From positions 192,001 to 256,000 of the forward strand of contig CAWAUM010000007.1 in the NCBI GenBank assembly GCA_963785235.1: a stretch of 64,000 nt of DNA. The letters run 5' to 3'. Origin of the DNA: an uncultured delta proteobacterium (GTDB taxonomy: Bacteria; Desulfobacterota; Desulfomonilia; UBA1062). Made by a program: the position numbers and the translations under genes. Positions 1-64,000 of the stretch are shown in pieces. How positions within the stretch are numbered: position 1 is the first letter of the stretch; each line of letters starts with the position of its first letter. Below the pieces are notes generated by a model. That model worked only from the letters and a program-made list of their open reading frames with translations, was not told the DNA's origin and searched no databases.

Positions 1-644
1 CTCTTCATGAGTTCCATTGCCTCGGGAACCTCAGGTACAAGGGGTATGGAGTTGAGTGCCATATGCTTGACCCGGTGGAGACGCTCTTCATCTTCAGGCC
101 CTTCGAAATCCACAAAGGGTTTCGTTGAAATAAGGGCTTTACCGGTCTCGGAGCCGGCCTCCACGAGAAAGTCGTTCCCTATGTCAAAGAGCTGGATATC
201 AAAACCCTGTTTGGCATAAGGACCGCTATGGGTTGTGGTGCAGAAGCACGTCTCGTTCTGGGGCCAGCTGCAGGCATGAACCACAATGACGGTGTTATCC
301 GTATGTGCCTTGAAATAATCATCGTTTAAATCCCTGCTGAAAAAGCTCCTTGCCTGGAGTATGCCCGTCATATCACACGCCCTGATACCGAAAAGGAGCA
401 CGCGATTTTTTGAGAGCACCGGGGTGAATTCCCCGCCTTCCACCTTAAAGATGGTCTCACTTTGGGGCAGGAATGAAGATTTCATGGGCATGGGGGGTTT
501 GCGGTATTCCAGCGTGAAGGTATCCGGGTCAAAGGTGTCGAAGACACAGTCACCCTGTTCTTTGAGGGTAGGGCTCAAGATGGAATACGAGCTTGACCAC
601 GTGCGCAGGACATGGACGACATCTTTTTTAGCGATAATCTTCAT
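1..644 (-). CDS. Sulfhydrogenase beta / AsrA-like Fe-S subunit (runs off the window start; absent from the ORF track)
   Basis: Manual translation from ATG 644 (overlaps the fdh stop as ATGA, GGAGG RBS): MKIIAKKDVVHVLRTW...PMKSSFLPQSE...LLFGIRACDMTG...VVHAC...TCFCTTTHSGP...FDIQL, matching HydB/AsrA N-terminal motifs (FGIRxCD, CFC). Confidence 0.8.
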   Translation of the reverse strand, partial: MKIIAKKDVVHVLRTWSSSYSILSPTLKEQGDCVFDTFDPDTFTLEYRKPPMPMKSSFLPQSETIFKVEGGEFTPVLSKNRVLLFGIRACDMTGILQARSFFSRDLNDDYFKAHTDNTVIVVHACSWPQNETCFCTTTHSGPYAKQGFDIQLFDIGNDFLVEAGSETGKALISTKPFVDFEGPEDEERLHRVKHMALNSIPLVPEVPEAMELMK

Positions 645-2680
645 GAGCACCTCCTGATCTTGACCGAGCACCCTTTCAGCTCGGGGATCTCCGAAACAGG
701 GTCAAAGGCGGAGTTCGTGAGCTTATTAACCGGGGCCTCCCAGAAGTGGAATGTGGTGAAGAGGACCCTCTTGGGCACTTTTGAAGTAATCTCCGCCTTG
801 AGCTGGAGGGCACCCCTGCGGGATTCCACCTCAACCATGTCTTTGTTTCTTATACCGAGCTTCTTGGCGTCTTCGGGATTGATCTCCAGCAGGGCCTCCG
901 GGGCCTCACGTTCCAGTATGTCGCTGCGCCTTGACATGGTGCCTGTGTGGAACTGGTAATAGACCCGGCCGGTAATGAGGGTGAAATCATACTCCTCGTC
1001 CGTCATTTCTGCTGCGGGTTTATACTCGCACGGCAGGAACGATCCCTTTCCCTTGGTGAACTGGTCTTTGTGGAGGAAGACCGTGCCCGGGTGATCTTCA
1101 TTGGGGCAAGGCCACTGAAGGCCATATCCCTTTGCCAGACGGGAATAGGTGATACCTGCATACGATGGGGTCAGCCTGTTGATCTCAGCCATGATGTCGG
1201 CAGGTGAGCTGTAATCGGATTTCAGGCCGCACCTCTTCGAGAGCTCAGAGATGATTTCCCAGTCCGCGCGTGCCTGCCCGGGAGGTGATACGGCCTTGCG
1301 GGAGAGCTGGACCCTTCTCTCCGTGTTGCTGTAGGTGCCTTCCTTTTCTGCAAAGGCTGCGGCCGGCAGCACTACGTCGGCAAGGGCTGCTGTTTCCGTG
1401 AGGAAGATATCCTGTACGACCAGGAAATCCAGGTTGGAGAGTGAATGCTCGATATGGGTTGTATCCGGGTCGGAGAGCAGCGGGTTTTCCCCCATGACGT
1501 ACAGCGCCTTCAGGCCGCCTTTGTGGGCGGCTTCCATCATGCCGGTGATGGTAAGGCCGGGTTTTGTGTCAAGACCTTGCACACCCCAGGCATCCTCAAA
1601 CTTTTTTACCGTGGCCGGATCATTCACCCGCTGATACCCTGAAAATACCCCGGGGAGGCCGCCCATGTCGCAGGCCCCCTGCACGTTGTTCTGGCCCCTG
1701 AGAGGATTTACCCCGTTGGCATGCCTGCCCACGTGTCCGGTGAGCATGGAGAGGTTGGCCAGGGTCTTCACATTGTCGGTTCCGGTGATGTGCTGGGTTA
1801 TACCCATGGCATAGACGATCATGGCCTTGTCCGCCTGGGCGTACATGACTGCTGCGCGATAGAGATCTGCCGAGCGTATGCCGGTGATCTGCTCCACCAC
1901 CTTCGGGGTATACCTGCTCACCAGGGACTTCAATGCATCGAAGCCCTCGGTCCTTGTCTCGACGAACTGCTTGTCATGGAGGTCTTCTGAGATGATGATG
2001 TTCATAAGACCATTGTATAGCGCTACATCGGTACCGAAGTTCTGCTTCAGATGGAGCTTGGCATAGAAAGACAGCGGTATCTCCCTCGGGTCTATGAGGA
2101 GGATCTTGGCGCCTTTTTCCACCACTGCGTTTATTATCCGGATTCCGATGAGCGGATGCTGTTCCGTGGTATTTGATCCGGTTACCAAGAAGAGGTCGGC
2201 ATCTTCGAACTCGGCTATGGAGTTCGTCATGGCGCCTGATCCGAATGTTGCGGCCAGACCGGCCACAGTGGCGCTGTGTCAAAGCCGGGCACAGTGGTCG
2301 ACATTGTTCGTCTTGAATCCTGCGCGGACCATCTTCATGAAGAGGTAGTTCTCTTCATTGGTCACCTTGGCAGAGGAGAGGAAGCCCAACGAGTTCGGGC
2401 CGGACTTGTCACTGATATCGGTAAGTCTTGAATACACAAGATCAAGGGCCTCTTTCCAGGTGCTTTCAACAAGTTCGCCGTCCTTCCTGACCAGAGGCGT
2501 TTTCAACCTCGCAGGAGAGCCGATGAACTCGAAGGAGTTCCATCCCTTGGCGCAGAGCATTCCTTTATTCACCGGATTACCCGGATTGGGCTCTACGCCG
2601 ACAACCTTAACTCCATCCGTTACGAGATAGAAATTGCATCCGCACCCGCAGAACGGGCATATGGTAGGGATTTTTGCCAT
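641..2680 (-). CDS. fdhF: Formate dehydrogenase alpha subunit, selenocysteine-containing (FdhF/FdhA-like, no Tat signal)
   Basis: ORFs 2279-2776 and 641-2266 are in frame across TGA 2279-2281: VDHCARL-U-HSATVAGL. N-terminal CPFCGCGC Fe-S motif, LRGQNNVQGACDMG motif, C-terminal molybdopterin dinucleotide domain. AAGGAGG RBS before ATG 2680. Confidence 0.95.
2249..2281 (-). other. Sec UGA codon with bacterial SECIS hairpin
   Basis: Minus strand reads TGA CAC AGC GCC AC-TGTGGCC GGTCT GGCCGCA: stem with a GGUCU loop at the same position as the E. coli fdhF SECIS. Confidence 0.8.
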
Positions 2681-2682
2681 GG

Positions 2683-3525
2683 CTATATGGCCTCCTTTAT
2701 GTGCTCGACCTCGGTAAGGTTGAAGACCGGGCCATCGGTGCAGCAGTACATGTTTCCAATGGCGCAGTGCCCGCATTTACCGACACCGCATTTCATCATG
2801 CGCTCCAGCGACATGTAGATATGTTCTTTGGAAAAACCGAGCCTTATGAGTTTTTCCACCACGAAGCGGTACATGACCGGAGGGCCGCACAAGACGGCAT
2901 AGGTATCTTCAGGAGACAGCGCCGTGCGGTCAAACAGCCCCGTCACCACACCCACATACTGTTTCCAGATGCCCTCTTCGTCGCGGTCCACGCTGTAGAG
3001 GTACTTGATGTCTTCCCTGTCGAAAAAGCTCAAGAGCTCATACTTGAAGAGCACATTTTCCGGGCTGTTGGTCCCGTACATGAGGATGAGATCGCCGAAC
3101 TCGCTCCGTCTGTCCAGGACATACAGCAGCAGGGAACGCAAAGGGGCAAGCCCCAGGCCACCGGCAACGAGGAGAAGATTGTGCCCTTTTAACGTTTCTA
3201 CCGGAAAGCCTCTGCCATAGGGACCACGTATGTGCAGCTTTGATCCCTTGCCCATCTCAAACAGGGCATCTGTCAGCTTTCCTGAGCGCCGCACACAGAT
3301 CTCCAGCGTGTCACACCGGGTGGGGGGGGACGATATGCTGATGGGTGCCTCTCCCTTGCCGAAGATGGAGACTTCAATGAACTGGCCCGGTTGATGACCG
3401 AACTCATCCCAGGTGCAGCCGTTGTCCAGCTTGAGCTGAAAAAGCCGGTGATCGGTTATCTGTGGCAATGTCCTTGCAATGGTCACGGGTCGCAGTTCAT
3501 ACATGTTCTGCGAGTGATCGCCCAT
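2683..3525 (-). CDS. Sulfhydrogenase gamma / AsrB-like FAD/NAD(P)-binding [2Fe-2S] subunit
   Basis: PGQFIEVS, GEAPISISS, IRGPYGRGF, VAGGLGLAPLRS, CGPPVM and MKCGVGKCGHC...CTDGPVF motifs; GAGGAGG RBS before ATG 3525. Confidence 0.9.
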   Translation of the reverse strand: MGDHSQNMYELRPVTIARTLPQITDHRLFQLKLDNGCTWDEFGHQPGQFIEVSIFGKGEAPISISSPPTRCDTLEICVRRSGKLTDALFEMGKGSKLHIRGPYGRGFPVETLKGHNLLLVAGGLGLAPLRSLLLYVLDRRSEFGDLILMYGTNSPENVLFKYELLSFFDREDIKYLYSVDRDEEGIWKQYVGVVTGLFDRTALSPEDTYAVLCGPPVMYRFVVEKLIRLGFSKEHIYMSLERMMKCGVGKCGHCAIGNMYCCTDGPVFNLTEVEHIKEAI

Positions 3526-3577
3526 ATGGACCTCCTCAAGTCTAGGGTGGGCTGAAAAATCAGCTGGCATTCTTAAG

Positions 3578-3592
3578 GCAATTTCAATACCA
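3578..3592 (-). promoter_or_regulatory. Sigma54 (-24/-12) promoter for the gamma-fdh-beta operon
   Basis: Minus strand TGGTAT-TGAAA-TTGC, about 50 bp upstream of the start codon. Confidence 0.65.
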
Positions 3593-3815
3593 TCTGTTTA
3601 ACTATTTGTAATTGTGGATAAAATGGTGTTGACCAATGAGATAATCACGAAGAGGTGGGGTATCTTTCCCCAGGGGTGGGGAGGAATTACCCTGATTGGC
3701 AGGGGTATTGATGAAGGGGGGGATTGTAAAAGACCGAGATTGTAATTTTTGTGAGATTCAGATGGCCTTAAGCATGAAAATCATAATGGCCATGAAATTA
3801 TTTTTTAAAACCAGG

Positions 3816-3901
3816 TCCGTTCAAATCAGTCATCTTGCAGCCTTAGGAGAATGCTAATTTTCCCGATCCTTAAAGGCTGCAAGATGACTGATTTGAACGG
3901 A
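3816..3901. repeat. Perfect 29-bp inverted repeat (terminator-like hairpin or small palindromic element)
   Basis: tccgttcaaatcagtcatcttgcagcctt (3816-3844) and its exact reverse complement (3873-3901). Confidence 0.9.
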
Positions 3902-3945
3902 TCAATTTTTATATATCTAAATACAATATCCGGGATAAGGTCTCT

Positions 3946-6597
3946 TCATTCTACCCACTCGCCCAACCCGTCATCTTCTTTTTTGGGCGCTCCGGTCTTC
4001 ACCGGGATGATCTTTCTGTATACTTCTTTCGGGGATCTTTTTTTGTCCGCAACCGTTAAAAGCCGATCGATGGTAATACCGAAAAGTTTTTCATTTTCTT
4101 CAAGATACGGCTCGATCAGATTCCAGTCCGCCTCGGTAATTTCTACAAACTCTCCGCCGTTGAGCTGCTCGTCCACGAGTTTTTTGTTGCGGATCCCGCA
4201 CATAAATCGCGCCGCCGGAGGCAAGGGAAAATATATTGGATACCGGGATAGGGCGAGTCATATTCCCGGATCGAACCGTCATTATCATCGAAACCGATGC
4301 CGTTGAGGACAACAAAGCCGCCGCCTTTGAGCGGATCACCGGCCATGAACGATTCGGCAAGATAGTCCAGAGCGGTGCCATTGATGACGACCCGCGGCTT
4401 GCCCACGGCATTGATCAAAGGCCGTCCCGCCGCGTTTCCCATGATATAGGCCGTGCCGCCTTTGGCGCCGTACATGAATGTCTGGCCGACATCGCCATAA
4501 CACCACGAGTTTGCCTTCTTTCATAATCTGGCAAAGCTGATCCTGGGCATTGCCGTGAACATAAATCTCCATGCCGTCAATGCCCGAGGCGAGATAATCG
4601 CCTGAGGCGCCGTAGACATCAATCCGTACATCCTTTGTTGCCGGACCGAATCCGCAGCCGGTAAACCGCTGGCCGCGGTATTTGTAGACAATGAACCGTT
4701 TCCAGCCAAGCTTGAAGGCGGCTTACGATCATCACCGCATCGCAATTATCGCCTTCCGGCTCAAAATGTTCGGCATCAATGATCAGGGTTTTTTCATTCT
4801 TCTTCGGTGCGCGCAGTTGATCGCGGCGTAGCAAAATCAATCCGGCAGAACCGGGAATTTGATCATTTCCGATAATCAGTGGTGTGTGTCGCAAAAATTT
4901 CATCCAGGTTGATTTTCAGAACATGCTGCACGGAACTTCTTTTTATCGTGCCGGTATTGAATCTCCGGTCATTTAAAAGAGTCAGGGCATCGATGGCCGT
5001 ATGCTTGAAGTCATCATTTTTCAGGGCATAATCTTTGATGGTTTCAATGCAAACCTGAGACTGTTCGGCATTAAATCCGCACGATGTTGTCCTTGACATA
5101 GGTAAATAATTTATCGGCCGCGGCTGCAGTATCATTTTCGGCAAACAAAGCGTCAAGCTTTTCTTCTATCGGTTTGCATTCATCCGTAACCGTTATCTTT
5201 TTCGAGACATCACAGGTTACCTTGTCTTTGGGGGTTTCAATCACCTTGCCGAATTTGTCGGTACAAATAAGTTTCATGTTTCCCAACCGTCTGCGGTATC
5301 TTTCAGGCTGAAAATAAAGGAGCCGCCATCGGTATAGCTGCCGCCGCGGGCATTCCAGTATTTATCGGCAATGGGCCCGAAACGCGGATCTTCCCTTTCC
5401 AGAGAAATCAGCGTCGCATCAATGGCCTGCTTTTCCGAACAGATCAGACCGATCTGGACTTCGCCTTCCTGCAGGGCAAAAACCTGGGGGCGCAGCATGG
5501 CGGTATCGGTAATGCCGATCAGCTGGAATTGATCATTTTTAACGTCATTTCTCGCAATGATAAAGAACCACGGTCCATCGGGTGATGCATTGACATGATG
5601 GGTCTGAATGGCTTTATACAGCTCCTGCTTATCGGCAGGCAGCATATCAAAGTCCATTTCCGAAGTCGGCGCCATGGCCTCAATCAGGTATTCCAGCGGA
5701 TATTTATAGACCCTGCTCCACAAATCCAGCAGCAGCGCCGCTTCTTCCGTATCGGTCAGAAACAGGGGGTAATAGTTGCGCTGTTTGAGATATTCATTGA
5801 CCGACTGATAATTGGCAAAGTCACCGTTATGCACCAGCGCTTCATTGAGCGCGCTAAACGGATGGCAGCCGCCCGGATGCCAGACACGGCCGCGGGTCGG
5901 ATAGCGCTGGTGGGCCAGCCAGGCATGCGCCTTGAAGTCATCCAGTTTATAGTATCTGACGACATTTTCCGCATATCCCACGATTTTCAGGATCATCATG
6001 TTCCTGCCGTGCGACATGACAAAAGCCTTTTTCTCGCCAAGAGACGCGTAATATTGCGTGTTGATCTTAAAGCTGTTCTGATAGACAAACTCATCCTCGG
6101 CATCGCGCCTGTCCATGGATGAAAATTTGTTATCCGCAATGAATTTATCCAGGACATCATCCTTGACGCGCACAAAATAACGCATGATATCCGGAGGCCG
6201 GACATCCAGACCGATACTGCGATGATCATCAATGGTGGCGCAGCTTTTCCGATTTATCGATTTTAAAATAAGGTTTGATGAATGTGTTCTTCGATTTCAG
6301 TACGAAACGCTGCCATCCAGAAGAGCAATGTGCAGCATATAATCATCATCGAAGAACCTGTCTGGATACACCCATCGCTTCGGGAATAAAACCGACAGCG
6401 CCGATGCCGCCGCCTTTTCCATTGCCTCTGTTGTGCATCTGCGCGGATGGTTCGAAGATATTTTTTCCCGTCACAGGAATGGAACTGATAAATCCGGTGA
6501 CACCGCAGCCGCCTTCTTCTTCGGTGTTCAGGGCCAAGGGCGGCACCTGGCTGCAAATTTCAGCGCGTGATAGTAATATTTTTTCAACATTATCCAT
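3946..6597 (-). CDS. Glutamate synthase-related subunit: class II glutamine amidotransferase domain fused to GXGXG (GltB C-terminal) domain; multiply frameshifted in this consensus
   Basis: Fragments: EEEGGCGVTGF (propeptide plus Ntn Cys), MHNRGNGKGGG, AHQRYPT...HPF...LVHNGDFANY, TDTE, LRPQ, then GNAQDQ, YGAKGG, GNAAGRPLINAVG, ESFMAG, ASGGAIYVRDP. Confidence 0.8.
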
Positions 6598-6614
6598 TAT
6601 TAGCAAACTCCGCT

Positions 6615-8098
6615 TTATTTACTGTAATCTATATGCTCCAGCAAATCCGTCCGGCCGACAAGCTCTCTGACGCTCCTCATGCCGAACTTCTGCAGTATTT
6701 CCACAAGCTGGACATTCCAGGCATGGTACATGTTTGTCAGGCGCTGCGTCGCCCATTCCTCGTTAAACAGATCGGCCAGTTCCGAATCGGTGGAGGCAAT
6801 GCCCCGGGCACAGCCGCGTCCTGATTCACAGTTTCCGCAGCGGACACATTCCAGAGAAACCATTTCCGCCGTGCCGATAACCGCGCCGTCCGCGCCCAGG
6901 CAAATGGCTTTGGCCAGATCATGGGCGGTCCTGATGCCGCCGGAGGCAATGAGCGTCATCGCATCCCGGGCGCCCTCGTCCTTCAAGAAATTATGAACTT
7001 TGGTTATGGCATATTCTATGGGCATGGCGATGTTCTTTTTGGCAATGTCCGGCGCTGCGCCGGTGCCGCCGTATCCGCCGTCGATATGAATGATATGAGC
7101 GCCGGCATAGTATGAACCGACGGCAACCATATCCACATCGTTGGGTGTCGAAACCTTAACGGAAACCAGGGCATTGGGATTCATTTCTTTGATCCAGTCA
7201 ATATGCTTCTTGTGATCTTCGATGGAATACACCGAATGAAACGGAAAAGGTGAAAACAGAGAGGTGCCTTTGACCGCTTCCCGCATCCGGGCAACGCTCT
7301 CTGTATTTTTTTCACCCAGAAGATGTCCGCCGAGGCCGGGTTTTGCGCCCTGGGCGTATTTGAATTCCACTATTTTTACCCGCTGGATGGTTTCTTCGCG
7401 CACGCCGAACAGACCGGTGGCCACCTGAGTGATCACGTGGTCGTTATAAGGTTGAAGCATTTCCGGGTATCCGCCCTCACCGGTGCAGGTAAAGGTATTC
7501 CAGATAGTGGCGTTGTCGCGCCTTGGAAACCATGGTCGGCAGGCTGACCGATCCGAAGGACATGCCGCCGCCATAGACAGGGGTGGAAATGACAACATTG
7601 GCGCGGCCGTCATTTCTCCGGTTTAGGGGAATTTCCGTTGATATTTCAAACTTGTCAATTTTGGGCGGATCGGCGGGAAACTTGAACCGCAGCTTGTCAA
7701 AGCCGCCGCCGGAATTGCCCGATATTATATTCCAGATCCTTGCGTTCGGGCGGATATCCCGTTTCCGCCATGATCCAGGTTCCGGTAATCATGTCCGCCG
7801 TCCAGCGATAATCGCCGAGCGTTTCATACATGGGATTGAGCGAGAGGCTCAAAGCCTTGCGCGGGCATTTGGCCACGCAATAGAAATCGTTGTTCTTGCA
7901 TTCAAACCCGATGCATTTATAGTCGATCGGCGGGCTCATCTTGTTGTGCCCTTCCAGTCTTTCATGAACTCCGTAGGGGCATGACTTGGCGCAAGTACCG
8001 CAGTTGATGCAGGCGTCGGACCGGGTGACTTTATATTTCGGCACCTGATGCTTGAACCGCGAAGGCATTTTTTTAATTTTTACAGTTGATGGTTTCAT
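6615..8098 (-). CDS. FMN-binding glutamate synthase family subunit with N-terminal and C-terminal Fe-S motifs (frameshifted near 7560-7700)
   Basis: CINCGTCAKSCP ferredoxin motif; TQVATGLFGV, EFKYAQGAKPGLGGHL, VSVKV, IDGGYGGTGAA, ASGGIR, CVRCGNCESGRGCARGIAS. Confidence 0.85.
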
Positions 8099-9515
8099 AT
8101 GTTTGCTGCTTCTCTTTTTTTAAATAGTTTTCCAAAAGTGTCATTATCGATTTCTTCAAAGAAGATCGCTCTGCCGGTTTCACCGCGCAGACGGCGTGCT
8201 TCACGGATACCCATGGCGCCCATGACCTCCAGAAGCTGCGAATGCCAGGCGCCCATGAGGTTAACGATTCTCTGCATTACGGTGCGCACCGGCAATTTTT
8301 TCCAGTCCTTCGGGGAAAACCAGTAATTTTTCCGGCTCTTCATACAATCTGGCGCCCAGCGCGATGAGCAGCGGCAAATCAATTGCCGTCAAATCCGCGC
8401 CGCAGAGCATGGCCTTGGGCACATGTTCGGCCATGGCGATTCCGCCGGAGAACAATAATGGTGACTTCATCGCGGATTCTGTCTTCCACCAGCTTCAGAT
8501 GCACGGCCCGGATAATATCCTTGACCAGACGGCGGTTTGTCGATGTCTCGCTGCATCATTCTCCATGCCGCGATAATCGGCCACGACATGGATGATCTCC
8601 GCGCCGCTTTGTGCCAGCTTGGAAACAATGGTTTCCACAGTCTTGCGTTGCCGGAACGCGAATGATGGTCAGGGCATTGTTTACTTTTTTTAATTTTATC
8701 CTGAAGTGCAGGTAAAGTCATTTAACATTTCATCGTTATAATCAAGCGCTACAATTCTTGCATTTTTGATCAATGCCTGATGTTTATCAATTTCTTTATG
8801 AGAAATTAAGGGGATGATGTTTTTCATGATATTTTTCAAGCATCCGAGGTAATACTGATCCGCCGGCAAGACGATAAAGGTGTTGAGTTCCGCGGCCGCT
8901 CTGACAAGAGCTGTCTTAACATTCGGGCTCAAATCTGCCTTAGGAAAATCAAAGATGATGGGAATCGGAATATCAATGGTATCATGAATTTTTGACAGTA
9001 ATTTGCCGTTTTCATCAAATGCCAGATGATTGAGTTTTCTGCCCAGTTCAACGGAGGTGCTGATATATTCCCGTCCATGAATTCCGTCGCGTGTCGGGCG
9101 GACGATTTCCGACATGTCGGTCCACATGCTGTCAAAACCCGGTCCGGTAAACGGCCCGCGGTAACCGGCGCCGGTAACCGGAACCTTGCCATCCTCCGCC
9201 TGCTTCCATAAAGTAATAAACATATCGGACTTCCAGTAGGATCCGCCGATATTTAGAAAGTCCTTATCCAGGGATTTTTCCAGAGCTCCCCGCGGGACAT
9301 TCCTGAATGCACCGGAAGCAGTTTCTGCAGACCACCGTGTTCGGGTCAGCCATTTTCCGCGGATCGTCTTTCTCCCGTTTATGCGCTTCATAAATGCACA
9401 CTTTGGTGCACTTGCCGCAGTTAATGCAGTTTTCTCCCCGCTCAATCTTGAATTTGTACACATAATCCAGATCAAGCGGCGTTACTTTTGTGTGAATGTG
9501 ATATTTCTTTGGCAT
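8095..9515 (-). CDS. Second, divergent glutamate synthase FMN-domain-related subunit with N-terminal ferredoxin (frameshifted)
   Basis: CINCGKCTKVC...CRNCFRCIQECP; GFDSMWTDMSEIVRPTRDGIHGREYIST; SGGIAMAEHVPKAMLCGAD; EVMGAMGIREARRLRGE. Confidence 0.75.
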
Positions 9516-9559
9516 AGTCTTTATTCATCTTTTTTTAATGTAGTTTATTTATAGGGGTT

Positions 9560-11409
9560 TCAGTTATTCCGTTCCACCATGTCCCAGTATTCCTTGCTGT
9601 CGTCAACTTTTTTCAGAAATTCATTAATCTTATCTTCCGGCCGGCCGAATTTGCCTTCCATCCTTTTTTCCAGCGCATCCCAGAGCATCATCAGTTCGAG
9701 ATTGGTCTGGCATATTTCCTCGCAGGCCTTTGCAATGCATGCACATAAATACATTTTCGCTTCTTCTGCGTCACTGTCTTTGCCTTCAATGAGCTTTTTG
9801 GCCAGAGCAATTTTTCCTTTCGCGGTTACTTCTTCATTCTTCGTGACAAGATATGCCGGGCATACCGCAATGCAGTTTCCGCATTTGGCGCAGGCATGGG
9901 TGGTCAGCTCGAAATCGAGGCTGTCGATCTTTCTCATCCTTTCCCAGAAGCAACGTCGCCAATTTTACCGATGACCGGTGACAGCAGAATCAGCAGATTC
10001 ATGGAAAAGCTGAAAACTGCCGGATGGAAAATAAGTGCGGAGATCCCATTTGAATTGATGCCGAAGAATTTGCCCGGATTCATGATATTATTCGGATCAA
10101 CCTTTGCTTTGTATGCCTTCAGGTCTCTTGTTTTTCTCTGCTGTACAGATAATTGATAAAGGCCGCATTCCAGATGCCCAAGCCCATAGGGTTCGGCTCC
10201 CAATGAAACAGCCGTCTTGGTAAGCATGGAAACCAGGGGCAAATTAATATAATATTTCTTGTTCCTGGAGTCGCAAAGGAAATTGGTCATGATGAGCGCC
10301 ATGTTTATCATCAATGATATAAGAATCGATGAATATTTCCACGCCAAAACGGCTGCCCAGTTTCTTTGCCTTTTCAATAAAGGCCGCGGCTGCATTGGCA
10401 ATGGGGATAATGATTTCACTTGCCAGAATGGTCGGTCCCAGGCGTTTTGTTTTCATGCCGAACAGACGCTCATTCCACAAATAACTGGCAACATAGCGGG
10501 GCGCTTCTTCAATGCCTGGATTCTGTGCCATGTATTTCACAAATTGTTCTTCATCCAGGGCTGCCGAATTCCATCAGAACGCCGGCGCTCTTCTTGAATA
10601 TGCCGGCATGCATGATTTCGTTGATGTCGTTCAGATGATTTTCATCCAGAAAACGGATGACGTTTGGGTTCAGGCTTTTCTGTGGACTGTTTTTAAGAAA
10701 TTTTCGATGAACGCGAAGGCCTCTTTGTCGCCAGGGAAATAAAGAAGATGTGATATGACGCCTGGGGAACATCCCGCAGTTTCAGCGTTGACCTCAACCA
10801 TGATGCCGAACTCGCCTTCTGTAGATACGAAGTAGCTGAAATCCTTGTCACAAGGGGATAATTTCCTTGAGTTCGCCCGCGCCGTGATAACCTTCATGGA
10901 CACAATCTGTTTGGTAAGTGGCCGTACTGGAAGCTGTTGATGCCGTAACCGCCGGTGGAAATCCAGCCGGCGACCGTGGAAAACTTGCTTGAAGGATAGG
11001 TCATCAGACACAAGCCCTCTTTTTTTGCCAGAATATCAATATCGCTCCACCTTGCCCCCGCTTCCACGGTCATGGTCTTTTGCTGCTGTGTTGAGTTCCA
11101 GAATTTTTCTGAAAGGAGACAAATCAATGACGATCCCGGCATTTGTCGGGAATGACCCCGCCGAATCCCCACGATGCCGCGCCTCTTGGTATAACGGGAA
11201 TTTTCTTCTCATTGGCAAACGCCAGGACTTTTTTTATCTCGTCGATAGTTTTTAGGCTGGACGACAAAATCAGGTTGCGTTTTAAAAAAGGTCTTGGTCA
11301 TGATCGGAGGGACATCGCCGATGTCATGGCTGTACATTTCTTTTTCTTCCGCTTTGTCGATAATTTTGATATCGCCCGCAATTTTTTTGAATTCTTCTAC
11401 AAGTTTCAT
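9560..11409 (-). CDS. FAD-linked oxidase/dehydrogenase (GlcD/D-lactate dehydrogenase-like) with C-terminal 4Fe-4S dicluster (multiply frameshifted)
   Basis: PDFVVQP, TVEAG, YPSSKFSTVAGWISTGGYG, STEGEFG, KVDPNNIMNPGKF, CAKCGNCIAVCP motifs spread over successive frames. Confidence 0.75.
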
Positions 11410-11508
11410 AGTTTATCTGTCTCTTCCGTTGCTATATTTTAAGTGTTAAGTCAGATCCCTCATCTCTAACTGCACACACAAACACAACGGTGTGTTGCAT
11501 CTATCAAA

Positions 11509-11523
11509 GCAAAATAGGTGCCA
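11509..11523 (-). promoter_or_regulatory. Sigma54 promoter for the FAD-oxidoreductase/glutamate synthase operon
   Basis: Minus strand TGGCAC-CTATT-TTGC, a perfect consensus 100 bp upstream of ATG 11409. Confidence 0.85.
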
Positions 11524-12066
11524 GGACCTGTGTTTCATCCCCGGAGCCTCTCATGATTAGATTTCATCCTTTCATGCCGCTTGGGCCTGGTGTGTATCAA
11601 AGTCGGAATTCACCCTTCAGGTGGTGTTGCCTACAACAATCCATTATGGGTATCAACACCTTTTGCTACCGGAAAAGGACACAAAAGCACCCCAATATTT
11701 CGTAACTTGCTGATAATATAAAGTATAATGGTCAATATACCCTTTAATATTGCTTGGCCATATTGTATTAAACATAGTAGAAACAATGAGTTACTAATAT
11801 AACGGCAAGATGAAAAAGATACAAAAATGGACTGTATAAAAATATATTTGAAACAATTATGAACCAAACCTCGTTCCGGAAGCCAATACCATTCCTCAAT
11901 TGGCATTATCATCATAATAATTAATGGTTACATGAAAAAGTAAATATCAATAAAGGGTGAAGTAGGAATGGAAGGAAGGTTTGATGTTTCAACATATAAA
12001 CAAATATGTACAGAAACATGTAAGCCCCGATGGGGTATATGCCACGTCGTAGCAGCAACAGCCGTT

Positions 12067-13735
12067 CTACTTGTAGCTGTCTTTATGCACGTCTCTGACC
12101 GCCCGGCCTGAAGGATCGATCATGTTGGCGAACTGTTCATCCCACTTGATGGCAGTCGGGGTGGAACAGGCTACCGAAGGGCCCTCGGGCACGCAGCGGG
12201 CGGCACTGTCCAGGGGAAAGAATTCCTGGAAGATTGACCGGTAATAATATCCCTCTTTGGTAACGGGTGTATTGATGGGGAAACGGAATCGTGCGTTTTC
12301 CATCTGGGTATCGCTGACCATTTTATCAGCGATTTCACGCAGGTTATCAATCCAGCTGTAACCTACGCCGTCGGAAAATTGCTCTTTCTGGCGCCAGGCA
12401 ACCTCGGGAGGCAGATAATCCTCGAAGGCCTTTCTCAAGATATGTTTCTCCATCCGGCCATTTTTGCACATTTTGTCTTCCGGATTGAGTCGCATGGCAA
12501 TGTCCATGAATTCCTTGTCCAAAAAAGGCACCCGGCCTTCCACGCCCCACGCGGCCAGCGACTTATTGGCGCGAAGGCAGTCATATTTGCTGAGCATGGA
12601 GAGTTTGCGCACCGTTTCCTCGTGAAACTCCTTTGCATCGGGCGCCTTGTGAAAATACAGATAACCGCCGAAAATCTCGTCAGCCCCTTCACCGGAGAGC
12701 ACCATCTTGACCCCCATGGACTTGATCTTGCGCGACATCAGGTACATGGGCGTGGATGCCCTGATGGAGGTCACATCATAGGTTTCTATGTGATATATCA
12801 CATCGCGCACGGCATCGAGACCTTCCTGGACCGTAAAGGTGAAATTATGGTGTATGGAGCCGATGTGGTCGGCTACCTTCTGGGCTGCCGCCAGATCCGG
12901 CGAACCGTCAAGGCCGATGGCAAAGGAGTGCAGCTGGGGCCACCAGGCATCCTTCAAGCCGCTGCTCTCCACTCGCTTGGCCGAATACTTCTTGGCAATG
13001 GCCGCAGTAATCGAACTGTCAAGACCGCCTGAAAGCAGCACGCCATAAGGTACGTCGCACATGAGCTGGCGTTCTACTGCCTCTTCCAGGGCCCGTCTGA
13101 GGTCTTTAATGCTGCTTTTGTTGTCTTTGACATTGTCATATTCCATCCAGTCCCGCTTGTAATATTCCTTGGGTGCGCCGTCTTTGCTGGAGAGATAATG
13201 CCCGGGGGGAAATTCGCTTATGGTGTTGCATACCCCAATCAGGCCTTTCATCTCGGAGGCCACATAGAAGTTGCCGTGTTCGTCGTGACCGGTATACAAG
13301 GGGCAGATACCTATATGGTCGCGGCCGATCAGGTAGACTGTCGTTTTCCGAGTCATAGAGTGCAAAGGCGAAGATTCCATTCAGGTCTTCCAGAAAATCA
13401 ATGCCCTTCTGCCGATAAAGCGCCAGGATGATCTCGCAGTCCGATTCTGTCATAAAATCATAAGGAGCGTTCAGACTTTTTTTGAGATCCTTATGGTTAT
13501 AGATTTCACCGTTTACTGCAAGGGCCACCTTGCCGTCAGAGGTGCGAAGAGGCTGGGCACCGGTGTTGACATCGACGATAGATAGCCGTTCATGGGCCAG
13601 AATGGCCCTTTCATTCACATAGATACCGCTCCAGTCCGGTCCGCGGTGACGCTGCTTGCGGCTCATCTCCAGGGCCTGGTTGCGGAGTTCCTTTATATCT
13701 GTCTTGATATCAAAAATACCGAGTATGGAACACAT
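12067..13735 (-). CDS. asnB: Asparagine synthetase B, glutamine-hydrolysing (one frameshift near 13340)
   Basis: MCSILG...RHRGPDWSG...AHERLSIVD...VNGEIYNH; LLSGGLDSS; SGEGADEIFGGY; WRQKEQFSDGVG. Confidence 0.95.
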
Positions 13736-13819
13736 GGTTAATCCTTCATTCGCTGTATTTTAATTTCAAAAACATTATTAGTATTTATTATGCCAGGCAA
13801 GCAGTTTCTCTTGATCAGC

Positions 13820-16661
<2,842 letters not shown>

Positions 16662-16676
16662 TCACCTCTCTTATTT

Positions 16677-16698
16677 GTAGGAGCGGCTTTAGCCGCGA
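16677..16698. repeat. GTAG-type REP palindrome
   Basis: GTAGGAGCGGCTTTAGCCGCGA: GTAG tag followed by a GCGGC/GCCGC hairpin, between amtB and glnK. Confidence 0.7.
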
Positions 16699-16718
16699 TT
16701 GTGTAACAACCCCAGCGT

Positions 16719-17924
16719 CTATCTGAGATAATACCCGGCCTCGCCATGCATGCTCTGATCAAGGCCCACCTCTTCGGATTCTTCATCAACGCGCAGTCCA
16801 ATGACCTTCTTCACGATGAGCAGAATAATGCTGGTCATGACGAACGAGAAAACGATAGCGGTTATCGAAGCGATGACCTGTACCCATAACTGACGCGGAT
16901 TGCCATAGAAGAGCCCGGTGCCGCCGACAGAAGCAAAGAGTCCTGTTGCGATCGCGCCCCACAAGCCGCCCACTCCGTGTACGCCAACTACATCAAGGGA
17001 ATCGTCATAGCCCAGCTTCTCTTTTGCAAGGATCGCAAAGTAGCAGAGCATTCCTGCAACAAAGCCGATGAGGGTTGCGGGAAGAGGAGTAACAAATCCC
17101 GCTGCCGGTGTAATGGCTACAAGGCCTGCCACGGCACCGGAAGCAAAACCCAGCGTAGTCGGTCTGCCGCGCATGATCTTTTCAAAGATTATCCAGGATA
17201 ACGCAGCTGCAGCAGTTGCCATGTGTGTGGCGAAGAAGGCAAGGCCTGCAACACCATTTGCAGCCAACGCGCTGCCTGCATTGAATCCGAACCATCCGAA
17301 CCAGAGGATGGCTGCACCGATCATGGTCATGGTAAGGTTGTGGGGATAGAAGGGTTCTTTGCGATACCCTTTGCGTTTACCGACTATCATGGCTGCAGAG
17401 AGTGCACCGACCCCGGCAAGTATGTGTATTACCGTACCGCCTGCGAAATCAAGGGCACCAAGTTTGCCCAGCCATCCTCCGCCCCATACCCAGTGACACA
17501 TGGGCAGGTACACAATGGTGCTCCAGAGAATGGTAAAGAGTATGAATGCCGAGAACTTCATGCGCTCGGCAAATGCCCCGGTTATGAGGGCCGGGGTGAT
17601 GATGGCGAACATAAGTTGAAACGCGCAGTAAACAAGATGCGGTATTTTGTCTGAGTAAGGGCCTGGATTCATTCCTACACCAGTCAGGCCTGCCCAGTCA
17701 AGGGACCCTATCAGCCCTCCCATGTCCGGCCCGAAGGCCAGACTGTATCCGTAGAATACCCAAATGATGGATACGATACCCAGGCACATGAAACTCTGCA
17801 TTATCGTCCCGAGAACATTCTTTGTGCGCACCATTCCTGCATAGAACAGGCCGAGTCCTGGTGTCATGAGCATGACGAGCGCTGTTGAAACAAGCATCCA
17901 AGCTGTATCCCCTGAACTGATCAT
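16719..17924 (-). CDS. amtB: Ammonium transporter
   Basis: GDTAWML, FQLMFAIIT, AERMKF, LDFAGGTVIH, WFGWFGFNAGS, DDSLDVVGVHG. Confidence 0.97.
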   Translation of the reverse strand: MISSGDTAWMLVSTALVMLMTPGLGLFYAGMVRTKNVLGTIMQSFMCLGIVSIIWVFYGYSLAFGPDMGGLIGSLDWAGLTGVGMNPGPYSDKIPHLVYCAFQLMFAIITPALITGAFAERMKFSAFILFTILWSTIVYLPMCHWVWGGGWLGKLGALDFAGGTVIHILAGVGALSAAMIVGKRKGYRKEPFYPHNLTMTMIGAAILWFGWFGFNAGSALAANGVAGLAFFATHMATAAAALSWIIFEKIMRGRPTTLGFASGAVAGLVAITPAAGFVTPLPATLIGFVAGMLCYFAILAKEKLGYDDSLDVVGVHGVGGLWGAIATGLFASVGGTGLFYGNPRQLWVQVIASITAIVFSFVMTSIILLIVKKVIGLRVDEESEEVGLDQSMHGEAGYYLR

Positions 17925-17962
17925 TTTATATCCCCCTTTCTTGCGTTATGATTAAGGTGATA

Positions 17963-17977
17963 GCAACAGGGATGCCA
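17963..17977 (-). promoter_or_regulatory. Sigma54 promoter for amtB-glnK-glnD(-asnB)
   Basis: Minus strand TGGCAT-CCCTG-TTGC, 39 bp upstream of amtB. Confidence 0.8.
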
Positions 17978-18171
17978 TGGAGGATAAATGTTGCTAACCT
18001 ATTGAAAATAAAATGATTAAAAGCAATCTTCAGTGTTTTTAAAAGGCGACATAAATGTGTAAATTATAAAAAAATGGTACTAAATTGAATTTAATTGATG
18101 TACATGGATCAAGATTGTATATTTTGACTCGATGAAGTAGACTGATTTACACCAAAGATGGGAGAGTAAAC

Positions 18172-19692
18172 ATGATGCCATTCAGTTACGAAGACCTTGA
18201 AGTACTGCATGACCTGGCAAAGATACTTGCAACCACGGTTGATCTGAGGGAACAGCTCGAGAAGGTGCTCAACGAGCTCAGTTCCGGAACAGGAATGAAC
18301 AGGGCCATGATTTCAATACTTGACCGCGATACAGGAATGGCTATCCTCGATGTGGCACACGGCGTCGAGATCGATGGTCTGGATATAACCTATATGCCCG
18401 GCGAGGGTATCACCGGTCAGGTAGCCCAGACCGGCAAGCCCATGGTCATCACCAACCTTGGCAAGGATAAACAGTTCCTCGACCGTACCGGTGCAAGGCG
18501 GGGGCTGAACCAGTCCGAGCTATCGTTCCTGTGCGTCCCGATAATGTATGACGACAAGGTCGTGGGGGTTCTCTCGGCAGACAAGGTTGCACGGGAGGTG
18601 GACAACCAGGATTACGAGCTGAAGCTCCTGGTCGAGGTGGCGGAGCTTATTGCCAAGGCAGTACATACGCGGGCTATTGAGGAGGAAAACAGCAGGCTTC
18701 GGAATATTCTCGGCAGGACCCAGAGACCCTCGGATGACATCATGGGAAATTCAAAGACCATGAAGGAGGTCTTTGGCCTTATTTCGCAGGTAGCCGATTC
18801 CAGCACCACCGTGTTTATCCATGGAGAAACCGGCACGGGAAAAGAACTGGTGGCACGTGCCATACACAAGAACAGCCCCAGGGGGAAAGGGCCTTTTGTT
18901 GAGGTGAACTGCGCGGCTATGCCCGATACCCTTATTGAGAGTGAGCTGTTCGGGCATGAAAGAGGGGCCTTCACAGGGGCAAATCAGAAAAGGCGTGGGC
19001 GTTTCGAGGAAGCCAACGGCGGGACGATCTTTCTTGACGAGGTTGGAGAGCTTTCTCCTCTGGCCCAGGCCAAGCTTCTACGGGTAATTCAGGAGCGGCA
19101 GTTTCAACCTCTTGGCTCGAACTCCATGGTCAAGGTGAATGTGAGGATAATTACTGCAACGAACAGTGACCTGGTGCAGGATGTTGCTTCAGGGAAATTC
19201 AGATCTGACCTTTATTACCGGCTTAACGTTTTCCCCATCTACATGCCGCCTCTTAGGGACAGGGGTGGCGACATTATCCTTCTGTCAGACTATTTTGTTG
19301 AGAAATACTCCAAGCAGTTCAACAAATCCATAAAACGCATTTCCACCCCGGCCATAGACCTACTGCTCGCATACCACTGGCCCGGCAATGTGCGGGAGCT
19401 TGAAAACTGCCTTGAAAGGGCGGTTCTCATCACCAGGAACGACACCATTGACAGCGTACATCTTCCCCCATCCCTGCAGATGAAGGTGGCAATCCCTGAA
19501 AAGAAAGAGCATGGCAAGCTGACCAGTCTGGTAAATATATACGAACGGTCGCTGATCATTGATGCAATGAAAACCGCTAAAGGCAACCAGAGCCAGGCAG
19601 CCAGGCTTCTGGGCACGACCAAACGTATTATCCAATATAAGGTTGAGAAGTACTCCCTTGACACAAAAAGGTTTAAATTAAAAAAGACTTAA
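18172..19692 (+). CDS. GAF-AAA+-HTH sigma54-dependent activator (NifA-like architecture)
   Basis: N-terminal GAF (GEGITGQVA, SFLCVPI), GETGTGKE, ESELFGHERGAFTGA, FLDEVGE, WPGNVRELEN, Fis-type HTH. Confidence 0.93.
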   Translation: MMPFSYEDLEVLHDLAKILATTVDLREQLEKVLNELSSGTGMNRAMISILDRDTGMAILDVAHGVEIDGLDITYMPGEGITGQVAQTGKPMVITNLGKDKQFLDRTGARRGLNQSELSFLCVPIMYDDKVVGVLSADKVAREVDNQDYELKLLVEVAELIAKAVHTRAIEEENSRLRNILGRTQRPSDDIMGNSKTMKEVFGLISQVADSSTTVFIHGETGTGKELVARAIHKNSPRGKGPFVEVNCAAMPDTLIESELFGHERGAFTGANQKRRGRFEEANGGTIFLDEVGELSPLAQAKLLRVIQERQFQPLGSNSMVKVNVRIITATNSDLVQDVASGKFRSDLYYRLNVFPIYMPPLRDRGGDIILLSDYFVEKYSKQFNKSIKRISTPAIDLLLAYHWPGNVRELENCLERAVLITRNDTIDSVHLPPSLQMKVAIPEKKEHGKLTSLVNIYERSLIIDAMKTAKGNQSQAARLLGTTKRIIQYKVEKYSLDTKRFKLKKT

Positions 19693-19706
19693 AGAGTGAT
19701 GGGGGT

Positions 19707-22689
19707 ATGATCTTGAAACTGAAAGAACGTGAGCTGTCCATTCAATATCACCTGAATTTCAAGCTATTCCTGGAGCTGATGGCCACCAAGATCCGCGAGA
19801 TCCTGCTGGTATCGAGTCCTTATGATGCGTTCATCATAGAGGAGGACGTGACTCTGGCCTCACGGATCATCAGCGAATACAGCGGCCTGAACCTGTCCCA
19901 ACCCCCACGGGTGACAAGGACCTCCTCTGCCCTTGATGCCTTGAAACTCCTGGAAGAGAAGTCCTTCGACGTTGTCATAACCATGCCGCACCTTGAAGAC
20001 ATGGATGCCTTTACCCTGGGCAGAAAGATCAAGCAGAAGAAGCCTCATCTTCCTGTCTACCTGCTGGCCCATAGTCTCAGAGGTTTTCAGTTATCCACCG
20101 AGGACAACCAGCACGAAGGCATTGACAAGGTCTTCATCTGGTCGGGAAACGCCGACCTGCTGCTGGCCATCATCAAGAGTACGGAAGACGCCTTGAACGT
20201 CGATTATGACACAGCTCGGGCCCAGGTTCGCGTGCTCATCTTCGTTGAGGATTCCCCGCTCTATTATTCATCCCTCCTGCCCATTTTCTACAAGGAGGTC
20301 GTGCGGCAGATCCAGACGGTCCTTGAGCTTGGAGTTAACGAGGAGGAACGGCTGCTGATCATGCGCACCAGGCCCAAGATTCTGCTGGCCCGGAACTTTG
20401 AAGAGGCATCTGCGCTGTACGAAAAATACCAGAGCTTCCTGCTGGGCATCATATCGGATACACGCTTTCCCAAGCAGGGCAAGCTGCAGGGGAATGCCGG
20501 CATAGAGCTCCTTACAAGGGCCAGGCAGGAGATGCCCTATCTGCCCTTGCTCCTGTTCAGCTCTGAACCGGAGAACAGGCCCAGGGCAGACATGATCCCT
20601 GCGGTTTTTCTCGACAAGAACTCACCTAATCTTCTGTCCGAGATACACGATTTCTTTCTGAACAGTCTCGGGTTCGGCGAGTTCATATTCCGCATGCCCG
20701 ACGGTACCGAGGTGGGCAGGGCATGCAAGCTCGGCATGTTCGAGGAGATGCTCACCGAGATACCCGACGAGTCTTTATGCTATCATATGGAGCGCAAACA
20801 CTTTGCCAACTGGGTTATGATGCGCTCCGAGATAGCTCTCGCCTCCTCCTTGGGTGACATCTCCTGCGATGGATTCTGTTCAACGCAAGATCTGCGGCAG
20901 TACATCATATCTTTGATCCACCTCGTGCGCAAATGGCGTCAAAAGGGAGTGGTTTCCATCTTCAACCCGAAGGAATTCAATATCGACCTTCTGGATTTTG
21001 CCAAGATCGGCCATGGGTCTCTGGGTGGCAAGGCCCGCGGCCTGGCTTTCATGTCAACCATGCTGCAGGGCGATATATCTCTCCATGAGAAATATCCTTC
21101 GGTCACGATCCAGATCCCCCAGACAATCGTGATCGGAACGGATGTCTTCGAGGATTTTGTCGAGCGCAACAATCTCAAGCACTTCGCCTCGGATGGATTC
21201 ACCAACCAGGAGGTCGCTGATGCCTTTATGAAGGCCGAGATGCCCCCTGAGCTTGTCAATGACCTTCAGGCATACCTGGAGCAGGTTGTCTACCCACTGT
21301 CCGTGCGCTCGTCGAGCCTGCTGGAAGACGCCCAGTTCCAGCCTTATGCAGGGCTCTACGAGACCTACATGATCCCCAACAATGACCATGATTTTTTCAA
21401 AAGGCTCGAACACCTCATCGATGGCCATCAAGCTGGTATATGCATCCACCTATTACGAGAGCCCCAAGGCCTTTGCAAAAAGCACCTCCAGCCAGGCCAA
21501 GGACGAATCCATGGCCGTGGTTGTCCAGCAGCTGGTCGGCGAGGTGTATGGGGAATACTACTATCCTGCCATCTCGGGGGTGGCCCAGTCTCACAACTTC
21601 TATCCCGTGGCGCACATGAAGCCTGAGGAGGGGATCGTGCAGATGGCCCTGGGGTTCGGAAAAACCGTGGTGGAAGGAGAAAAATCGCTGCGCTTTTCTC
21701 CCAAGTATCCCGAGATCCTTCCTCAGTTTTCTACGGTGGACGACATCATCACCAATTCCCAGCGCTTCTTTTACTCGCTCAGGATCAAGAACCACGTGGA
21801 AGGCATGAGCCTGGGCGAGCATTCCAACCTCGAGAAGCGCGATGTCTACGACGCCCGGAACGAATACCCCATTGAAGCCTGTGCGAGCACATATGACCCG
21901 GAGGAACATCGCATCAGGGACACGAGCGAAGGTGCGGGAGGCAAGATCATCACATTCTCCCAGATACTCAAGTACCAGGGGCTGCCTTTGCCTTCCATCA
22001 TCTCGGATATCCTGGAGCTTGCCCGCAGGAATATGGGCTGCGCCGTGGAGATTGAGTTTGCGGTAAACCTGAAACCCGAAGCCCCTCTCACCTGTGATTT
22101 CTACCTACTCCAGGTAAGGCCCATGGTGACCGAGGAGGCGCGCTTCGAAGTGGAGATATCCGCCATGGAACTGCAAAAGGCCGTGTGCAGTTCAGGCCTG
22201 GCACTTGGTAACGGCAAGAGACAGGACATGGCAGACATCATCTTTGTCAAACCCGATGCCTTCAAGCTGGAGGCCACCATGGACATAGCCGAGGAAGTGG
22301 GGAAGATCAATGCGCAGCTGATTCAGAAGAAGCTCCCTTACCTCCTCATCGGTCCGGGAAGGTGGGGCTCCTTTGACCGGTGGCTGGGCATCCCTGTCCA
22401 GTGGCGGCATATCTCGGGTGTGGGGGCGATCCTGGAACTGCGTGGCCTGTTGCTCAGGGCCGATCCATCCCAGGGATCACACTTCTTCCAGAATATCACC
22501 TCGCTGGGCATTCCCTACGTGACCGTAACCGAGGGCACTGAAGACTTCCTCGACTGGAAGTGGCTTGAGTCGCTTTCTGTAATTACAGAAACAACCTATC
22601 TTAAACATGTACGACTTGCCGAGCCACTGGTGATAAAGATCAACGGCAGGAAATCCAGTTGCGTCATGTATGAGGCATTTGAGGCATGA
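19707..22689 (+). CDS. Receiver-like domains fused to PEP/pyruvate-dikinase N-terminal (ATP-grasp) domain; one frameshift near 21420
   Basis: REC-like segments (EILLVSSPYD..., VLIFVEDS...GIISD), then GGKARGL, VRSSSLLED..YAGLYET, MAVVVQ, VEIEFA, LLQVRP; C-terminal GPGRWGS...SQGSHFFQ. Confidence 0.85.
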
Positions 22690-22722
22690 ACCCAAAGGAA
22701 AACATCCAAAGGCGGAGGCACC

Positions 22723-25314
22723 GTGGGTAAATTTGTTGAACGGGTAAGTACGGGTCTTGAGAACCTCGATCAGATCATCGACTCTCTGCGGACAGGAGAC
22801 AATGTGGTCTGGCAGGTGGATTCCATCGATGATTATCGATCCTTTGTGACGCCCTTTGTGCGCCGGGCCATTTCACAGCGGCGCAAGGTCGTGTATATGC
22901 GCTTTGCGCAGCACCAGCCGCTCATTGAAAACGAGCCCGGGGTAACCACCTATGTGCTCGATGCATACAGCGGATTCGAGTCTTTTTCCAGCCAGGCATA
23001 CACCCTCTTCACAAAAGAAGGGGAAGATGTGTTCTATGTTTTCGACTCCCTGTCCGATCTCCTGTCCGCCTGGGCCACGGACCTGATGATCGGCAACTTC
23101 TTCAGGATCTCCTGCCCCTACCTTTATAAGCTCAATACCGTGGCCTTTTTCGCCATCCTGCGCAATTACCATTCCTTCAAGACCGTTGCCAGGATCCGGG
23201 AGACCACCCAGGTGTTGATCGATGTGCATAACGTGGATGCCCATATCTACGTACACCCGCTCAAGGTGATAGGGCGCCATTCACCCACCATGTTCATCCC
23301 GCACAAGAAGCACGGGGAACGGTTCATACCCATCACGAGCAGCGTGGACACGGGACGGCTGTTTTCCAGCATATCAAAGAGGGAAACCGATGAGACGAAG
23401 AGGAATCTGGACTATTGGGATCGCCTCTTCCTGAAGGTTGAGGCTCTTGTGGGAACCAGCGGTTCCAGGAAGGAAAAGAAACAGCTCCTGAGGCACCTGT
23501 GCGAGATCATCGTGGGCCGTGAGAAGAGGATACTCGACCTGGCAGTCAGTCACTTCTCCCTGGAGGATCTCCTCAACATCAAGACCAGGCTTATCGGCAC
23601 AGGCTACATCGGCGGCAAGGCGGCTGGCATGCTCCTGGCGAGGAAGATCCTCTCCGCTGAGAAGTCCTTTAAATGGAATGACTGGCTCGAACCTCACGAC
23701 TCCTTTTATATCGGCTCCGATGTCTTCTACACCTATATTGTGGAGAACGGCTGGTGGAACCTGCGCATGGAGCAGAAAAACCGGGACGAATACTTCTCCG
23801 CTGCTCGAAAACTGCGCATCTACATGCTTGAAGGGAACTTTCCTGAAGAGATTGAGGAACAGTTCTGGCGCATGATCGAGTACTTCGGGCAGTCACCCTT
23901 CATAGTTCGGTCGAGCAGTCTGCTTGAAGATGCCTTCGGAAACGCCTTTGCGGGAAAATACGAGAGCATCTTCTGTGTCAATCAGGGCTCTCCGGAGCAG
24001 CGCTTCGTAAAATTCAGGGAGAATGTGCGCAGGGTATATTCAAGCATGATGAACGAGGATGCGCTCACCTACCGCCTCCAGCGCGGGCTCGACCAGCACG
24101 ACGAACAGATGGCACTGCTGGTCCAGCGGGTCTCCGGGTCTTTCCACCGGAATTATTTTATGCCCGATATGGCAGGTGTGGGTATCTCGTACAACACCTT
24201 TGCCTGGGGAAAGGACATGGACCCAAAGGCAGGGATGCTGCGCATTGTCCTGGGGCTCGGAACCAGGGCGGTAAACCGGCTGGACAATGACTATCCCCGC
24301 ATTGTAGCGCTGGACGCCCCCCTGGTAAAACCATACAGCGACATAGGGGATGTGAGGAAGTATTCCCAGCACGAGGCCGATGTGCTGGACATTGTCAGCA
24401 ACGATATCGTGAACATTACGGTATCACAGGCCTTGGCATCCGGCATGAAGGTTCCCCTTGAGCTCATTGGAATCCAGGATCGTGGTGCGGACGGCGTGAC
24501 ATTAGACCAGGATAATGATGCCGACCACAGGCGGCTGATCACCTTCGACGGAGTCCTTTCAGAAACAGCTCTCACGGACATCATGTCCCGTATGCTCAAA
24601 ACCCTGGAAAAGGTCTATGATTATCCGGTAGATATCGAATTCACCATTAACTTCACCGGGGAAAGAAGCTTTGCAGTCAATCTTGTCCAGTGCAGACCGC
24701 TGCAGACAAAGGGCGAAGGAAAACGGGTGAGCATGCCTGAGGGTATCACGGAGCACGATATCTTCTTTCAAACCGAGGGTAACTTCATGGGAAGCAACAC
24801 CATACAGCCCATCAGGCGCATCATCTATGTGGACCCCGAAGGCTACAGTGCGCTTCCGCTCACACAGAAATACGATATCGCGCGTCTCATCGGAAAGATC
24901 AACAAGGGTATCCCTGACCGGCAGGGCATGCCGACCATGCTCCTGGGGCCGGGGAGATGGGGTACGACTACGCCCTCGCTTGGTGTGCCGGTCCGGTTTT
25001 CAGAGATCAACAATGTCTGTCTTATGGTGGAGCTCGCCTATATGAGGGAAGGCCTCATGCCGGATCTTTCCTTCGGCACCCATTTTTTTCAGGACCTCGT
25101 GGAAACGGATATCTTCTATGTTGCCCTCTTTCCGGATGCACATCACTCAGCGATCAATATGGCCATGCTTCGCCAGGGACCAAATATGCTGAAAGAGATT
25201 CTCCCGGAGCTGGAGAAGTATGAAAACGTCGTCTTCATCAGGGATCTGAAAGACACTTGTTATTATCTCTTTTCCGATGTCGTATCACAAAAAGTGGTAT
25301 GCTTTCGTAGATAG
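22723..25314 (+). CDS. KaiC/RecA-like N-terminal domain fused to PEP/pyruvate-dikinase ATP-grasp domain
   Basis: N-terminal VSTGLENLDQII...GDNVVW, VFDSLS; then IGGKAAGM, VRSSSLLEDAFGNAFAGKYES, MALLVQ, VDIEF, LVQCRP; C-terminal GPGRWGT...SFGTHFFQ. Confidence 0.85.
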   Translation: MGKFVERVSTGLENLDQIIDSLRTGDNVVWQVDSIDDYRSFVTPFVRRAISQRRKVVYMRFAQHQPLIENEPGVTTYVLDAYSGFESFSSQAYTLFTKEGEDVFYVFDSLSDLLSAWATDLMIGNFFRISCPYLYKLNTVAFFAILRNYHSFKTVARIRETTQVLIDVHNVDAHIYVHPLKVIGRHSPTMFIPHKKHGERFIPITSSVDTGRLFSSISKRETDETKRNLDYWDRLFLKVEALVGTSGSRKEKKQLLRHLCEIIVGREKRILDLAVSHFSLEDLLNIKTRLIGTGYIGGKAAGMLLARKILSAEKSFKWNDWLEPHDSFYIGSDVFYTYIVENGWWNLRMEQKNRDEYFSAARKLRIYMLEGNFPEEIEEQFWRMIEYFGQSPFIVRSSSLLEDAFGNAFAGKYESIFCVNQGSPEQRFVKFRENVRRVYSSMMNEDALTYRLQRGLDQHDEQMALLVQRVSGSFHRNYFMPDMAGVGISYNTFAWGKDMDPKAGMLRIVLGLGTRAVNRLDNDYPRIVALDAPLVKPYSDIGDVRKYSQHEADVLDIVSNDIVNITVSQALASGMKVPLELIGIQDRGADGVTLDQDNDADHRRLITFDGVLSETALTDIMSRMLKTLEKVYDYPVDIEFTINFTGERSFAVNLVQCRPLQTKGEGKRVSMPEGITEHDIFFQTEGNFMGSNTIQPIRRIIYVDPEGYSALPLTQKYDIARLIGKINKGIPDRQGMPTMLLGPGRWGTTTPSLGVPVRFSEINNVCLMVELAYMREGLMPDLSFGTHFFQDLVETDIFYVALFPDAHHSAINMAMLRQGPNMLKEILPELEKYENVVFIRDLKDTCYYLFSDVVSQKVVCFRR

Positions 25315-25444
25315 CAATGAGTCGCTTGAACAGGGTTCAGCAAAGGAAATGATTGAGTGGATAGTTTTTATAGTATACCCTCAGAAAATACCGGCATTAA
25401 CCGGTGGGGATATATCCAAAAAATACTGTATGGAGGACGGTTAC

Positions 25445-26776
25445 ATGTTTAATTGCAAGACAAGTAATGACGTACTCAAGGCGGTTAAAGAGCATAAGGT
25501 CAGCTTTATCCAGTTCTGGTTCACCGATGTCCTGGGCAGACTCAAAAGCTTCAATATCACACCATTGGAACTTGAAGAGGGACTCGAAGAGGGCATGGGG
25601 TTTGATGGATCATCCATAGAAGGGTTTGCCCGCATCCATGAGAGCGATATGATCGCCAAGCCTGATGTAACCACCTTCCAGCTGGTGCCCTGGAGGCCCT
25701 CGGATAAGCCGGTTGCGCGCATGATCTGTGATATCCAGAACCCTGACGGCACACCGTATGACGGCGACCCGCGCTATGCCCTGAAAAGGGTTATCAAGAA
25801 GGCATCGGACAAGGGGTATACCTGTTACCTGGGACCCGAGCTGGAATACTTTTACTTTGCCGATGACAAGGGTACCCAGATCCTTGACAAGGGCGGCTAC
25901 TTCGACGGCCTTCCCATTGATGCCGGCACCGAGATGAGGAGAGACACCATCTTCGCACTGCAGGACATGGGGATAGGTGTGGAATACAGCCATCATGAGG
26001 TTGCGCCGTCCCAGCATGAGATCGATCTGAAATACTCAGAGGCGCTGAAGATGGCCGATATCGTCATGACCTACCGCACAGCAGTCAAGGAGATAGCCCG
26101 TCAGAAAGGAGTTTATGCCACCTTCATGCCCAAGCCCATTGCAGGTGAGAACGGCAGCGGCATGCACGTGCACCAGTCTCTTTTCAAAGGAAAAGAGAAT
26201 GCCTTTTTTGATGCCAAGGACAAGTATCATCTATCAAAGATCGGCAAGAGCTACATTGCGGGCATACTTGTCCATGCACCTGAGCTCTGTGCCATAACCA
26301 ATCAGTGGGTGAACTCCTATAAGAGGCTTGTGCCAGGTTATGAGGCCCCGGTTTATGTGGCCTGGGCCCGCAGGAACCGTTCCGCCATGGTCAGGGTGCC
26401 CATGTACAAGCCCGGCAAGGCCAATGCCACAAGGGCCGAGTTCAGGGCCCCGGACCCTGCCTGCAATCCGTACCTGGCATTTGCGGTACAGCTCGCTGCA
26501 GGACTTGAAGGCATTGATAAAAAATATGTACTGCCTGAGCCGGTAGAGGAAGACATCTTTGAAATGGATGAGAAGGCCCGTGCAAAGGCCGGAATTATCT
26601 CGCTTCCAGGCAGCCTCTTTGAGGCGATTCAGGAAATCTCCAGGAGCAAGCTTGTACGGAATGCACTTGGCGATCATATCTTCGATAAGTTCATAGAGAA
26701 CAAGAAGAAGGAGTGGGACGCATTCCGGATTCATGTGAGCAAGTATGAGATTGACACGTATCTCCCTGTGCTATAG
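25445..26776 (+). CDS. glnA: Glutamine synthetase type I (alpha-like)
   Basis: FTDVLG, FDGSSIEGF, GPELEYF, HHEVAPSQHE, ATFMPKP, NGSGMHVH, NSYKRLVPGYEAP, RNRS..RVP, EFRAPD; GGAGG RBS before ATG 25445. Confidence 0.97.
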   Translation: MFNCKTSNDVLKAVKEHKVSFIQFWFTDVLGRLKSFNITPLELEEGLEEGMGFDGSSIEGFARIHESDMIAKPDVTTFQLVPWRPSDKPVARMICDIQNPDGTPYDGDPRYALKRVIKKASDKGYTCYLGPELEYFYFADDKGTQILDKGGYFDGLPIDAGTEMRRDTIFALQDMGIGVEYSHHEVAPSQHEIDLKYSEALKMADIVMTYRTAVKEIARQKGVYATFMPKPIAGENGSGMHVHQSLFKGKENAFFDAKDKYHLSKIGKSYIAGILVHAPELCAITNQWVNSYKRLVPGYEAPVYVAWARRNRSAMVRVPMYKPGKANATRAEFRAPDPACNPYLAFAVQLAAGLEGIDKKYVLPEPVEEDIFEMDEKARAKAGIISLPGSLFEAIQEISRSKLVRNALGDHIFDKFIENKKKEWDAFRIHVSKYEIDTYLPVL

Positions 26777-26787
26777 ATGATGACCTC

Positions 26788-26817
26788 AGCTGCCCGGGCT
26801 TATGTGTCCGGGCAGCT
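26788..26817 (+). terminator. Hairpin after glnA (possible terminator or stabiliser)
   Basis: AGCTGCCCGGGC-TTATGT-GTCCGGGCAGCT stem, 11 bp after the stop; weak U tract. Confidence 0.5.
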
Positions 26818-26855
26818 TCATAATATCTAAGAGAGCGAGAACAGGAGTCAGGCAG

Positions 26856-27998
26856 TTGTTTGGAAAGCTGAAGAATCCCGCAGTCCTGGTACTTGAAGAT
26901 GGTGCCGTTTTTCGAGGGAGCGCTTTTGCCGGTACAGGTGACTGCCTTGGAGAGGTCGTCTTCAATACCGGCATGACCGGCTACCAGGAAGTCCTCACCG
27001 ACCCATCGTATAAGGAACAAATCCTTGTCATGACCTATCCCCTTATGGGGAATTACGGGGTCAGCCTAGAAGACATGGAATCTCTTCATATCCACATGGA
27101 AGGGTTCATTGTAAGGGAGTATCAAAACAATCCAAGCAATTGGCGTTCAATAAAAACATTGCAGGAATTCCTTGAAGACAATGGCAAGATAGGTGTTGAA
27201 GATATTGATACCAGGGCGTTGACGCGCCGTATCCGTACCCAAGGGGCCATGCGTGGCATAATCTCCACGAGGGTAGGGCATATAGACGAACTCCTTGAAA
27301 AGGTCCGCGAATACCCCGGGCTCGTAGGCAGGGATATCGTGAAGGATGTCACCTGTCTGGAGCCTTATATCTGGCAAGACAATACAAAGGTGGCCATAGA
27401 GGCCCTGAGAGCAAAGTCAAACAGGCTTCGTGTGGTGGTAGTGGACTGCGGGGTCAAGCTCAATATATTAAGGATGCTCGACGGACATGGCTGTGAAGTT
27501 ATTGTTGTGCCTGCAGGGACTCCTTCAAAGGTAATCATGTCCATGAACCCTGACGGTGTGCTTCTTACGAACGGTCCGGGTGACCCGGCACCACTGACGT
27601 ATCTGATTGATACCGTGAAAGAAATGCTCGGAAGAATCCCCATATTCGGCATCTGTCTGGGGCATCAGATACTGGGCCAGGCAGTGGGAGGAAGAACGGC
27701 AAAGCTGAAATTCGGACATCACGGCATTAACCAGCCTGTAAAAAACCTCAGGACAGGCCGGGTGGAAATCTCTTCCCAGAATCACGGATTTGTTGTCCTT
27801 GCTGAAACTTTACCGGAAGACACACAGATCACCCACATCAATTTAAACGATAATACTCTGGAGGGTCTTGGTTACCCCGGCATGCAGGCTTTCAGTGTGC
27901 AGTATCACCCAGAGGCTGCGCCTGGTCCGAAAGATTCCGGTTATCTGTTCCGGGAATTCATTGAACTCATGGAGCAGCATATTATGAGAGCAGCCTAG
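26856..27998 (+). CDS. carA: Carbamoyl-phosphate synthase small subunit
   Basis: GEVVFNTGMTGYQE.LTDPSY, NGPGDP, GICLGHQ, SQNHGF, QYHPEAAPGP; start assumed at TTG 26856 after AGGAG. Confidence 0.95.
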   Translation: MFGKLKNPAVLVLEDGAVFRGSAFAGTGDCLGEVVFNTGMTGYQEVLTDPSYKEQILVMTYPLMGNYGVSLEDMESLHIHMEGFIVREYQNNPSNWRSIKTLQEFLEDNGKIGVEDIDTRALTRRIRTQGAMRGIISTRVGHIDELLEKVREYPGLVGRDIVKDVTCLEPYIWQDNTKVAIEALRAKSNRLRVVVVDCGVKLNILRMLDGHGCEVIVVPAGTPSKVIMSMNPDGVLLTNGPGDPAPLTYLIDTVKEMLGRIPIFGICLGHQILGQAVGGRTAKLKFGHHGINQPVKNLRTGRVEISSQNHGFVVLAETLPEDTQITHINLNDNTLEGLGYPGMQAFSVQYHPEAAPGPKDSGYLFREFIELMEQHIMRAA

Positions 27999-28111
27999 AC
28001 ACTTGTCCCATATGCCGCTACAATGATATACAAGGCAACCCAAGAGGTGACAGTTGGGTAGCCTCGAAGACGTGAACCCATGAAAAGTTCTGTGAAAAAG
28101 GGGCGTCCATA

Positions 28112-31100
28112 TTGAATGGCCTTATGAGAAGACTGCTGGAGATAAAAAGATGGAAGGTCTCGGCTGGAACACGTCCCAGGGATCTGACAGGACCGGGTGT
28201 TATCTTTTTCCCGATCCTTGATAATTTCCTTTCCTGCGGACTTGCCGGTTTTATCACTATCAAGGGTGGGAAAATTACGGGTAAAGATGGTATTCCCGAA
28301 AGTATGGCGGCACATATCGATGAAGTGTGCGGTCATGATATCACCAAGCTGATCAAAGGAAAGACGGAGTGCGGCAACTACCTCAAACCGGATGCGCTCC
28401 AGGCACTTGAGAAGGATCTCCATTATCTGAAACAGGATGCCTGTCTCCAGCACAGACTGTGCTGTGGAAAAGGCATAGAACTTCTGAAAAAATTATCCGA
28501 CAGGCTCGTAGTATTCATCGATAAGGAAGACTCACTTATCGAGAAAGAGGCAAAGGATTTTTCCGTCAGGTGATCTTGAGGTCATTGCCTCCCGTATGAT
28601 TGCCTTAAAGGACTTCGCCTGGGCATTAAGGGAGGATATCCTTAAGAATCAGGATCAAGATTCTGGACCTTGCAGGGGCCAAGGCCCTGGAGGATGAGAA
28701 CTACTACTGCCGCTATCACAAGATAAATTCCTGTCTGAATGCCCTGGACAGGCTTGAGGTCAGGGGGCGGGACTCGGCAGGGTTGCAGGTGATGGTGAAA
28801 TTCAAAAAGCTTGAGGCTATGGACTCCCTGCGGCATACCCTTGAACAGCAGGGCCTCTGTGACCAGTTCATCTTAAGGTGCTCTCCGAGTGACCTTCTTG
28901 ACGGTTCCATTCATCATGGTGATACCGTAATTACCTTCACCTACAAAACCGCCCAGATCACGGGCCAGCTTGGAGACAACACCAATAAGCTGAGGAACTA
29001 TATCAAGAATGATCATATCCTGAGGGCGGCCCTTTCTTTGGATGCCGATTCGGAGGCATATCTGTCCCACACAAGGTGGGCATCCGTGGGCGCCATCAAC
29101 GAGATCAACTGCCACCCGGTGAACAGCCATACCATCTACATGACGGCCGAACCCGTGAACGGCAGCGCCGGTGGTACGCAAGACATATCCTTTCTATGGC
29201 AACGGCGCCTGGACCGTCAGTGCGGCCTTAAACGGCGATATCGACAACTACCACCTCATCAAGGGCAACATGGAGACCTTCAACAGGGTCGCAGATCCCA
29301 ATGTGACCACAGACACCAAGGTGATACCCCTGCAGATCGATCGGTATCTTTACCACGGGCATGACCTGAAAGAGGCCTTTCGAAGGGCTGTGAATGATTT
29401 CGAGGGGTCGCATGCCATAGCAATGGAGAGCAACCTGGAACCCGGCAAGATATTCCTTTCACTCAAGGGCAGCGGTCAGACTATCTATGTGGGGCTTCTG
29501 CAGAATGGCTACATGTTTGCCTCCGAGGTCTATGGACTCGTTGAAGAGACCTCCCATTTCATCAAGATGGATGGAGAGACGTTCCAGGACCCGGGCAACC
29601 CCAATTCTCAGGGCCAGATCTTTATCCTGAGCAATGACAAGGGAACAGGGCTTGATGGGATTGAGGCAATGTCATACGACGGGCATCCGCTTGAGCTGAC
29701 CGAAAAGGATATCAATATCGCCCAGATCACCACCCGCGATATCAACCGCGGCGAGCATTCCCATTTCCTCATCAAGGAGATCATGGATGCCCCCCAGTCC
29801 ATCCATAAGACCCTTCTGGGCAAGTACCGCATCACCAATAAGAAAGAGGTGATATTCAACCTGGACGAAGGCGTGGTTTCTAAAAGGACACGCGAGTTCC
29901 TGACACAGGGCAGGATCAGAAATATCTATGTAGTCGGCCAGGGTACGGCGGCGGTCGCGGCCTCTGCGGTAGCTGAGGCCATATCGGCCTACCTCAAGGA
30001 TTCACCCATAAGCGTTCAGTCCAGGAAGGCCTCTGACCTGTCGGGATTCATGCTTGATGACGATATGTCGGACACCATCGTGATTGCCATTACCCAGTCG
30101 GGAACCACCACCGACACGAACCGGGCGGTCACCATGGCAAGGCAGCGCGGTGCACATCTCATAGCCATCGTGAACCGAAGACAGTCGGATATCACAACCA
30201 AGGTCGACGGTGTGTTCTATACAAGCGACGGCAGGGATATCGAGATGTCCGTTGCCTCCACAAAGGCCTTCTATTCGCAGATCGTTGCCGGATTCGTGAT
30301 TGCGCTTTTCTTTGCCAAGCTCATCAGAACATCTGCCTGATAATGTAATAGCACATGATCTCCTGGAGCTTGAAAGGGCCCCTGAACTCATGTTGAAGGT
30401 GATCAGGAAAAGGGAAGCAATCAGGAAATACGGCATGGGAACTGGTAAGGAAAAAGCAGTACTGGGCAGTGGTTGGAAGCGGCATTAACAAGGTGGCATC
30501 CGACGAAATCCGCATCAAGCTCTCCGAACTCTGTTACAAGACCATCTCTTCAGACATAATCGAGGACAAGAAGCACATCGATCTGTCCTCCGAGCCCCTT
30601 ATCCTGGTATGCGCAGCAGGAAGTCCCGAGATGGTCCTGGAAGACATTGTTAAAGATGTGGCCATATTCAAGGCCCATTCCGCGGCTGTGGTGGTAATTA
30701 CCGACGAAGGAGAGCACCGGTTTGACGCCGTCTCGGATGAGGTCATCCGTGTCCCCAGGGCCGACTTTCCCTTATGCGTCATCTTCAATACCCTTGCAGG
30801 CCACCTCTGGGGATACTATGCAGCGTGCAGCCTTGATTCCCTTGCTCAGTCCATGAAGGCCTTCAGGACACGCCTGGCCGAGGTGTCGATGGCACAGGAA
30901 AAGAAGGAATACACTATCTACGAGAGTATGCAGGACAGGGAACTGCATAGTGTCGTAGACGAATTTGCTTTGGACTTCAATGGGTGGCGTAACAGCGGGC
31001 AGCTTACCTCTTTGAGTGTGGAGGTGGCCTCGGACATGTCGTTGCTGCTGAAGTATGCCAAGGGGAAGCTCCCCGTGGAGGACTTCTGGTCGGAGTTCGA

Positions 31101-31842
31101 GAACAAGCGCGTCTCTTCATCACCCATAGACATGCTTGACCTCACCCTGAAAAGGGCCATTGATGAGCTCTCACGGCCTGTGGACGCCATACGGCACCAG
31201 GCAAAGACCGTTACCGTCGGCACAAGCAGGAAGGCCGAGGCCCAGCATGGGCCGATATTCGATGTATTCGGCGAGCTCGGTTTTTCCATAGAGAATGTCC
31301 GGGCCAAGGATGTGATTATCATCAAGAGGCTTCAGAATGCCCTTTCAGCGGTCAAGGGATATACCCTCTACGAGGTCGGCGGCCTCGATGAGCAAGGGAT
31401 ACCTACGGATGCCTCCACTTTGAAAATCGTATCCAGGCATGGGGTAACACAGACCATGCCTTCCCGGTATGACAAACCGGGCCCCTTGAGGGGCACCAAG
31501 AATACCATTGTAAGGACCGGTAAGGTGTATGCTGGCATAGGCAGGTCAGACAATGCACCTATCGTTATCGTGCCTGTCTTCGGGCAGCAGCGCATCATTA
31601 CCCATCTTCTCCTGCTCCAGGTGGACTTCGACGAGGGGCTTGGCATTGAACAGAAGAAGGAGACTCTGGGCCTGAAGCTTAACGATATTACGAATATTAT
31701 CAATGAGTATAACATACCATGGAAAGATGAGTTTCTTGAGGGCTTGCCACTCAAATATCTCCTCAATGAAGATGTGGAGGTCATAGCCAAAAAGATCAGG
31801 TCATCCCTTGAATGGCTATTAGACAGGCCTAAAAAGTTATGA
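28112..31842 (+). CDS. Large GlmS-like protein (GATase-II plus SIS domains with long insertion and C-terminal extension); about five frameshifts
   Basis: CGLAGF, RGRDSAG, HTRWASVG..NCHP, NGDIDNY, TDTKV, FASE, KEIMD, AITQSGTTTDT, SVASTKAF, IKLSELCY, HQAKTVTV motifs in successive frames. Confidence 0.75.
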
Positions 31843-31885
31843 TGCTCCCACAGAATGATACAGGAACGAAGACATAAGGTGCAGC

Positions 31886-34800
31886 ATGCCCAAACGGACA
31901 GACATCAAGAAGATTCTCATCATAGGCAGCGGGCCCATCATCATATCCCAGGCATGTGAGTTCGACTACTCCGGGGTACAGGCCTGCAAGGCCCTCAGAG
32001 AGGAGGGTTATTCCGTAGTCCTCATCAACTCCAACCCTGCCACCATCATGACGGATCCCGGCATGTCCGACCGAACCTACATTGAGCCCATCACCCCTGA
32101 GATGATTGAACTGATCATAGAAAAGGAAAGGCCGGACGCCATCCTTCCCACCCTGGGCGGTCAGACGGGTCTCAACGTTTCGGTTGAGCTCGCATCCCGC
32201 GGGGTGCTTGCGCGTTATGGCGTAGAGATGATCGGGGCGAATCCGGAAGTCATCCACAAGGCCGAAGACCGTGAGCTCTTCCGCAAGGCCATGGAGAAGA
32301 TCGGCCTGAGGGTTCCCAGGAGCGGTTTTGCACGGAGCATGGATGATGTTTTCACCATTGCCCAGGACATCGGTTATCCCATTATCGTCAGGCCGTCATT
32401 CACCCTCGGAGGTATCGGCGGCGGAATTGCGTACAATCCGCGAAGACCTCGAGGGCATTGCCAGGAGCGGGCTTGATGCGAGCATGATCCGCGAGATCAT
32501 GATCGAAGAGTCGGTCATCGGGTGGAAGGAATTCGAGCTCGAGGTGATGCGGGACAAGGCCGACAATGTGGTGATCATCTGCTCCATTGAAAACATGGAC
32601 GCCATGGGCGTACATACCGGAGACTCCATCACCGTGGCTCCCGCCCAGACGCTGACGGATGTCGAATACCAGCGCCTTCGGGATGCGGCCATTGCCATCA
32701 TGCGTGAGATAGGCGTGGAGACCGGCGGGTCAAATGTCCAGTTCGCCATCAACCCGGTAGACGGAGAGCTCGTGGTAATCGAGATGAACCCACGCGTCTC
32801 CAGGTCGTCCGCCCTGGCCTCCAAGGCAACGGGTTTCCCCATTGCCAAGATCGCTGCCAAGCTCGCTGTGGGCTATACCTTGGACGAGATACAGAACGAC
32901 ATCACCAAGGAGACCTTTGCCTCCTTTGAGCCTACCATTGATTACTGCGTAGTGAAGATCCCCAGGTGGACCTTTGAAAAATTCCCCGAGACCCCGGACC
33001 TTCTCACCACCTCCATGAAGTCGGTGGGAGAGACAATGGCCATAGGGAGGACCTTCAAGGAGGCCCTGAACAAGGCGGTGCGGTCATTGGAGATCGGCCA
33101 GTCAGGCCTCGGCGGGATGCTCATGAAGGTGCCGCCCGAAGAGAAGAAGCAGCTCGTCACCGGGCTCACCTATCCCAACTCCAGGCGGTTGTTCTGGATC
33201 GCAGCGGCCTTCAGGTCCGCCTGGACCATTGAAGACGTAACAAGGTTGACCAAGATAGACCCATGGTTCCTTTACCAGATCAAGGAGCTGGTAGATGCCG
33301 AGGCTGAAATCGTATCTTCGGCGGATTGACGGACAAACCCTGTACGAGGCCAAGAGGCTGGGCTTCTCGGACCGCTACCTTGCGCATCTGTGGGACACGA
33401 CAGAGAAGGCTGTCCGGGAGCTCAGGTATGACAACGGGCATAATCCCGGTCTATAAGCTCGTTGATACCTGCGCCGCCGAATTTGAGGCCTATACCCCCT
33501 ACTATTACTCCACGTACGAAGATGAAGACGAGTCGAACCCTTCGTCACGGCCCAAGGTGGTCATCTTGGGCGGCGGCCCCAACCGGATCGGCCAGGGCAT
33601 TGAGTTCGATTACTGCTGCGTCCATGCATCGTTTGCTCTGAGAGAGATGGGTTATGAGAGCATCATGATCAACTCCAACCCTGAAACCGTAAGCACTGAC
33701 TATGACATCTCGGACAAGCTCTTTTTCGAGCCGCTCACCCTGGAGGATGTCCTGCATGTGATCAGGCGTGAGAAGCCCATGGGCGTAATCGTACAGTTCG
33801 GCGGGCAGACCCCGTTGAACCTCGCCAGGGGTCTCTTTGAGGCCGGGGTGCCCATACTCGGCACATCGCCCGATGCCATCGACCGTTCCGAGGACCGGCA
33901 GCAGTTTCTTGAAATCGTGAAAAAGCTGAACCTGAAACAGCCGGCCAATGGTACCGTGGTCAGCGTGGAAGAGGCGCTCAAGGTTGCCGAGCAGGATCGG
34001 ATACCCGGTGCTCGTGAGACCTTCCTATGTGCTGGGCGGACGGTCCATGGAGATCATCTACGATCCTGATACGTTAAAGATCTTTATGGCCCAGGTGCTT
34101 GAACTCTTCCCTGACAACCAGATCCTCATCGACAAGTTTCTGGAAGACGCCATTGAGGTGGATGTGGATACCCTGAGCGACGGCAAGGATGCCGTCATCT
34201 GCGGCATTATGGAACACATAGAGGAAGCGGGCATCCATTCCGGTGATTCCGCCTGTGTGCTTCCGCCCATTACCTTGTCTAAAAAGATCATAGAGCTCAT
34301 CGAGAAGCAGACAAAAATGATCGCATCCGAACTGGGCGTGGTAGGCCTCATGAACATCCAGTATGCCATCAAGGACGGTGAATTATTTATTCTCGAGGTC
34401 AATCCCAGGGCCTCGCGGACCGTGCCTTTTGTGAGCAAGGCGATCGGCGTGCCCATAGCCAAGCTGGCCACCAAGGTAATGCTGGGCCACAGCCTGGCGG
34501 AACTCGGCTTCACCAAGAAGATCAACCCGGCGCATGTATCGGTCAAGGAATCCGTGTTCCCCTTTAAAAGGTTCCCCAATATCAACATCGCCCTGGGGCC
34601 CGAGATGAAGTCCACCGGCGAGGTCATGGGCATTGACACCTCCTTTGAGCTGGCATTCGCCAAGTCCCAGATTGCCGCCGGGGCTGAGCTGCCCACATCC
34701 GGGGCCGTTTTTATCAGCGTTCACGATTTTTACAAGGAGCGGATCGTTCCGGTGGCGCGTTCATTCGCCGATCTGGGTTTCACCATCATGTCCACCACCG

Positions 34801-35100
34801 GTACCGCGGCATACCTGAACAGCCATGGGGTGGATGTGCAGACCGTTCTCAAGGTGAGCGAGGGCAGGCCCAATGTGATGGATTATATCAAAAACGGACA
34901 GATCCAGCTCATCATCAATGCATCAATAGGAAGGAAGCCCACGGAAGACGCCCATAAGCTGCGTCAGAGCGCCATCCGGTACAATATACCCTATTCCACG
35001 ACCATTGCCGCCTCACGTGCTTCAAGCGAGGCCATCAGGGCGCTCCAGGGCAATCAATTGCAGGTTCAGCGCACTGCAGGATTACTTCTCATGAGGGGGA
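31886..35100 (+). CDS. carB: Carbamoyl-phosphate synthase large subunit (several frameshifts; 3' end approximate)
   Basis: [77 protein letters not shown]-terminal MGS domain. Confidence 0.95.
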
Positions 35101-35175
35101 GGCCTAAAAAAGATTATTTCTTCACGGTCCCTATCTTGACACTAGAGAATCTATAGATTAGATTAGGAGCATCAC

Positions 35176-36795
35176 ATGGCCACAAACATGTCCACCAAGT
35201 ATATCTTTATAACCGGTGGCGTTCTATCCTCTCTTGGCAAGGGACTTGCCGCAGCCTCCATCGGAGCCATCATGGAGGCCAGAGGACTGAAGGTCTGCAA
35301 CATCAAGCTGGACCCCTACATCAATGTAGACCCCGGCACCATGAGCCCGTTCCAGCATGGCGAGGTCTTTGTGACCGATGACGGCGCCGAGACGGACCTT
35401 GACCTGGGCCACTACGAGCGGTTCACCTCCTGCGTGCTCACGGCAAAGAACAACTTCACCACCGGAAAGATCTACGATTCGGTTATCCAGAAGGAGCGCA
35501 ACGGCGAATACCTCGGCAAGACGGTCCAGGTGATCCCGCACATCACTGACGAGATAAAGGATCGCATCAAGGCGGCTGCCGTGGGTAACGACATCGCCAT
35601 CGTGGAGATCGGCGGCACCGTGGGCGATATCGAATCGCTCCCCTTCCTGGAGGCCATCCGCCAGTTCGGCTTCGACATGGGCAAGGTCAATGTGCTCTAT
35701 ATCCACCTTACCCTGGTCCCCTATATCGCAACGGCAGGCGAGCTCAAAACCAAGCCCACCCAGCACTCGGTCCAGAAGCTCCGCGAGATCGGCATCCAGC
35801 CCCAGATCCTGCTCTGCCGCTCGGAGAAGATGCTCACCAACGAGATGAAGGAGAAGATCTCGCTTTTCTGCAACGTGGAAAAGAACGCGGTCATCAATGC
35901 CATAGATGTGAAGAGCATCTACCAGGTACCCATCGTGTATCATAACGAAGGCCTTGACGACAGGATAGTGGAGTATCTCAACATGTGGACCAGGGCCCCC
36001 ATGATGCAGAAGTGGGATGATCTGTTCGAGCGCATCAAGGGCAGGACCCAAGAGGTGAACATTGCAGTGGTGGGCAAGTATGTGACGCTGACCGATTCGT
36101 ACAAGAGCCTGAACGAGGCCCTTGAGCATGGCGGCATATCGGGCAACACGAAGGTGAACCGGATCTTTGTGGATGCGGATGATCTGGTGGGCAAGGACGA
36201 CCTGTCATCATACTTTGACGGCATCGACGGCATCCTCATCCCCGGCGGCTTCGGCGAGCGCGGCACCGAAGGGAAGATCCTTGCCGCCGGGTATGCCCGG
36301 ACGCACAAGGTCCCTTACTTCGGAATCTGTCTGGGTATGCAGCTTGCCGTAGTGGAGTTCGCCAGGAACATCTGCTCGCTGAAGTCGGCAAACAGCACGG
36401 AGTTCAACAAGGATTGTTCAGAACCGGTCATCGATTACCTGCCCGAGCAGCGACATATCACCCGCAAGGGCGGCACCATGAGGCTCGGGGCATACCGGTG
36501 CACCGTGGCGAGCGATACGAAAGCCATGAAGGCATACGGGTTGACAGAGATCTCCGAGCGTCACAGGCACCGCTACGAGTTCAATCCCGACTATGAGAAG
36601 CAACTCTCGGATGCCGGTCTGATCATAAGCGGAAGGAACCCTGAGACGTCATTGGTGGAAATAATTGAGCTCCCTGACCACCCATGGTTCCTGGGCTGCC
36701 AGTTCCACCCGGAGTTCAAGTCCAAACCCATGCAGCCTCATCCCCTGTTCAGGGATTTCATAAAGGCGAGCCTGGAGTTCAAGAAATCCAAGTAA
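35176..36795 (+). CDS. pyrG: CTP synthase
   Basis: [58 protein letters not shown]. Confidence 0.98.
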
Positions 36796-36879
36796 AGGGC
36801 TTAAAAACCGGCCATGTTTGATCGGTGCAGTAAAGGACGGGTTATTCGTATTAAATCCTGTGAAGAAGGACCTTCCATG

Positions 36880-36948
36880 CGTCATTCCCGCGAAGGCGGG
36901 AATCCAGTATTTAAAGCTATCTGGACCCCCGCCTTCGCGGGGGTGACG
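36880..36948. repeat. CGTC-type REP dimer (inverted pair)
   Basis: CGTCATTCCCGCGAAGGCGGGAATCCAG...CTGGACCCCCGCCTTCGCGGGGGTGACG between convergent genes. Confidence 0.8.
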
Positions 36949-36969
36949 GTATTTTATTCAGTATTGCAA

Positions 36970-37875
36970 TCACTTCAAAAGAAAGATCCGAATGCCTGCC
37001 ATCAAAGGCCCGGGAAGCAGCGAGTAAGCCCCTGATGCCTCGGCCACCGGCGTGAATCCACACTGGCTGCACACGACCTCCCCACGGTCCTTCACATAGC
37101 AACCGAGAATTATTCTGCCGTCAGGGCTGACGTTGGCCAGAAGCCTATCGCGGCACGACCAGGAGTTGTCGATCATGGCATTCAGGCCCCATGCGGAATT
37201 GAGGATGGGGTAACCCTCTTTCTTGAGGGTAAGTACCTTGTTCAAGACGAGTTTTCTCTCTTCACCTGTAAGGGCCAGAGCCTTTTCACCCTGACCATAC
37301 GGGTAGAAGAGCTGGAACGTAATACCTCTGACTGTAGGAATGGATGAGACCTCCCGGACAATCTCCGCGCATTCTTTGTAATTGAGACGGTTCAGCGTTA
37401 TGTGGATGAAGAGTTTCGAATGTTTTGCCGCTTTCACGTTCTCGATCACACGATCATAGGAGTTGCTTCGGAGATGATTGTGGATATCTCTCTGCCCGTC
37501 CACGCTCACCCAGAGAATATCCGTCGGGCAATCGAGATTCAGTGTCCCGTTTGTGGTGGCGGCAACGCAAGGGAACTCTTCCCGGGCGTAATTCACGAGA
37601 TCATTAAAGGTATGTTTCCCATCAGACCAGAGAAGGGGCTCTCCACCTTCAAAGACCACGATGGGGCAACCCATGTCGGAAAGTGTGTCGAGAGACCTGC
37701 AGGCAGTCTCCCAGTCCATGTGTGTGCCGGTCTGGCCGGCAAGGAAATGGAACGGGCAGGCGCTGCATGCTAGGTTGCACTGATAGGTGAGCTTGAAGCT
37801 GGCAATAAGGGGGGACTCATGTCCAAGCAATCGCGTCTTGAGGAAGAAACGGAGAATTGAAAAGTATCTTCCCAT
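36970..37875 (-). CDS. Radical SAM protein with C-terminal Cys-rich extension
   Basis: CNLACSACPF (CX3CX2C), FEGGEPLL, TTNG, VSVDG; C-terminal C...C...CSQCG. Confidence 0.85.
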   Translation of the reverse strand: MGRYFSILRFFLKTRLLGHESPLIASFKLTYQCNLACSACPFHFLAGQTGTHMDWETACRSLDTLSDMGCPIVVFEGGEPLLWSDGKHTFNDLVNYAREEFPCVAATTNGTLNLDCPTDILWVSVDGQRDIHNHLRSNSYDRVIENVKAAKHSKLFIHITLNRLNYKECAEIVREVSSIPTVRGITFQLFYPYGQGEKALALTGEERKLVLNKVLTLKKEGYPILNSAWGLNAMIDNSWSCRDRLLANVSPDGRIILGCYVKDRGEVVCSQCGFTPVAEASGAYSLLPGPLMAGIRIFLLK

Positions 37876-37880
37876 GATAA

Positions 37881-39374
37881 TCAGGGCAACGTGGTCTGCA
37901 CCTGAGCCTGGGTTTCCTCTTCAACCCATTTTTTGTATTTCACTGCCTTTGCCAGGGCGAAAACGGCCCTGTCCGGGGCCGGATAGGGCATGATGCCATG
38001 TGTATCCAGGAACTTCACCGGGTTATTGTCCATCTGAATGTCAAAGCTCATGATGTCGAAGACCGGGATGATGGGCCTCTTATATCGGGCTATGAGCTCC
38101 ACGATGAGCGAGAAGAGCCTGGTCTCCTCTTTGATCATGAGCTCGGCCGAGAGTTTCACCGCCTCGGAAGGTACCGTGCTGGATCTCAACCAGCCATAGG
38201 CGCGCAGACTCATGTATCCGAGCCCCATGAGAAGTACTGCATCTGCGGATGCATGCTCCATGAGCTCGGTTATGGTGTCTGTGATCACGCTCACCCGCTG
38301 GGGCGCCACTAGGTCGATGGGGTTGCCCCGACTCCAGTAGCGGGGCAGCTTCGTGTCAAGGATCTGCACAAGGGTACGATCCAGGGGGTCGATGGAAAGG
38401 CCATTTAGTATACACAGGTCAGTGGCCAGCACTCCCCACCCGCCGCCCGGCGTGATGATGGCCACCCGGTTACCCGAAGATATGGGCTGCATGAGCATGC
38501 CGGCCACATCGACCATCTCGTCCATGGTGTCCACTCTGATGATTCCGGTCTGGCGGCACATGGATGTGAAGAGGCTGTCATCGCCTGCCATGGCGCCCGT
38601 GTGAGACATGGCCGCAATGGCGCCTTTCTCGGTGCGGCCACCCTTGATGAGGATGATGGGTTTTACGGGCGTTATTCTCCTGGCAGCCTCGAAGAACTTT
38701 CTGGGCCTCCGCAGGCCCTCGACGTAGAGGCAGATGATCCTTGTTCTGTCATCATGCTCCAGGTATTCGAGGAAGTCTTCCAGGCTGAGGTCCGCTTCGT
38801 TGCCCGAGCTGATGAGGCGGCTGATGCCCATGCGCCGGCGAAGGAAGCGGTAGGAGATGGAAGATCCGAGGTTGCCGCTCTGGGCGATGAGGCCGATGTT
38901 CCCGGGTATGAGGGGCATGGAGCCCATGAGGGCCTGCATGATGGAGGGGTAGGCGCTGAATACGCCCATGGTATTGGGACCCACGAGCCTCATGCCACCC
39001 TTTGACGCCATATGGACTATCTCACGTTCCATCCGGGCACCCTCTGGACCGGTCTCGGAAAAACCTGCAGTTATGATGATGCCGGCAGGGATCCTCTTTT
39101 CGACACACTGCCTCACGGTTTCCAGCACAAGGTTGTCAGTGACCACGATGACGGCAAGATCGATTGTCTGCTCGATCTCACTCAGCGAGGTGTACACTTT
39201 CCTGCCGAACCATTCCCCACCCTTGGGATTCACAGGATAGACTTCGCCTGAAAAGCCCCGCTTGTAAAGGGTGTGGAGGATATTGAACCCCCACTTGAAT
39301 ATATCCGTAGAGGCACCGATGAAAGCGATGTTTTCCGGCTCGAAGAGGTGCCCCAGTCCGTTTATGCCAGGCAT
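37881..39374 (-). CDS. Acyl-CoA synthetase (ADP-forming), alpha/CoA-binding subunit
   Basis: LFEPENIAFIGAS, VYPVNP, ITAGFSE, VGPNTMG, AQSG, SGNEAD, LYVEG, SHTGAM (phospho-His), NPIDL; start at ATG 39374. Confidence 0.88.
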   Translation of the reverse strand: MPGINGLGHLFEPENIAFIGASTDIFKWGFNILHTLYKRGFSGEVYPVNPKGGEWFGRKVYTSLSEIEQTIDLAVIVVTDNLVLETVRQCVEKRIPAGIIITAGFSETGPEGARMEREIVHMASKGGMRLVGPNTMGVFSAYPSIMQALMGSMPLIPGNIGLIAQSGNLGSSISYRFLRRRMGISRLISSGNEADLSLEDFLEYLEHDDRTRIICLYVEGLRRPRKFFEAARRITPVKPIILIKGGRTEKGAIAAMSHTGAMAGDDSLFTSMCRQTGIIRVDTMDEMVDVAGMLMQPISSGNRVAIITPGGGWGVLATDLCILNGLSIDPLDRTLVQILDTKLPRYWSRGNPIDLVAPQRVSVITDTITELMEHASADAVLLMGLGYMSLRAYGWLRSSTVPSEAVKLSAELMIKEETRLFSLIVELIARYKRPIIPVFDIMSFDIQMDNNPVKFLDTHGIMPYPAPDRAVFALAKAVKYKKWVEEETQAQVQTTLP

Positions 39375-39378
39375 ACGG

Positions 39379-40191
39379 TTAGTATTTGCCCGGGAAGTTG
39401 GGTTTTCTCTTCTCCTTCTGGGCGCGTACACCCTCGCGGGCATCCTCGCTGGCAAAGATAGGCATGCCGATCTCCACCTCTTTGATGAACACATCTTTGA
39501 ACTCCCGCATGCGCATCTCGCGGTTGAACCTGATGATGCCCTGGGTGGCAAGGGGGCCGTTTGCAGCTATCTTTTCAGCAAGTTCCATGGAAGTGTCCAT
39601 GAGCTTCTCTTTGGGCACCACCCTATTGAGGAACCCCCACTCGTACATGGTCCTGGCGTCGAAGTTGCCTGCCGTGAGGAGGATCTCAAGCGCCCTGCAG
39701 GTGCCCACATGCCTTGGGAGGAAGATGTTGCCGCCGCCGGTGGGCATGATGCCGAGGCTTGCCTCCCGCATCTGGAACACGGCATCTTCAGAGGCCACGC
39801 GCAGGTCTGCGCCCATGACCATCTCGAAGCCGCCCGTGAGGCAGTAGCCGTGGATGGCGGCTATTACGGGCTTGTTCACGAAGCTGATCTTGAGCATGGC
39901 CTCGCCCACCCCTTTGCCGTCCCACCCGGCCACGATCCATTCCTCCGCCTCGTTCTCGGGCTTGCGTGCGCCCGTGAGTATGGGTATGGCGGTCTTCAGG
40001 TCCATGCCCGCGCAGAAGATGTTCGGCAGGGCAGAGTAGAGCACGACAACCCGGATGTTCGCATCATCATTGATGTCTATCCAGGTCTTGTGCAGTTCGA
40101 GCAGGATACCCGGGTCCAGGGCGTTGAGCTGCTGGGGGCGGTTGAGCCCTATCTTGGCAATGTGTCCGGTCTTCTCATATATAAGGTTCAT
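39379..40191 (-). CDS. Enoyl-CoA hydratase/isomerase (crotonase) family
   Basis: LNRPQQLNA, FCAGMDL, KPVIAAIHGYCLTGGFE, EASLG, SEDAREG..A..EKRKP.F. Confidence 0.92.
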   Translation of the reverse strand: MNLIYEKTGHIAKIGLNRPQQLNALDPGILLELHKTWIDINDDANIRVVVLYSALPNIFCAGMDLKTAIPILTGARKPENEAEEWIVAGWDGKGVGEAMLKISFVNKPVIAAIHGYCLTGGFEMVMGADLRVASEDAVFQMREASLGIMPTGGGNIFLPRHVGTCRALEILLTAGNFDARTMYEWGFLNRVVPKEKLMDTSMELAEKIAANGPLATQGIIRFNREMRMREFKDVFIKEVEIGMPIFASEDAREGVRAQKEKRKPNFPGKY

Positions 40192-40313
40192 TCTTCCTCC
40201 CTTGGGTATTCGATTGATAAAGCTAGACTCAGTTTAGTGCATATGAAGGAATTAAGTCAATAAATGCGACCTTAATTTCAAGGTACCGTGTTGTATCCTT
40301 CATGAAGACAATC

Positions 40314-41142
40314 TTAACCTGGTCTTCTCATCATCCTTACCAGCCTCACGATAATATCCGAACTGAGCCTGGTGGCAAGTCCATTTGTGAGACGGTGGTT
40401 GAGGTACAGCAATTTCGCGAGGAGTCCCGGGACAATCAGGAATTTCTTTTTTCTTATGCCGTTGACTATTGTCCTGGCCACCGGGCCGGGTTTCAGGGCG
40501 CCTGCGAAGTTCTTTAAAGCCCTGGCCTCGGGAGGGATGCCCGCCTCATTTGCCAGAAACGGCGTATCCACCTCAGGCGGGCAGACCAGCGTCACGGCAA
40601 TGTTACAGCACTTGAGCTCGCTCCTGAGGCACTCGGCAAGGCCTACAAGGGCATATTTCGATGTTGCGTAGGAGGTGTAGCCGAACATGCCCATGAGCCC
40701 GGCTGCGGAAGACAGGATCACGATCTGTCCGCCCCTGTCCTTCATGGAGGGAAGCAGTGCGGCAATAACGCTCCTCGTCCCGTACACATTGATCTTCATG
40801 AGTGCATCGAATGCATGGTGGGAGATATTCTCGAAAAGATCTGCCTGGCCGATGCCGGCGCTTGTTATGACGATGTCAGGTATGCCGAATTGAATGATCG
40901 CTTCCTTCATCTTTTCCTGGACATCGTCATTGTCCGCTACATCGACCTGCATGGAATGGATCTTCTGGTCAGGGGAGCGTCTGTGTCTTTCAATATCCTT
41001 CCTTGCCTGGTCGAGCCTGTCTTTGTTCCGGGCGAATATGGCGATATCAGCCCCTGAGCGATGACAACAGGCGGGCAGTATCAAGCCCTATGCCGCTGGA
41101 CCCGCCGGTAATATAGACGAGTTTGTTGCTGAAGTCTTTCAT
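40314..41142 (-). CDS. Short-chain dehydrogenase/reductase (KDSR-like); frameshift near 41070
   Basis: MKDFSNKLVYITGGSSGIG from ATG 41142, then SAG, N..G, SSAAG, YATSK (YxxxK), CPPEVDTP. Confidence 0.85.
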
Positions 41143-41203
41143 AACGCCCCCATGCATTATTTTTAATCCCCCTTAGGGAATTGCAAAACTCAAATGAATT
41201 CAA

Positions 41204-42132
41204 TCATGCCATGCATATGCCATTCTTAAGGAATATCTCTTTTGCTCTCTGCAGGCTCTCTTTGCTGATCCAGGTCTTCTTGGCATTGTCTGTCTCAAAG
41301 GGGCTATCAAGGCCGATCTTGCTGCACTTCTCGAACCAGAGCGGGTTGTAAGAAAGGATGTCGGCCCTGTGTACGCCAAGGCCTTTGAGATACAGGGCTA
41401 TGGAGCTGATATTGGCCTCGGTGTCCGTAATGCCCGGGATCAGCGGAATCCTGGGGAGGATCACCTTGTTGTCCTTGGAAGTTTCTGCAAGAAGCCTCTC
41501 AAAGTTTTTCAGGATCGTTTCATTGGGCATGCCGCAGTACCGACGATGTTCTTGTGCATCAAAGAGTTTGAAATCAAAATAGATCGCATCGAGCCAGGGC
41601 AGGATCTTCTTCTCGAATGCATCGAAGTTGAACTGGCCGCAGGTCTCCATGAGGGTGTGGACGCCCTCAGTCTTCAGCAGTTTCAGGAGTTCTGAGGTGT
41701 AATCCATGAACAGGGCAGGCTCCCCTCCGGACAGGGTAACACCTCCTCCGGAGTTGTCGAAAAAAGGCTTGTCGGCAAGTACCTTATTCACAATATCATG
41801 GACAGACATCCTGATGCCCACCCGTGAAAGGGCGCCCGAAGGGCAGGCCTCCGTGCAGTCAAGGCAGAGGTTGCACCGGTTCCGGTCAATGAAATGCGGA
41901 TTATCCCGCGACAGGGCCTTTTCCTTGCAGACATCCAGGCAGGTGTCGCACCGGATGCAGGCCTTCTCATCAAAGGATATCTCGAGGCCGGGCTCCTTGC
42001 TCTCCGGGTTGTGGCACCAGACACAGGACAGCGGGCACCCTTTGAAGAACACCACAGTGCGTATGCCCGGGCCGTCATCAAGGCTGTTTCCCTTGATCTC
42101 AAGGATGAGCGGGGTCTTCTGGGATTTGTCAT
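41204..42132 (-). CDS. Glycyl-radical enzyme activating enzyme 1 (start uncertain)
   Basis: LILEIKGNSLDDGPGIRTVVFFKGCPLSCVWCHNPES, two-ferredoxin insert, GGVTLSGGEP, ETCG, RIPLIPG. Confidence 0.9.
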
Positions 42133-42190
42133 CAGCTGATTCCCCGGTCCTTCGAAAAGAACGTGAACGACGGTCCCGACTGTTTCGAAA

Positions 42191-45189
42191 TCATATCCCG
42201 TACTCTGCACGCTCGATGAGCTCGAGCTGCATGTCCTTGTTGAGCGTGACGAAATAGGCGTTGTACCCCGATATGCGCACCAGCAGGTTCCGGTAGTTTT
42301 CGGGGTGGGCCATGGCGTCCCGGAGCGTCTCCGTGGTCACCACATTCATCTGCATCTGCATGCCGCCCAGCTGGAAGTAGGTCTTGGCATAGGAGAACAT
42401 GTCATTGACCGTCTTCTCGCGGGTGTCATGGGCCGACGGGACCACCTTGACATTGAAGGCGATGTTGTTGGTGATATTGGCCGGGTCCAGCCTTGCCACG
42501 TCCTTTATGTTGTCCAGCAGGTTCTTGGACGCGCAGGGCTGGGGGGTGAGGCCGGGTGTGAAGGGTTTGCCTGCAAGCCGCCCTGACGGCAGGGCGCCCG
42601 TGAGGTTGCCGAAGATCACGTGGTTGGACATGGACCAGAAGCCAACCGTATATTTCCCTCCCCGGTAATGGTCCAGGCTGTAGTAATGGTCATGCGCCCA
42701 CTTGGTCACCTTGTTGGCCATGGCAACGGCCTCATCGCTGCCCGAGCCGAACAGCGGCACCTTCTTGGTCACCAGGGCATAGAGGGCACCATGATTCTTG
42801 AAATTGGTATCCACCGCCCTTTTCAGCTCTTCAAAGGTGACCTTCTTCTCATCGAACACGAGCTTCTTGATGACCATGAGGGAATCCGTCACATCCGCCA
42901 GACCGATGATGGCTGCACCGGAACTGTTGTATACGGCGCCCCCCTTGGTGACATCCTTTCCTTTTGCTGATGCAGCCGCCGATGAGCGAAGAGAGCAGCG
43001 GGGTAGGGCGCAGTTCCTGGTGGGCCCGGCCAAGCATATGGTTGTACTCGATGGACTGGTCGATGATGAAGGCGAACTGCTTGGTGAAGGCATCGAAGAA
43101 GTCGTCAAAGGTCTTGAAGGACCCGTTTTCTATCCTGCCGGTGTCCGGGCCCGAGCTTCCAGTTCATCACCGGGTGAAGGCCGTTGTTCATGGCCATCTC
43201 CAGGGCTGCCACCATGTTCATCATCTGCATGTTGGTGTGGCCGATGTGCTTGCACGAAAGCGTCGGCTCCACGCAGCCGGTGGCCGACCAGTTGCGCAGG
43301 TCTCTGATGTCATAGTTGAATTTCTTCAAAGAGCCCATGACCACCTCGTCGTTGTGCATGGACGGGGTGGCCGCGGTGATGAGGTTCACCTCGCACAGCC
43401 GCTTCAGATAGGTGTCGCTGTTGATGCCGGGGTGGAAGCGTGCATTCACATTGGGGTCGCGGATGGACAGCATCTCGGTCACCTTGAGGAAGATGTAGGT
43501 CATGTCGCACACGGCATCGTCACCATCAGGCGTTACGCCTCCCAAGGTGATGGCCTGGTCCGAGGAGCTGCCGCCGAAATAGAAGTTGGCCAGGTCGGGG
43601 GTGAGCGGCAGATGGTCGGTGCAGCGCATGTAAAAGCACCCGATGAGCTCGATGGCGTGCCGGATGTATTCGTCCCGCTCGGCATCCGTGGCCAGCCTTG
43701 CCATGTCGGCTGCAAAGTAGGGCTGGAACCACTGGTCGAGCCTTCCCAGCGAGAGCCCGGCATTGGTGCTCTCCTGGTGGAGGGCCACCCAGGTGATCCA
43801 GGTGGCGTTCACCGCCTCATCCAGGGTCCGGGCAGGGTTTTCCACCACCTGTGAGCAGATCTCGGCAAGCTTCAGCAGCTCCATCTTGCGTGCGGGATCG
43901 GTCTGCGCCCCGGCATCGATTGATGCCTGTTTCGAGAGGTTCTTCGAATAGCTCGTGAGCCCTTCAAGACACAGGATCATGGCTTCAAGGGTTGCCTTCT
44001 TTTCCTCGTCGCATGCCCCGGAAGCAAGTTCTGAGCGTATCTCTTCCATCATGCCCCTGGTGCCCATCTTCATGATCTTGGGAAAGTCGGGGATGGTGTG
44101 GGATATGGTGGCCTGTTTCCAGTTGAAGTACACGGCAAAGCGCTCGTCGATCTTCTGGCACAGGGGCCTGCCATATTTTTCACGCACCCACTCCTTGAAG
44201 TTCCGGTTTGCCCAGTAGGGGAAGACCTCATGGTGCAGGATCTTCATGGTCTCTTCCGAGATGTCCGCCGGGTTGAGCGTCCGGTGGGGCAGGGTGAGGA
44301 GCTCGGACCAGATCATGGTGCCGTGGCCTTCGGGATATACCACCACGCCGATATCCTTTGTGGTTGTGGTGCCGGCGATGAGGTCGTTTTTCCGGATAAT
44401 GGGCTTCTTGTTTTCCAGGAAGTGCTTAAAAGCTCGGGCCTTTCTTGTAATGGGGACCCACGGTTTGCCATCACGATCCGTTTCAAAACCCAAGGCCTTG
44501 TGCCAGTCAGTGACGATCTTGGGCAGTTCATGACAGACCTCGGGCCTTAGGGTCAGGTGGATATCCAGGAATTCCTTCACCCGGGGGAAGTCTTTCAGGG
44601 AGTACAGGGACAGGTATGGCTCGTTGAGATATTTTACGCCCGGGTCAATGGTCTCGGCCTTCATTCCATACGCGCTTCGGGCATGGATCTCGTTGCTCAG
44701 GTCGGTCCTTGCTACAGGTGATTCCTTTAAAAGGTTCTTCTTGTCAGTTGCCCTCTCTTTTTCCATGAGGGTTTTCTGCTTCTTGTTGATGAGTACGGAC
44801 AGGAGGAAGAAGAACAGATTGAGGTACGAGGCATTGCCCTCGAACCTGAGCTCGCTCTTGAGCATCATGAAGATCTGCTCCGTGGGTGTGGCGGAAAGCA
44901 GTTTCTTTACTGCCTTGTCCGTGCTGAAGTGCAGAACCACATCAGCCTTTTCCGGGATGGAGCCTATCACCGTGACATTGCCTTCATGAAAGATGATGCC
45001 CGCTGTCACGGAATCGTTTTCCGTGCGTATGCCGAGCGAAAAATTGATCCATCCCATGTCGCTTTTCAGATAGGAATTCAAAGGCCCCCACAGGTTATAA
45101 CCGGCGGCCATGAGGCGAAGCAGCATGTGGATCATGATATTGGTGGATGTCTTCCTGACGTGTTCCTGACCGGCTTTCTCTAGCATCAT
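42191..45189 (-). CDS. Glycyl radical enzyme 1 with N-terminal SCP2-like extension (frameshifts near 43140 and 42960)
   Basis: SLGRLDQ, ITLGG, ATGCVEP (single Cys), FGSG, ALPSGR, C-terminal LVRISGY; about 170 aa extra at the N terminus. Confidence 0.88.
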
Positions 45190-45212
45190 GGTACACCCCC
45201 AAGGTATAGTTT

Positions 45213-45869
45213 TTATCTCACGCGAAATGCATGTCTCACGGTAGTAAGCTGTTCGATAAGGTTATCGACCCTGCGCTTAAGGGCCTCTTTGCTGTTTTCA
45301 TCGACCTCGGCAAGGACGTGGCTGTTGAAAAGGCTGATTATGCCGTGCAGGTCGGACCACAACTGGATGTTGATGTCGCGGATCAGGGCTTCATGATTAT
45401 CACACGCACCTATGAGCTCTTTGATGATGCCGGCAATGAGATGGAAGTTTTTCATGGCAGTCGCCTTCTCAAAGGCGGCAACGGGTTCCAGGACGGTTCC
45501 GATATAGTCGATATACTTGGGCGTGTGGAGATTGAACATGAGGTCATAATAGCCTGGGTAGGTGATCCCGAAATTGACATAGGCCCAGACCAGGGCCTTT
45601 ATTCTGTTTTGAAGGGCGGTTTTCTTACCCGATTCCCTGGAGAGCATGGAAAAGAGCATCTCAAAGCCTCTGACCCGGATCATGAGATTGATCTCGTCCT
45701 TGCTGGAATAGTAGTTATAGATATTTGCAGCCGTGATACCGAGACGCGCTGCGATTTTGCGCATGCTCAGCTTGTTGAATCCCTCCTCGATGATCAAGGC
45801 AAGGGCCACATCGAGTATCTTTTCCTTGGTATTGTTTATCTTATCCTGGGTCCAGGCCGCCTTTGGCAT
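45213..45869 (-). CDS. TetR/AcrR family regulator
   Basis: ILDVALALIIEEGFNKLSMRKIAARLGITAANIYNYYSSKDE HTH; C-terminal LWSDLHGI. Confidence 0.92.
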   Translation of the reverse strand: MPKAAWTQDKINNTKEKILDVALALIIEEGFNKLSMRKIAARLGITAANIYNYYSSKDEINLMIRVRGFEMLFSMLSRESGKKTALQNRIKALVWAYVNFGITYPGYYDLMFNLHTPKYIDYIGTVLEPVAAFEKATAMKNFHLIAGIIKELIGACDNHEALIRDINIQLWSDLHGIISLFNSHVLAEVDENSKEALKRRVDNLIEQLTTVRHAFRVR

Positions 45870-45899
45870 AAGGTCCTCTTTCAACTCCCCGAAGAGATA

Positions 45900-45926
45900 T
45901 GAACGCCGTTCAGTTAACAGTGTTAA
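45900..45926. promoter_or_regulatory. Tandem palindromes, putative TetR operators
   Basis: TGAAC-GCC-GTTCA (45900-45912) and TTAAC-AGT-GTTAA (45914-45926) directly upstream of tetR. Confidence 0.6.
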
Positions 45927-46157
45927 TATAACCTGAAATAATTTTCGTCAAGATGGATATTTTATTGATTGGACACAGGACAGTCCTGGGCCTTGACTTG
46001 ACCATAACTCGGTCTCTACTATAGTCAGACCTACCTGCCCTTTATGGAAGGATGACCTGGATTTAAGCGCGTGTATCTTGGCCGGCAGATTGGCTGAGTT
46101 GCGGAAGAGTTTTGAAGAAATCGACAGGGATTGACGAGGGAGAATAAGGAGTAGTCC

Positions 46158-48517
46158 ATGAGGGGTACGATAATAGTTCTTGTTTCGGTATGTGGTCGGG
46201 CTCTTTCTCGCATGTGCTGCGAAGGCTCCGGCGCCGGTGGCCTTTCAGTTTCCCACGAGACATATCGATTACATGAAGGAGGTAAAACCCCTGCTCGACC
46301 GCCGCTGTGTGGTATGCCATTCCTGTTACAATTCCCCCTGCCAGCTCAAGCTCGACTCTTTCGAGGGTGCGGACCGCGGCGCCACGAAAAGGGCTATTTA
46401 CAATAGCTCGCGACTGAGATCCATGGATCCAACCCGTCTCTTCACGGACGCCCAGTCTACCGAGGAGTGGCGTCAGAAAGAATTTTTCAGCGTGACCGAC
46501 AGCAAGGCATCAGGCGATTTGAACGACTCCATCATGATCGAGATACTTTCCCACAAGATGAAAAACCCGAAAAGCGTCGGAGAGTACAAGCCCGAAGCTG
46601 AAGATTTAACCTGTTCCGAAAACCAGGAAGAACTCGGGAGCTACCTGGAAAAACACCCGAACAACGGCATGCCGTTGGGATTTCCGGCGCTCAAGCCCGA
46701 AGAATTCGATATCATTGCGGGCTGGCTGGTTCAGGGCGCCAAGGGACCTGATGCAGCAGAGCAGGAGATGCTGGTCACGCCGAAAGCAAGCGATGCCCTG
46801 GCCATAAAACAGTGGGAAACCTTTCTTAACCTAGACGACGCCAAGCACGTCATGACCGCGCGCTATCTCTATGAGCATCTGTTTCTGGCCCATATTAAAT
46901 TCGGCACGCCAGACCCTTGAATACTATGAACTGTTCCGCTCGAAGACCCCGCCCGGCGAGCCTGTTGATCTCATCGCCACCGTGCGCCCCTATGATGACC
47001 CCGGTACCCCGCGGGTCTACTATCGTTTCAGAAAGATCCACTCCACCATCGTCCACAAGACCCATATGGTTTTCGTTCTTGATGACGCCAAACTGAGCCG
47101 TGTCAAGGAGCTTTTTATCCAGCCGGAATGGTTGCAGCCCCCGCATACGGTAGGCTATGGCAAGAAACTGAGCGCCAATCCTTTTGTCGCGTTTGAACAG
47201 ATTCCCCCGCGTTCGCGCTACCAGTTCCTGTTGGACAACGTACATTATATCATCATGTCCTTCATCCACGGTCCGGTCTGTAAAGGTCAGATTGCCCTCA
47301 ATGTGCTCAATGATCATTTCTGGGTCATGTTCCTGGACCCTGATCACGATCTGAGCGTGGCGTATCCGGCCTTTCTGAAGCTGCACAGCGACAAGCTGCG
47401 CATGCCGATTGAAGCCGGCAGTGACCTGCGCGTTTTTAATGTAATGAACGATGAATATGAAAAGGCCGCCGTTGAGTTTTATAAAGTCCGGCAGGATTTT
47501 TACACGTCGCATCACTACGAAGGTCTCGGCTATGAATCCCTCTGGAAGGGAAACAAGGCCGCCGATGCACCGTTGCTCACGATCTATCGCCATTTTGACA
47601 GCGCATCCGTACATAAAGGGGTCCTGGGAAATCTGCCGAAAACCATGTGGGTGGTGGACTATCCTCTGCTGGAACGGATCTATTATGCGCTGGTTGCCGG
47701 ATTTGATGTGTACGGCACGATCAGCCATAATCTCTCGCTGCGGTATTACATGGATGCGCTGCGCGTTGAAGGCGAGAGCTACTTCCTGGATTTTCTGCCC
47801 GCAGCAAAGCGGCAGGAGATCATGAAGTCGTGGTATCAGGGGGTTGATCTCAAAAAGATTGCATACTATCCTTCCGCTCTGCCGACAAAAATTTCCTTTG
47901 TGACGGACGAACCGAAGCGTGAGTTCATGGAATATATGGTGAACAAACACATTATGCCTGCAACAGATATCGCCTTTGATGCCGTGAACTATGAGCGGGG
48001 AGATGTTGCCTATCCTGGCTTGCCGGATCAAGACAAAACGAAGAATGAATACCTCAAGGCTTTTCGTGCCATATCCAAACCCGGCACGCCATTTTTCTCA
48101 TTGATGAAAGATTACAACATCCATATCGCCTATATGAGAATACGTTTGAAAAATGGAAAAGATCTGGCAATCTCCATCGTGATCAATCAATGGCATGGTA
48201 ATGTTACCCATTTATTCAGTGAAAGTGCTCGACTCGATGTATCAAAGGACAGCGCCGATTTTATTTCCGGCCTCATCGGATCGTATCCAAACTATTTTTT
48301 TGATGTCCGTGAAGAGGACCTGCCCGACTTTTTCGATCTCCTGGCTCATTTTGATAACAGACCGAAAGATTTTGAGAGACTGGACAAATACGGCGTCAAC
48401 AGGGCACAGGATAGGCTCTGGGATGTGTATGACTGGTTTCAAAAACGATTCTATGAGGATGAACCCGTAAACTCCGGGCTGTTCGATTTGAACCGGTACT
48501 ACTACCTAGCCAAGTAG
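46158..48517 (+). CDS. cti: Fatty acid cis/trans isomerase (heme c; frameshifts near 46180 and 46910)
   Basis: Signal-like N terminus, RRCVVCHSCYNSPCQLKL (CxxCH), PTRLF.DA, RYLYEHLFLAH, GPVCKGQIALNV, RHFDSASV, LVAGFDVYG, GLFDLNRY. Confidence 0.88.
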
Positions 48518-48740
48518 GGTACGGTATTTTTTAGAGTGCTTATACCGTGGAATGACCCAAAACGGGCATTCATGGCCCAATGAGAATCATTATATAACTC
48601 ATTGAATAGTTGTATGGAATAATTACCGGTTCTGTGAGAATGGGCCTGAGTGGACATGGAAGTCCCAATAGCGTAGGCTGTCGGAATATGGCATGAAAAA
48701 ATATCTAATAATATCAGATTAATACTTGAAGTATCCCTCT

Positions 48741-48755
48741 TGGCACCCTCCTTGC
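48741..48755 (+). promoter_or_regulatory. Sigma54 promoter for GRE 2
   Basis: TGGCAC-CCTCC-TTGC, perfect consensus. Confidence 0.85.
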
Positions 48756-48908
48756 TCATGAATGTCCTATGCATACGGTACGGTAGCATGTGTGAGGATG
48801 TGATGCACAGCAAGGGCATTCATCCTCAGGATAGAAGTTTTATCTGGCTTTATAAACATCACATGCACGCAATCCTTTTCAAGGAAAGACGAGCGGGGAG
48901 GTCCAATC

Positions 48909-51302
48909 ATGGCATGTACAATGAGGAGCAAGGTTTTACGGGATGAGACGTGCATCAAGTCACTGGGAAGGCTGGCTGACAAACGGGCGGTGCGCGAAGG
49001 GCTCAAGATCTGCCTGGAGCGGGCACGGATCATGACCGAAGTATTCAAGGCAAGCGAGGGAGAGCCCATGTGCATCCGCAGGGCCAAGGGACTGGCCGCG
49101 GTCCTGGACAACATGACCCTTTTCTCCCGAGATAAGGAGCTCATTGCAGGCTGCTTTGCAAGCTCGGAAAAGGCATGCCCGACCTACCCTGAGCTCTACT
49201 GGAGGTGGCTTGAAAAGGCTGTTGAAACCAAGCCCGACTATGCCTCCATGCTGACCGAGGTGGGCAAACAGGAGCTGTTCGCCATCCACGAGTACTGGAA
49301 ACCCTTTTCCATCCATGGCCGGGAGCGTGACTATATCCCTCCCGGAAGGTCCTGGAGGATAGGCGACTTCATCACGGGCGGATGGATGTGGCAGTGGGAG
49401 ATCTCCACGCCCAACTACGAGAAGATCCTGAGTATAGGACTCAGTGGGATTATTGCGGAGATCGACAAGAAGCGCTCCGAGGTCCTGTCCGACATCTCCA
49501 TCCCGACCGAGAAGCGCATGAAGATGATCGATGAGCTGACCGCCATGAAGATTTCCACCGAGGCGGCAGCACGGTGGGGCCGGCGATATGCGAAGATGCT
49601 CCAGGAGCACAAGCTTACCGTGAAGGACAAGGCGAGGCGCTCAGAACTCGACAAGATGATCGAGGCATGCTCCCAGGTACCCGCAGGGCCGGCTCGCAAC
49701 CTGCACGAGGCACTGCAGTGCTTCATCATGATCACCTTTATCGTCAACTATATCGACCAGCCCCAGGTGGGCAACGGCATCCGCTTTGACAAGATCTTCG
49801 GGCCATATCTTGAAAAGGATATCAAGGCAGGCGTGCTCAGCCGTGAGCAGGCCAAGGAACTGGTGGAAGGGGTCTGGGTGAAGATGCAGGAGGGGGGATA
49901 TGTTCAGCCGCCCCAATGGGTGAACAACGGCGGCGGCGGGCTTGGTTTCCAGACCATCACCCTAGGCGGCACGGATGAAACGGGAAAGGACATCACCAAT
50001 GACATGACCTACCTGGCCCTGAAGGTAACCGGAGAGCTCCAGACCATTGCCCCGCAGATTGCGGTTCGTATCCATGACAATACGCCCAAGGAGCTCTACC
50101 AGGCCATCTTCAGGTGCGTACGAACCGGATGCGCCCAGCCGGCGGTGTTCAATGACCAGGTAAACCTGCTCAGGCTCGAAGGCCTCGGATGCTCAAAGGA
50201 AGAGGCGAGGCTCTATTCCATCAACAACTGCATGCAGCCGGTCATACCCGGAAAGAACTGCCACTACCGTGCAGGGCACAGCGGAGGATTTGTGCTGCCC
50301 ATGTGCCTGAACCTGGCCCTTGATGAAGGCAGGTTCAGCGGCAAGGTGGTAGGTGCGCCGACACCCTCCATCTCAAAGCTGAAGACCTATGATGATGTGT
50401 GGAAGGCATTCTGCGCCCAGGTGGAGTTTGCTGCCGAGACCCTGGGCATCATCTCCAACATTGCGGATGTACTCCTGAAAGAGTACATCCCCCGGCCGTT
50501 CCTCTCGGCCCTGCTGGACGGCAATATCGAGAAGGGATGCGATATGAGGGACTGGGAATATCTGGGCCTGCGGCATCACCTGGTCTTCGGGGTCAACAAT
50601 GCGGCAGACGGCCTGGCAGCCATAAAAAAGCTCGTCTTTGACGAGAAGAAGCTTACTCTTGAAGAGTACCTGAAGGCGGTCCAGGGCAACTACCAGGGCA
50701 AGTATGAGAGCACCTACCGCCTGATAGAACAGGGCGCACCCAAATTCGGCAACGACGATGACTATGTGGATTTCATCAGCCGAGACATAATGCTCAAGAT
50801 ACGCCAGGAATGCGACAAGTGGACAGACATCTATGGCAAGCCTTTTATCTTAGACGGCACCACTGCATCGGCCCCCATTGGTGCAGGAATGATCCTGCCT
50901 GCTACCTGCGATGCGCGCATGGAAGCAGAGCCTTTTCATGACGGCAGCATCTCCCCGGTCCAGGGAAGAGACACCTCGGGCCCCACTGCCACAGTAAGGT
51001 CTGTGGGCAAGGTGAAGACGCTTGAGACCGGCAACTTCCTTCTGAACCAGAAGTTCATGCCCTCCTTCTTTGATGTGCAGAACTACGAGGTCATGGAAGG
51101 GTACATGAAAACGCTGCGTGACATGGGCATCCATCATGTGCAGTTCAACTGCGTGGACAAGGGCACCATGCTCGAGGCCAAGGCGCATCCCGATAAATAC
51201 CGGGACCTCATCGTACGGGTTGCAGGGTATTCCGCTTACTTCATAGACCTGGACAACCGGATGCAGGACGAGATCATCAAGAGGACCGAGCAGGCGTTCT
51301 GA
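48909..51302 (+). CDS. Glycyl radical enzyme 2, uncharacterised class (fumarate-adding-enzyme-like motifs)
   Basis: ERAR..TE..K..EGEP..IRRAK, TITLGG, Cys loop NNCMQP, PKFGNDDDYVD, LLNQKF, HVQFN, VRVAGYSAYF. Confidence 0.9.
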   Translation: MACTMRSKVLRDETCIKSLGRLADKRAVREGLKICLERARIMTEVFKASEGEPMCIRRAKGLAAVLDNMTLFSRDKELIAGCFASSEKACPTYPELYWRWLEKAVETKPDYASMLTEVGKQELFAIHEYWKPFSIHGRERDYIPPGRSWRIGDFITGGWMWQWEISTPNYEKILSIGLSGIIAEIDKKRSEVLSDISIPTEKRMKMIDELTAMKISTEAAARWGRRYAKMLQEHKLTVKDKARRSELDKMIEACSQVPAGPARNLHEALQCFIMITFIVNYIDQPQVGNGIRFDKIFGPYLEKDIKAGVLSREQAKELVEGVWVKMQEGGYVQPPQWVNNGGGGLGFQTITLGGTDETGKDITNDMTYLALKVTGELQTIAPQIAVRIHDNTPKELYQAIFRCVRTGCAQPAVFNDQVNLLRLEGLGCSKEEARLYSINNCMQPVIPGKNCHYRAGHSGGFVLPMCLNLALDEGRFSGKVVGAPTPSISKLKTYDDVWKAFCAQVEFAAETLGIISNIADVLLKEYIPRPFLSALLDGNIEKGCDMRDWEYLGLRHHLVFGVNNAADGLAAIKKLVFDEKKLTLEEYLKAVQGNYQGKYESTYRLIEQGAPKFGNDDDYVDFISRDIMLKIRQECDKWTDIYGKPFILDGTTASAPIGAGMILPATCDARMEAEPFHDGSISPVQGRDTSGPTATVRSVGKVKTLETGNFLLNQKFMPSFFDVQNYEVMEGYMKTLRDMGIHHVQFNCVDKGTMLEAKAHPDKYRDLIVRVAGYSAYFIDLDNRMQDEIIKRTEQAF

Positions 51303-51368
51303 AAAGGAATTTAAGGCCATCCCTTAAGTGAAGATGTACGGGGTGGTGGCAAAGGTCCGAAAAGCCGG

Positions 51369-51417
51369 CCCGTTCAAATCTGTCAACTCGCTTTTTGAGT
51401 TGATGGATTTGAACGGG
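51369..51417. repeat. Hairpin sharing CCGTTCAAATC termini with 3816-3901
   Basis: cccgttcaaatctgtcaactc...gagttgatggatttgaacggg; 21-bp stem with two G-U pairs. Confidence 0.75.
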
Positions 51418-51507
51418 TAAAATGAAGGAAAGGCGTGAACATGGGCAGGTCCGTGTTTAATGGCTATTTACACTTGATCGGGATTGATTTGAGCGTCCAG
51501 GTTCTGG

Positions 51508-51561
51508 CCTTTTCAAAGGATCAATCTCCCCGAAAAGGGGGAGATTGATCCTTTGAAAAGG
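51508..51561. repeat. Perfect 24-bp inverted repeat just upstream of activase 2
   Basis: ccttttcaaaggatcaatctcccc-gaaaag-ggggagattgatcctttgaaaagg. Confidence 0.85.
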
Positions 51562-51582
51562 TTGATGAAAAATGGAGTTGCA

Positions 51583-52515
51583 ATGACACGACAAGCATCA
51601 GAAGAGCATGAAAGAACACAGGGAACCATATTCAACATCCAGAACTTCAGCATCCATGACGGCCCTGGAATAAGGACCACAATGTTCCTCAAGGGCTGTC
51701 CGTTGCACTGCCCCTGGTGCTCGAACCCCGAGTCCATATATCCGGCCATCCAGATCAAAATCTCGCCGGAGAAGTGCCGGGGGTGCAAAAAGTGCTCTGA
51801 TGCCTGCGAGAGCGGCGCCCTTTCAATGGAGAATGGAAAGGTCCGTTTTGAACACTCCTTATGTACGGATTGTCTTGCCTGTGCGGGTGTATGTGAAAGC
51901 GGCTGCATCACGAAAATAGGGTCACGTATCAGCGCTGATGAAGCAATAGAAAAGCTCCTGAGGGACAGGCCCTTTTATGAGAATACCGGCGGCGGCGTCA
52001 CTGTATCAGGGGGGGAACCCCTTTTCCAGCAAGAATTCGTATCAGAGATATTGAGCAGGCTCCACAAGCATGGTGTGAATACGGCTGTTGATACCTCGGG
52101 CTTTGCCAGCCGGCCGGCCTTTGCCGGCATCATCGATAACGTGGACCTTTTTCTTTTCGACATCAAGCACCTGGACAGGGAAAAACACCGAAGCACCATA
52201 GGCGTAGACAATGATGTCATCCTGAACAACCTTAAGGAGTGCGCAGCCCGGACTCAGGTTTGGACCAGGACCCCTCTCATACCGGGATTCAACGATGACT
52301 TCGAGGTTACCGACGCTATCGCCAGGCTTGCACATGAAGTCGGTGCCCAGCGATGCTGCTTCCTGCCCGTGCATCGATGGGGCGAGCACAAGTATTCCCG
52401 GCTCGGTCTTGCGAATCCTTATGAAAACATCCGAGAATTTTCAGCAGGGGAGATTGAAATATTCAAAGAGCGGTACAAAAGACAGCAAGGATTCGTGTTT
52501 TTCGAGGCGGCATAA
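51583..52515 (+). CDS. Glycyl-radical enzyme activating enzyme 2
   Basis: IFNIQNFSIHDGPGIRTTMFLKGCPLHCPWCSNPES, two-ferredoxin insert, GGVTVSGGEP, DTSG, RTPLIPG; GGAG RBS before ATG 51583. Confidence 0.93.
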   Translation: MTRQASEEHERTQGTIFNIQNFSIHDGPGIRTTMFLKGCPLHCPWCSNPESIYPAIQIKISPEKCRGCKKCSDACESGALSMENGKVRFEHSLCTDCLACAGVCESGCITKIGSRISADEAIEKLLRDRPFYENTGGGVTVSGGEPLFQQEFVSEILSRLHKHGVNTAVDTSGFASRPAFAGIIDNVDLFLFDIKHLDREKHRSTIGVDNDVILNNLKECAARTQVWTRTPLIPGFNDDFEVTDAIARLAHEVGAQRCCFLPVHRWGEHKYSRLGLANPYENIREFSAGEIEIFKERYKRQQGFVFFEAA

Positions 52516-52710
52516 ATCAAACCATTACGCATATCTTTTTTCCCATTCTATCAAACCTGAGGATTCAAGCCCTTTTTGCGTATAAGGCTGGCTGCGTATC
52601 CAAAAGAAATGATTTGACTTTTAATGAGTAATTATTATTATCGTTAACATTGGAATTAGTTTTCCCTGTGATAGCTCACCAGTGATGAAGGCATCAAGGA
52701 GGTTTCCGGT

Positions 52711-54555
52711 ATGAAGAACAGGCTTACCAGCAACATCAAGGAAGAGCAGGCTGTGGATCTCACCAGAAAGATCATTGAGCTTGAAGAATCAACCCGCGGG
52801 TATGAGCGCAGGAGCACGTTCTTCGAACTGCTCATCAGGAGCCTGCCAGGACTGTTCTACGCCTTTGATGACAAGTTCCAGGTGCATATGTGGAACAAGA
52901 ATGTAGAGAAGGTCACCGGGTATATTGCCGATGAAATCCCGGAGCATAGCCTCTTCGAACTGTTTGACGGTGATGACCTCAAGTTCATTCAGGATACCAT
53001 CCAGAATGTGTTCAAGACCGGCGAGGGAGTGGCGGAGGCGATCCTCATTACAAAAGACGGCAGGCGGATCCCCTATTTTTTTACAGGGGTCAGTGCAGTG
53101 ATCGAGGGCACGCCTTACCTCCTGGGTATGGGGCTGGATATCAGCATCCTGAAAGGGGCCGAAGCTGCGTTGCTGGAGAGTGAGGCCCTTTACCGCACCT
53201 TTGCCGCGCGCATGACCGAAGGAGTGACGCTCATTCATGAAGATAAATTCGTGTTCGTGAACAATGCCTTTGCCTCCATGCTCGGATTTTCCGATCCCAA
53301 TGAGATCCTTGGTCAGGATGTCATGGGCTTTGTGAGCAAGGAATTCGAGATGTATTTCAGGGAACTTTTCGAGTCCATCGTAAAGGGCATGTCAAAGGAA
53401 CGTTTTTTCCAGGCCCGGTGGATGAGGGACAAAAAACAGGAGATATGGGTAGAAGGCAGGGGCAACCTTATCCAGTGGAAAGGGAATCCTACCGTTCTGC
53501 TCACAGCACGCGACATCACCGAGACCAAGCTCAAAGAGATCTCCATGCAGGAGGAGGCCGCATACCTCAGAAGGGAAAACGTAACCCTGAGATCATCCAT
53601 TAAAGACCGTTACCGCTTCGGTGACATCATCGGCAAGAGCTCGGCTATTCAGGAAGTCTATGAGCTCATCCTCAACTCGGCAGCCACTGGTGCCAATGTC
53701 ATCATCTATGGCGAGTCCGGCACCGGCAAGGAGCTGGTAGCCAAGGCCATACACCAGTTTTCCAGCCGCTCCGCCAGTCCCTTTGTCCCGGTCAACTGTG
53801 CGGCCATACCCGATAACCTTATCGAAAGTGAATTCTTTGGTTATAAGAAGGGGGCCTTCACCGGCGCCAATACCGATAAACAGGGATATTTGGATATGGC
53901 CCACGGGGGGACCTTGTTCCTCGACGAGGTGGGCGAACTGGGGTTGAATCTCCAGGCTAAACTCCTTCGCGCCATAGAGGGCAGCGGCTATTCGCCGGTG
54001 GGCGGCAATATCACCAAACATTCGGATTTCAGGATTATCGCGGCAACCAACAAGAACCTGCTGGAGTATACGAAAAAGGGCCTCATGCGGGAGGATTTCT
54101 TCTACAGGATCCATATCATACCCATACAGCTCCCCGCACTCAGGCAGCGTAAAGATGACATACCTCTCCTGGTAGAGCACTTCTTGAGAATCTATTCCCC
54201 TGGAAAAAGACTTCCTTCCGTCTCGGGCCATGTGCTGGAGGCGCTCCAGAATTATGACTGGCCGGGCAATGTGCGTGAGCTGCAGAATGTCATCCAGCGT
54301 TATCTTACGGTAAAGAGGATCGACTTCCTTACCCCGGCAACCCAGGAGCCACCTGAGATCTTCAACCAGGCACAGGCCTCGCTGGACAAGGGTAAAAAGG
54401 ACCTCAAGCTTCATGACTACACCGAGAACATCGAGAAGGCAGTAATCATGGATGCGCTGAGCCAGCATCGCTGGAACAAGAGCAAGGCATCAGAGGCATT
54501 GATGATTTCCCGCAAGACACTTCAAAGAAAGATGAAACGGCTCGGGCTGGTGTGA
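52711..54555 (+). CDS. PAS-PAS sigma54-dependent transcriptional activator
   Basis: Two PAS domains (WNKNVEKVTGY; FVNNAFASMLGF), GESGTGKE, ESEFFGYKKGAFTGA, WPGNVRELQN, HTH. Confidence 0.93.
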   Translation: MKNRLTSNIKEEQAVDLTRKIIELEESTRGYERRSTFFELLIRSLPGLFYAFDDKFQVHMWNKNVEKVTGYIADEIPEHSLFELFDGDDLKFIQDTIQNVFKTGEGVAEAILITKDGRRIPYFFTGVSAVIEGTPYLLGMGLDISILKGAEAALLESEALYRTFAARMTEGVTLIHEDKFVFVNNAFASMLGFSDPNEILGQDVMGFVSKEFEMYFRELFESIVKGMSKERFFQARWMRDKKQEIWVEGRGNLIQWKGNPTVLLTARDITETKLKEISMQEEAAYLRRENVTLRSSIKDRYRFGDIIGKSSAIQEVYELILNSAATGANVIIYGESGTGKELVAKAIHQFSSRSASPFVPVNCAAIPDNLIESEFFGYKKGAFTGANTDKQGYLDMAHGGTLFLDEVGELGLNLQAKLLRAIEGSGYSPVGGNITKHSDFRIIAATNKNLLEYTKKGLMREDFFYRIHIIPIQLPALRQRKDDIPLLVEHFLRIYSPGKRLPSVSGHVLEALQNYDWPGNVRELQNVIQRYLTVKRIDFLTPATQEPPEIFNQAQASLDKGKKDLKLHDYTENIEKAVIMDALSQHRWNKSKASEALMISRKTLQRKMKRLGLV

Positions 54556-54747
54556 CCGGAAGTGGGCGCTTGTGACCCATGGATATCAATAAATCGACTT
54601 TGTATTTTAATAACAGCAAGTTATATGCTCCGATTTTATTTATACCCCTAGATCCGGGACACTTCTGTCCCACTGTCCATGTACCTGCCTTAATCCTGCC
54701 TTAAGAATACCTACGTAATATCAGCAGAGTAAATACGATTATCCTCT

Positions 54748-54762
54748 TGGCACTATCCTTGC
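54748..54762 (+). promoter_or_regulatory. Sigma54 promoter for the mutase-ass operon
   Basis: TGGCAC-TATCC-TTGC, perfect consensus. Confidence 0.85.
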
Positions 54763-54855
54763 TCTATCTTGGATAGGGACATGTAACCACAGATCTGATG
54801 TCTCAGCCTTTGAAGTTTTCTTGTTGATTGGCATGTTCCAGCGAAGGGGGTTCAC

Positions 54856-55326
54856 ATGGGTCAGGATTCAAAGATCCGCATTCTCATCGCCAAACCAGGT
54901 CTTGACGGGCATGAACGGGGCGCACACGTGGTGGCCTACGGGCTCAGGGACGAAGGCTTCGAGGTAATTTACACGGGCTTGCGCCAGACTCCAGAGCAGA
55001 TCGTTTCCGCAGCCGTCCAGGAAGATGTCGCCGTCATCGGTCTCTCCATCCTTTCGGGGGCTCACCTCTCGCTGACTAAAAAAGTCATGGAAGGCCTCAA
55101 GGCCAAAGGCGCAGAAGACATCCTGGTTACCGTTGGGGGCATCATTCCTGAAGGAGACAGAAAAGCCCTTGAAAAAATGGGTGTGGGCGGCATCTTCACC
55201 TCAGGCGCGAAGATCAAGGATATTGCGGCATTCATCCGCACAAAGCTCAGAGAAGAAATGCCGTATGAAGAAAATATGGGAATATTTGCTGAAGGTGCCC
55301 TAACCACTGTCAAGGACAGGACATGA
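54856..55326 (+). CDS. Acyl-CoA mutase small (cobalamin-binding) subunit
   Basis: KPGLDGHERG (DxHxxG), GLSILSGAH, VGGIIP. Confidence 0.95.
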   Translation: MGQDSKIRILIAKPGLDGHERGAHVVAYGLRDEGFEVIYTGLRQTPEQIVSAAVQEDVAVIGLSILSGAHLSLTKKVMEGLKAKGAEDILVTVGGIIPEGDRKALEKMGVGGIFTSGAKIKDIAAFIRTKLREEMPYEENMGIFAEGALTTVKDRT

Positions 55327-57071
55327 AGGACAATAGAAAAAAGATTGAAGAGGCTGCGAGGAAGTGGGAGGCTGAGATTCTCAATCCTCGCGTGAAGAGG
55401 TTTAACCTGGGCAAGAGTCCTACGAGCTTCCACACCCCCTTGTCAATGAATGGTTCTCAATTCCTGGAAAAAGTCGGATTTCCCGGCCAGTACCCGTTCA
55501 CTGCAGGGAACAATCCCTTTGACTTCTGGAACGCACATGCACGCTCAGCTGCAAAGCTCGGTTACCGGCCCGACTGGGGCGGAGCAGGCGGGGTCGGTAA
55601 ATACGGCGGGTTCGGAACCCCTGCCGATTATCGTGATTATTTATTGAGGATGCAGTCCATGGGACGCAAGGGCGGGCCCAACATCGCCTTTGACCTGGCG
55701 ACCCAGTGCGGATACGACTCTGACAGCCCCTATGCCGAGGGAGAAGTGGGCCGGGTTGGGGTTGCCATAGACTCTCTGCAAGACTTTGCAGTCATCTACG
55801 AGGCCTATACCGGAGATCTCGACATCGACAAGGTGCCGTCCAACTTCACCATCAATGCCCCTGCTGCAATCATCATCGCCATGTATGCCTGTCTTGCCAA
55901 GAAGCGTGGTATCCCGCTTGATAAGTTGAGGGGTACGCCCCAAAACGACATCCTCAAAGAATTCATCGCCCGAGGAACATACATTTATCCACCAAAGCCT
56001 TCCTTGAGGCTGTTCCGCGATACGTGCGTATTCTGCCGTAAGCACATGAGAGCGCTCAACATAAATTCCATCGGAGGCTACCATATGAGGGAGGCCGGAG
56101 CCACACGCACCCAGGATCTGGCATTCTCCATGGCCAACGGCATTGCCTATATCGAGGCCGGTCTCGAAGGCGGACTTGCCGTCGATGAGTTCGCGCCTGC
56201 ATTCACCTTCAATGCATTCGGCGGCAGCATGGAGATCTATAATGAAATAGCATTCCAGAGGGCGGCCCGCAGGATGTGGGCGCATATCCTCAAAGATCGC
56301 TTCGGCGCAAAAGATCCCAGGAGCATGATGATCCGCCAGCCCATCACGGCTCACATCGGATGCTCCAGCACCACGCTCCAGAGACCGCTCAACAATCTCG
56401 CCCGAGCCGTTGTCGGCGGAATGGCGGCCGGCATGTCCGGCGGCATTCCCGGTGCATTCCCTCCCTTTGACGAGCCGCTGGGGCTCGGACATTCCCAGGA
56501 GGCAGTCCAGCTACAGCTCGATGCCACCAGGATCATGATCTACGAGGCCAAGGTGACAGACGTATGCGATCCATGGGCTGGATCCTATTTTATGGAATCG
56601 ATCACGGACGCCACCGAGGAAGCGGCGGCAACCGAGATGGCAAAGATCGAGAAGATGGGGGGAGCGGTTGCGGCCATAGAAAACGGTTACATGCAAAAGG
56701 CAGTGGCCAAGAGTGCATACGAGCGCCAGAAGCTCATCGAGAAGCAGGAGGATTTCGTGGTGGGGGTGAACTGCTTTACTGAGGCTACCGAGATAGAGGT
56801 GTCAGTCAACCGCATGGTGGAAGCGACCTATGACCCAGGGCTCATGAAGACGGCCGAAGAGCGTCAGAAAAAAAATCTGGCCCGATTCAAGAGGGAAAGG
56901 CATGGCAAGGCTGTCCTTACCACTCTTAAGAATCTTAAAAGTCAGGCCGCAGACAAAGACAAGAACCTCATGCCCGCCATCTGTGAATGTGTGGAAAACG
57001 ACGCGACCCTCCAGGAGATCTGCGATGTGCTCCGCGAGGTCTTTGGTGAGTCCCAGCCCATAAAACTCTAG
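55323..57071 (+). CDS. Acyl-CoA mutase large subunit (methylmalonyl-CoA mutase family, divergent)
   Basis: PGQYPFT.G, AFDLATQ.GYDSD, GEVGRVGV, QNDILKEF..RGT, YHMREAGA, VVGVN. Confidence 0.92.
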   Translation: MKDNRKKIEEAARKWEAEILNPRVKRFNLGKSPTSFHTPLSMNGSQFLEKVGFPGQYPFTAGNNPFDFWNAHARSAAKLGYRPDWGGAGGVGKYGGFGTPADYRDYLLRMQSMGRKGGPNIAFDLATQCGYDSDSPYAEGEVGRVGVAIDSLQDFAVIYEAYTGDLDIDKVPSNFTINAPAAIIIAMYACLAKKRGIPLDKLRGTPQNDILKEFIARGTYIYPPKPSLRLFRDTCVFCRKHMRALNINSIGGYHMREAGATRTQDLAFSMANGIAYIEAGLEGGLAVDEFAPAFTFNAFGGSMEIYNEIAFQRAARRMWAHILKDRFGAKDPRSMMIRQPITAHIGCSSTTLQRPLNNLARAVVGGMAAGMSGGIPGAFPPFDEPLGLGHSQEAVQLQLDATRIMIYEAKVTDVCDPWAGSYFMESITDATEEAAATEMAKIEKMGGAVAAIENGYMQKAVAKSAYERQKLIEKQEDFVVGVNCFTEATEIEVSVNRMVEATYDPGLMKTAEERQKKNLARFKRERHGKAVLTTLKNLKSQAADKDKNLMPAICECVENDATLQEICDVLREVFGESQPIKL

Positions 57072-57086
57072 GAAGAGGTCTGTTAC

Positions 57087-58070
57087 ATGGAAGACATGCT
57101 CAAGAGATTGATCGATAGAGCCAGGCAAGGAGACGAAAGGTCCCTTGCTCGGCTCATCTCGCATGTCGAAGACCGCAGGCCGGGCTGGAAGGACGCCATG
57201 AAGACCATGTACTCCCATACGGGCCGTGCATGTGTCATCGGGATTACGGGTTCTCCGGGGGCGGGCAAGAGCACCCTGGTGGGCGAGATCGCCAAGAGAC
57301 TTGCGGATGATGGCTGCACCATCGGCATTATCGCGGTTGACCCGTCGAGCCCGTTCTCGGGCGGGGCGCTGCTGGGAGACCGCATCAGGATGCGTGACAT
57401 CAGCACCGTTAAGGGCATCTTCATCCGGTCCATGGCTACCCGCGGTGTGCTGGGAGGCCTGTGCCAGGCGGCAAAAGACGTGGTGAGGATCATGGATTTT
57501 GCGCGCAAGGACGTGGTTCTCATCGAGACCGTGGGTGTGGGACAGGACGAGATCGAGGTGGTGAGCGCTTCCGACCATGTGATGCTTGTAACCTTTCCGG
57601 GAGGCGGTGACGGCATCCAGGCCATCAAGGCAGGCGTTATGGAGATCGCCGACCTGTTCGTGGTGAACAAGTCCGACCGCGGCGGCGCCGACGAGACGGC
57701 CTCTGAGATCTCGGCCATGCTCGATCTCTCAACCGAGACAAAAGAAGAGATACCGCCCGTCATCAAGACCTCGGCCGTCACCAGGGATGGACTGACTGAG
57801 CTCGTGACCATCCTCCTGGAATACATCCATCAGAAAAAGGCCGGGCTTCCCATCCGGAAGGCCAATGTGCGTCAGGAGATTCTGGGCATCCTTGAGCGCG
57901 AGGTCACCAGCCTCATCAGGGAGCGGATCATGGGCAACGGGAAACTGGATGCAGACATCGAGAGGATAATGGCAGGCAAAAGCGATCCCTACAGCGCGGC
58001 AGACGGAATAATCGCCAGGTTCGCTTTCATGAAGGGCTTGGACAAAACACACGAAGGAGACCCTCAATGA
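57087..58070 (+). CDS. meaB: MeaB/ArgK GTPase chaperone of B12 mutase
   Basis: GITGSPGAGKST, AVDPSSPFSGGALLGDRIRM, IETVGVGQ, IQAIKAG, VNKSD. Confidence 0.95.
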   Translation: MEDMLKRLIDRARQGDERSLARLISHVEDRRPGWKDAMKTMYSHTGRACVIGITGSPGAGKSTLVGEIAKRLADDGCTIGIIAVDPSSPFSGGALLGDRIRMRDISTVKGIFIRSMATRGVLGGLCQAAKDVVRIMDFARKDVVLIETVGVGQDEIEVVSASDHVMLVTFPGGGDGIQAIKAGVMEIADLFVVNKSDRGGADETASEISAMLDLSTETKEEIPPVIKTSAVTRDGLTELVTILLEYIHQKKAGLPIRKANVRQEILGILEREVTSLIRERIMGNGKLDADIERIMAGKSDPYSAADGIIARFAFMKGLDKTHEGDPQ

Positions 58071-59410
58071 GTGGAAATGGTGCAGGCTTTACCGCAAAGC
58101 TCGCCTCGTTCATCTCTCATACGGACGCTGATAAAATCCCGCAGTGGGCGTATGAGCATGCCAAGGTGGCATTCATGGACTGGCTTGCCGTTACCTTTGC
58201 CGGCAAGGACGACCCGTTGGTGGCAAAGCTCATGGACTATACCGACATGATGGGGGGCAATGAGCAGGCCACCATTATCGGCTATCACCGGAAAAAGGAC
58301 GTGAGCAGCGCAGCCCTCATCAACGGAAGCGCCTCTCATGCCCTGGATTACGATGACACGCTGGTCTCCTTCCTGGGGCACCCTTCCGTGACCATCTTCC
58401 CGGCCCTGCTGGCCCTTTCCGAGTGGAGGGGCAAATCCGGCCGTGAATTCCTCACCGCCTACCTCATCGGCCTGCAGGCCGGAGGCACCGTGGGTGCCTG
58501 CGCAAGCCTCGACCATTACATGGCAGGATGGCACGCCACCTCGACTTTGGGGCACCTTGCTTCTGCAGCAGCGTGCTCGCGCCTGCTTGGCCTGTCCGAG
58601 AAACAGACCGTCTATGCCCTGGGCATCGGCGGCACCCAGGCCTCAGGGCTCAAGCGCGTGTTCGGGACCATGTGCAAGCCATTCCATGCAGGCCGGGCTT
58701 CCCAGTCAGGCCTCATGGCGGCCCTTCTGGCAGAGCAGGGGTTTACGAGCGCCGAGGACATCCTGGAAGGCCCCCAGGGTTTCTTCGAGGCCCTGAAGGG
58801 CAAGGTGAACGAAGATATCGTCGCTATGCTGGGTCTGGGATGGGACGTTCAGAACCTTTCGCAGAAATACCATGCGTCCTGCCATGCCACCCATTCACCT
58901 CTTGAGGCGGCCCTGACTGTGATCAAATCCGAAAACATCACGCTCGATAATATCAAGACCATCACAGTCCATGCCTCCACCCTATCCCTGCAGGCGGCAG
59001 GCAAGACCGAGCCGGCCACCGGTCTGGAGGGAAAATTCAGCATTTCCTACTGTGTGGCCAATGCCCTGCTGCGAGGCGTGACAGGCATGCAGGCCTTCAC
59101 GGACGAGAAGGTGAATGACCCAGCGGTAAGGGAGATTATGAAGAAGATCAAGGTGATCAACGACCCTGAGATAAAGGCACTGGAATCCCTTGTGGAGGTG
59201 GAGACTGGGGACGGTAAAAGGTTCAGTTCCTTTTCAGACATCCTCCAGCAGATCCCGCCCCTGGAGGTCAAGAAGGAGCGCGTGGCCAGCAAGTTCCTCG
59301 ATCTGTGCGGGCCTGTGCTGGGGAAGAGGAAATCCCTTGCGCTGAAGAAAAGGATCGAGGCCATGGATACGCTTCAGGACATGGGAGATATGGCGGAGAG
59401 TCTCTTATGA
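58067..59410 (+). CDS. MmgE/PrpD family protein
   Basis: [39 protein letters not shown]. Confidence 0.92.
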
Positions 59411-59478
59411 TCATTTGTGCAAGGCAAGATACTGAAGCTTCATTACCATCATTCACTCGGACACAGGGGGAGCAAGGA

Positions 59479-60518
59479 ATGGAAGAGCGTGTGCTGATCA
59501 CCGATATTGCCAGGTTCGCCGTGAATGACGGTCCGGGAATTAGGACAAACGTTTTCATGAAAGGCTGTCCTCTTAAGTGTGCCTGGTGCCACAATCCCGA
59601 AACCATTGCAGCAAAGCCCCGAATTATACTGGAAGAGCAGGCTCTGTGTCGCAGTGCGGGGCATGTCTTGAGGTCTGCCCGAAGGATGCCATCATGCCTC
59701 CCATAGCACCCGAGCGCTCAAGCAGCGAAGGCTCAACCTATCACAAGATAAACCGCACGAGGTGCGATGGTTGCATGAAGTGCGTGGATGTCTGCAGGTA
59801 TGAGGCCCTGCAGGTGACGGGTAAAGCCATGGGCATATCCGAGATCCTTGACGAGGTGGAGCGGGACAGGCCATTCTACAACAATCGGGCAGGAGGCATG
59901 ACCGTAAGCGGCGGCGAGCCCACGGCGCATTCTGCATTCACTCTGGAGCTGCTCAAGGGGGCAAGGGCGCGTTCGATCCACACCTGCCTTGACACCAATG
60001 GATACTGCGACTTCAGTGTCTTAAAGGAGATTGCGGAATATACGGATATCGTCCTTTTTGACCTGAAGCACCTTGACCCTGGAAGGCACCTCGAAAAGAC
60101 CGGGGTCAATAACAGCCTCATCCTGAAAAACCTTGAACTGCTCTGCGGAACCGGCTCTGAGATCTGGATACGCATTCCCGTGGTTCCGGGGTTCAATGAC
60201 ACCATAGAGTTCCATCGGGAGGCATCCGTTTTTCTCGCCTCCCTTGACGGACATGTGACACGCATCGATCTCCTGCCGTTCCACAACTGGTGCCAGGATA
60301 AGTATTCCTGGCTCGGTATCGACTGGTCATATCGCGAAACAGAAGCCCTGGATCCCTCGTTCCTGGAGATCCATGCGGACGTCTATCGCCAATATGGCCT
60401 TGTGACAACAGTGGGCGGGTCAGGGTTTGAAGACACAGGCACGGCAGCCAAGCCCGGGGAGTACTCGGAGACTTCGAGCCGTAAAGGCAATATCATAAGC
60501 CAGATGGAAAAGGTGTGA
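59479..60518 (+). CDS. assD: Alkylsuccinate synthase activating enzyme (frameshifted near 59620-59650)
   Basis: [36 protein letters not shown], ferredoxin insert, SGGEP, DTNG, RIPVVPG, LLPFH.WC..KY.WLG; immediately upstream of the ass structural genes. Confidence 0.85.
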
Positions 60519-60574
60519 TGAGTTTAAACATGAAGCCAAAATTAAAAAATGAGCAGTGAAAGGGGGTGATATTG

Positions 60575-60739
60575 ATGACGTTATGCAAGGAGTGCAAGAA
60601 ATTTTTTCCCGTACAGGGAGACCCGAAAAAGGGGGATTGCGTTTCAAGAGAGGTTGATCCGAGGCAGGCCTACTACAAGGCGAAGCCCGTAGTTGCGGAT
60701 AAGGATGCGAGTTCGTGCTCTTCGTTTGAGAAGAGATGA
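60575..60739 (+). CDS. assC: Alkylsuccinate synthase gamma subunit (AssC/MasC-like), 54 aa, below the ORF-track cutoff
   Basis: Manual translation MTLCKECKKFFPVQGDPKKGDCVSREVDPRQAYYKAKPVVADKDASSCSSFEKR; CxxC...GDCV...C pattern of BssC/MasC; GGGGGT RBS. Confidence 0.9.
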   Translation: MTLCKECKKFFPVQGDPKKGDCVSREVDPRQAYYKAKPVVADKDASSCSSFEKR

Positions 60740-60812
60740 AAACAGATCAGGGACTGACCAAAAAAGATGGAAGTCAGCTGAGAAGTCAAACGGTAACAAG
60801 GGAGGAAATATT

Positions 60813-63320
60813 ATGGCAGAGCCGGCAGCGAACATGAGTATAAAGGAACTGGAAAAAAATCAGAAATGGTGGTGGGCCGCAGAGAAGAAGCGATCGAAGA
60901 GGTTGGATTACCTCAGAAAGGCCATATGGAAAAAAGGGGCGATCGGGGGGATTTATCCCATCGGATTGAATATCGATCTGGAGCAGGCCAGACTGCATAC
61001 CGAAAAGGCGCGCGAACTGGAGTTTGCACCTGACCCGTATGTCGTAAAATTTGCCAAGATGTTCGCTCATTACCTGGATAACAAGACGATCTTCATCACC
61101 GATAAGGCCCAGCTCGTGGGCTACGTGGGCAGCCTGCCCAATACGATCTCCTGGAATCCAAGCTTAGCCTCGATCCTGAATTACGAGGTTATCAATGATT
61201 CTTCGGCCATCCCCGAGCCTATGGATGCGAGTCTGAAGATAATCAATGAGGTGGCCGCTTACTGGTCCGGAAAATCTGATCTGGACAAGATCCTGCCCCA
61301 CATGGATCTGGACGACATGACAAAGGTCCTCTCCGGTGCAATCGGGTGGGGTGTCCCGCTCTCCAGAGGTGGTTATTCCGGCAAGGATTACGAGTACATC
61401 ATGACCGGCCGGCGGGCCTTTTTAGACATCATCGCCGAACTCGACCGCCAGATCGACGAGGCGGACGCCAAGGTCCATACACAAGGCGCCACCACGGAAA
61501 TGAGCGATCTGTATGACAAGATGAACATGTGGGAGGCCATGAAGATAACCCTCGAGGCCGGTATCCGTCATGCTGGGCGCTATGCTCGTCTGGCCAGGAT
61601 TATCGCGGAAAATTACGAGACCGACAATGACCGCAAGGAAGAGCTCTTACAGATCGCCGAGGCCTGCGAACAGGTGCCTGCCAGGCCGCCTAGAACACTG
61701 CAGGAGTCGCTCCAGTATGACCTCTTCATCCAGCTCTTCAGCCGGACCGAGGCCATCGAGGGCGCCTGGCCGTCCCGGCCGGACTACTATCACGGGCCGT
61801 ATTACGACAAGGACGTCAACATCGACAAGCGCCTCACCAAGGAGCAGGCCATGGATCTGGTCGGTGAGTTCCTGATCCGGGCCGCCGAGGTCTCTCAGTA
61901 CAAGCCCAAATGTGCCCGGGAAGGGCTTCAGGGAATAGAAGGGACCTGGGTCTGGACTTTGGGCGGGGTAAACAAGGACGGGAGCGACGCCTGCAACGAC
62001 ATGACGATCGCGCTCTTACAGGCCGCCCGTCTGGTCAGGGTCGCCAATCCGACCTTCAGCTTCCGCTGGCACCCCAAGGTCAAGGACGAGGTTCTGCGCG
62101 AATGCTTTGAGTGCATCCGCCATGGGCTGGGTTATCCCTCCATGCGCAATGATCCGATTCTGATCGCCAATTCCATGAACTGGCACGGACATCCTATCGA
62201 AGAGGCCCGCACCTGGGTGCACCAGGCCTGCATGTCTCCCAGCCCGACCACCAAGCATGGATTTCAGCCCATGCGCATGGCCAACGCCACAGCCAACTGC
62301 GCCAAGATCATCGAGTATGTCATGACCAGTGGCTTTGACCCGGTCATAAACATGCAGATTGGGGCCGAAACGCCCGATGCTGCCACCTTCACCGATTTCG
62401 AGCAGGTGTACGAAGCATGGATCAGCCAGATGAAAACCATCTTCAGTATCCTGGTCCGTCCGGTGAACCGGGCCAGAATCCTGGCCTCCAAGTGGACCCC
62501 GCGACCGTACCTTTCGGCCATCTCCGAACGCTCGGTCGAAAGCGGCCTGGAAGTTATGGATCCTTCGATCAGCCGCGGGAATTCCTGGATAACGGCCTTT
62601 ACCTGGGTTGAAAACATCGACAGCCTGGCAGCGATAAAAAAACTGGTCTTCGATGACAAGAAATATACCATGGCCGAGCTCAAGCAGGCCATCGCCGACA
62701 ACTGGGAAGGCCATGAGGAGATGCGGCTGGATTTCGTCCGCAATGCACCCAAGTGGGGCAATGACGATGACTATGTCGACAACATCATGCTCAGGTGCCT
62801 GCGGGATGTGGCCAAGTTCGGACGCGTACTCAAGGACCCAATGGGCAACAACTGGCCGATTCTACCCGAAAATGTCAGCGGTAATATTCACTATGCCAAT
62901 ATCGTGGGGGCCTTGCCCAACGGGCGCCGGCTGGGAGACGCCCTGTATGACGGCGGCATCTCGCCCGGGCCGGGGCTCGATAAAAAGGGGCCGACCGCGG
63001 TGCTGAATTCGTGTGCCAAGATCGACCATATCTCCGACGGACGGGCCTTCCTCTTGAACCAGAGACTGTCCCCCACCCAGCTCGCCGGGGAAAAAGGATA
63101 CCAGCTCTGGAAATCGTACATGAACACCTGGTACGCACTCGGCATGGATCATATCCAGTTCAACTGCGTGTCGGACGAGACCCTCAGGAGCGCCCAGAGA
63201 GACCCGGAGAAGTACACGGAAGTCATCGTGCGGGTTGCGGGCTACAGCGCCCACTTCGTGGATATCAGCCGCAAGACGCAGGACAACATCATCCAGCGTA
63301 CGGTGCAGGGACTGGGTTAA
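60813..63320 (+). CDS. assA: Alkylsuccinate synthase ((1-methylalkyl)succinate synthase) alpha subunit, 835 aa
   Basis: WWWAAEKKRSKRLDYLRKA N terminus, REGLQGI.GT.VWTLGG, FECIRHGLGYP, HQACMSP with Arg 15 residues after the Cys, YDGGISPGPG, RVAGYSAHF; GGAGG RBS. Confidence 0.93.
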   Translation: MAEPAANMSIKELEKNQKWWWAAEKKRSKRLDYLRKAIWKKGAIGGIYPIGLNIDLEQARLHTEKARELEFAPDPYVVKFAKMFAHYLDNKTIFITDKAQLVGYVGSLPNTISWNPSLASILNYEVINDSSAIPEPMDASLKIINEVAAYWSGKSDLDKILPHMDLDDMTKVLSGAIGWGVPLSRGGYSGKDYEYIMTGRRAFLDIIAELDRQIDEADAKVHTQGATTEMSDLYDKMNMWEAMKITLEAGIRHAGRYARLARIIAENYETDNDRKEELLQIAEACEQVPARPPRTLQESLQYDLFIQLFSRTEAIEGAWPSRPDYYHGPYYDKDVNIDKRLTKEQAMDLVGEFLIRAAEVSQYKPKCAREGLQGIEGTWVWTLGGVNKDGSDACNDMTIALLQAARLVRVANPTFSFRWHPKVKDEVLRECFECIRHGLGYPSMRNDPILIANSMNWHGHPIEEARTWVHQACMSPSPTTKHGFQPMRMANATANCAKIIEYVMTSGFDPVINMQIGAETPDAATFTDFEQVYEAWISQMKTIFSILVRPVNRARILASKWTPRPYLSAISERSVESGLEVMDPSISRGNSWITAFTWVENIDSLAAIKKLVFDDKKYTMAELKQAIADNWEGHEEMRLDFVRNAPKWGNDDDYVDNIMLRCLRDVAKFGRVLKDPMGNNWPILPENVSGNIHYANIVGALPNGRRLGDALYDGGISPGPGLDKKGPTAVLNSCAKIDHISDGRAFLLNQRLSPTQLAGEKGYQLWKSYMNTWYALGMDHIQFNCVSDETLRSAQRDPEKYTEVIVRVAGYSAHFVDISRKTQDNIIQRTVQGLG

Positions 63321-63334
63321 CTCTGGAGGGTTAG

Positions 63335-63359
63335 GGGGGTTGCCGCCCGGGCGACCCCC
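63335..63359 (+). terminator. GC-rich hairpin between assA and assB
   Basis: GGGGGTTGCC-GCCCG-GGCGACCCCC followed by TTT. Confidence 0.45.
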
Positions 63360-63389
63360 TTTGAGCAATGAGGCAAAGGAGATGTGAAA

Positions 63390-63758
63390 ATGGCAAGAAG
63401 AAATCGGGATGAATATGCAAAGGCCTCGGGGGTATTCGGCCGGACGGCGGCTGATCTGGAAAAGCAGTCGAATGCCGAAACAATCCCTGAAAAGACCTGC
63501 GGCGTATGCAAGCATTATCTGGAGAGCTCCTGGTCGAGCGATGGAAGGGGCAGTTGCAAGCAACTGAAAGAGGGGTCCGATATCACCAGTGATCCCCCCG
63601 TCTTCAATCTGGAGGGGAAAAACGGGTACCTGCTGAGAATCCTTACCGATGCCGCCAGGTGCACGTATTTCGAAAAGAGTGAATTCATCGATCATGACGG
63701 CCAGGAATGCAGTGACCCCATATACCGTCGCTCGATGAGGCAGCTCATGGACAAGTAA
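63390..63758 (+). CDS. assB: Alkylsuccinate synthase beta-type subunit (AssB/MasB-like)
   Basis: 122 aa with CGVC...SDGRGSC...C...C.DP.YRRS; position directly after assA. Confidence 0.8.
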   Translation: MARRNRDEYAKASGVFGRTAADLEKQSNAETIPEKTCGVCKHYLESSWSSDGRGSCKQLKEGSDITSDPPVFNLEGKNGYLLRILTDAARCTYFEKSEFIDHDGQECSDPIYRRSMRQLMDK

Positions 63759-63794
63759 GGATAATTCAAACCACAACCAAAGGAGGAAGAGAAC

Positions 63795-64000
63795 ATGAAG
63801 TGTATAGAGTGTAATTACGAGGCCCCGGTTGATAAATTCCGTTACCTCTACAACGCCCGGATCGATTCATCGCTTACGCTGCGGCAGTGTCCCAACTGCC
63901 AGGCCTGGCTGGCCGTGGATGAACTGACCAGTTCGGTCAAGCAGAAGGTCGGCCCGGGCGAGGCTCCCTGGGGCAAGTCGGCCGGTATCGAGGGTCTGGC
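63795..64000 (+). CDS. masE: MasE-like small rubredoxin-type subunit (truncated by the window end)
   Basis: Manual translation MKCIECNYEAPVDKFRYLYNARIDSSLTLRQCPNCQAWLAVDEL...PWGKSAGIEGL; two CxxC motifs; AGGAGG RBS. Confidence 0.85.
   Translation, partial: MKCIECNYEAPVDKFRYLYNARIDSSLTLRQCPNCQAWLAVDELTSSVKQKVGPGEAPWGKSAGIEGL

Follow-up and report, generated by a model that had tools for sequence, protein, structure and literature searches.

A glycyl radical enzyme of an unnamed family encoded beside the alkylsuccinate synthase genes of an uncultured Desulfomonilia bacterium

Gene content and promoters of the locus

In the window (i.e., the whole 64,000-nt stretch of contig CAWAUM010000007.1 that was analyzed), a gene at 48909..51302 (+) with an ATG start encodes a glycyl radical enzyme (GRE) of 797 aa, the length of its relatives. 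PF02901 (6e-143) and PF01228 (3.8e-28) were both found in its product, and the Cys loop reads S-I-N-N-C441-M-Q-P, with Arg454 at Cys+13 within HYRAGHSGG. The Gly loop (R770-V-A-G773-Y-SAYFID-L-DNRM-Q-DE-I-IK-R) fits the GRE fingerprint given in a 2026 review, RVxG[FWY]x6-8[FL]x4Qx2[IV]x2R. Besides Cys441, Arg454, and Gly773, we marked His457, His556, Asp649, and Thr651. Cys441 is invariant in 112/112 family sequences, and dN/dS against four relatives (L013, L014, L016, and L021) is 0.10, 0.10, 0.06, and 0.12, respectively. The AF2 model (pLDDT 90.0, pTM 0.92) has the GRE fold, with TM of ~0.9 to GRE structures. Judged from sequence and model, the window GRE is intact, functional, strongly conserved, and under selection. 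With fingerprint, Cys, domains, fold, and cognate activase all present, it is a member of the GRE superfamily (PFL-like division).

The activase, a radical SAM enzyme for GRE activation whose ferredoxin insert (Fer4, residues 68-120) has two clusters, is encoded at 51553..52515 (+) and passed TIGR02494 (323.7 bits; cut-off 174.35). The family model alignment begins at residue 26, and an internal ATG is probably the true start. An activase lies directly 3' of the GRE in 16/22 assessable loci of the narrow subclade that shares the motifs C-M-Q-P ... H-Y-R-A-G-H (17 with L037 counted); in the Desulfobacteraceae-type loci L024, L025, and L038, neither an activase nor a sigma54 activator adjoins the GRE.

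No Cys-rich small ORF was found beside the window GRE. Likewise, when the gamma-, beta-, and delta-like ORFs of the window and one BssC were used as tblastn queries, no such subunit turned up beside the GRE in 27 subclade loci, nor elsewhere in the genome, and all matches adjoined AssA genes. The window AssA, flanked by ORFs at 60566-60739, 63384-63758, and 63795 onward, served as a positive control. We infer that the window GRE works without Fe-S accessory subunits, though it may use the ass small subunits in trans.

The GRE operon is preceded, 152 nt ahead of the GRE ATG, by an exact sigma54 (-24/-12) promoter (TGGCAC-N5-TTGCT; TGGCACCCTCCTTGCT, 48741..48756, +). A dyad, GGAC-N6-GTCC (48652..48665, +), lies 89 nt upstream of the -24 element and is a candidate sigma54-activator site, and the 9-mer TAATATCAG (48709..48717, +) is common to this promoter and a second one, 32 nt upstream of TGGCAC in each. 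The second promoter (TGGCACTATCCTTGCT, 54748..54763, +) lies 92 nt ahead of the gene for the mutase small subunit, with a second dyad, GGGAC-N6-GTCCC (54657..54670, +), 91 nt upstream of its -24 element. Between these near-identical promoters, one ahead of the GRE and the other ahead of mutase-MeaB-PrpD-assD-assCAB, is a gene for a sigma54-dependent activator (52711..54555, +) with PAS sensor domains, AAA+ Sigma54_activat, and HTH_8. The window holds three exact sigma54 matches against 0.09 expected, a number reached in 0/100 shuffles, and the 3.9-Mb genome holds 16. GGAC-N6-GTCC dyads number 3 in the window and 59 in the genome, and only two of the 16 exact genomic sigma54 sites, those at 48741 and 54748, have a dyad within 200 nt upstream. 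The activator presumably binds these dyads. Since the two near-identical promoters with dyads surround one activator, the GRE is probably induced together with the alkane-activating genes. The stretch is contained in none of the sequencing runs recorded as RNA.

The second operon contains genes of the ass island, all on the forward strand: a B12-binding mutase subunit (54856-55326), the mutase large subunit (55323-57071), a MeaB/ArgK GTPase (57087-58070), and an MmgE/PrpD-family protein (58067-59410). This gene set agrees with the ancestral ass island of PMC13685792. These are followed, on the same strand, by an AssD-like activase of alkylsuccinate synthase (59577..60518), a gamma-like 57-aa ORF (60566-60739), an AssA/MasD-type catalytic subunit with an ACMSP Cys loop and Arg at +15 (60813, the probable start, to 63320; 1241 bits against MasD), a beta-like 124-aa ORF (63384-63758), and a rubredoxin/delta-like ORF that begins at 63795 and is cut by the window end (64000). 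The window GRE is 9.4 kb from AssA and shares only 31% identity with it. The preliminary description had noted this strong divergence, as well as the NNCMQP loop with Arg at +13, the dedicated ferredoxin-insert activase, the GRE's own sigma54 promoter, and the lack of small Fe-S subunits, and the analysis bore out each of them. A third window GRE, split over two ORFs (42191-45189, -), has the GCVEP Cys loop of eliminase-type enzymes and is not an Ass. Besides the window GRE, the genome contains six other GREs of the eliminase type.

Family assignment and phylogeny

The window GRE belongs to a large unnamed GRE family with the Cys loop N-N-C-M-x-P-x-I-P-G-K-N and no characterized member. It scores far below the cut-off of every NCBIfam equivalog, none of the class motifs in the 2026 review fits it, and the best solved structures share ~30% identity with it. 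According to that review, GRE 1,2-eliminases and isomerases keep the motif CxE within their Cys loop, and two adjacent Cys mark the pyruvate/ketoacid formate-lyases. The window GRE fits neither class, as it has C-M-Q (Gln at Cys+2 in 28/28 subclade sequences) and N440-C441 without a Cys pair.

In a maximum likelihood tree (LG+C20 PMSF, 24 rows), the family is monophyletic (UFBoot/SH-aLRT 100/99) and forms a clade with the X-succinate synthases (XSS; 98/97), which themselves form a separate clade (100/100); the NNCM family thus branches outside BssA + AssA/MasD. The grouping of XSS with the family persists under LG+G4 (95), when PflB and the GACVGS row are dropped (100), and when the Cys-loop columns are removed (94), with the XSS rows being long branches in these trees. 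A clade of the family and the CxE enzymes was rejected by an AU test of a grouping chosen after tree inspection (delta lnL 23.5, p 0.0024). In these ML trees, the NNCM family is therefore the sister group of XSS, with HPAD, IAD, PhdB, AAD, HypD, IslA, Archaeoglobus PflD, and the 'GCVY' orphan clade outside the sampling. The window GRE has Met at Cys+1 and Pro at +3 in common with BssA and AssA, whereas Val occupies +1 in glycerol dehydratase (GDH) and CutC. The phylogeny proposed in the preliminary description places the GRE in none of the characterized clades sampled (PhdB, HPAD, and IAD being outside the trees), in line with its suggestion of a new class related to XSS.

Contrary to the ML trees, raw similarity points to dehydratases rather than XSS. 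The highest PDB scores of the window GRE are to GDH (400 bits) and diol dehydratase (387), ahead of BssA (371) and MasD (303), and those of the family profile are to GDH (659), CutC (615), diol dehydratase (611), and HypD (588), followed by BssA (570) and MasD (531). In Foldseek, the top matches of the GRE model are BSS chains (TM 0.91-0.93, rmsd 2.5-2.9), practically tied with dehydratases (TM 0.90-0.91).

Association with alkane degradation genes

AssA (at least 56% identity) is present in 20 of the 24 reference genomes carrying the subclade, against a background of 15/400 sampled phylum genomes; the same query had no match in the other four. The wider family has a member in 12/15 AssA-positive genomes vs 22/385 AssA-negative genomes, spanning 7/8 AssA-positive genera, with counts that are phylogenetically non-independent. 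In G000, G402, G403, G408, G409, G412, and G422, GRE and AssA share a contig at a distance of 9-19 kb, and two same-genus genomes (G115 and G209) have neither gene. Members of the wider family also occur in Chloroflexi and Asgard MAGs.

Recurrent neighbors of the subclade include mutase/MeaB, PrpD, transcarboxylase subunits, MDH, beta-oxidation genes, and biotin genes. A sigma54 activator is near the GRE in 11/24 assessable subclade loci, and the 400 nt upstream of the GRE contain TGGCA[CT]-N5-TTGC[AT] in 14/24 loci examined; the 89-nt spacing between dyad and promoter recurs in L013 and L016. In six loci (L015, L021, L022, L037, L030, and L036), the activator gene is flanked by two to three sigma54 promoters, which drive the GRE operon together with mutase, transcarboxylase, MDH, or PrpD-assD operons. 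The co-occurrence, physical linkage, and shared sigma54 architecture make the tie to alkane degradation far stronger than could be seen in the window when it was first described. The window GRE likely belongs to the alkane/alkylsuccinate regulon, and it probably performs a radical step in anaerobic oil breakdown.

Candidate reactions and comparison with known enzymes

Fumarate is contacted by Arg508, Gln707, and Trp613 in BSS and by Arg492 and Glu690 in MASS (PMC12358834, PMC4848970). The preliminary description had asked whether the Arg at +13 occupies the site of the fumarate-binding Arg508, which the alignment does not support: Arg454 aligns with Lys506, two residues before Arg508, and 28/28 subclade sequences have Gly456 in the column of Arg508. 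The loop carrying Arg454 is 1-2 residues shorter than that of XSS (Arg at +13 vs +15). The contacts conserved in BSS and AssA/MASS are also replaced, Trp613 by His556 and Gln707/Glu690 by Thr651, each in 28/28 subclade sequences, which argues against an XSS-type fumarate site. Ile384 and Leu492 of BssA correspond to Asn340 and Asn440, and the XSS loop C-M-S-P keeps its Met and Pro, with Ser changed to Gln in 28/28 subclade sequences. Arg454 is likewise invariant in the subclade (28/28) but has an equivalent in just 26/84 wider-family sequences, so it is not a family trait, and Asp649 is invariant in 112/112 family sequences. Of the earlier interpretation, an uncharacterized sister class of XSS without subunits and with a link to alkanes thus stands, and the equivalence to Arg508 is not supported by the alignment.

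The explanation we tentatively prefer, at somewhat less than even odds, is that the window GRE is a stand-alone enzyme that acts on an alkane-pathway carboxylate intermediate by radical chemistry other than elimination. The activase would place a radical on Gly773, which would be handed to Cys441, and the substrate would be held by the amides of the XSS-type Cys-Met-x-Pro loop and by Arg454, His457, His556, Gln443, and Asn340, a polar set that is invariant in the subclade. Since the Cys-loop Glu of eliminases and isomerases is missing, the substrate radical would be resolved through addition, a 1,2-shift, or inversion (C-C or hydrogen-transfer chemistry) rather than by acid/base 1,2-elimination. 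Preferred substrates would be (1-methylalkyl)succinate or its CoA ester, or a methylmalonyl/succinyl branch that regenerates fumarate; with a succinate-type substrate, the step would follow alkane activation. We lean toward non-eliminative chemistry with reasonable confidence, and the more specific placement after activation, on a succinate-type intermediate, is a more speculative suggestion. The pathway does have gaps open to a radical enzyme: alpha-methylacyl-CoA racemase is reported absent from alkane-degrading Smithella MAGs in PMC6776118, and PMC13685792 catalogs no canonical methylmalonyl-CoA mutase and describes de novo B12 synthesis as lost.

Alternatively, the window GRE could be a genuine fumarate-adding, single-subunit hydroalkylase for a second substrate (an alkene, alcohol, fatty acid, or other hydrocarbon class), in which Arg454 takes the role of Arg508/Arg492 and the beta and gamma subunits are dispensable. 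This is consistent with the sister position to XSS, the C-M-x-P loop common to BssA and AssA, and the co-regulation and co-occurrence with ass, and the invariant Arg of the subclade is in the same loop, 1-2 residues off the Arg508 column. Aromatic and small pocket positions are also kept (Trp163, Phe347, Phe560, Ala653, and Ala655), and additional XSS subclasses are anticipated by the 2026 review. We nevertheless consider it unlikely, given Gly456 in the Arg508 column, the replaced Trp613 and Gln707/Glu690 contacts, the Asn residues in place of Ile384 and Leu492, and raw similarity scores that do not favor XSS. Moreover, the review lists beta and gamma subunits in every characterized XSS, with none found here, and the window GRE lacks the N-terminal extension (~60 aa) of BssA, as alignments begin at BssA residue 64-68.

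Similarly improbable is a catabolic enzyme (lyase, dehydratase, or decarboxylase) acting on a polar non-alkane compound, with Asp649/His as acid/base in place of the Cys-loop Glu, that is in the island because accessory catabolic genes move as a group. Asn340 and Asn440 stand where XSS pockets have hydrophobic residues, which may mean a polar substrate with no relation to alkanes, and acid/base chemistry for elimination by another route could come from Asp649 together with His457 and His556, in a pocket that also contains Thr651. The top sequence scores (glycerol/diol dehydratases and CutC), the 797 aa without subunits as in stand-alone eliminases, the 22 AssA-negative genomes and the Chloroflexi and Asgard MAGs with wider-family members, and the six other eliminase-type GREs of the genome point in the same direction. 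However, there is no CxE, and the PhdB paper reports that HypD and CutC lose activity on E-to-Q mutation; the trees and AU test set the family apart from CxE enzymes, and the subclade tracks AssA and shares its promoter/dyad design with the ass operon. Furthermore, the neighbors are acyl-CoA and dicarboxylate genes, and no microcompartment, transporter, or aldehyde-handling genes, which are typical of eliminase loci, were found in subclade neighborhoods.

A PhdB-like enzyme that decarboxylates a carboxylic acid via hydrogen-atom-transfer chemistry is very improbable: phenylacetate decarboxylase PhdB is the sole characterized GRE with Gln at Cys+2 (its Q484E/A/L mutants being inactive), its +13 position matters functionally (the essential Trp495) where the subclade has an invariant Arg, and a carboxylate-binding Arg would suit an acid substrate, but its motifs, as derived from mutagenesis primers (Table S3, PMC7079210), indicate an eliminase-like scaffold (A-V-A-G-C-V-Q-S-I-I-G-G, D-G-T-W-E-A-R, and P-S-A-Y-S-V), whereas the window GRE has N-N-C-M-Q-P-V-I-P-G-K-N, H-Y-R-A-G-H, and D-G-T-T-A-S-A, shares the Gln only, and shows no evident equivalents of the essential His327 and Tyr691.

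Among known systems, the B12-independent glycerol/1,2-propanediol dehydratases (PDB 1R8W, 5I2A, and 9RCO) give the highest raw scores and resemble the window GRE in their length, stand-alone catalytic subunit, and PFL2-type activase, but have G-C-V-E-P with a catalytic Glu where it has N-C-M-Q-P, and are separated from it in the ML trees and AU test. MasD/AssA (PDB 9O8U) shares the island, the sigma54 promoter type and dyad, and the C-M-x-P loop, and is distinguished by low similarity (31% to the window AssA, 303 bits to MasD), its gamma-, beta-, and delta-like ORFs, the Arg at +15, and Glu690 in place of Thr651. BssA/TutD (PDB 4PKC, 4PKF, and 5BWE) differs likewise, with 31% identity, the accessory subunits and N-terminal extension, Ser495 for Gln443, and the Arg508, Trp613, Gln707, Ile384, and Leu492 replacements described above, and the window activase reaches 218 bits on the BssD model (cut-off 496). 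BssA nonetheless shares with the window GRE the fold, as the top Foldseek match, a Cys-Met-x-Pro loop followed by a basic residue on the next loop, a ferredoxin-insert activase, and the sister-group relation of their families in the ML trees.

Gene structure and control of the target operon

The target glycyl radical enzyme (GRE) is encoded at 48909-51302 (+) from an ATG start as a protein of 797 aa, in which a domain search identified PFL-like (6e-143) and Gly_radical (3.8e-28) domains. Its Gly loop, R770-V-A-G773-Y...Q...I..R, matches the GRE fingerprint cited from the available part of a 2026 review (PMC13450708), and its Cys loop is S-I-N-N-C441-M-Q-P, followed by Arg454 at Cys+13, so that the 797-aa GRE with an NNCMQP loop and an Arg at +13 given in the preliminary description is borne out by ORF, domains and both loops. 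The dedicated activase with a ferredoxin insert (51553-52515), located 250 nt after the target, was likewise confirmed by TIGR02494 (323.7 bits, cut-off 174.35), and is followed by a gene for a sigma54 activator with PAS, AAA+ and HTH_8 domains (52711-54555). An ORF scan of the flanks found no Cys-rich small ORFs beside the target, as had been claimed for beta and gamma subunits, and the same scan showed the window's AssA-type gene (60813-63320; 1241 bits to MasD) to be flanked by ORFs resembling gamma, beta and rubredoxin/delta subunits. Although the assembly is rich in split genes, the target is unbroken and aligns over its full length with relatives of 797 aa, and its pairwise dN/dS against four orthologues is 0.06-0.12. 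Overall, the target is a stand-alone GRE under selection, representing a new clade without dedicated small subunits. A role for the conserved Cys466 (in 'LPxCL') as a further radical-bearing residue was rejected, because the motif also occurs in the genome's eliminase-type paralogues. Just beyond the window end (G000:C7:256416-256616, in the window's own genome), a second rubredoxin/delta-like ORF follows the ass operon and is 76% identical to the ORF at 63795.

Three exact sigma54 promoter matches are present in the window against 0.09 expected, a number reached in none of 100 shuffles, and 16 occur in the 3.9-Mb genome. One of them (48741-48756) precedes the GRE, in agreement with the earlier assignment of its own sigma54 promoter, and another (54748) precedes the mutase-MeaB-PrpD-assD-assCAB string, with the activator gene sitting between the two. 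A GGAC-N6-GTCC dyad lies 89 or 91 nt upstream of both promoters (48652-48665 and 54657-54670), and the 9-mer TAATATCAG is found 32 nt upstream at both. There are 59 such dyads in the 3.9-Mb genome, none of them within 200 nt of the other 14 exact sigma54 sites, and the dyad appears again at 89 nt in two relatives' loci (L013 and L016). Among relatives, a sigma54 site is located upstream of the GRE in 14 of 24 loci, a sigma54 activator is encoded near it in 11 of 24, and two- or three-promoter layouts around the activator gene recur: promoters serve the GRE and PrpD-assD in L015; the GRE and MeaB-PrpD-assD-assA in L037; the GRE, transcarboxylase and mutase operons in L021/L022; and GRE-activase-activator, MDH-transcarboxylase and bioFDA in Smithella L030/L036. 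The dyad may be the activator binding site, and the target and alkylsuccinate synthase are apparently under shared control and induced together. A search of sequencing runs listed 22, with no RNA run containing this stretch among them. The third exact promoter in the window (11508-11523, -) has no dyad, and a second sigma54 activator gene is present at 18172-19692.

Several long genes in the window are broken into overlapping ORFs (31886-35156, 46180-48517 and 42191-45189): the carbamoyl-phosphate synthase large chain falls into four fragments, a fatty-acid cis/trans isomerase (CTI, PF06934) into two and a GCVEP-type GRE into two or three, and the same splitting affects further GRE loci of the genome (C13, C1 and C9). 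These are either assembly indel errors or real pseudogenes. The CTI gene (46180-48517, +), directly upstream of the target operon, reads frameshifted; in other bacteria CTI is a membrane solvent-stress enzyme. A TetR gene (45213-45884, -) and a second GRE module (36970-45189, -) are also present, the latter encoding the GCVEP-type GRE with a ~200-aa N-terminal extension, an activase (41204-42055, -), an SDR (40314-41084, -), an ADP-forming acyl-CoA ligase-like protein (37881-39551, -) and a PTO1314-like radical SAM protein (36970-37875, -). The genome holds about nine GRE loci, each of the others at most 33% identical to the target: one AssA (ACMSP), one GACVGS type and six GC[VL]E types, including the split gene at 42191-45189.

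Phylogenetic placement and active site

The tree references comprised the window's AssA, a BssA from a canonical bssDCAB locus (1571 bits to TutD), Clostridium butyricum glycerol dehydratase (GDH), Klebsiella CutC, L. salivarius PflB, E. coli YbiW and PflD, and four paralogues from the genome. The BssA source was the best locus (472 bits) in a BssD family search of 401 genomes, in which the cut-off was never reached. With IQ-TREE (LG+C20 PMSF, 24 rows, 822 columns), support was 100/99 for the target family, 100/100 for the X-succinate synthases (XSS) and 98/97 for the two together, in a tree where XSS rows form long branches and from which HPAD, IAD, PhdB, AAD, HypD, IslA, Archaeoglobus PflD and a 'GCVY' orphan clade were left out. 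A quick 27-row tree agrees with this grouping, and the split was kept under LG+G4 (95), with PflB and the GACVGS row taken out (100), and with the Cys-loop columns taken out (94). The AU test rejected a grouping of the family with CxE enzymes (delta lnL 23.5, p 0.0024), the group being defined post hoc from the tree. The target family is the sister of XSS in these trees.

Raw scores give XSS no advantage: the family profile gave 659 bits to GDH, 615 to CutC, 611 to diol dehydratase, 588 to HypD, 570 to BssA and 531 to MasD, and the target, at only ~30% identity to solved structures, gave 400 bits to GDH, 387 to diol dehydratase, 371 to BssA, 343 each to HypD and CutC, and 303 to MasD. The kinship with XSS put forward in the preliminary description holds in the trees, where the target joins no known class, but raw scores prefer dehydratases. 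A Foldseek search with the predicted model (pLDDT 90.0, pTM 0.92) ranked BSS first (TM 0.91-0.93), and was not decisive because dehydratases came within 0.02 TM. These scores leave a polar-substrate lyase unrelated to alkanes as a live rival; against it stand the tree position and the occurrence with AssA discussed below.

According to the available text of PMC12358834, BSS and MASS share just two contacts to fumarate: the oxyanion hole of the Cys loop and a single Arg at Cys+15, which is Arg508 in BSS and Arg492 in MASS. The same text names Gln707 (BSS) or Glu690 (MASS) as an H-bond donor. BSS modelling, as described in part of PMC4848970, adds Tyr197, Ser199, Trp613, Asn615 and a hydrophobic pocket. 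When 121 sequences were aligned with L-INS-i, Met494 of BssA was matched by Met in AssA and in the target (Met442), and the Cys-loop Pro was common to all three. Of the remaining columns, Ser495 of BssA (Ser in AssA) is Gln443 in the target, Trp613 (Trp) is His556, Gln707 (Glu) is Thr651, Ile384 (Gly) is Asn340, Leu492 (Ala) is Asn440, and Val705 (Leu) is Asp649, an Asp in 112/112 family sequences. Arg454 had been put forward as a possible equivalent of the fumarate-binding Arg508; the alignment does not uphold this, as the Arg508 column (Arg in AssA) holds Gly456 and Arg454 falls on Lys506, the target loop being 1-2 residues shorter. Judged from these columns, the pocket retains the loop scaffold of XSS along with part of the aromatic walls (Trp163, Phe347 and Phe560), is more polar than in XSS, and differs in sequence from the known fumarate site. 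A single-subunit hydroalkylase adding its substrate to fumarate is also a live rival, with the XSS kinship in its favour and this altered site against it.

Distribution and co-inheritance with alkylsuccinate synthase

Of 7999 candidates scored in a protein search, 362 reached E <= 1e-50. The best 120 of these 362 include 36 clusters 61-90% identical to the target (from Desulfomonilia, Desulfosalsimonadaceae or 'Deltaproteobacteria' MAGs where a source is given), one cluster at 51%, and a shell at 42-47% that takes in Chloroflexi/Dehalococcoidia, Smithellaceae, Thermodesulfobacteriota and one Jordarchaeaceae MAG. The motif N-N-C-M-x-P-x-I-P-G-K-N is common to all family sequences examined. Within the narrow subclade around the target (28 aligned), N439, N440, C441, Q443, P444, H452, Y453, R454, A455, G456 and H457 are invariant; in the wider family (84 sequences), position +2 is mostly Val (66) and +13 mostly Ile (54), with Arg in 26.

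The reference-genome scan yielded 27 subclade loci (63-97% identity) and nine wider-family loci. Subclade hosts are Smithella (SCADC, M82, SDB_sulfate1 and others), Syntrophaceae, Desulfobacteraceae/Desulfobacterales, Desulfosalsimonadaceae, Desulfomonilia and 'Deltaproteobacteria' MAGs. The closest relatives, L013 (97%), L014 (85%) and L022 (75%), come from MAGs labelled 'uncultured Bacteriovoracaceae', probably an automatic mislabel given the poor fit to their Desulfobacterota-type gene content. The activase directly follows the GRE in 16 of 22 assessable loci (17 with L037). Recurrent neighbours encode B12-binding/mutase/MeaB proteins, MmgE/PrpD, carboxyltransferase and PYC_OADA-biotinyl (transcarboxylase) subunits, malate dehydrogenase, enoyl-CoA hydratase/3-hydroxyacyl-CoA dehydrogenase, thiolase and bioBFDA, a set corresponding to the 'ancestral ass island' in the accessible part of PMC13685792. 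In L014, L015, L021 and L037 (e.g., L037:5247-7250), the activator and PrpD/mutase genes enclose a recurrent gene for a protein of ~585-735 aa that matches nothing in Pfam or NCBIfam and is absent from the window; the recurrent ~700-aa neighbour 'c18' likewise received no family from NCBIfam or Pfam. Among wider-family loci, an Amidohydro_2 protein follows the GRE in place of the activase in Dehalococcoidia/Chloroflexi MAGs (L041, L046 and L047), a different conserved pairing; L044, from a Deltaproteobacteria MAG, has four tandem GRE genes, one a wider-family member, and L040 has two tandem GREs adjoining mutase genes.

AssA (>=56% identity) is encoded in 20 of the 24 genomes holding subclade loci and was not found in the other four (G406, G416, G421 and G423). 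As background, 400 genomes sampled evenly across the phylum include 15 with AssA and 34 with the family (E <= 1e-150); just two of these 34, both AssA-positive, carry the strict subclade. A family member is found in 12/15 AssA-positive versus 22/385 AssA-negative genomes (odds ratio 66, kin not being independent), and the overlap spans 7/8 AssA-positive genera and 5/6 families. Both genes are absent from two genomes of the window's own genus. In seven genomes, including the window's, the target-type GRE and AssA genes share a contig at 9-19 kb. The target clade is co-inherited with alkylsuccinate synthase, and the co-occurrence with assA raised in the preliminary description is thereby upheld.

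Proposed role and comparison with known GRE classes

To our knowledge, anaerobic alkane degradation is understood no further than the addition to fumarate. Epimerisation, rearrangement and fumarate regeneration, which come later, rest on analogy, and several of these steps have no candidate genes in Smithella, according to the available parts of PMC6776118 and PMC13685792. In the target, a thiyl radical would take hydrogen from a substrate that carries a carboxylate, and the absence of the eliminase Glu points to C-C or H-transfer chemistry. Our preferred reading is that the enzyme acts downstream of activation, on a succinate-type intermediate of the alkane pathway, because the XSS product radical is exactly of this type and because epimerase and mutase functions lack assigned genes in Smithella (same sources). 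The earlier reading as a new XSS-related class with a radical role in alkane degradation is therefore partly supported, since clade, kinship and alkane link stand and, by alignment, the Arg508 analogy does not.

A more specific and rather improbable version is that the target isomerises intermediates of the alkylsuccinate pathway by radical chemistry, without a cofactor (B12-independent, racemase-independent), through inversion or 1,2 shift. The succinyl moiety would be held as XSS hold their product, and the hydrogen delivered in the last XSS step would be re-abstracted. The resulting succinyl-type radical might invert, epimerising (1-methylalkyl)succinate, or might undergo the 1,2 carbon-skeleton shift otherwise ascribed to a B12 mutase, converting alkylsuccinyl-CoA to alkylmalonyl-CoA or methylmalonyl to succinyl. 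Diol dehydratases and ribonucleotide reductases each occur in a B12-dependent and a glycyl-radical form, a pairing that such an isomerase, if real, would parallel. It would also fill gaps of alkane-degrading Smithella, namely alpha-methylacyl-CoA racemase, methylmalonyl-CoA epimerase, a canonical mutase and de novo B12 synthesis (PMC6776118; PMC13685792, in part).

The target is a conserved, selected closest relative of the hydrocarbon-activating enzymes without Fe-S helper subunits, which makes it a concrete candidate, amenable to testing, for either a radical step still missing from the pathway or a second activation reaction. Stand-alone XSS relatives are attractive for biocatalysis because accessory subunits and activases are the practical bottleneck of XSS (PMC13450708, in part), and the subclade could serve as an extra marker gene for alkane-degrading anaerobes.

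The target falls in no CHARACTERISED GRE class. No NCBIfam equivalog came close to its cut-off, the best match being the generic PFL2-3 subfamily model (457 bits, cut-off 678); an ESM Atlas search returned generic GRE clusters only; and literature searches gave no account of a GRE with this loop, of the clade, or of a second GRE in the ass island, which the accessible part of the Smithellaceae comparative genomics (PMC13685792) does not mention either. The available text of the 2026 review (PMC13450708) recognises seven GRE classes, with C-x-E kept by eliminases and isomerases and C-C in PFL/TdcE, gives small subunits only for HPAD, BSS and MASS, and describes whole GRE clades as still unvalidated. 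The Atribacterial 'FAE' was rejected as a different clade because it has beta and gamma subunits and ~55% identity to BssA (PMC6776118, in part), as was the Hermodarchaeota 'Ass/Bss', which belongs to the Archaeoglobus-PflD-like 'GC' clade (PMC8163825) and differs from the target family. PhdB is the only characterised C-x-Q GRE in the accessible part of PMC7079210, and the target is likewise C-M-Q. However, translation of the PhdB primers (Table S3 of that paper) gives A-V-A-G-C-V-Q-S-I-I-G-G, D-G-T-W495-E-A-R and P-S-A-Y691-S-V, on which membership of the target was rejected: the PhdB scaffold is eliminase-like and, apart from the Gln, unlike the target throughout these primer-derived motifs.
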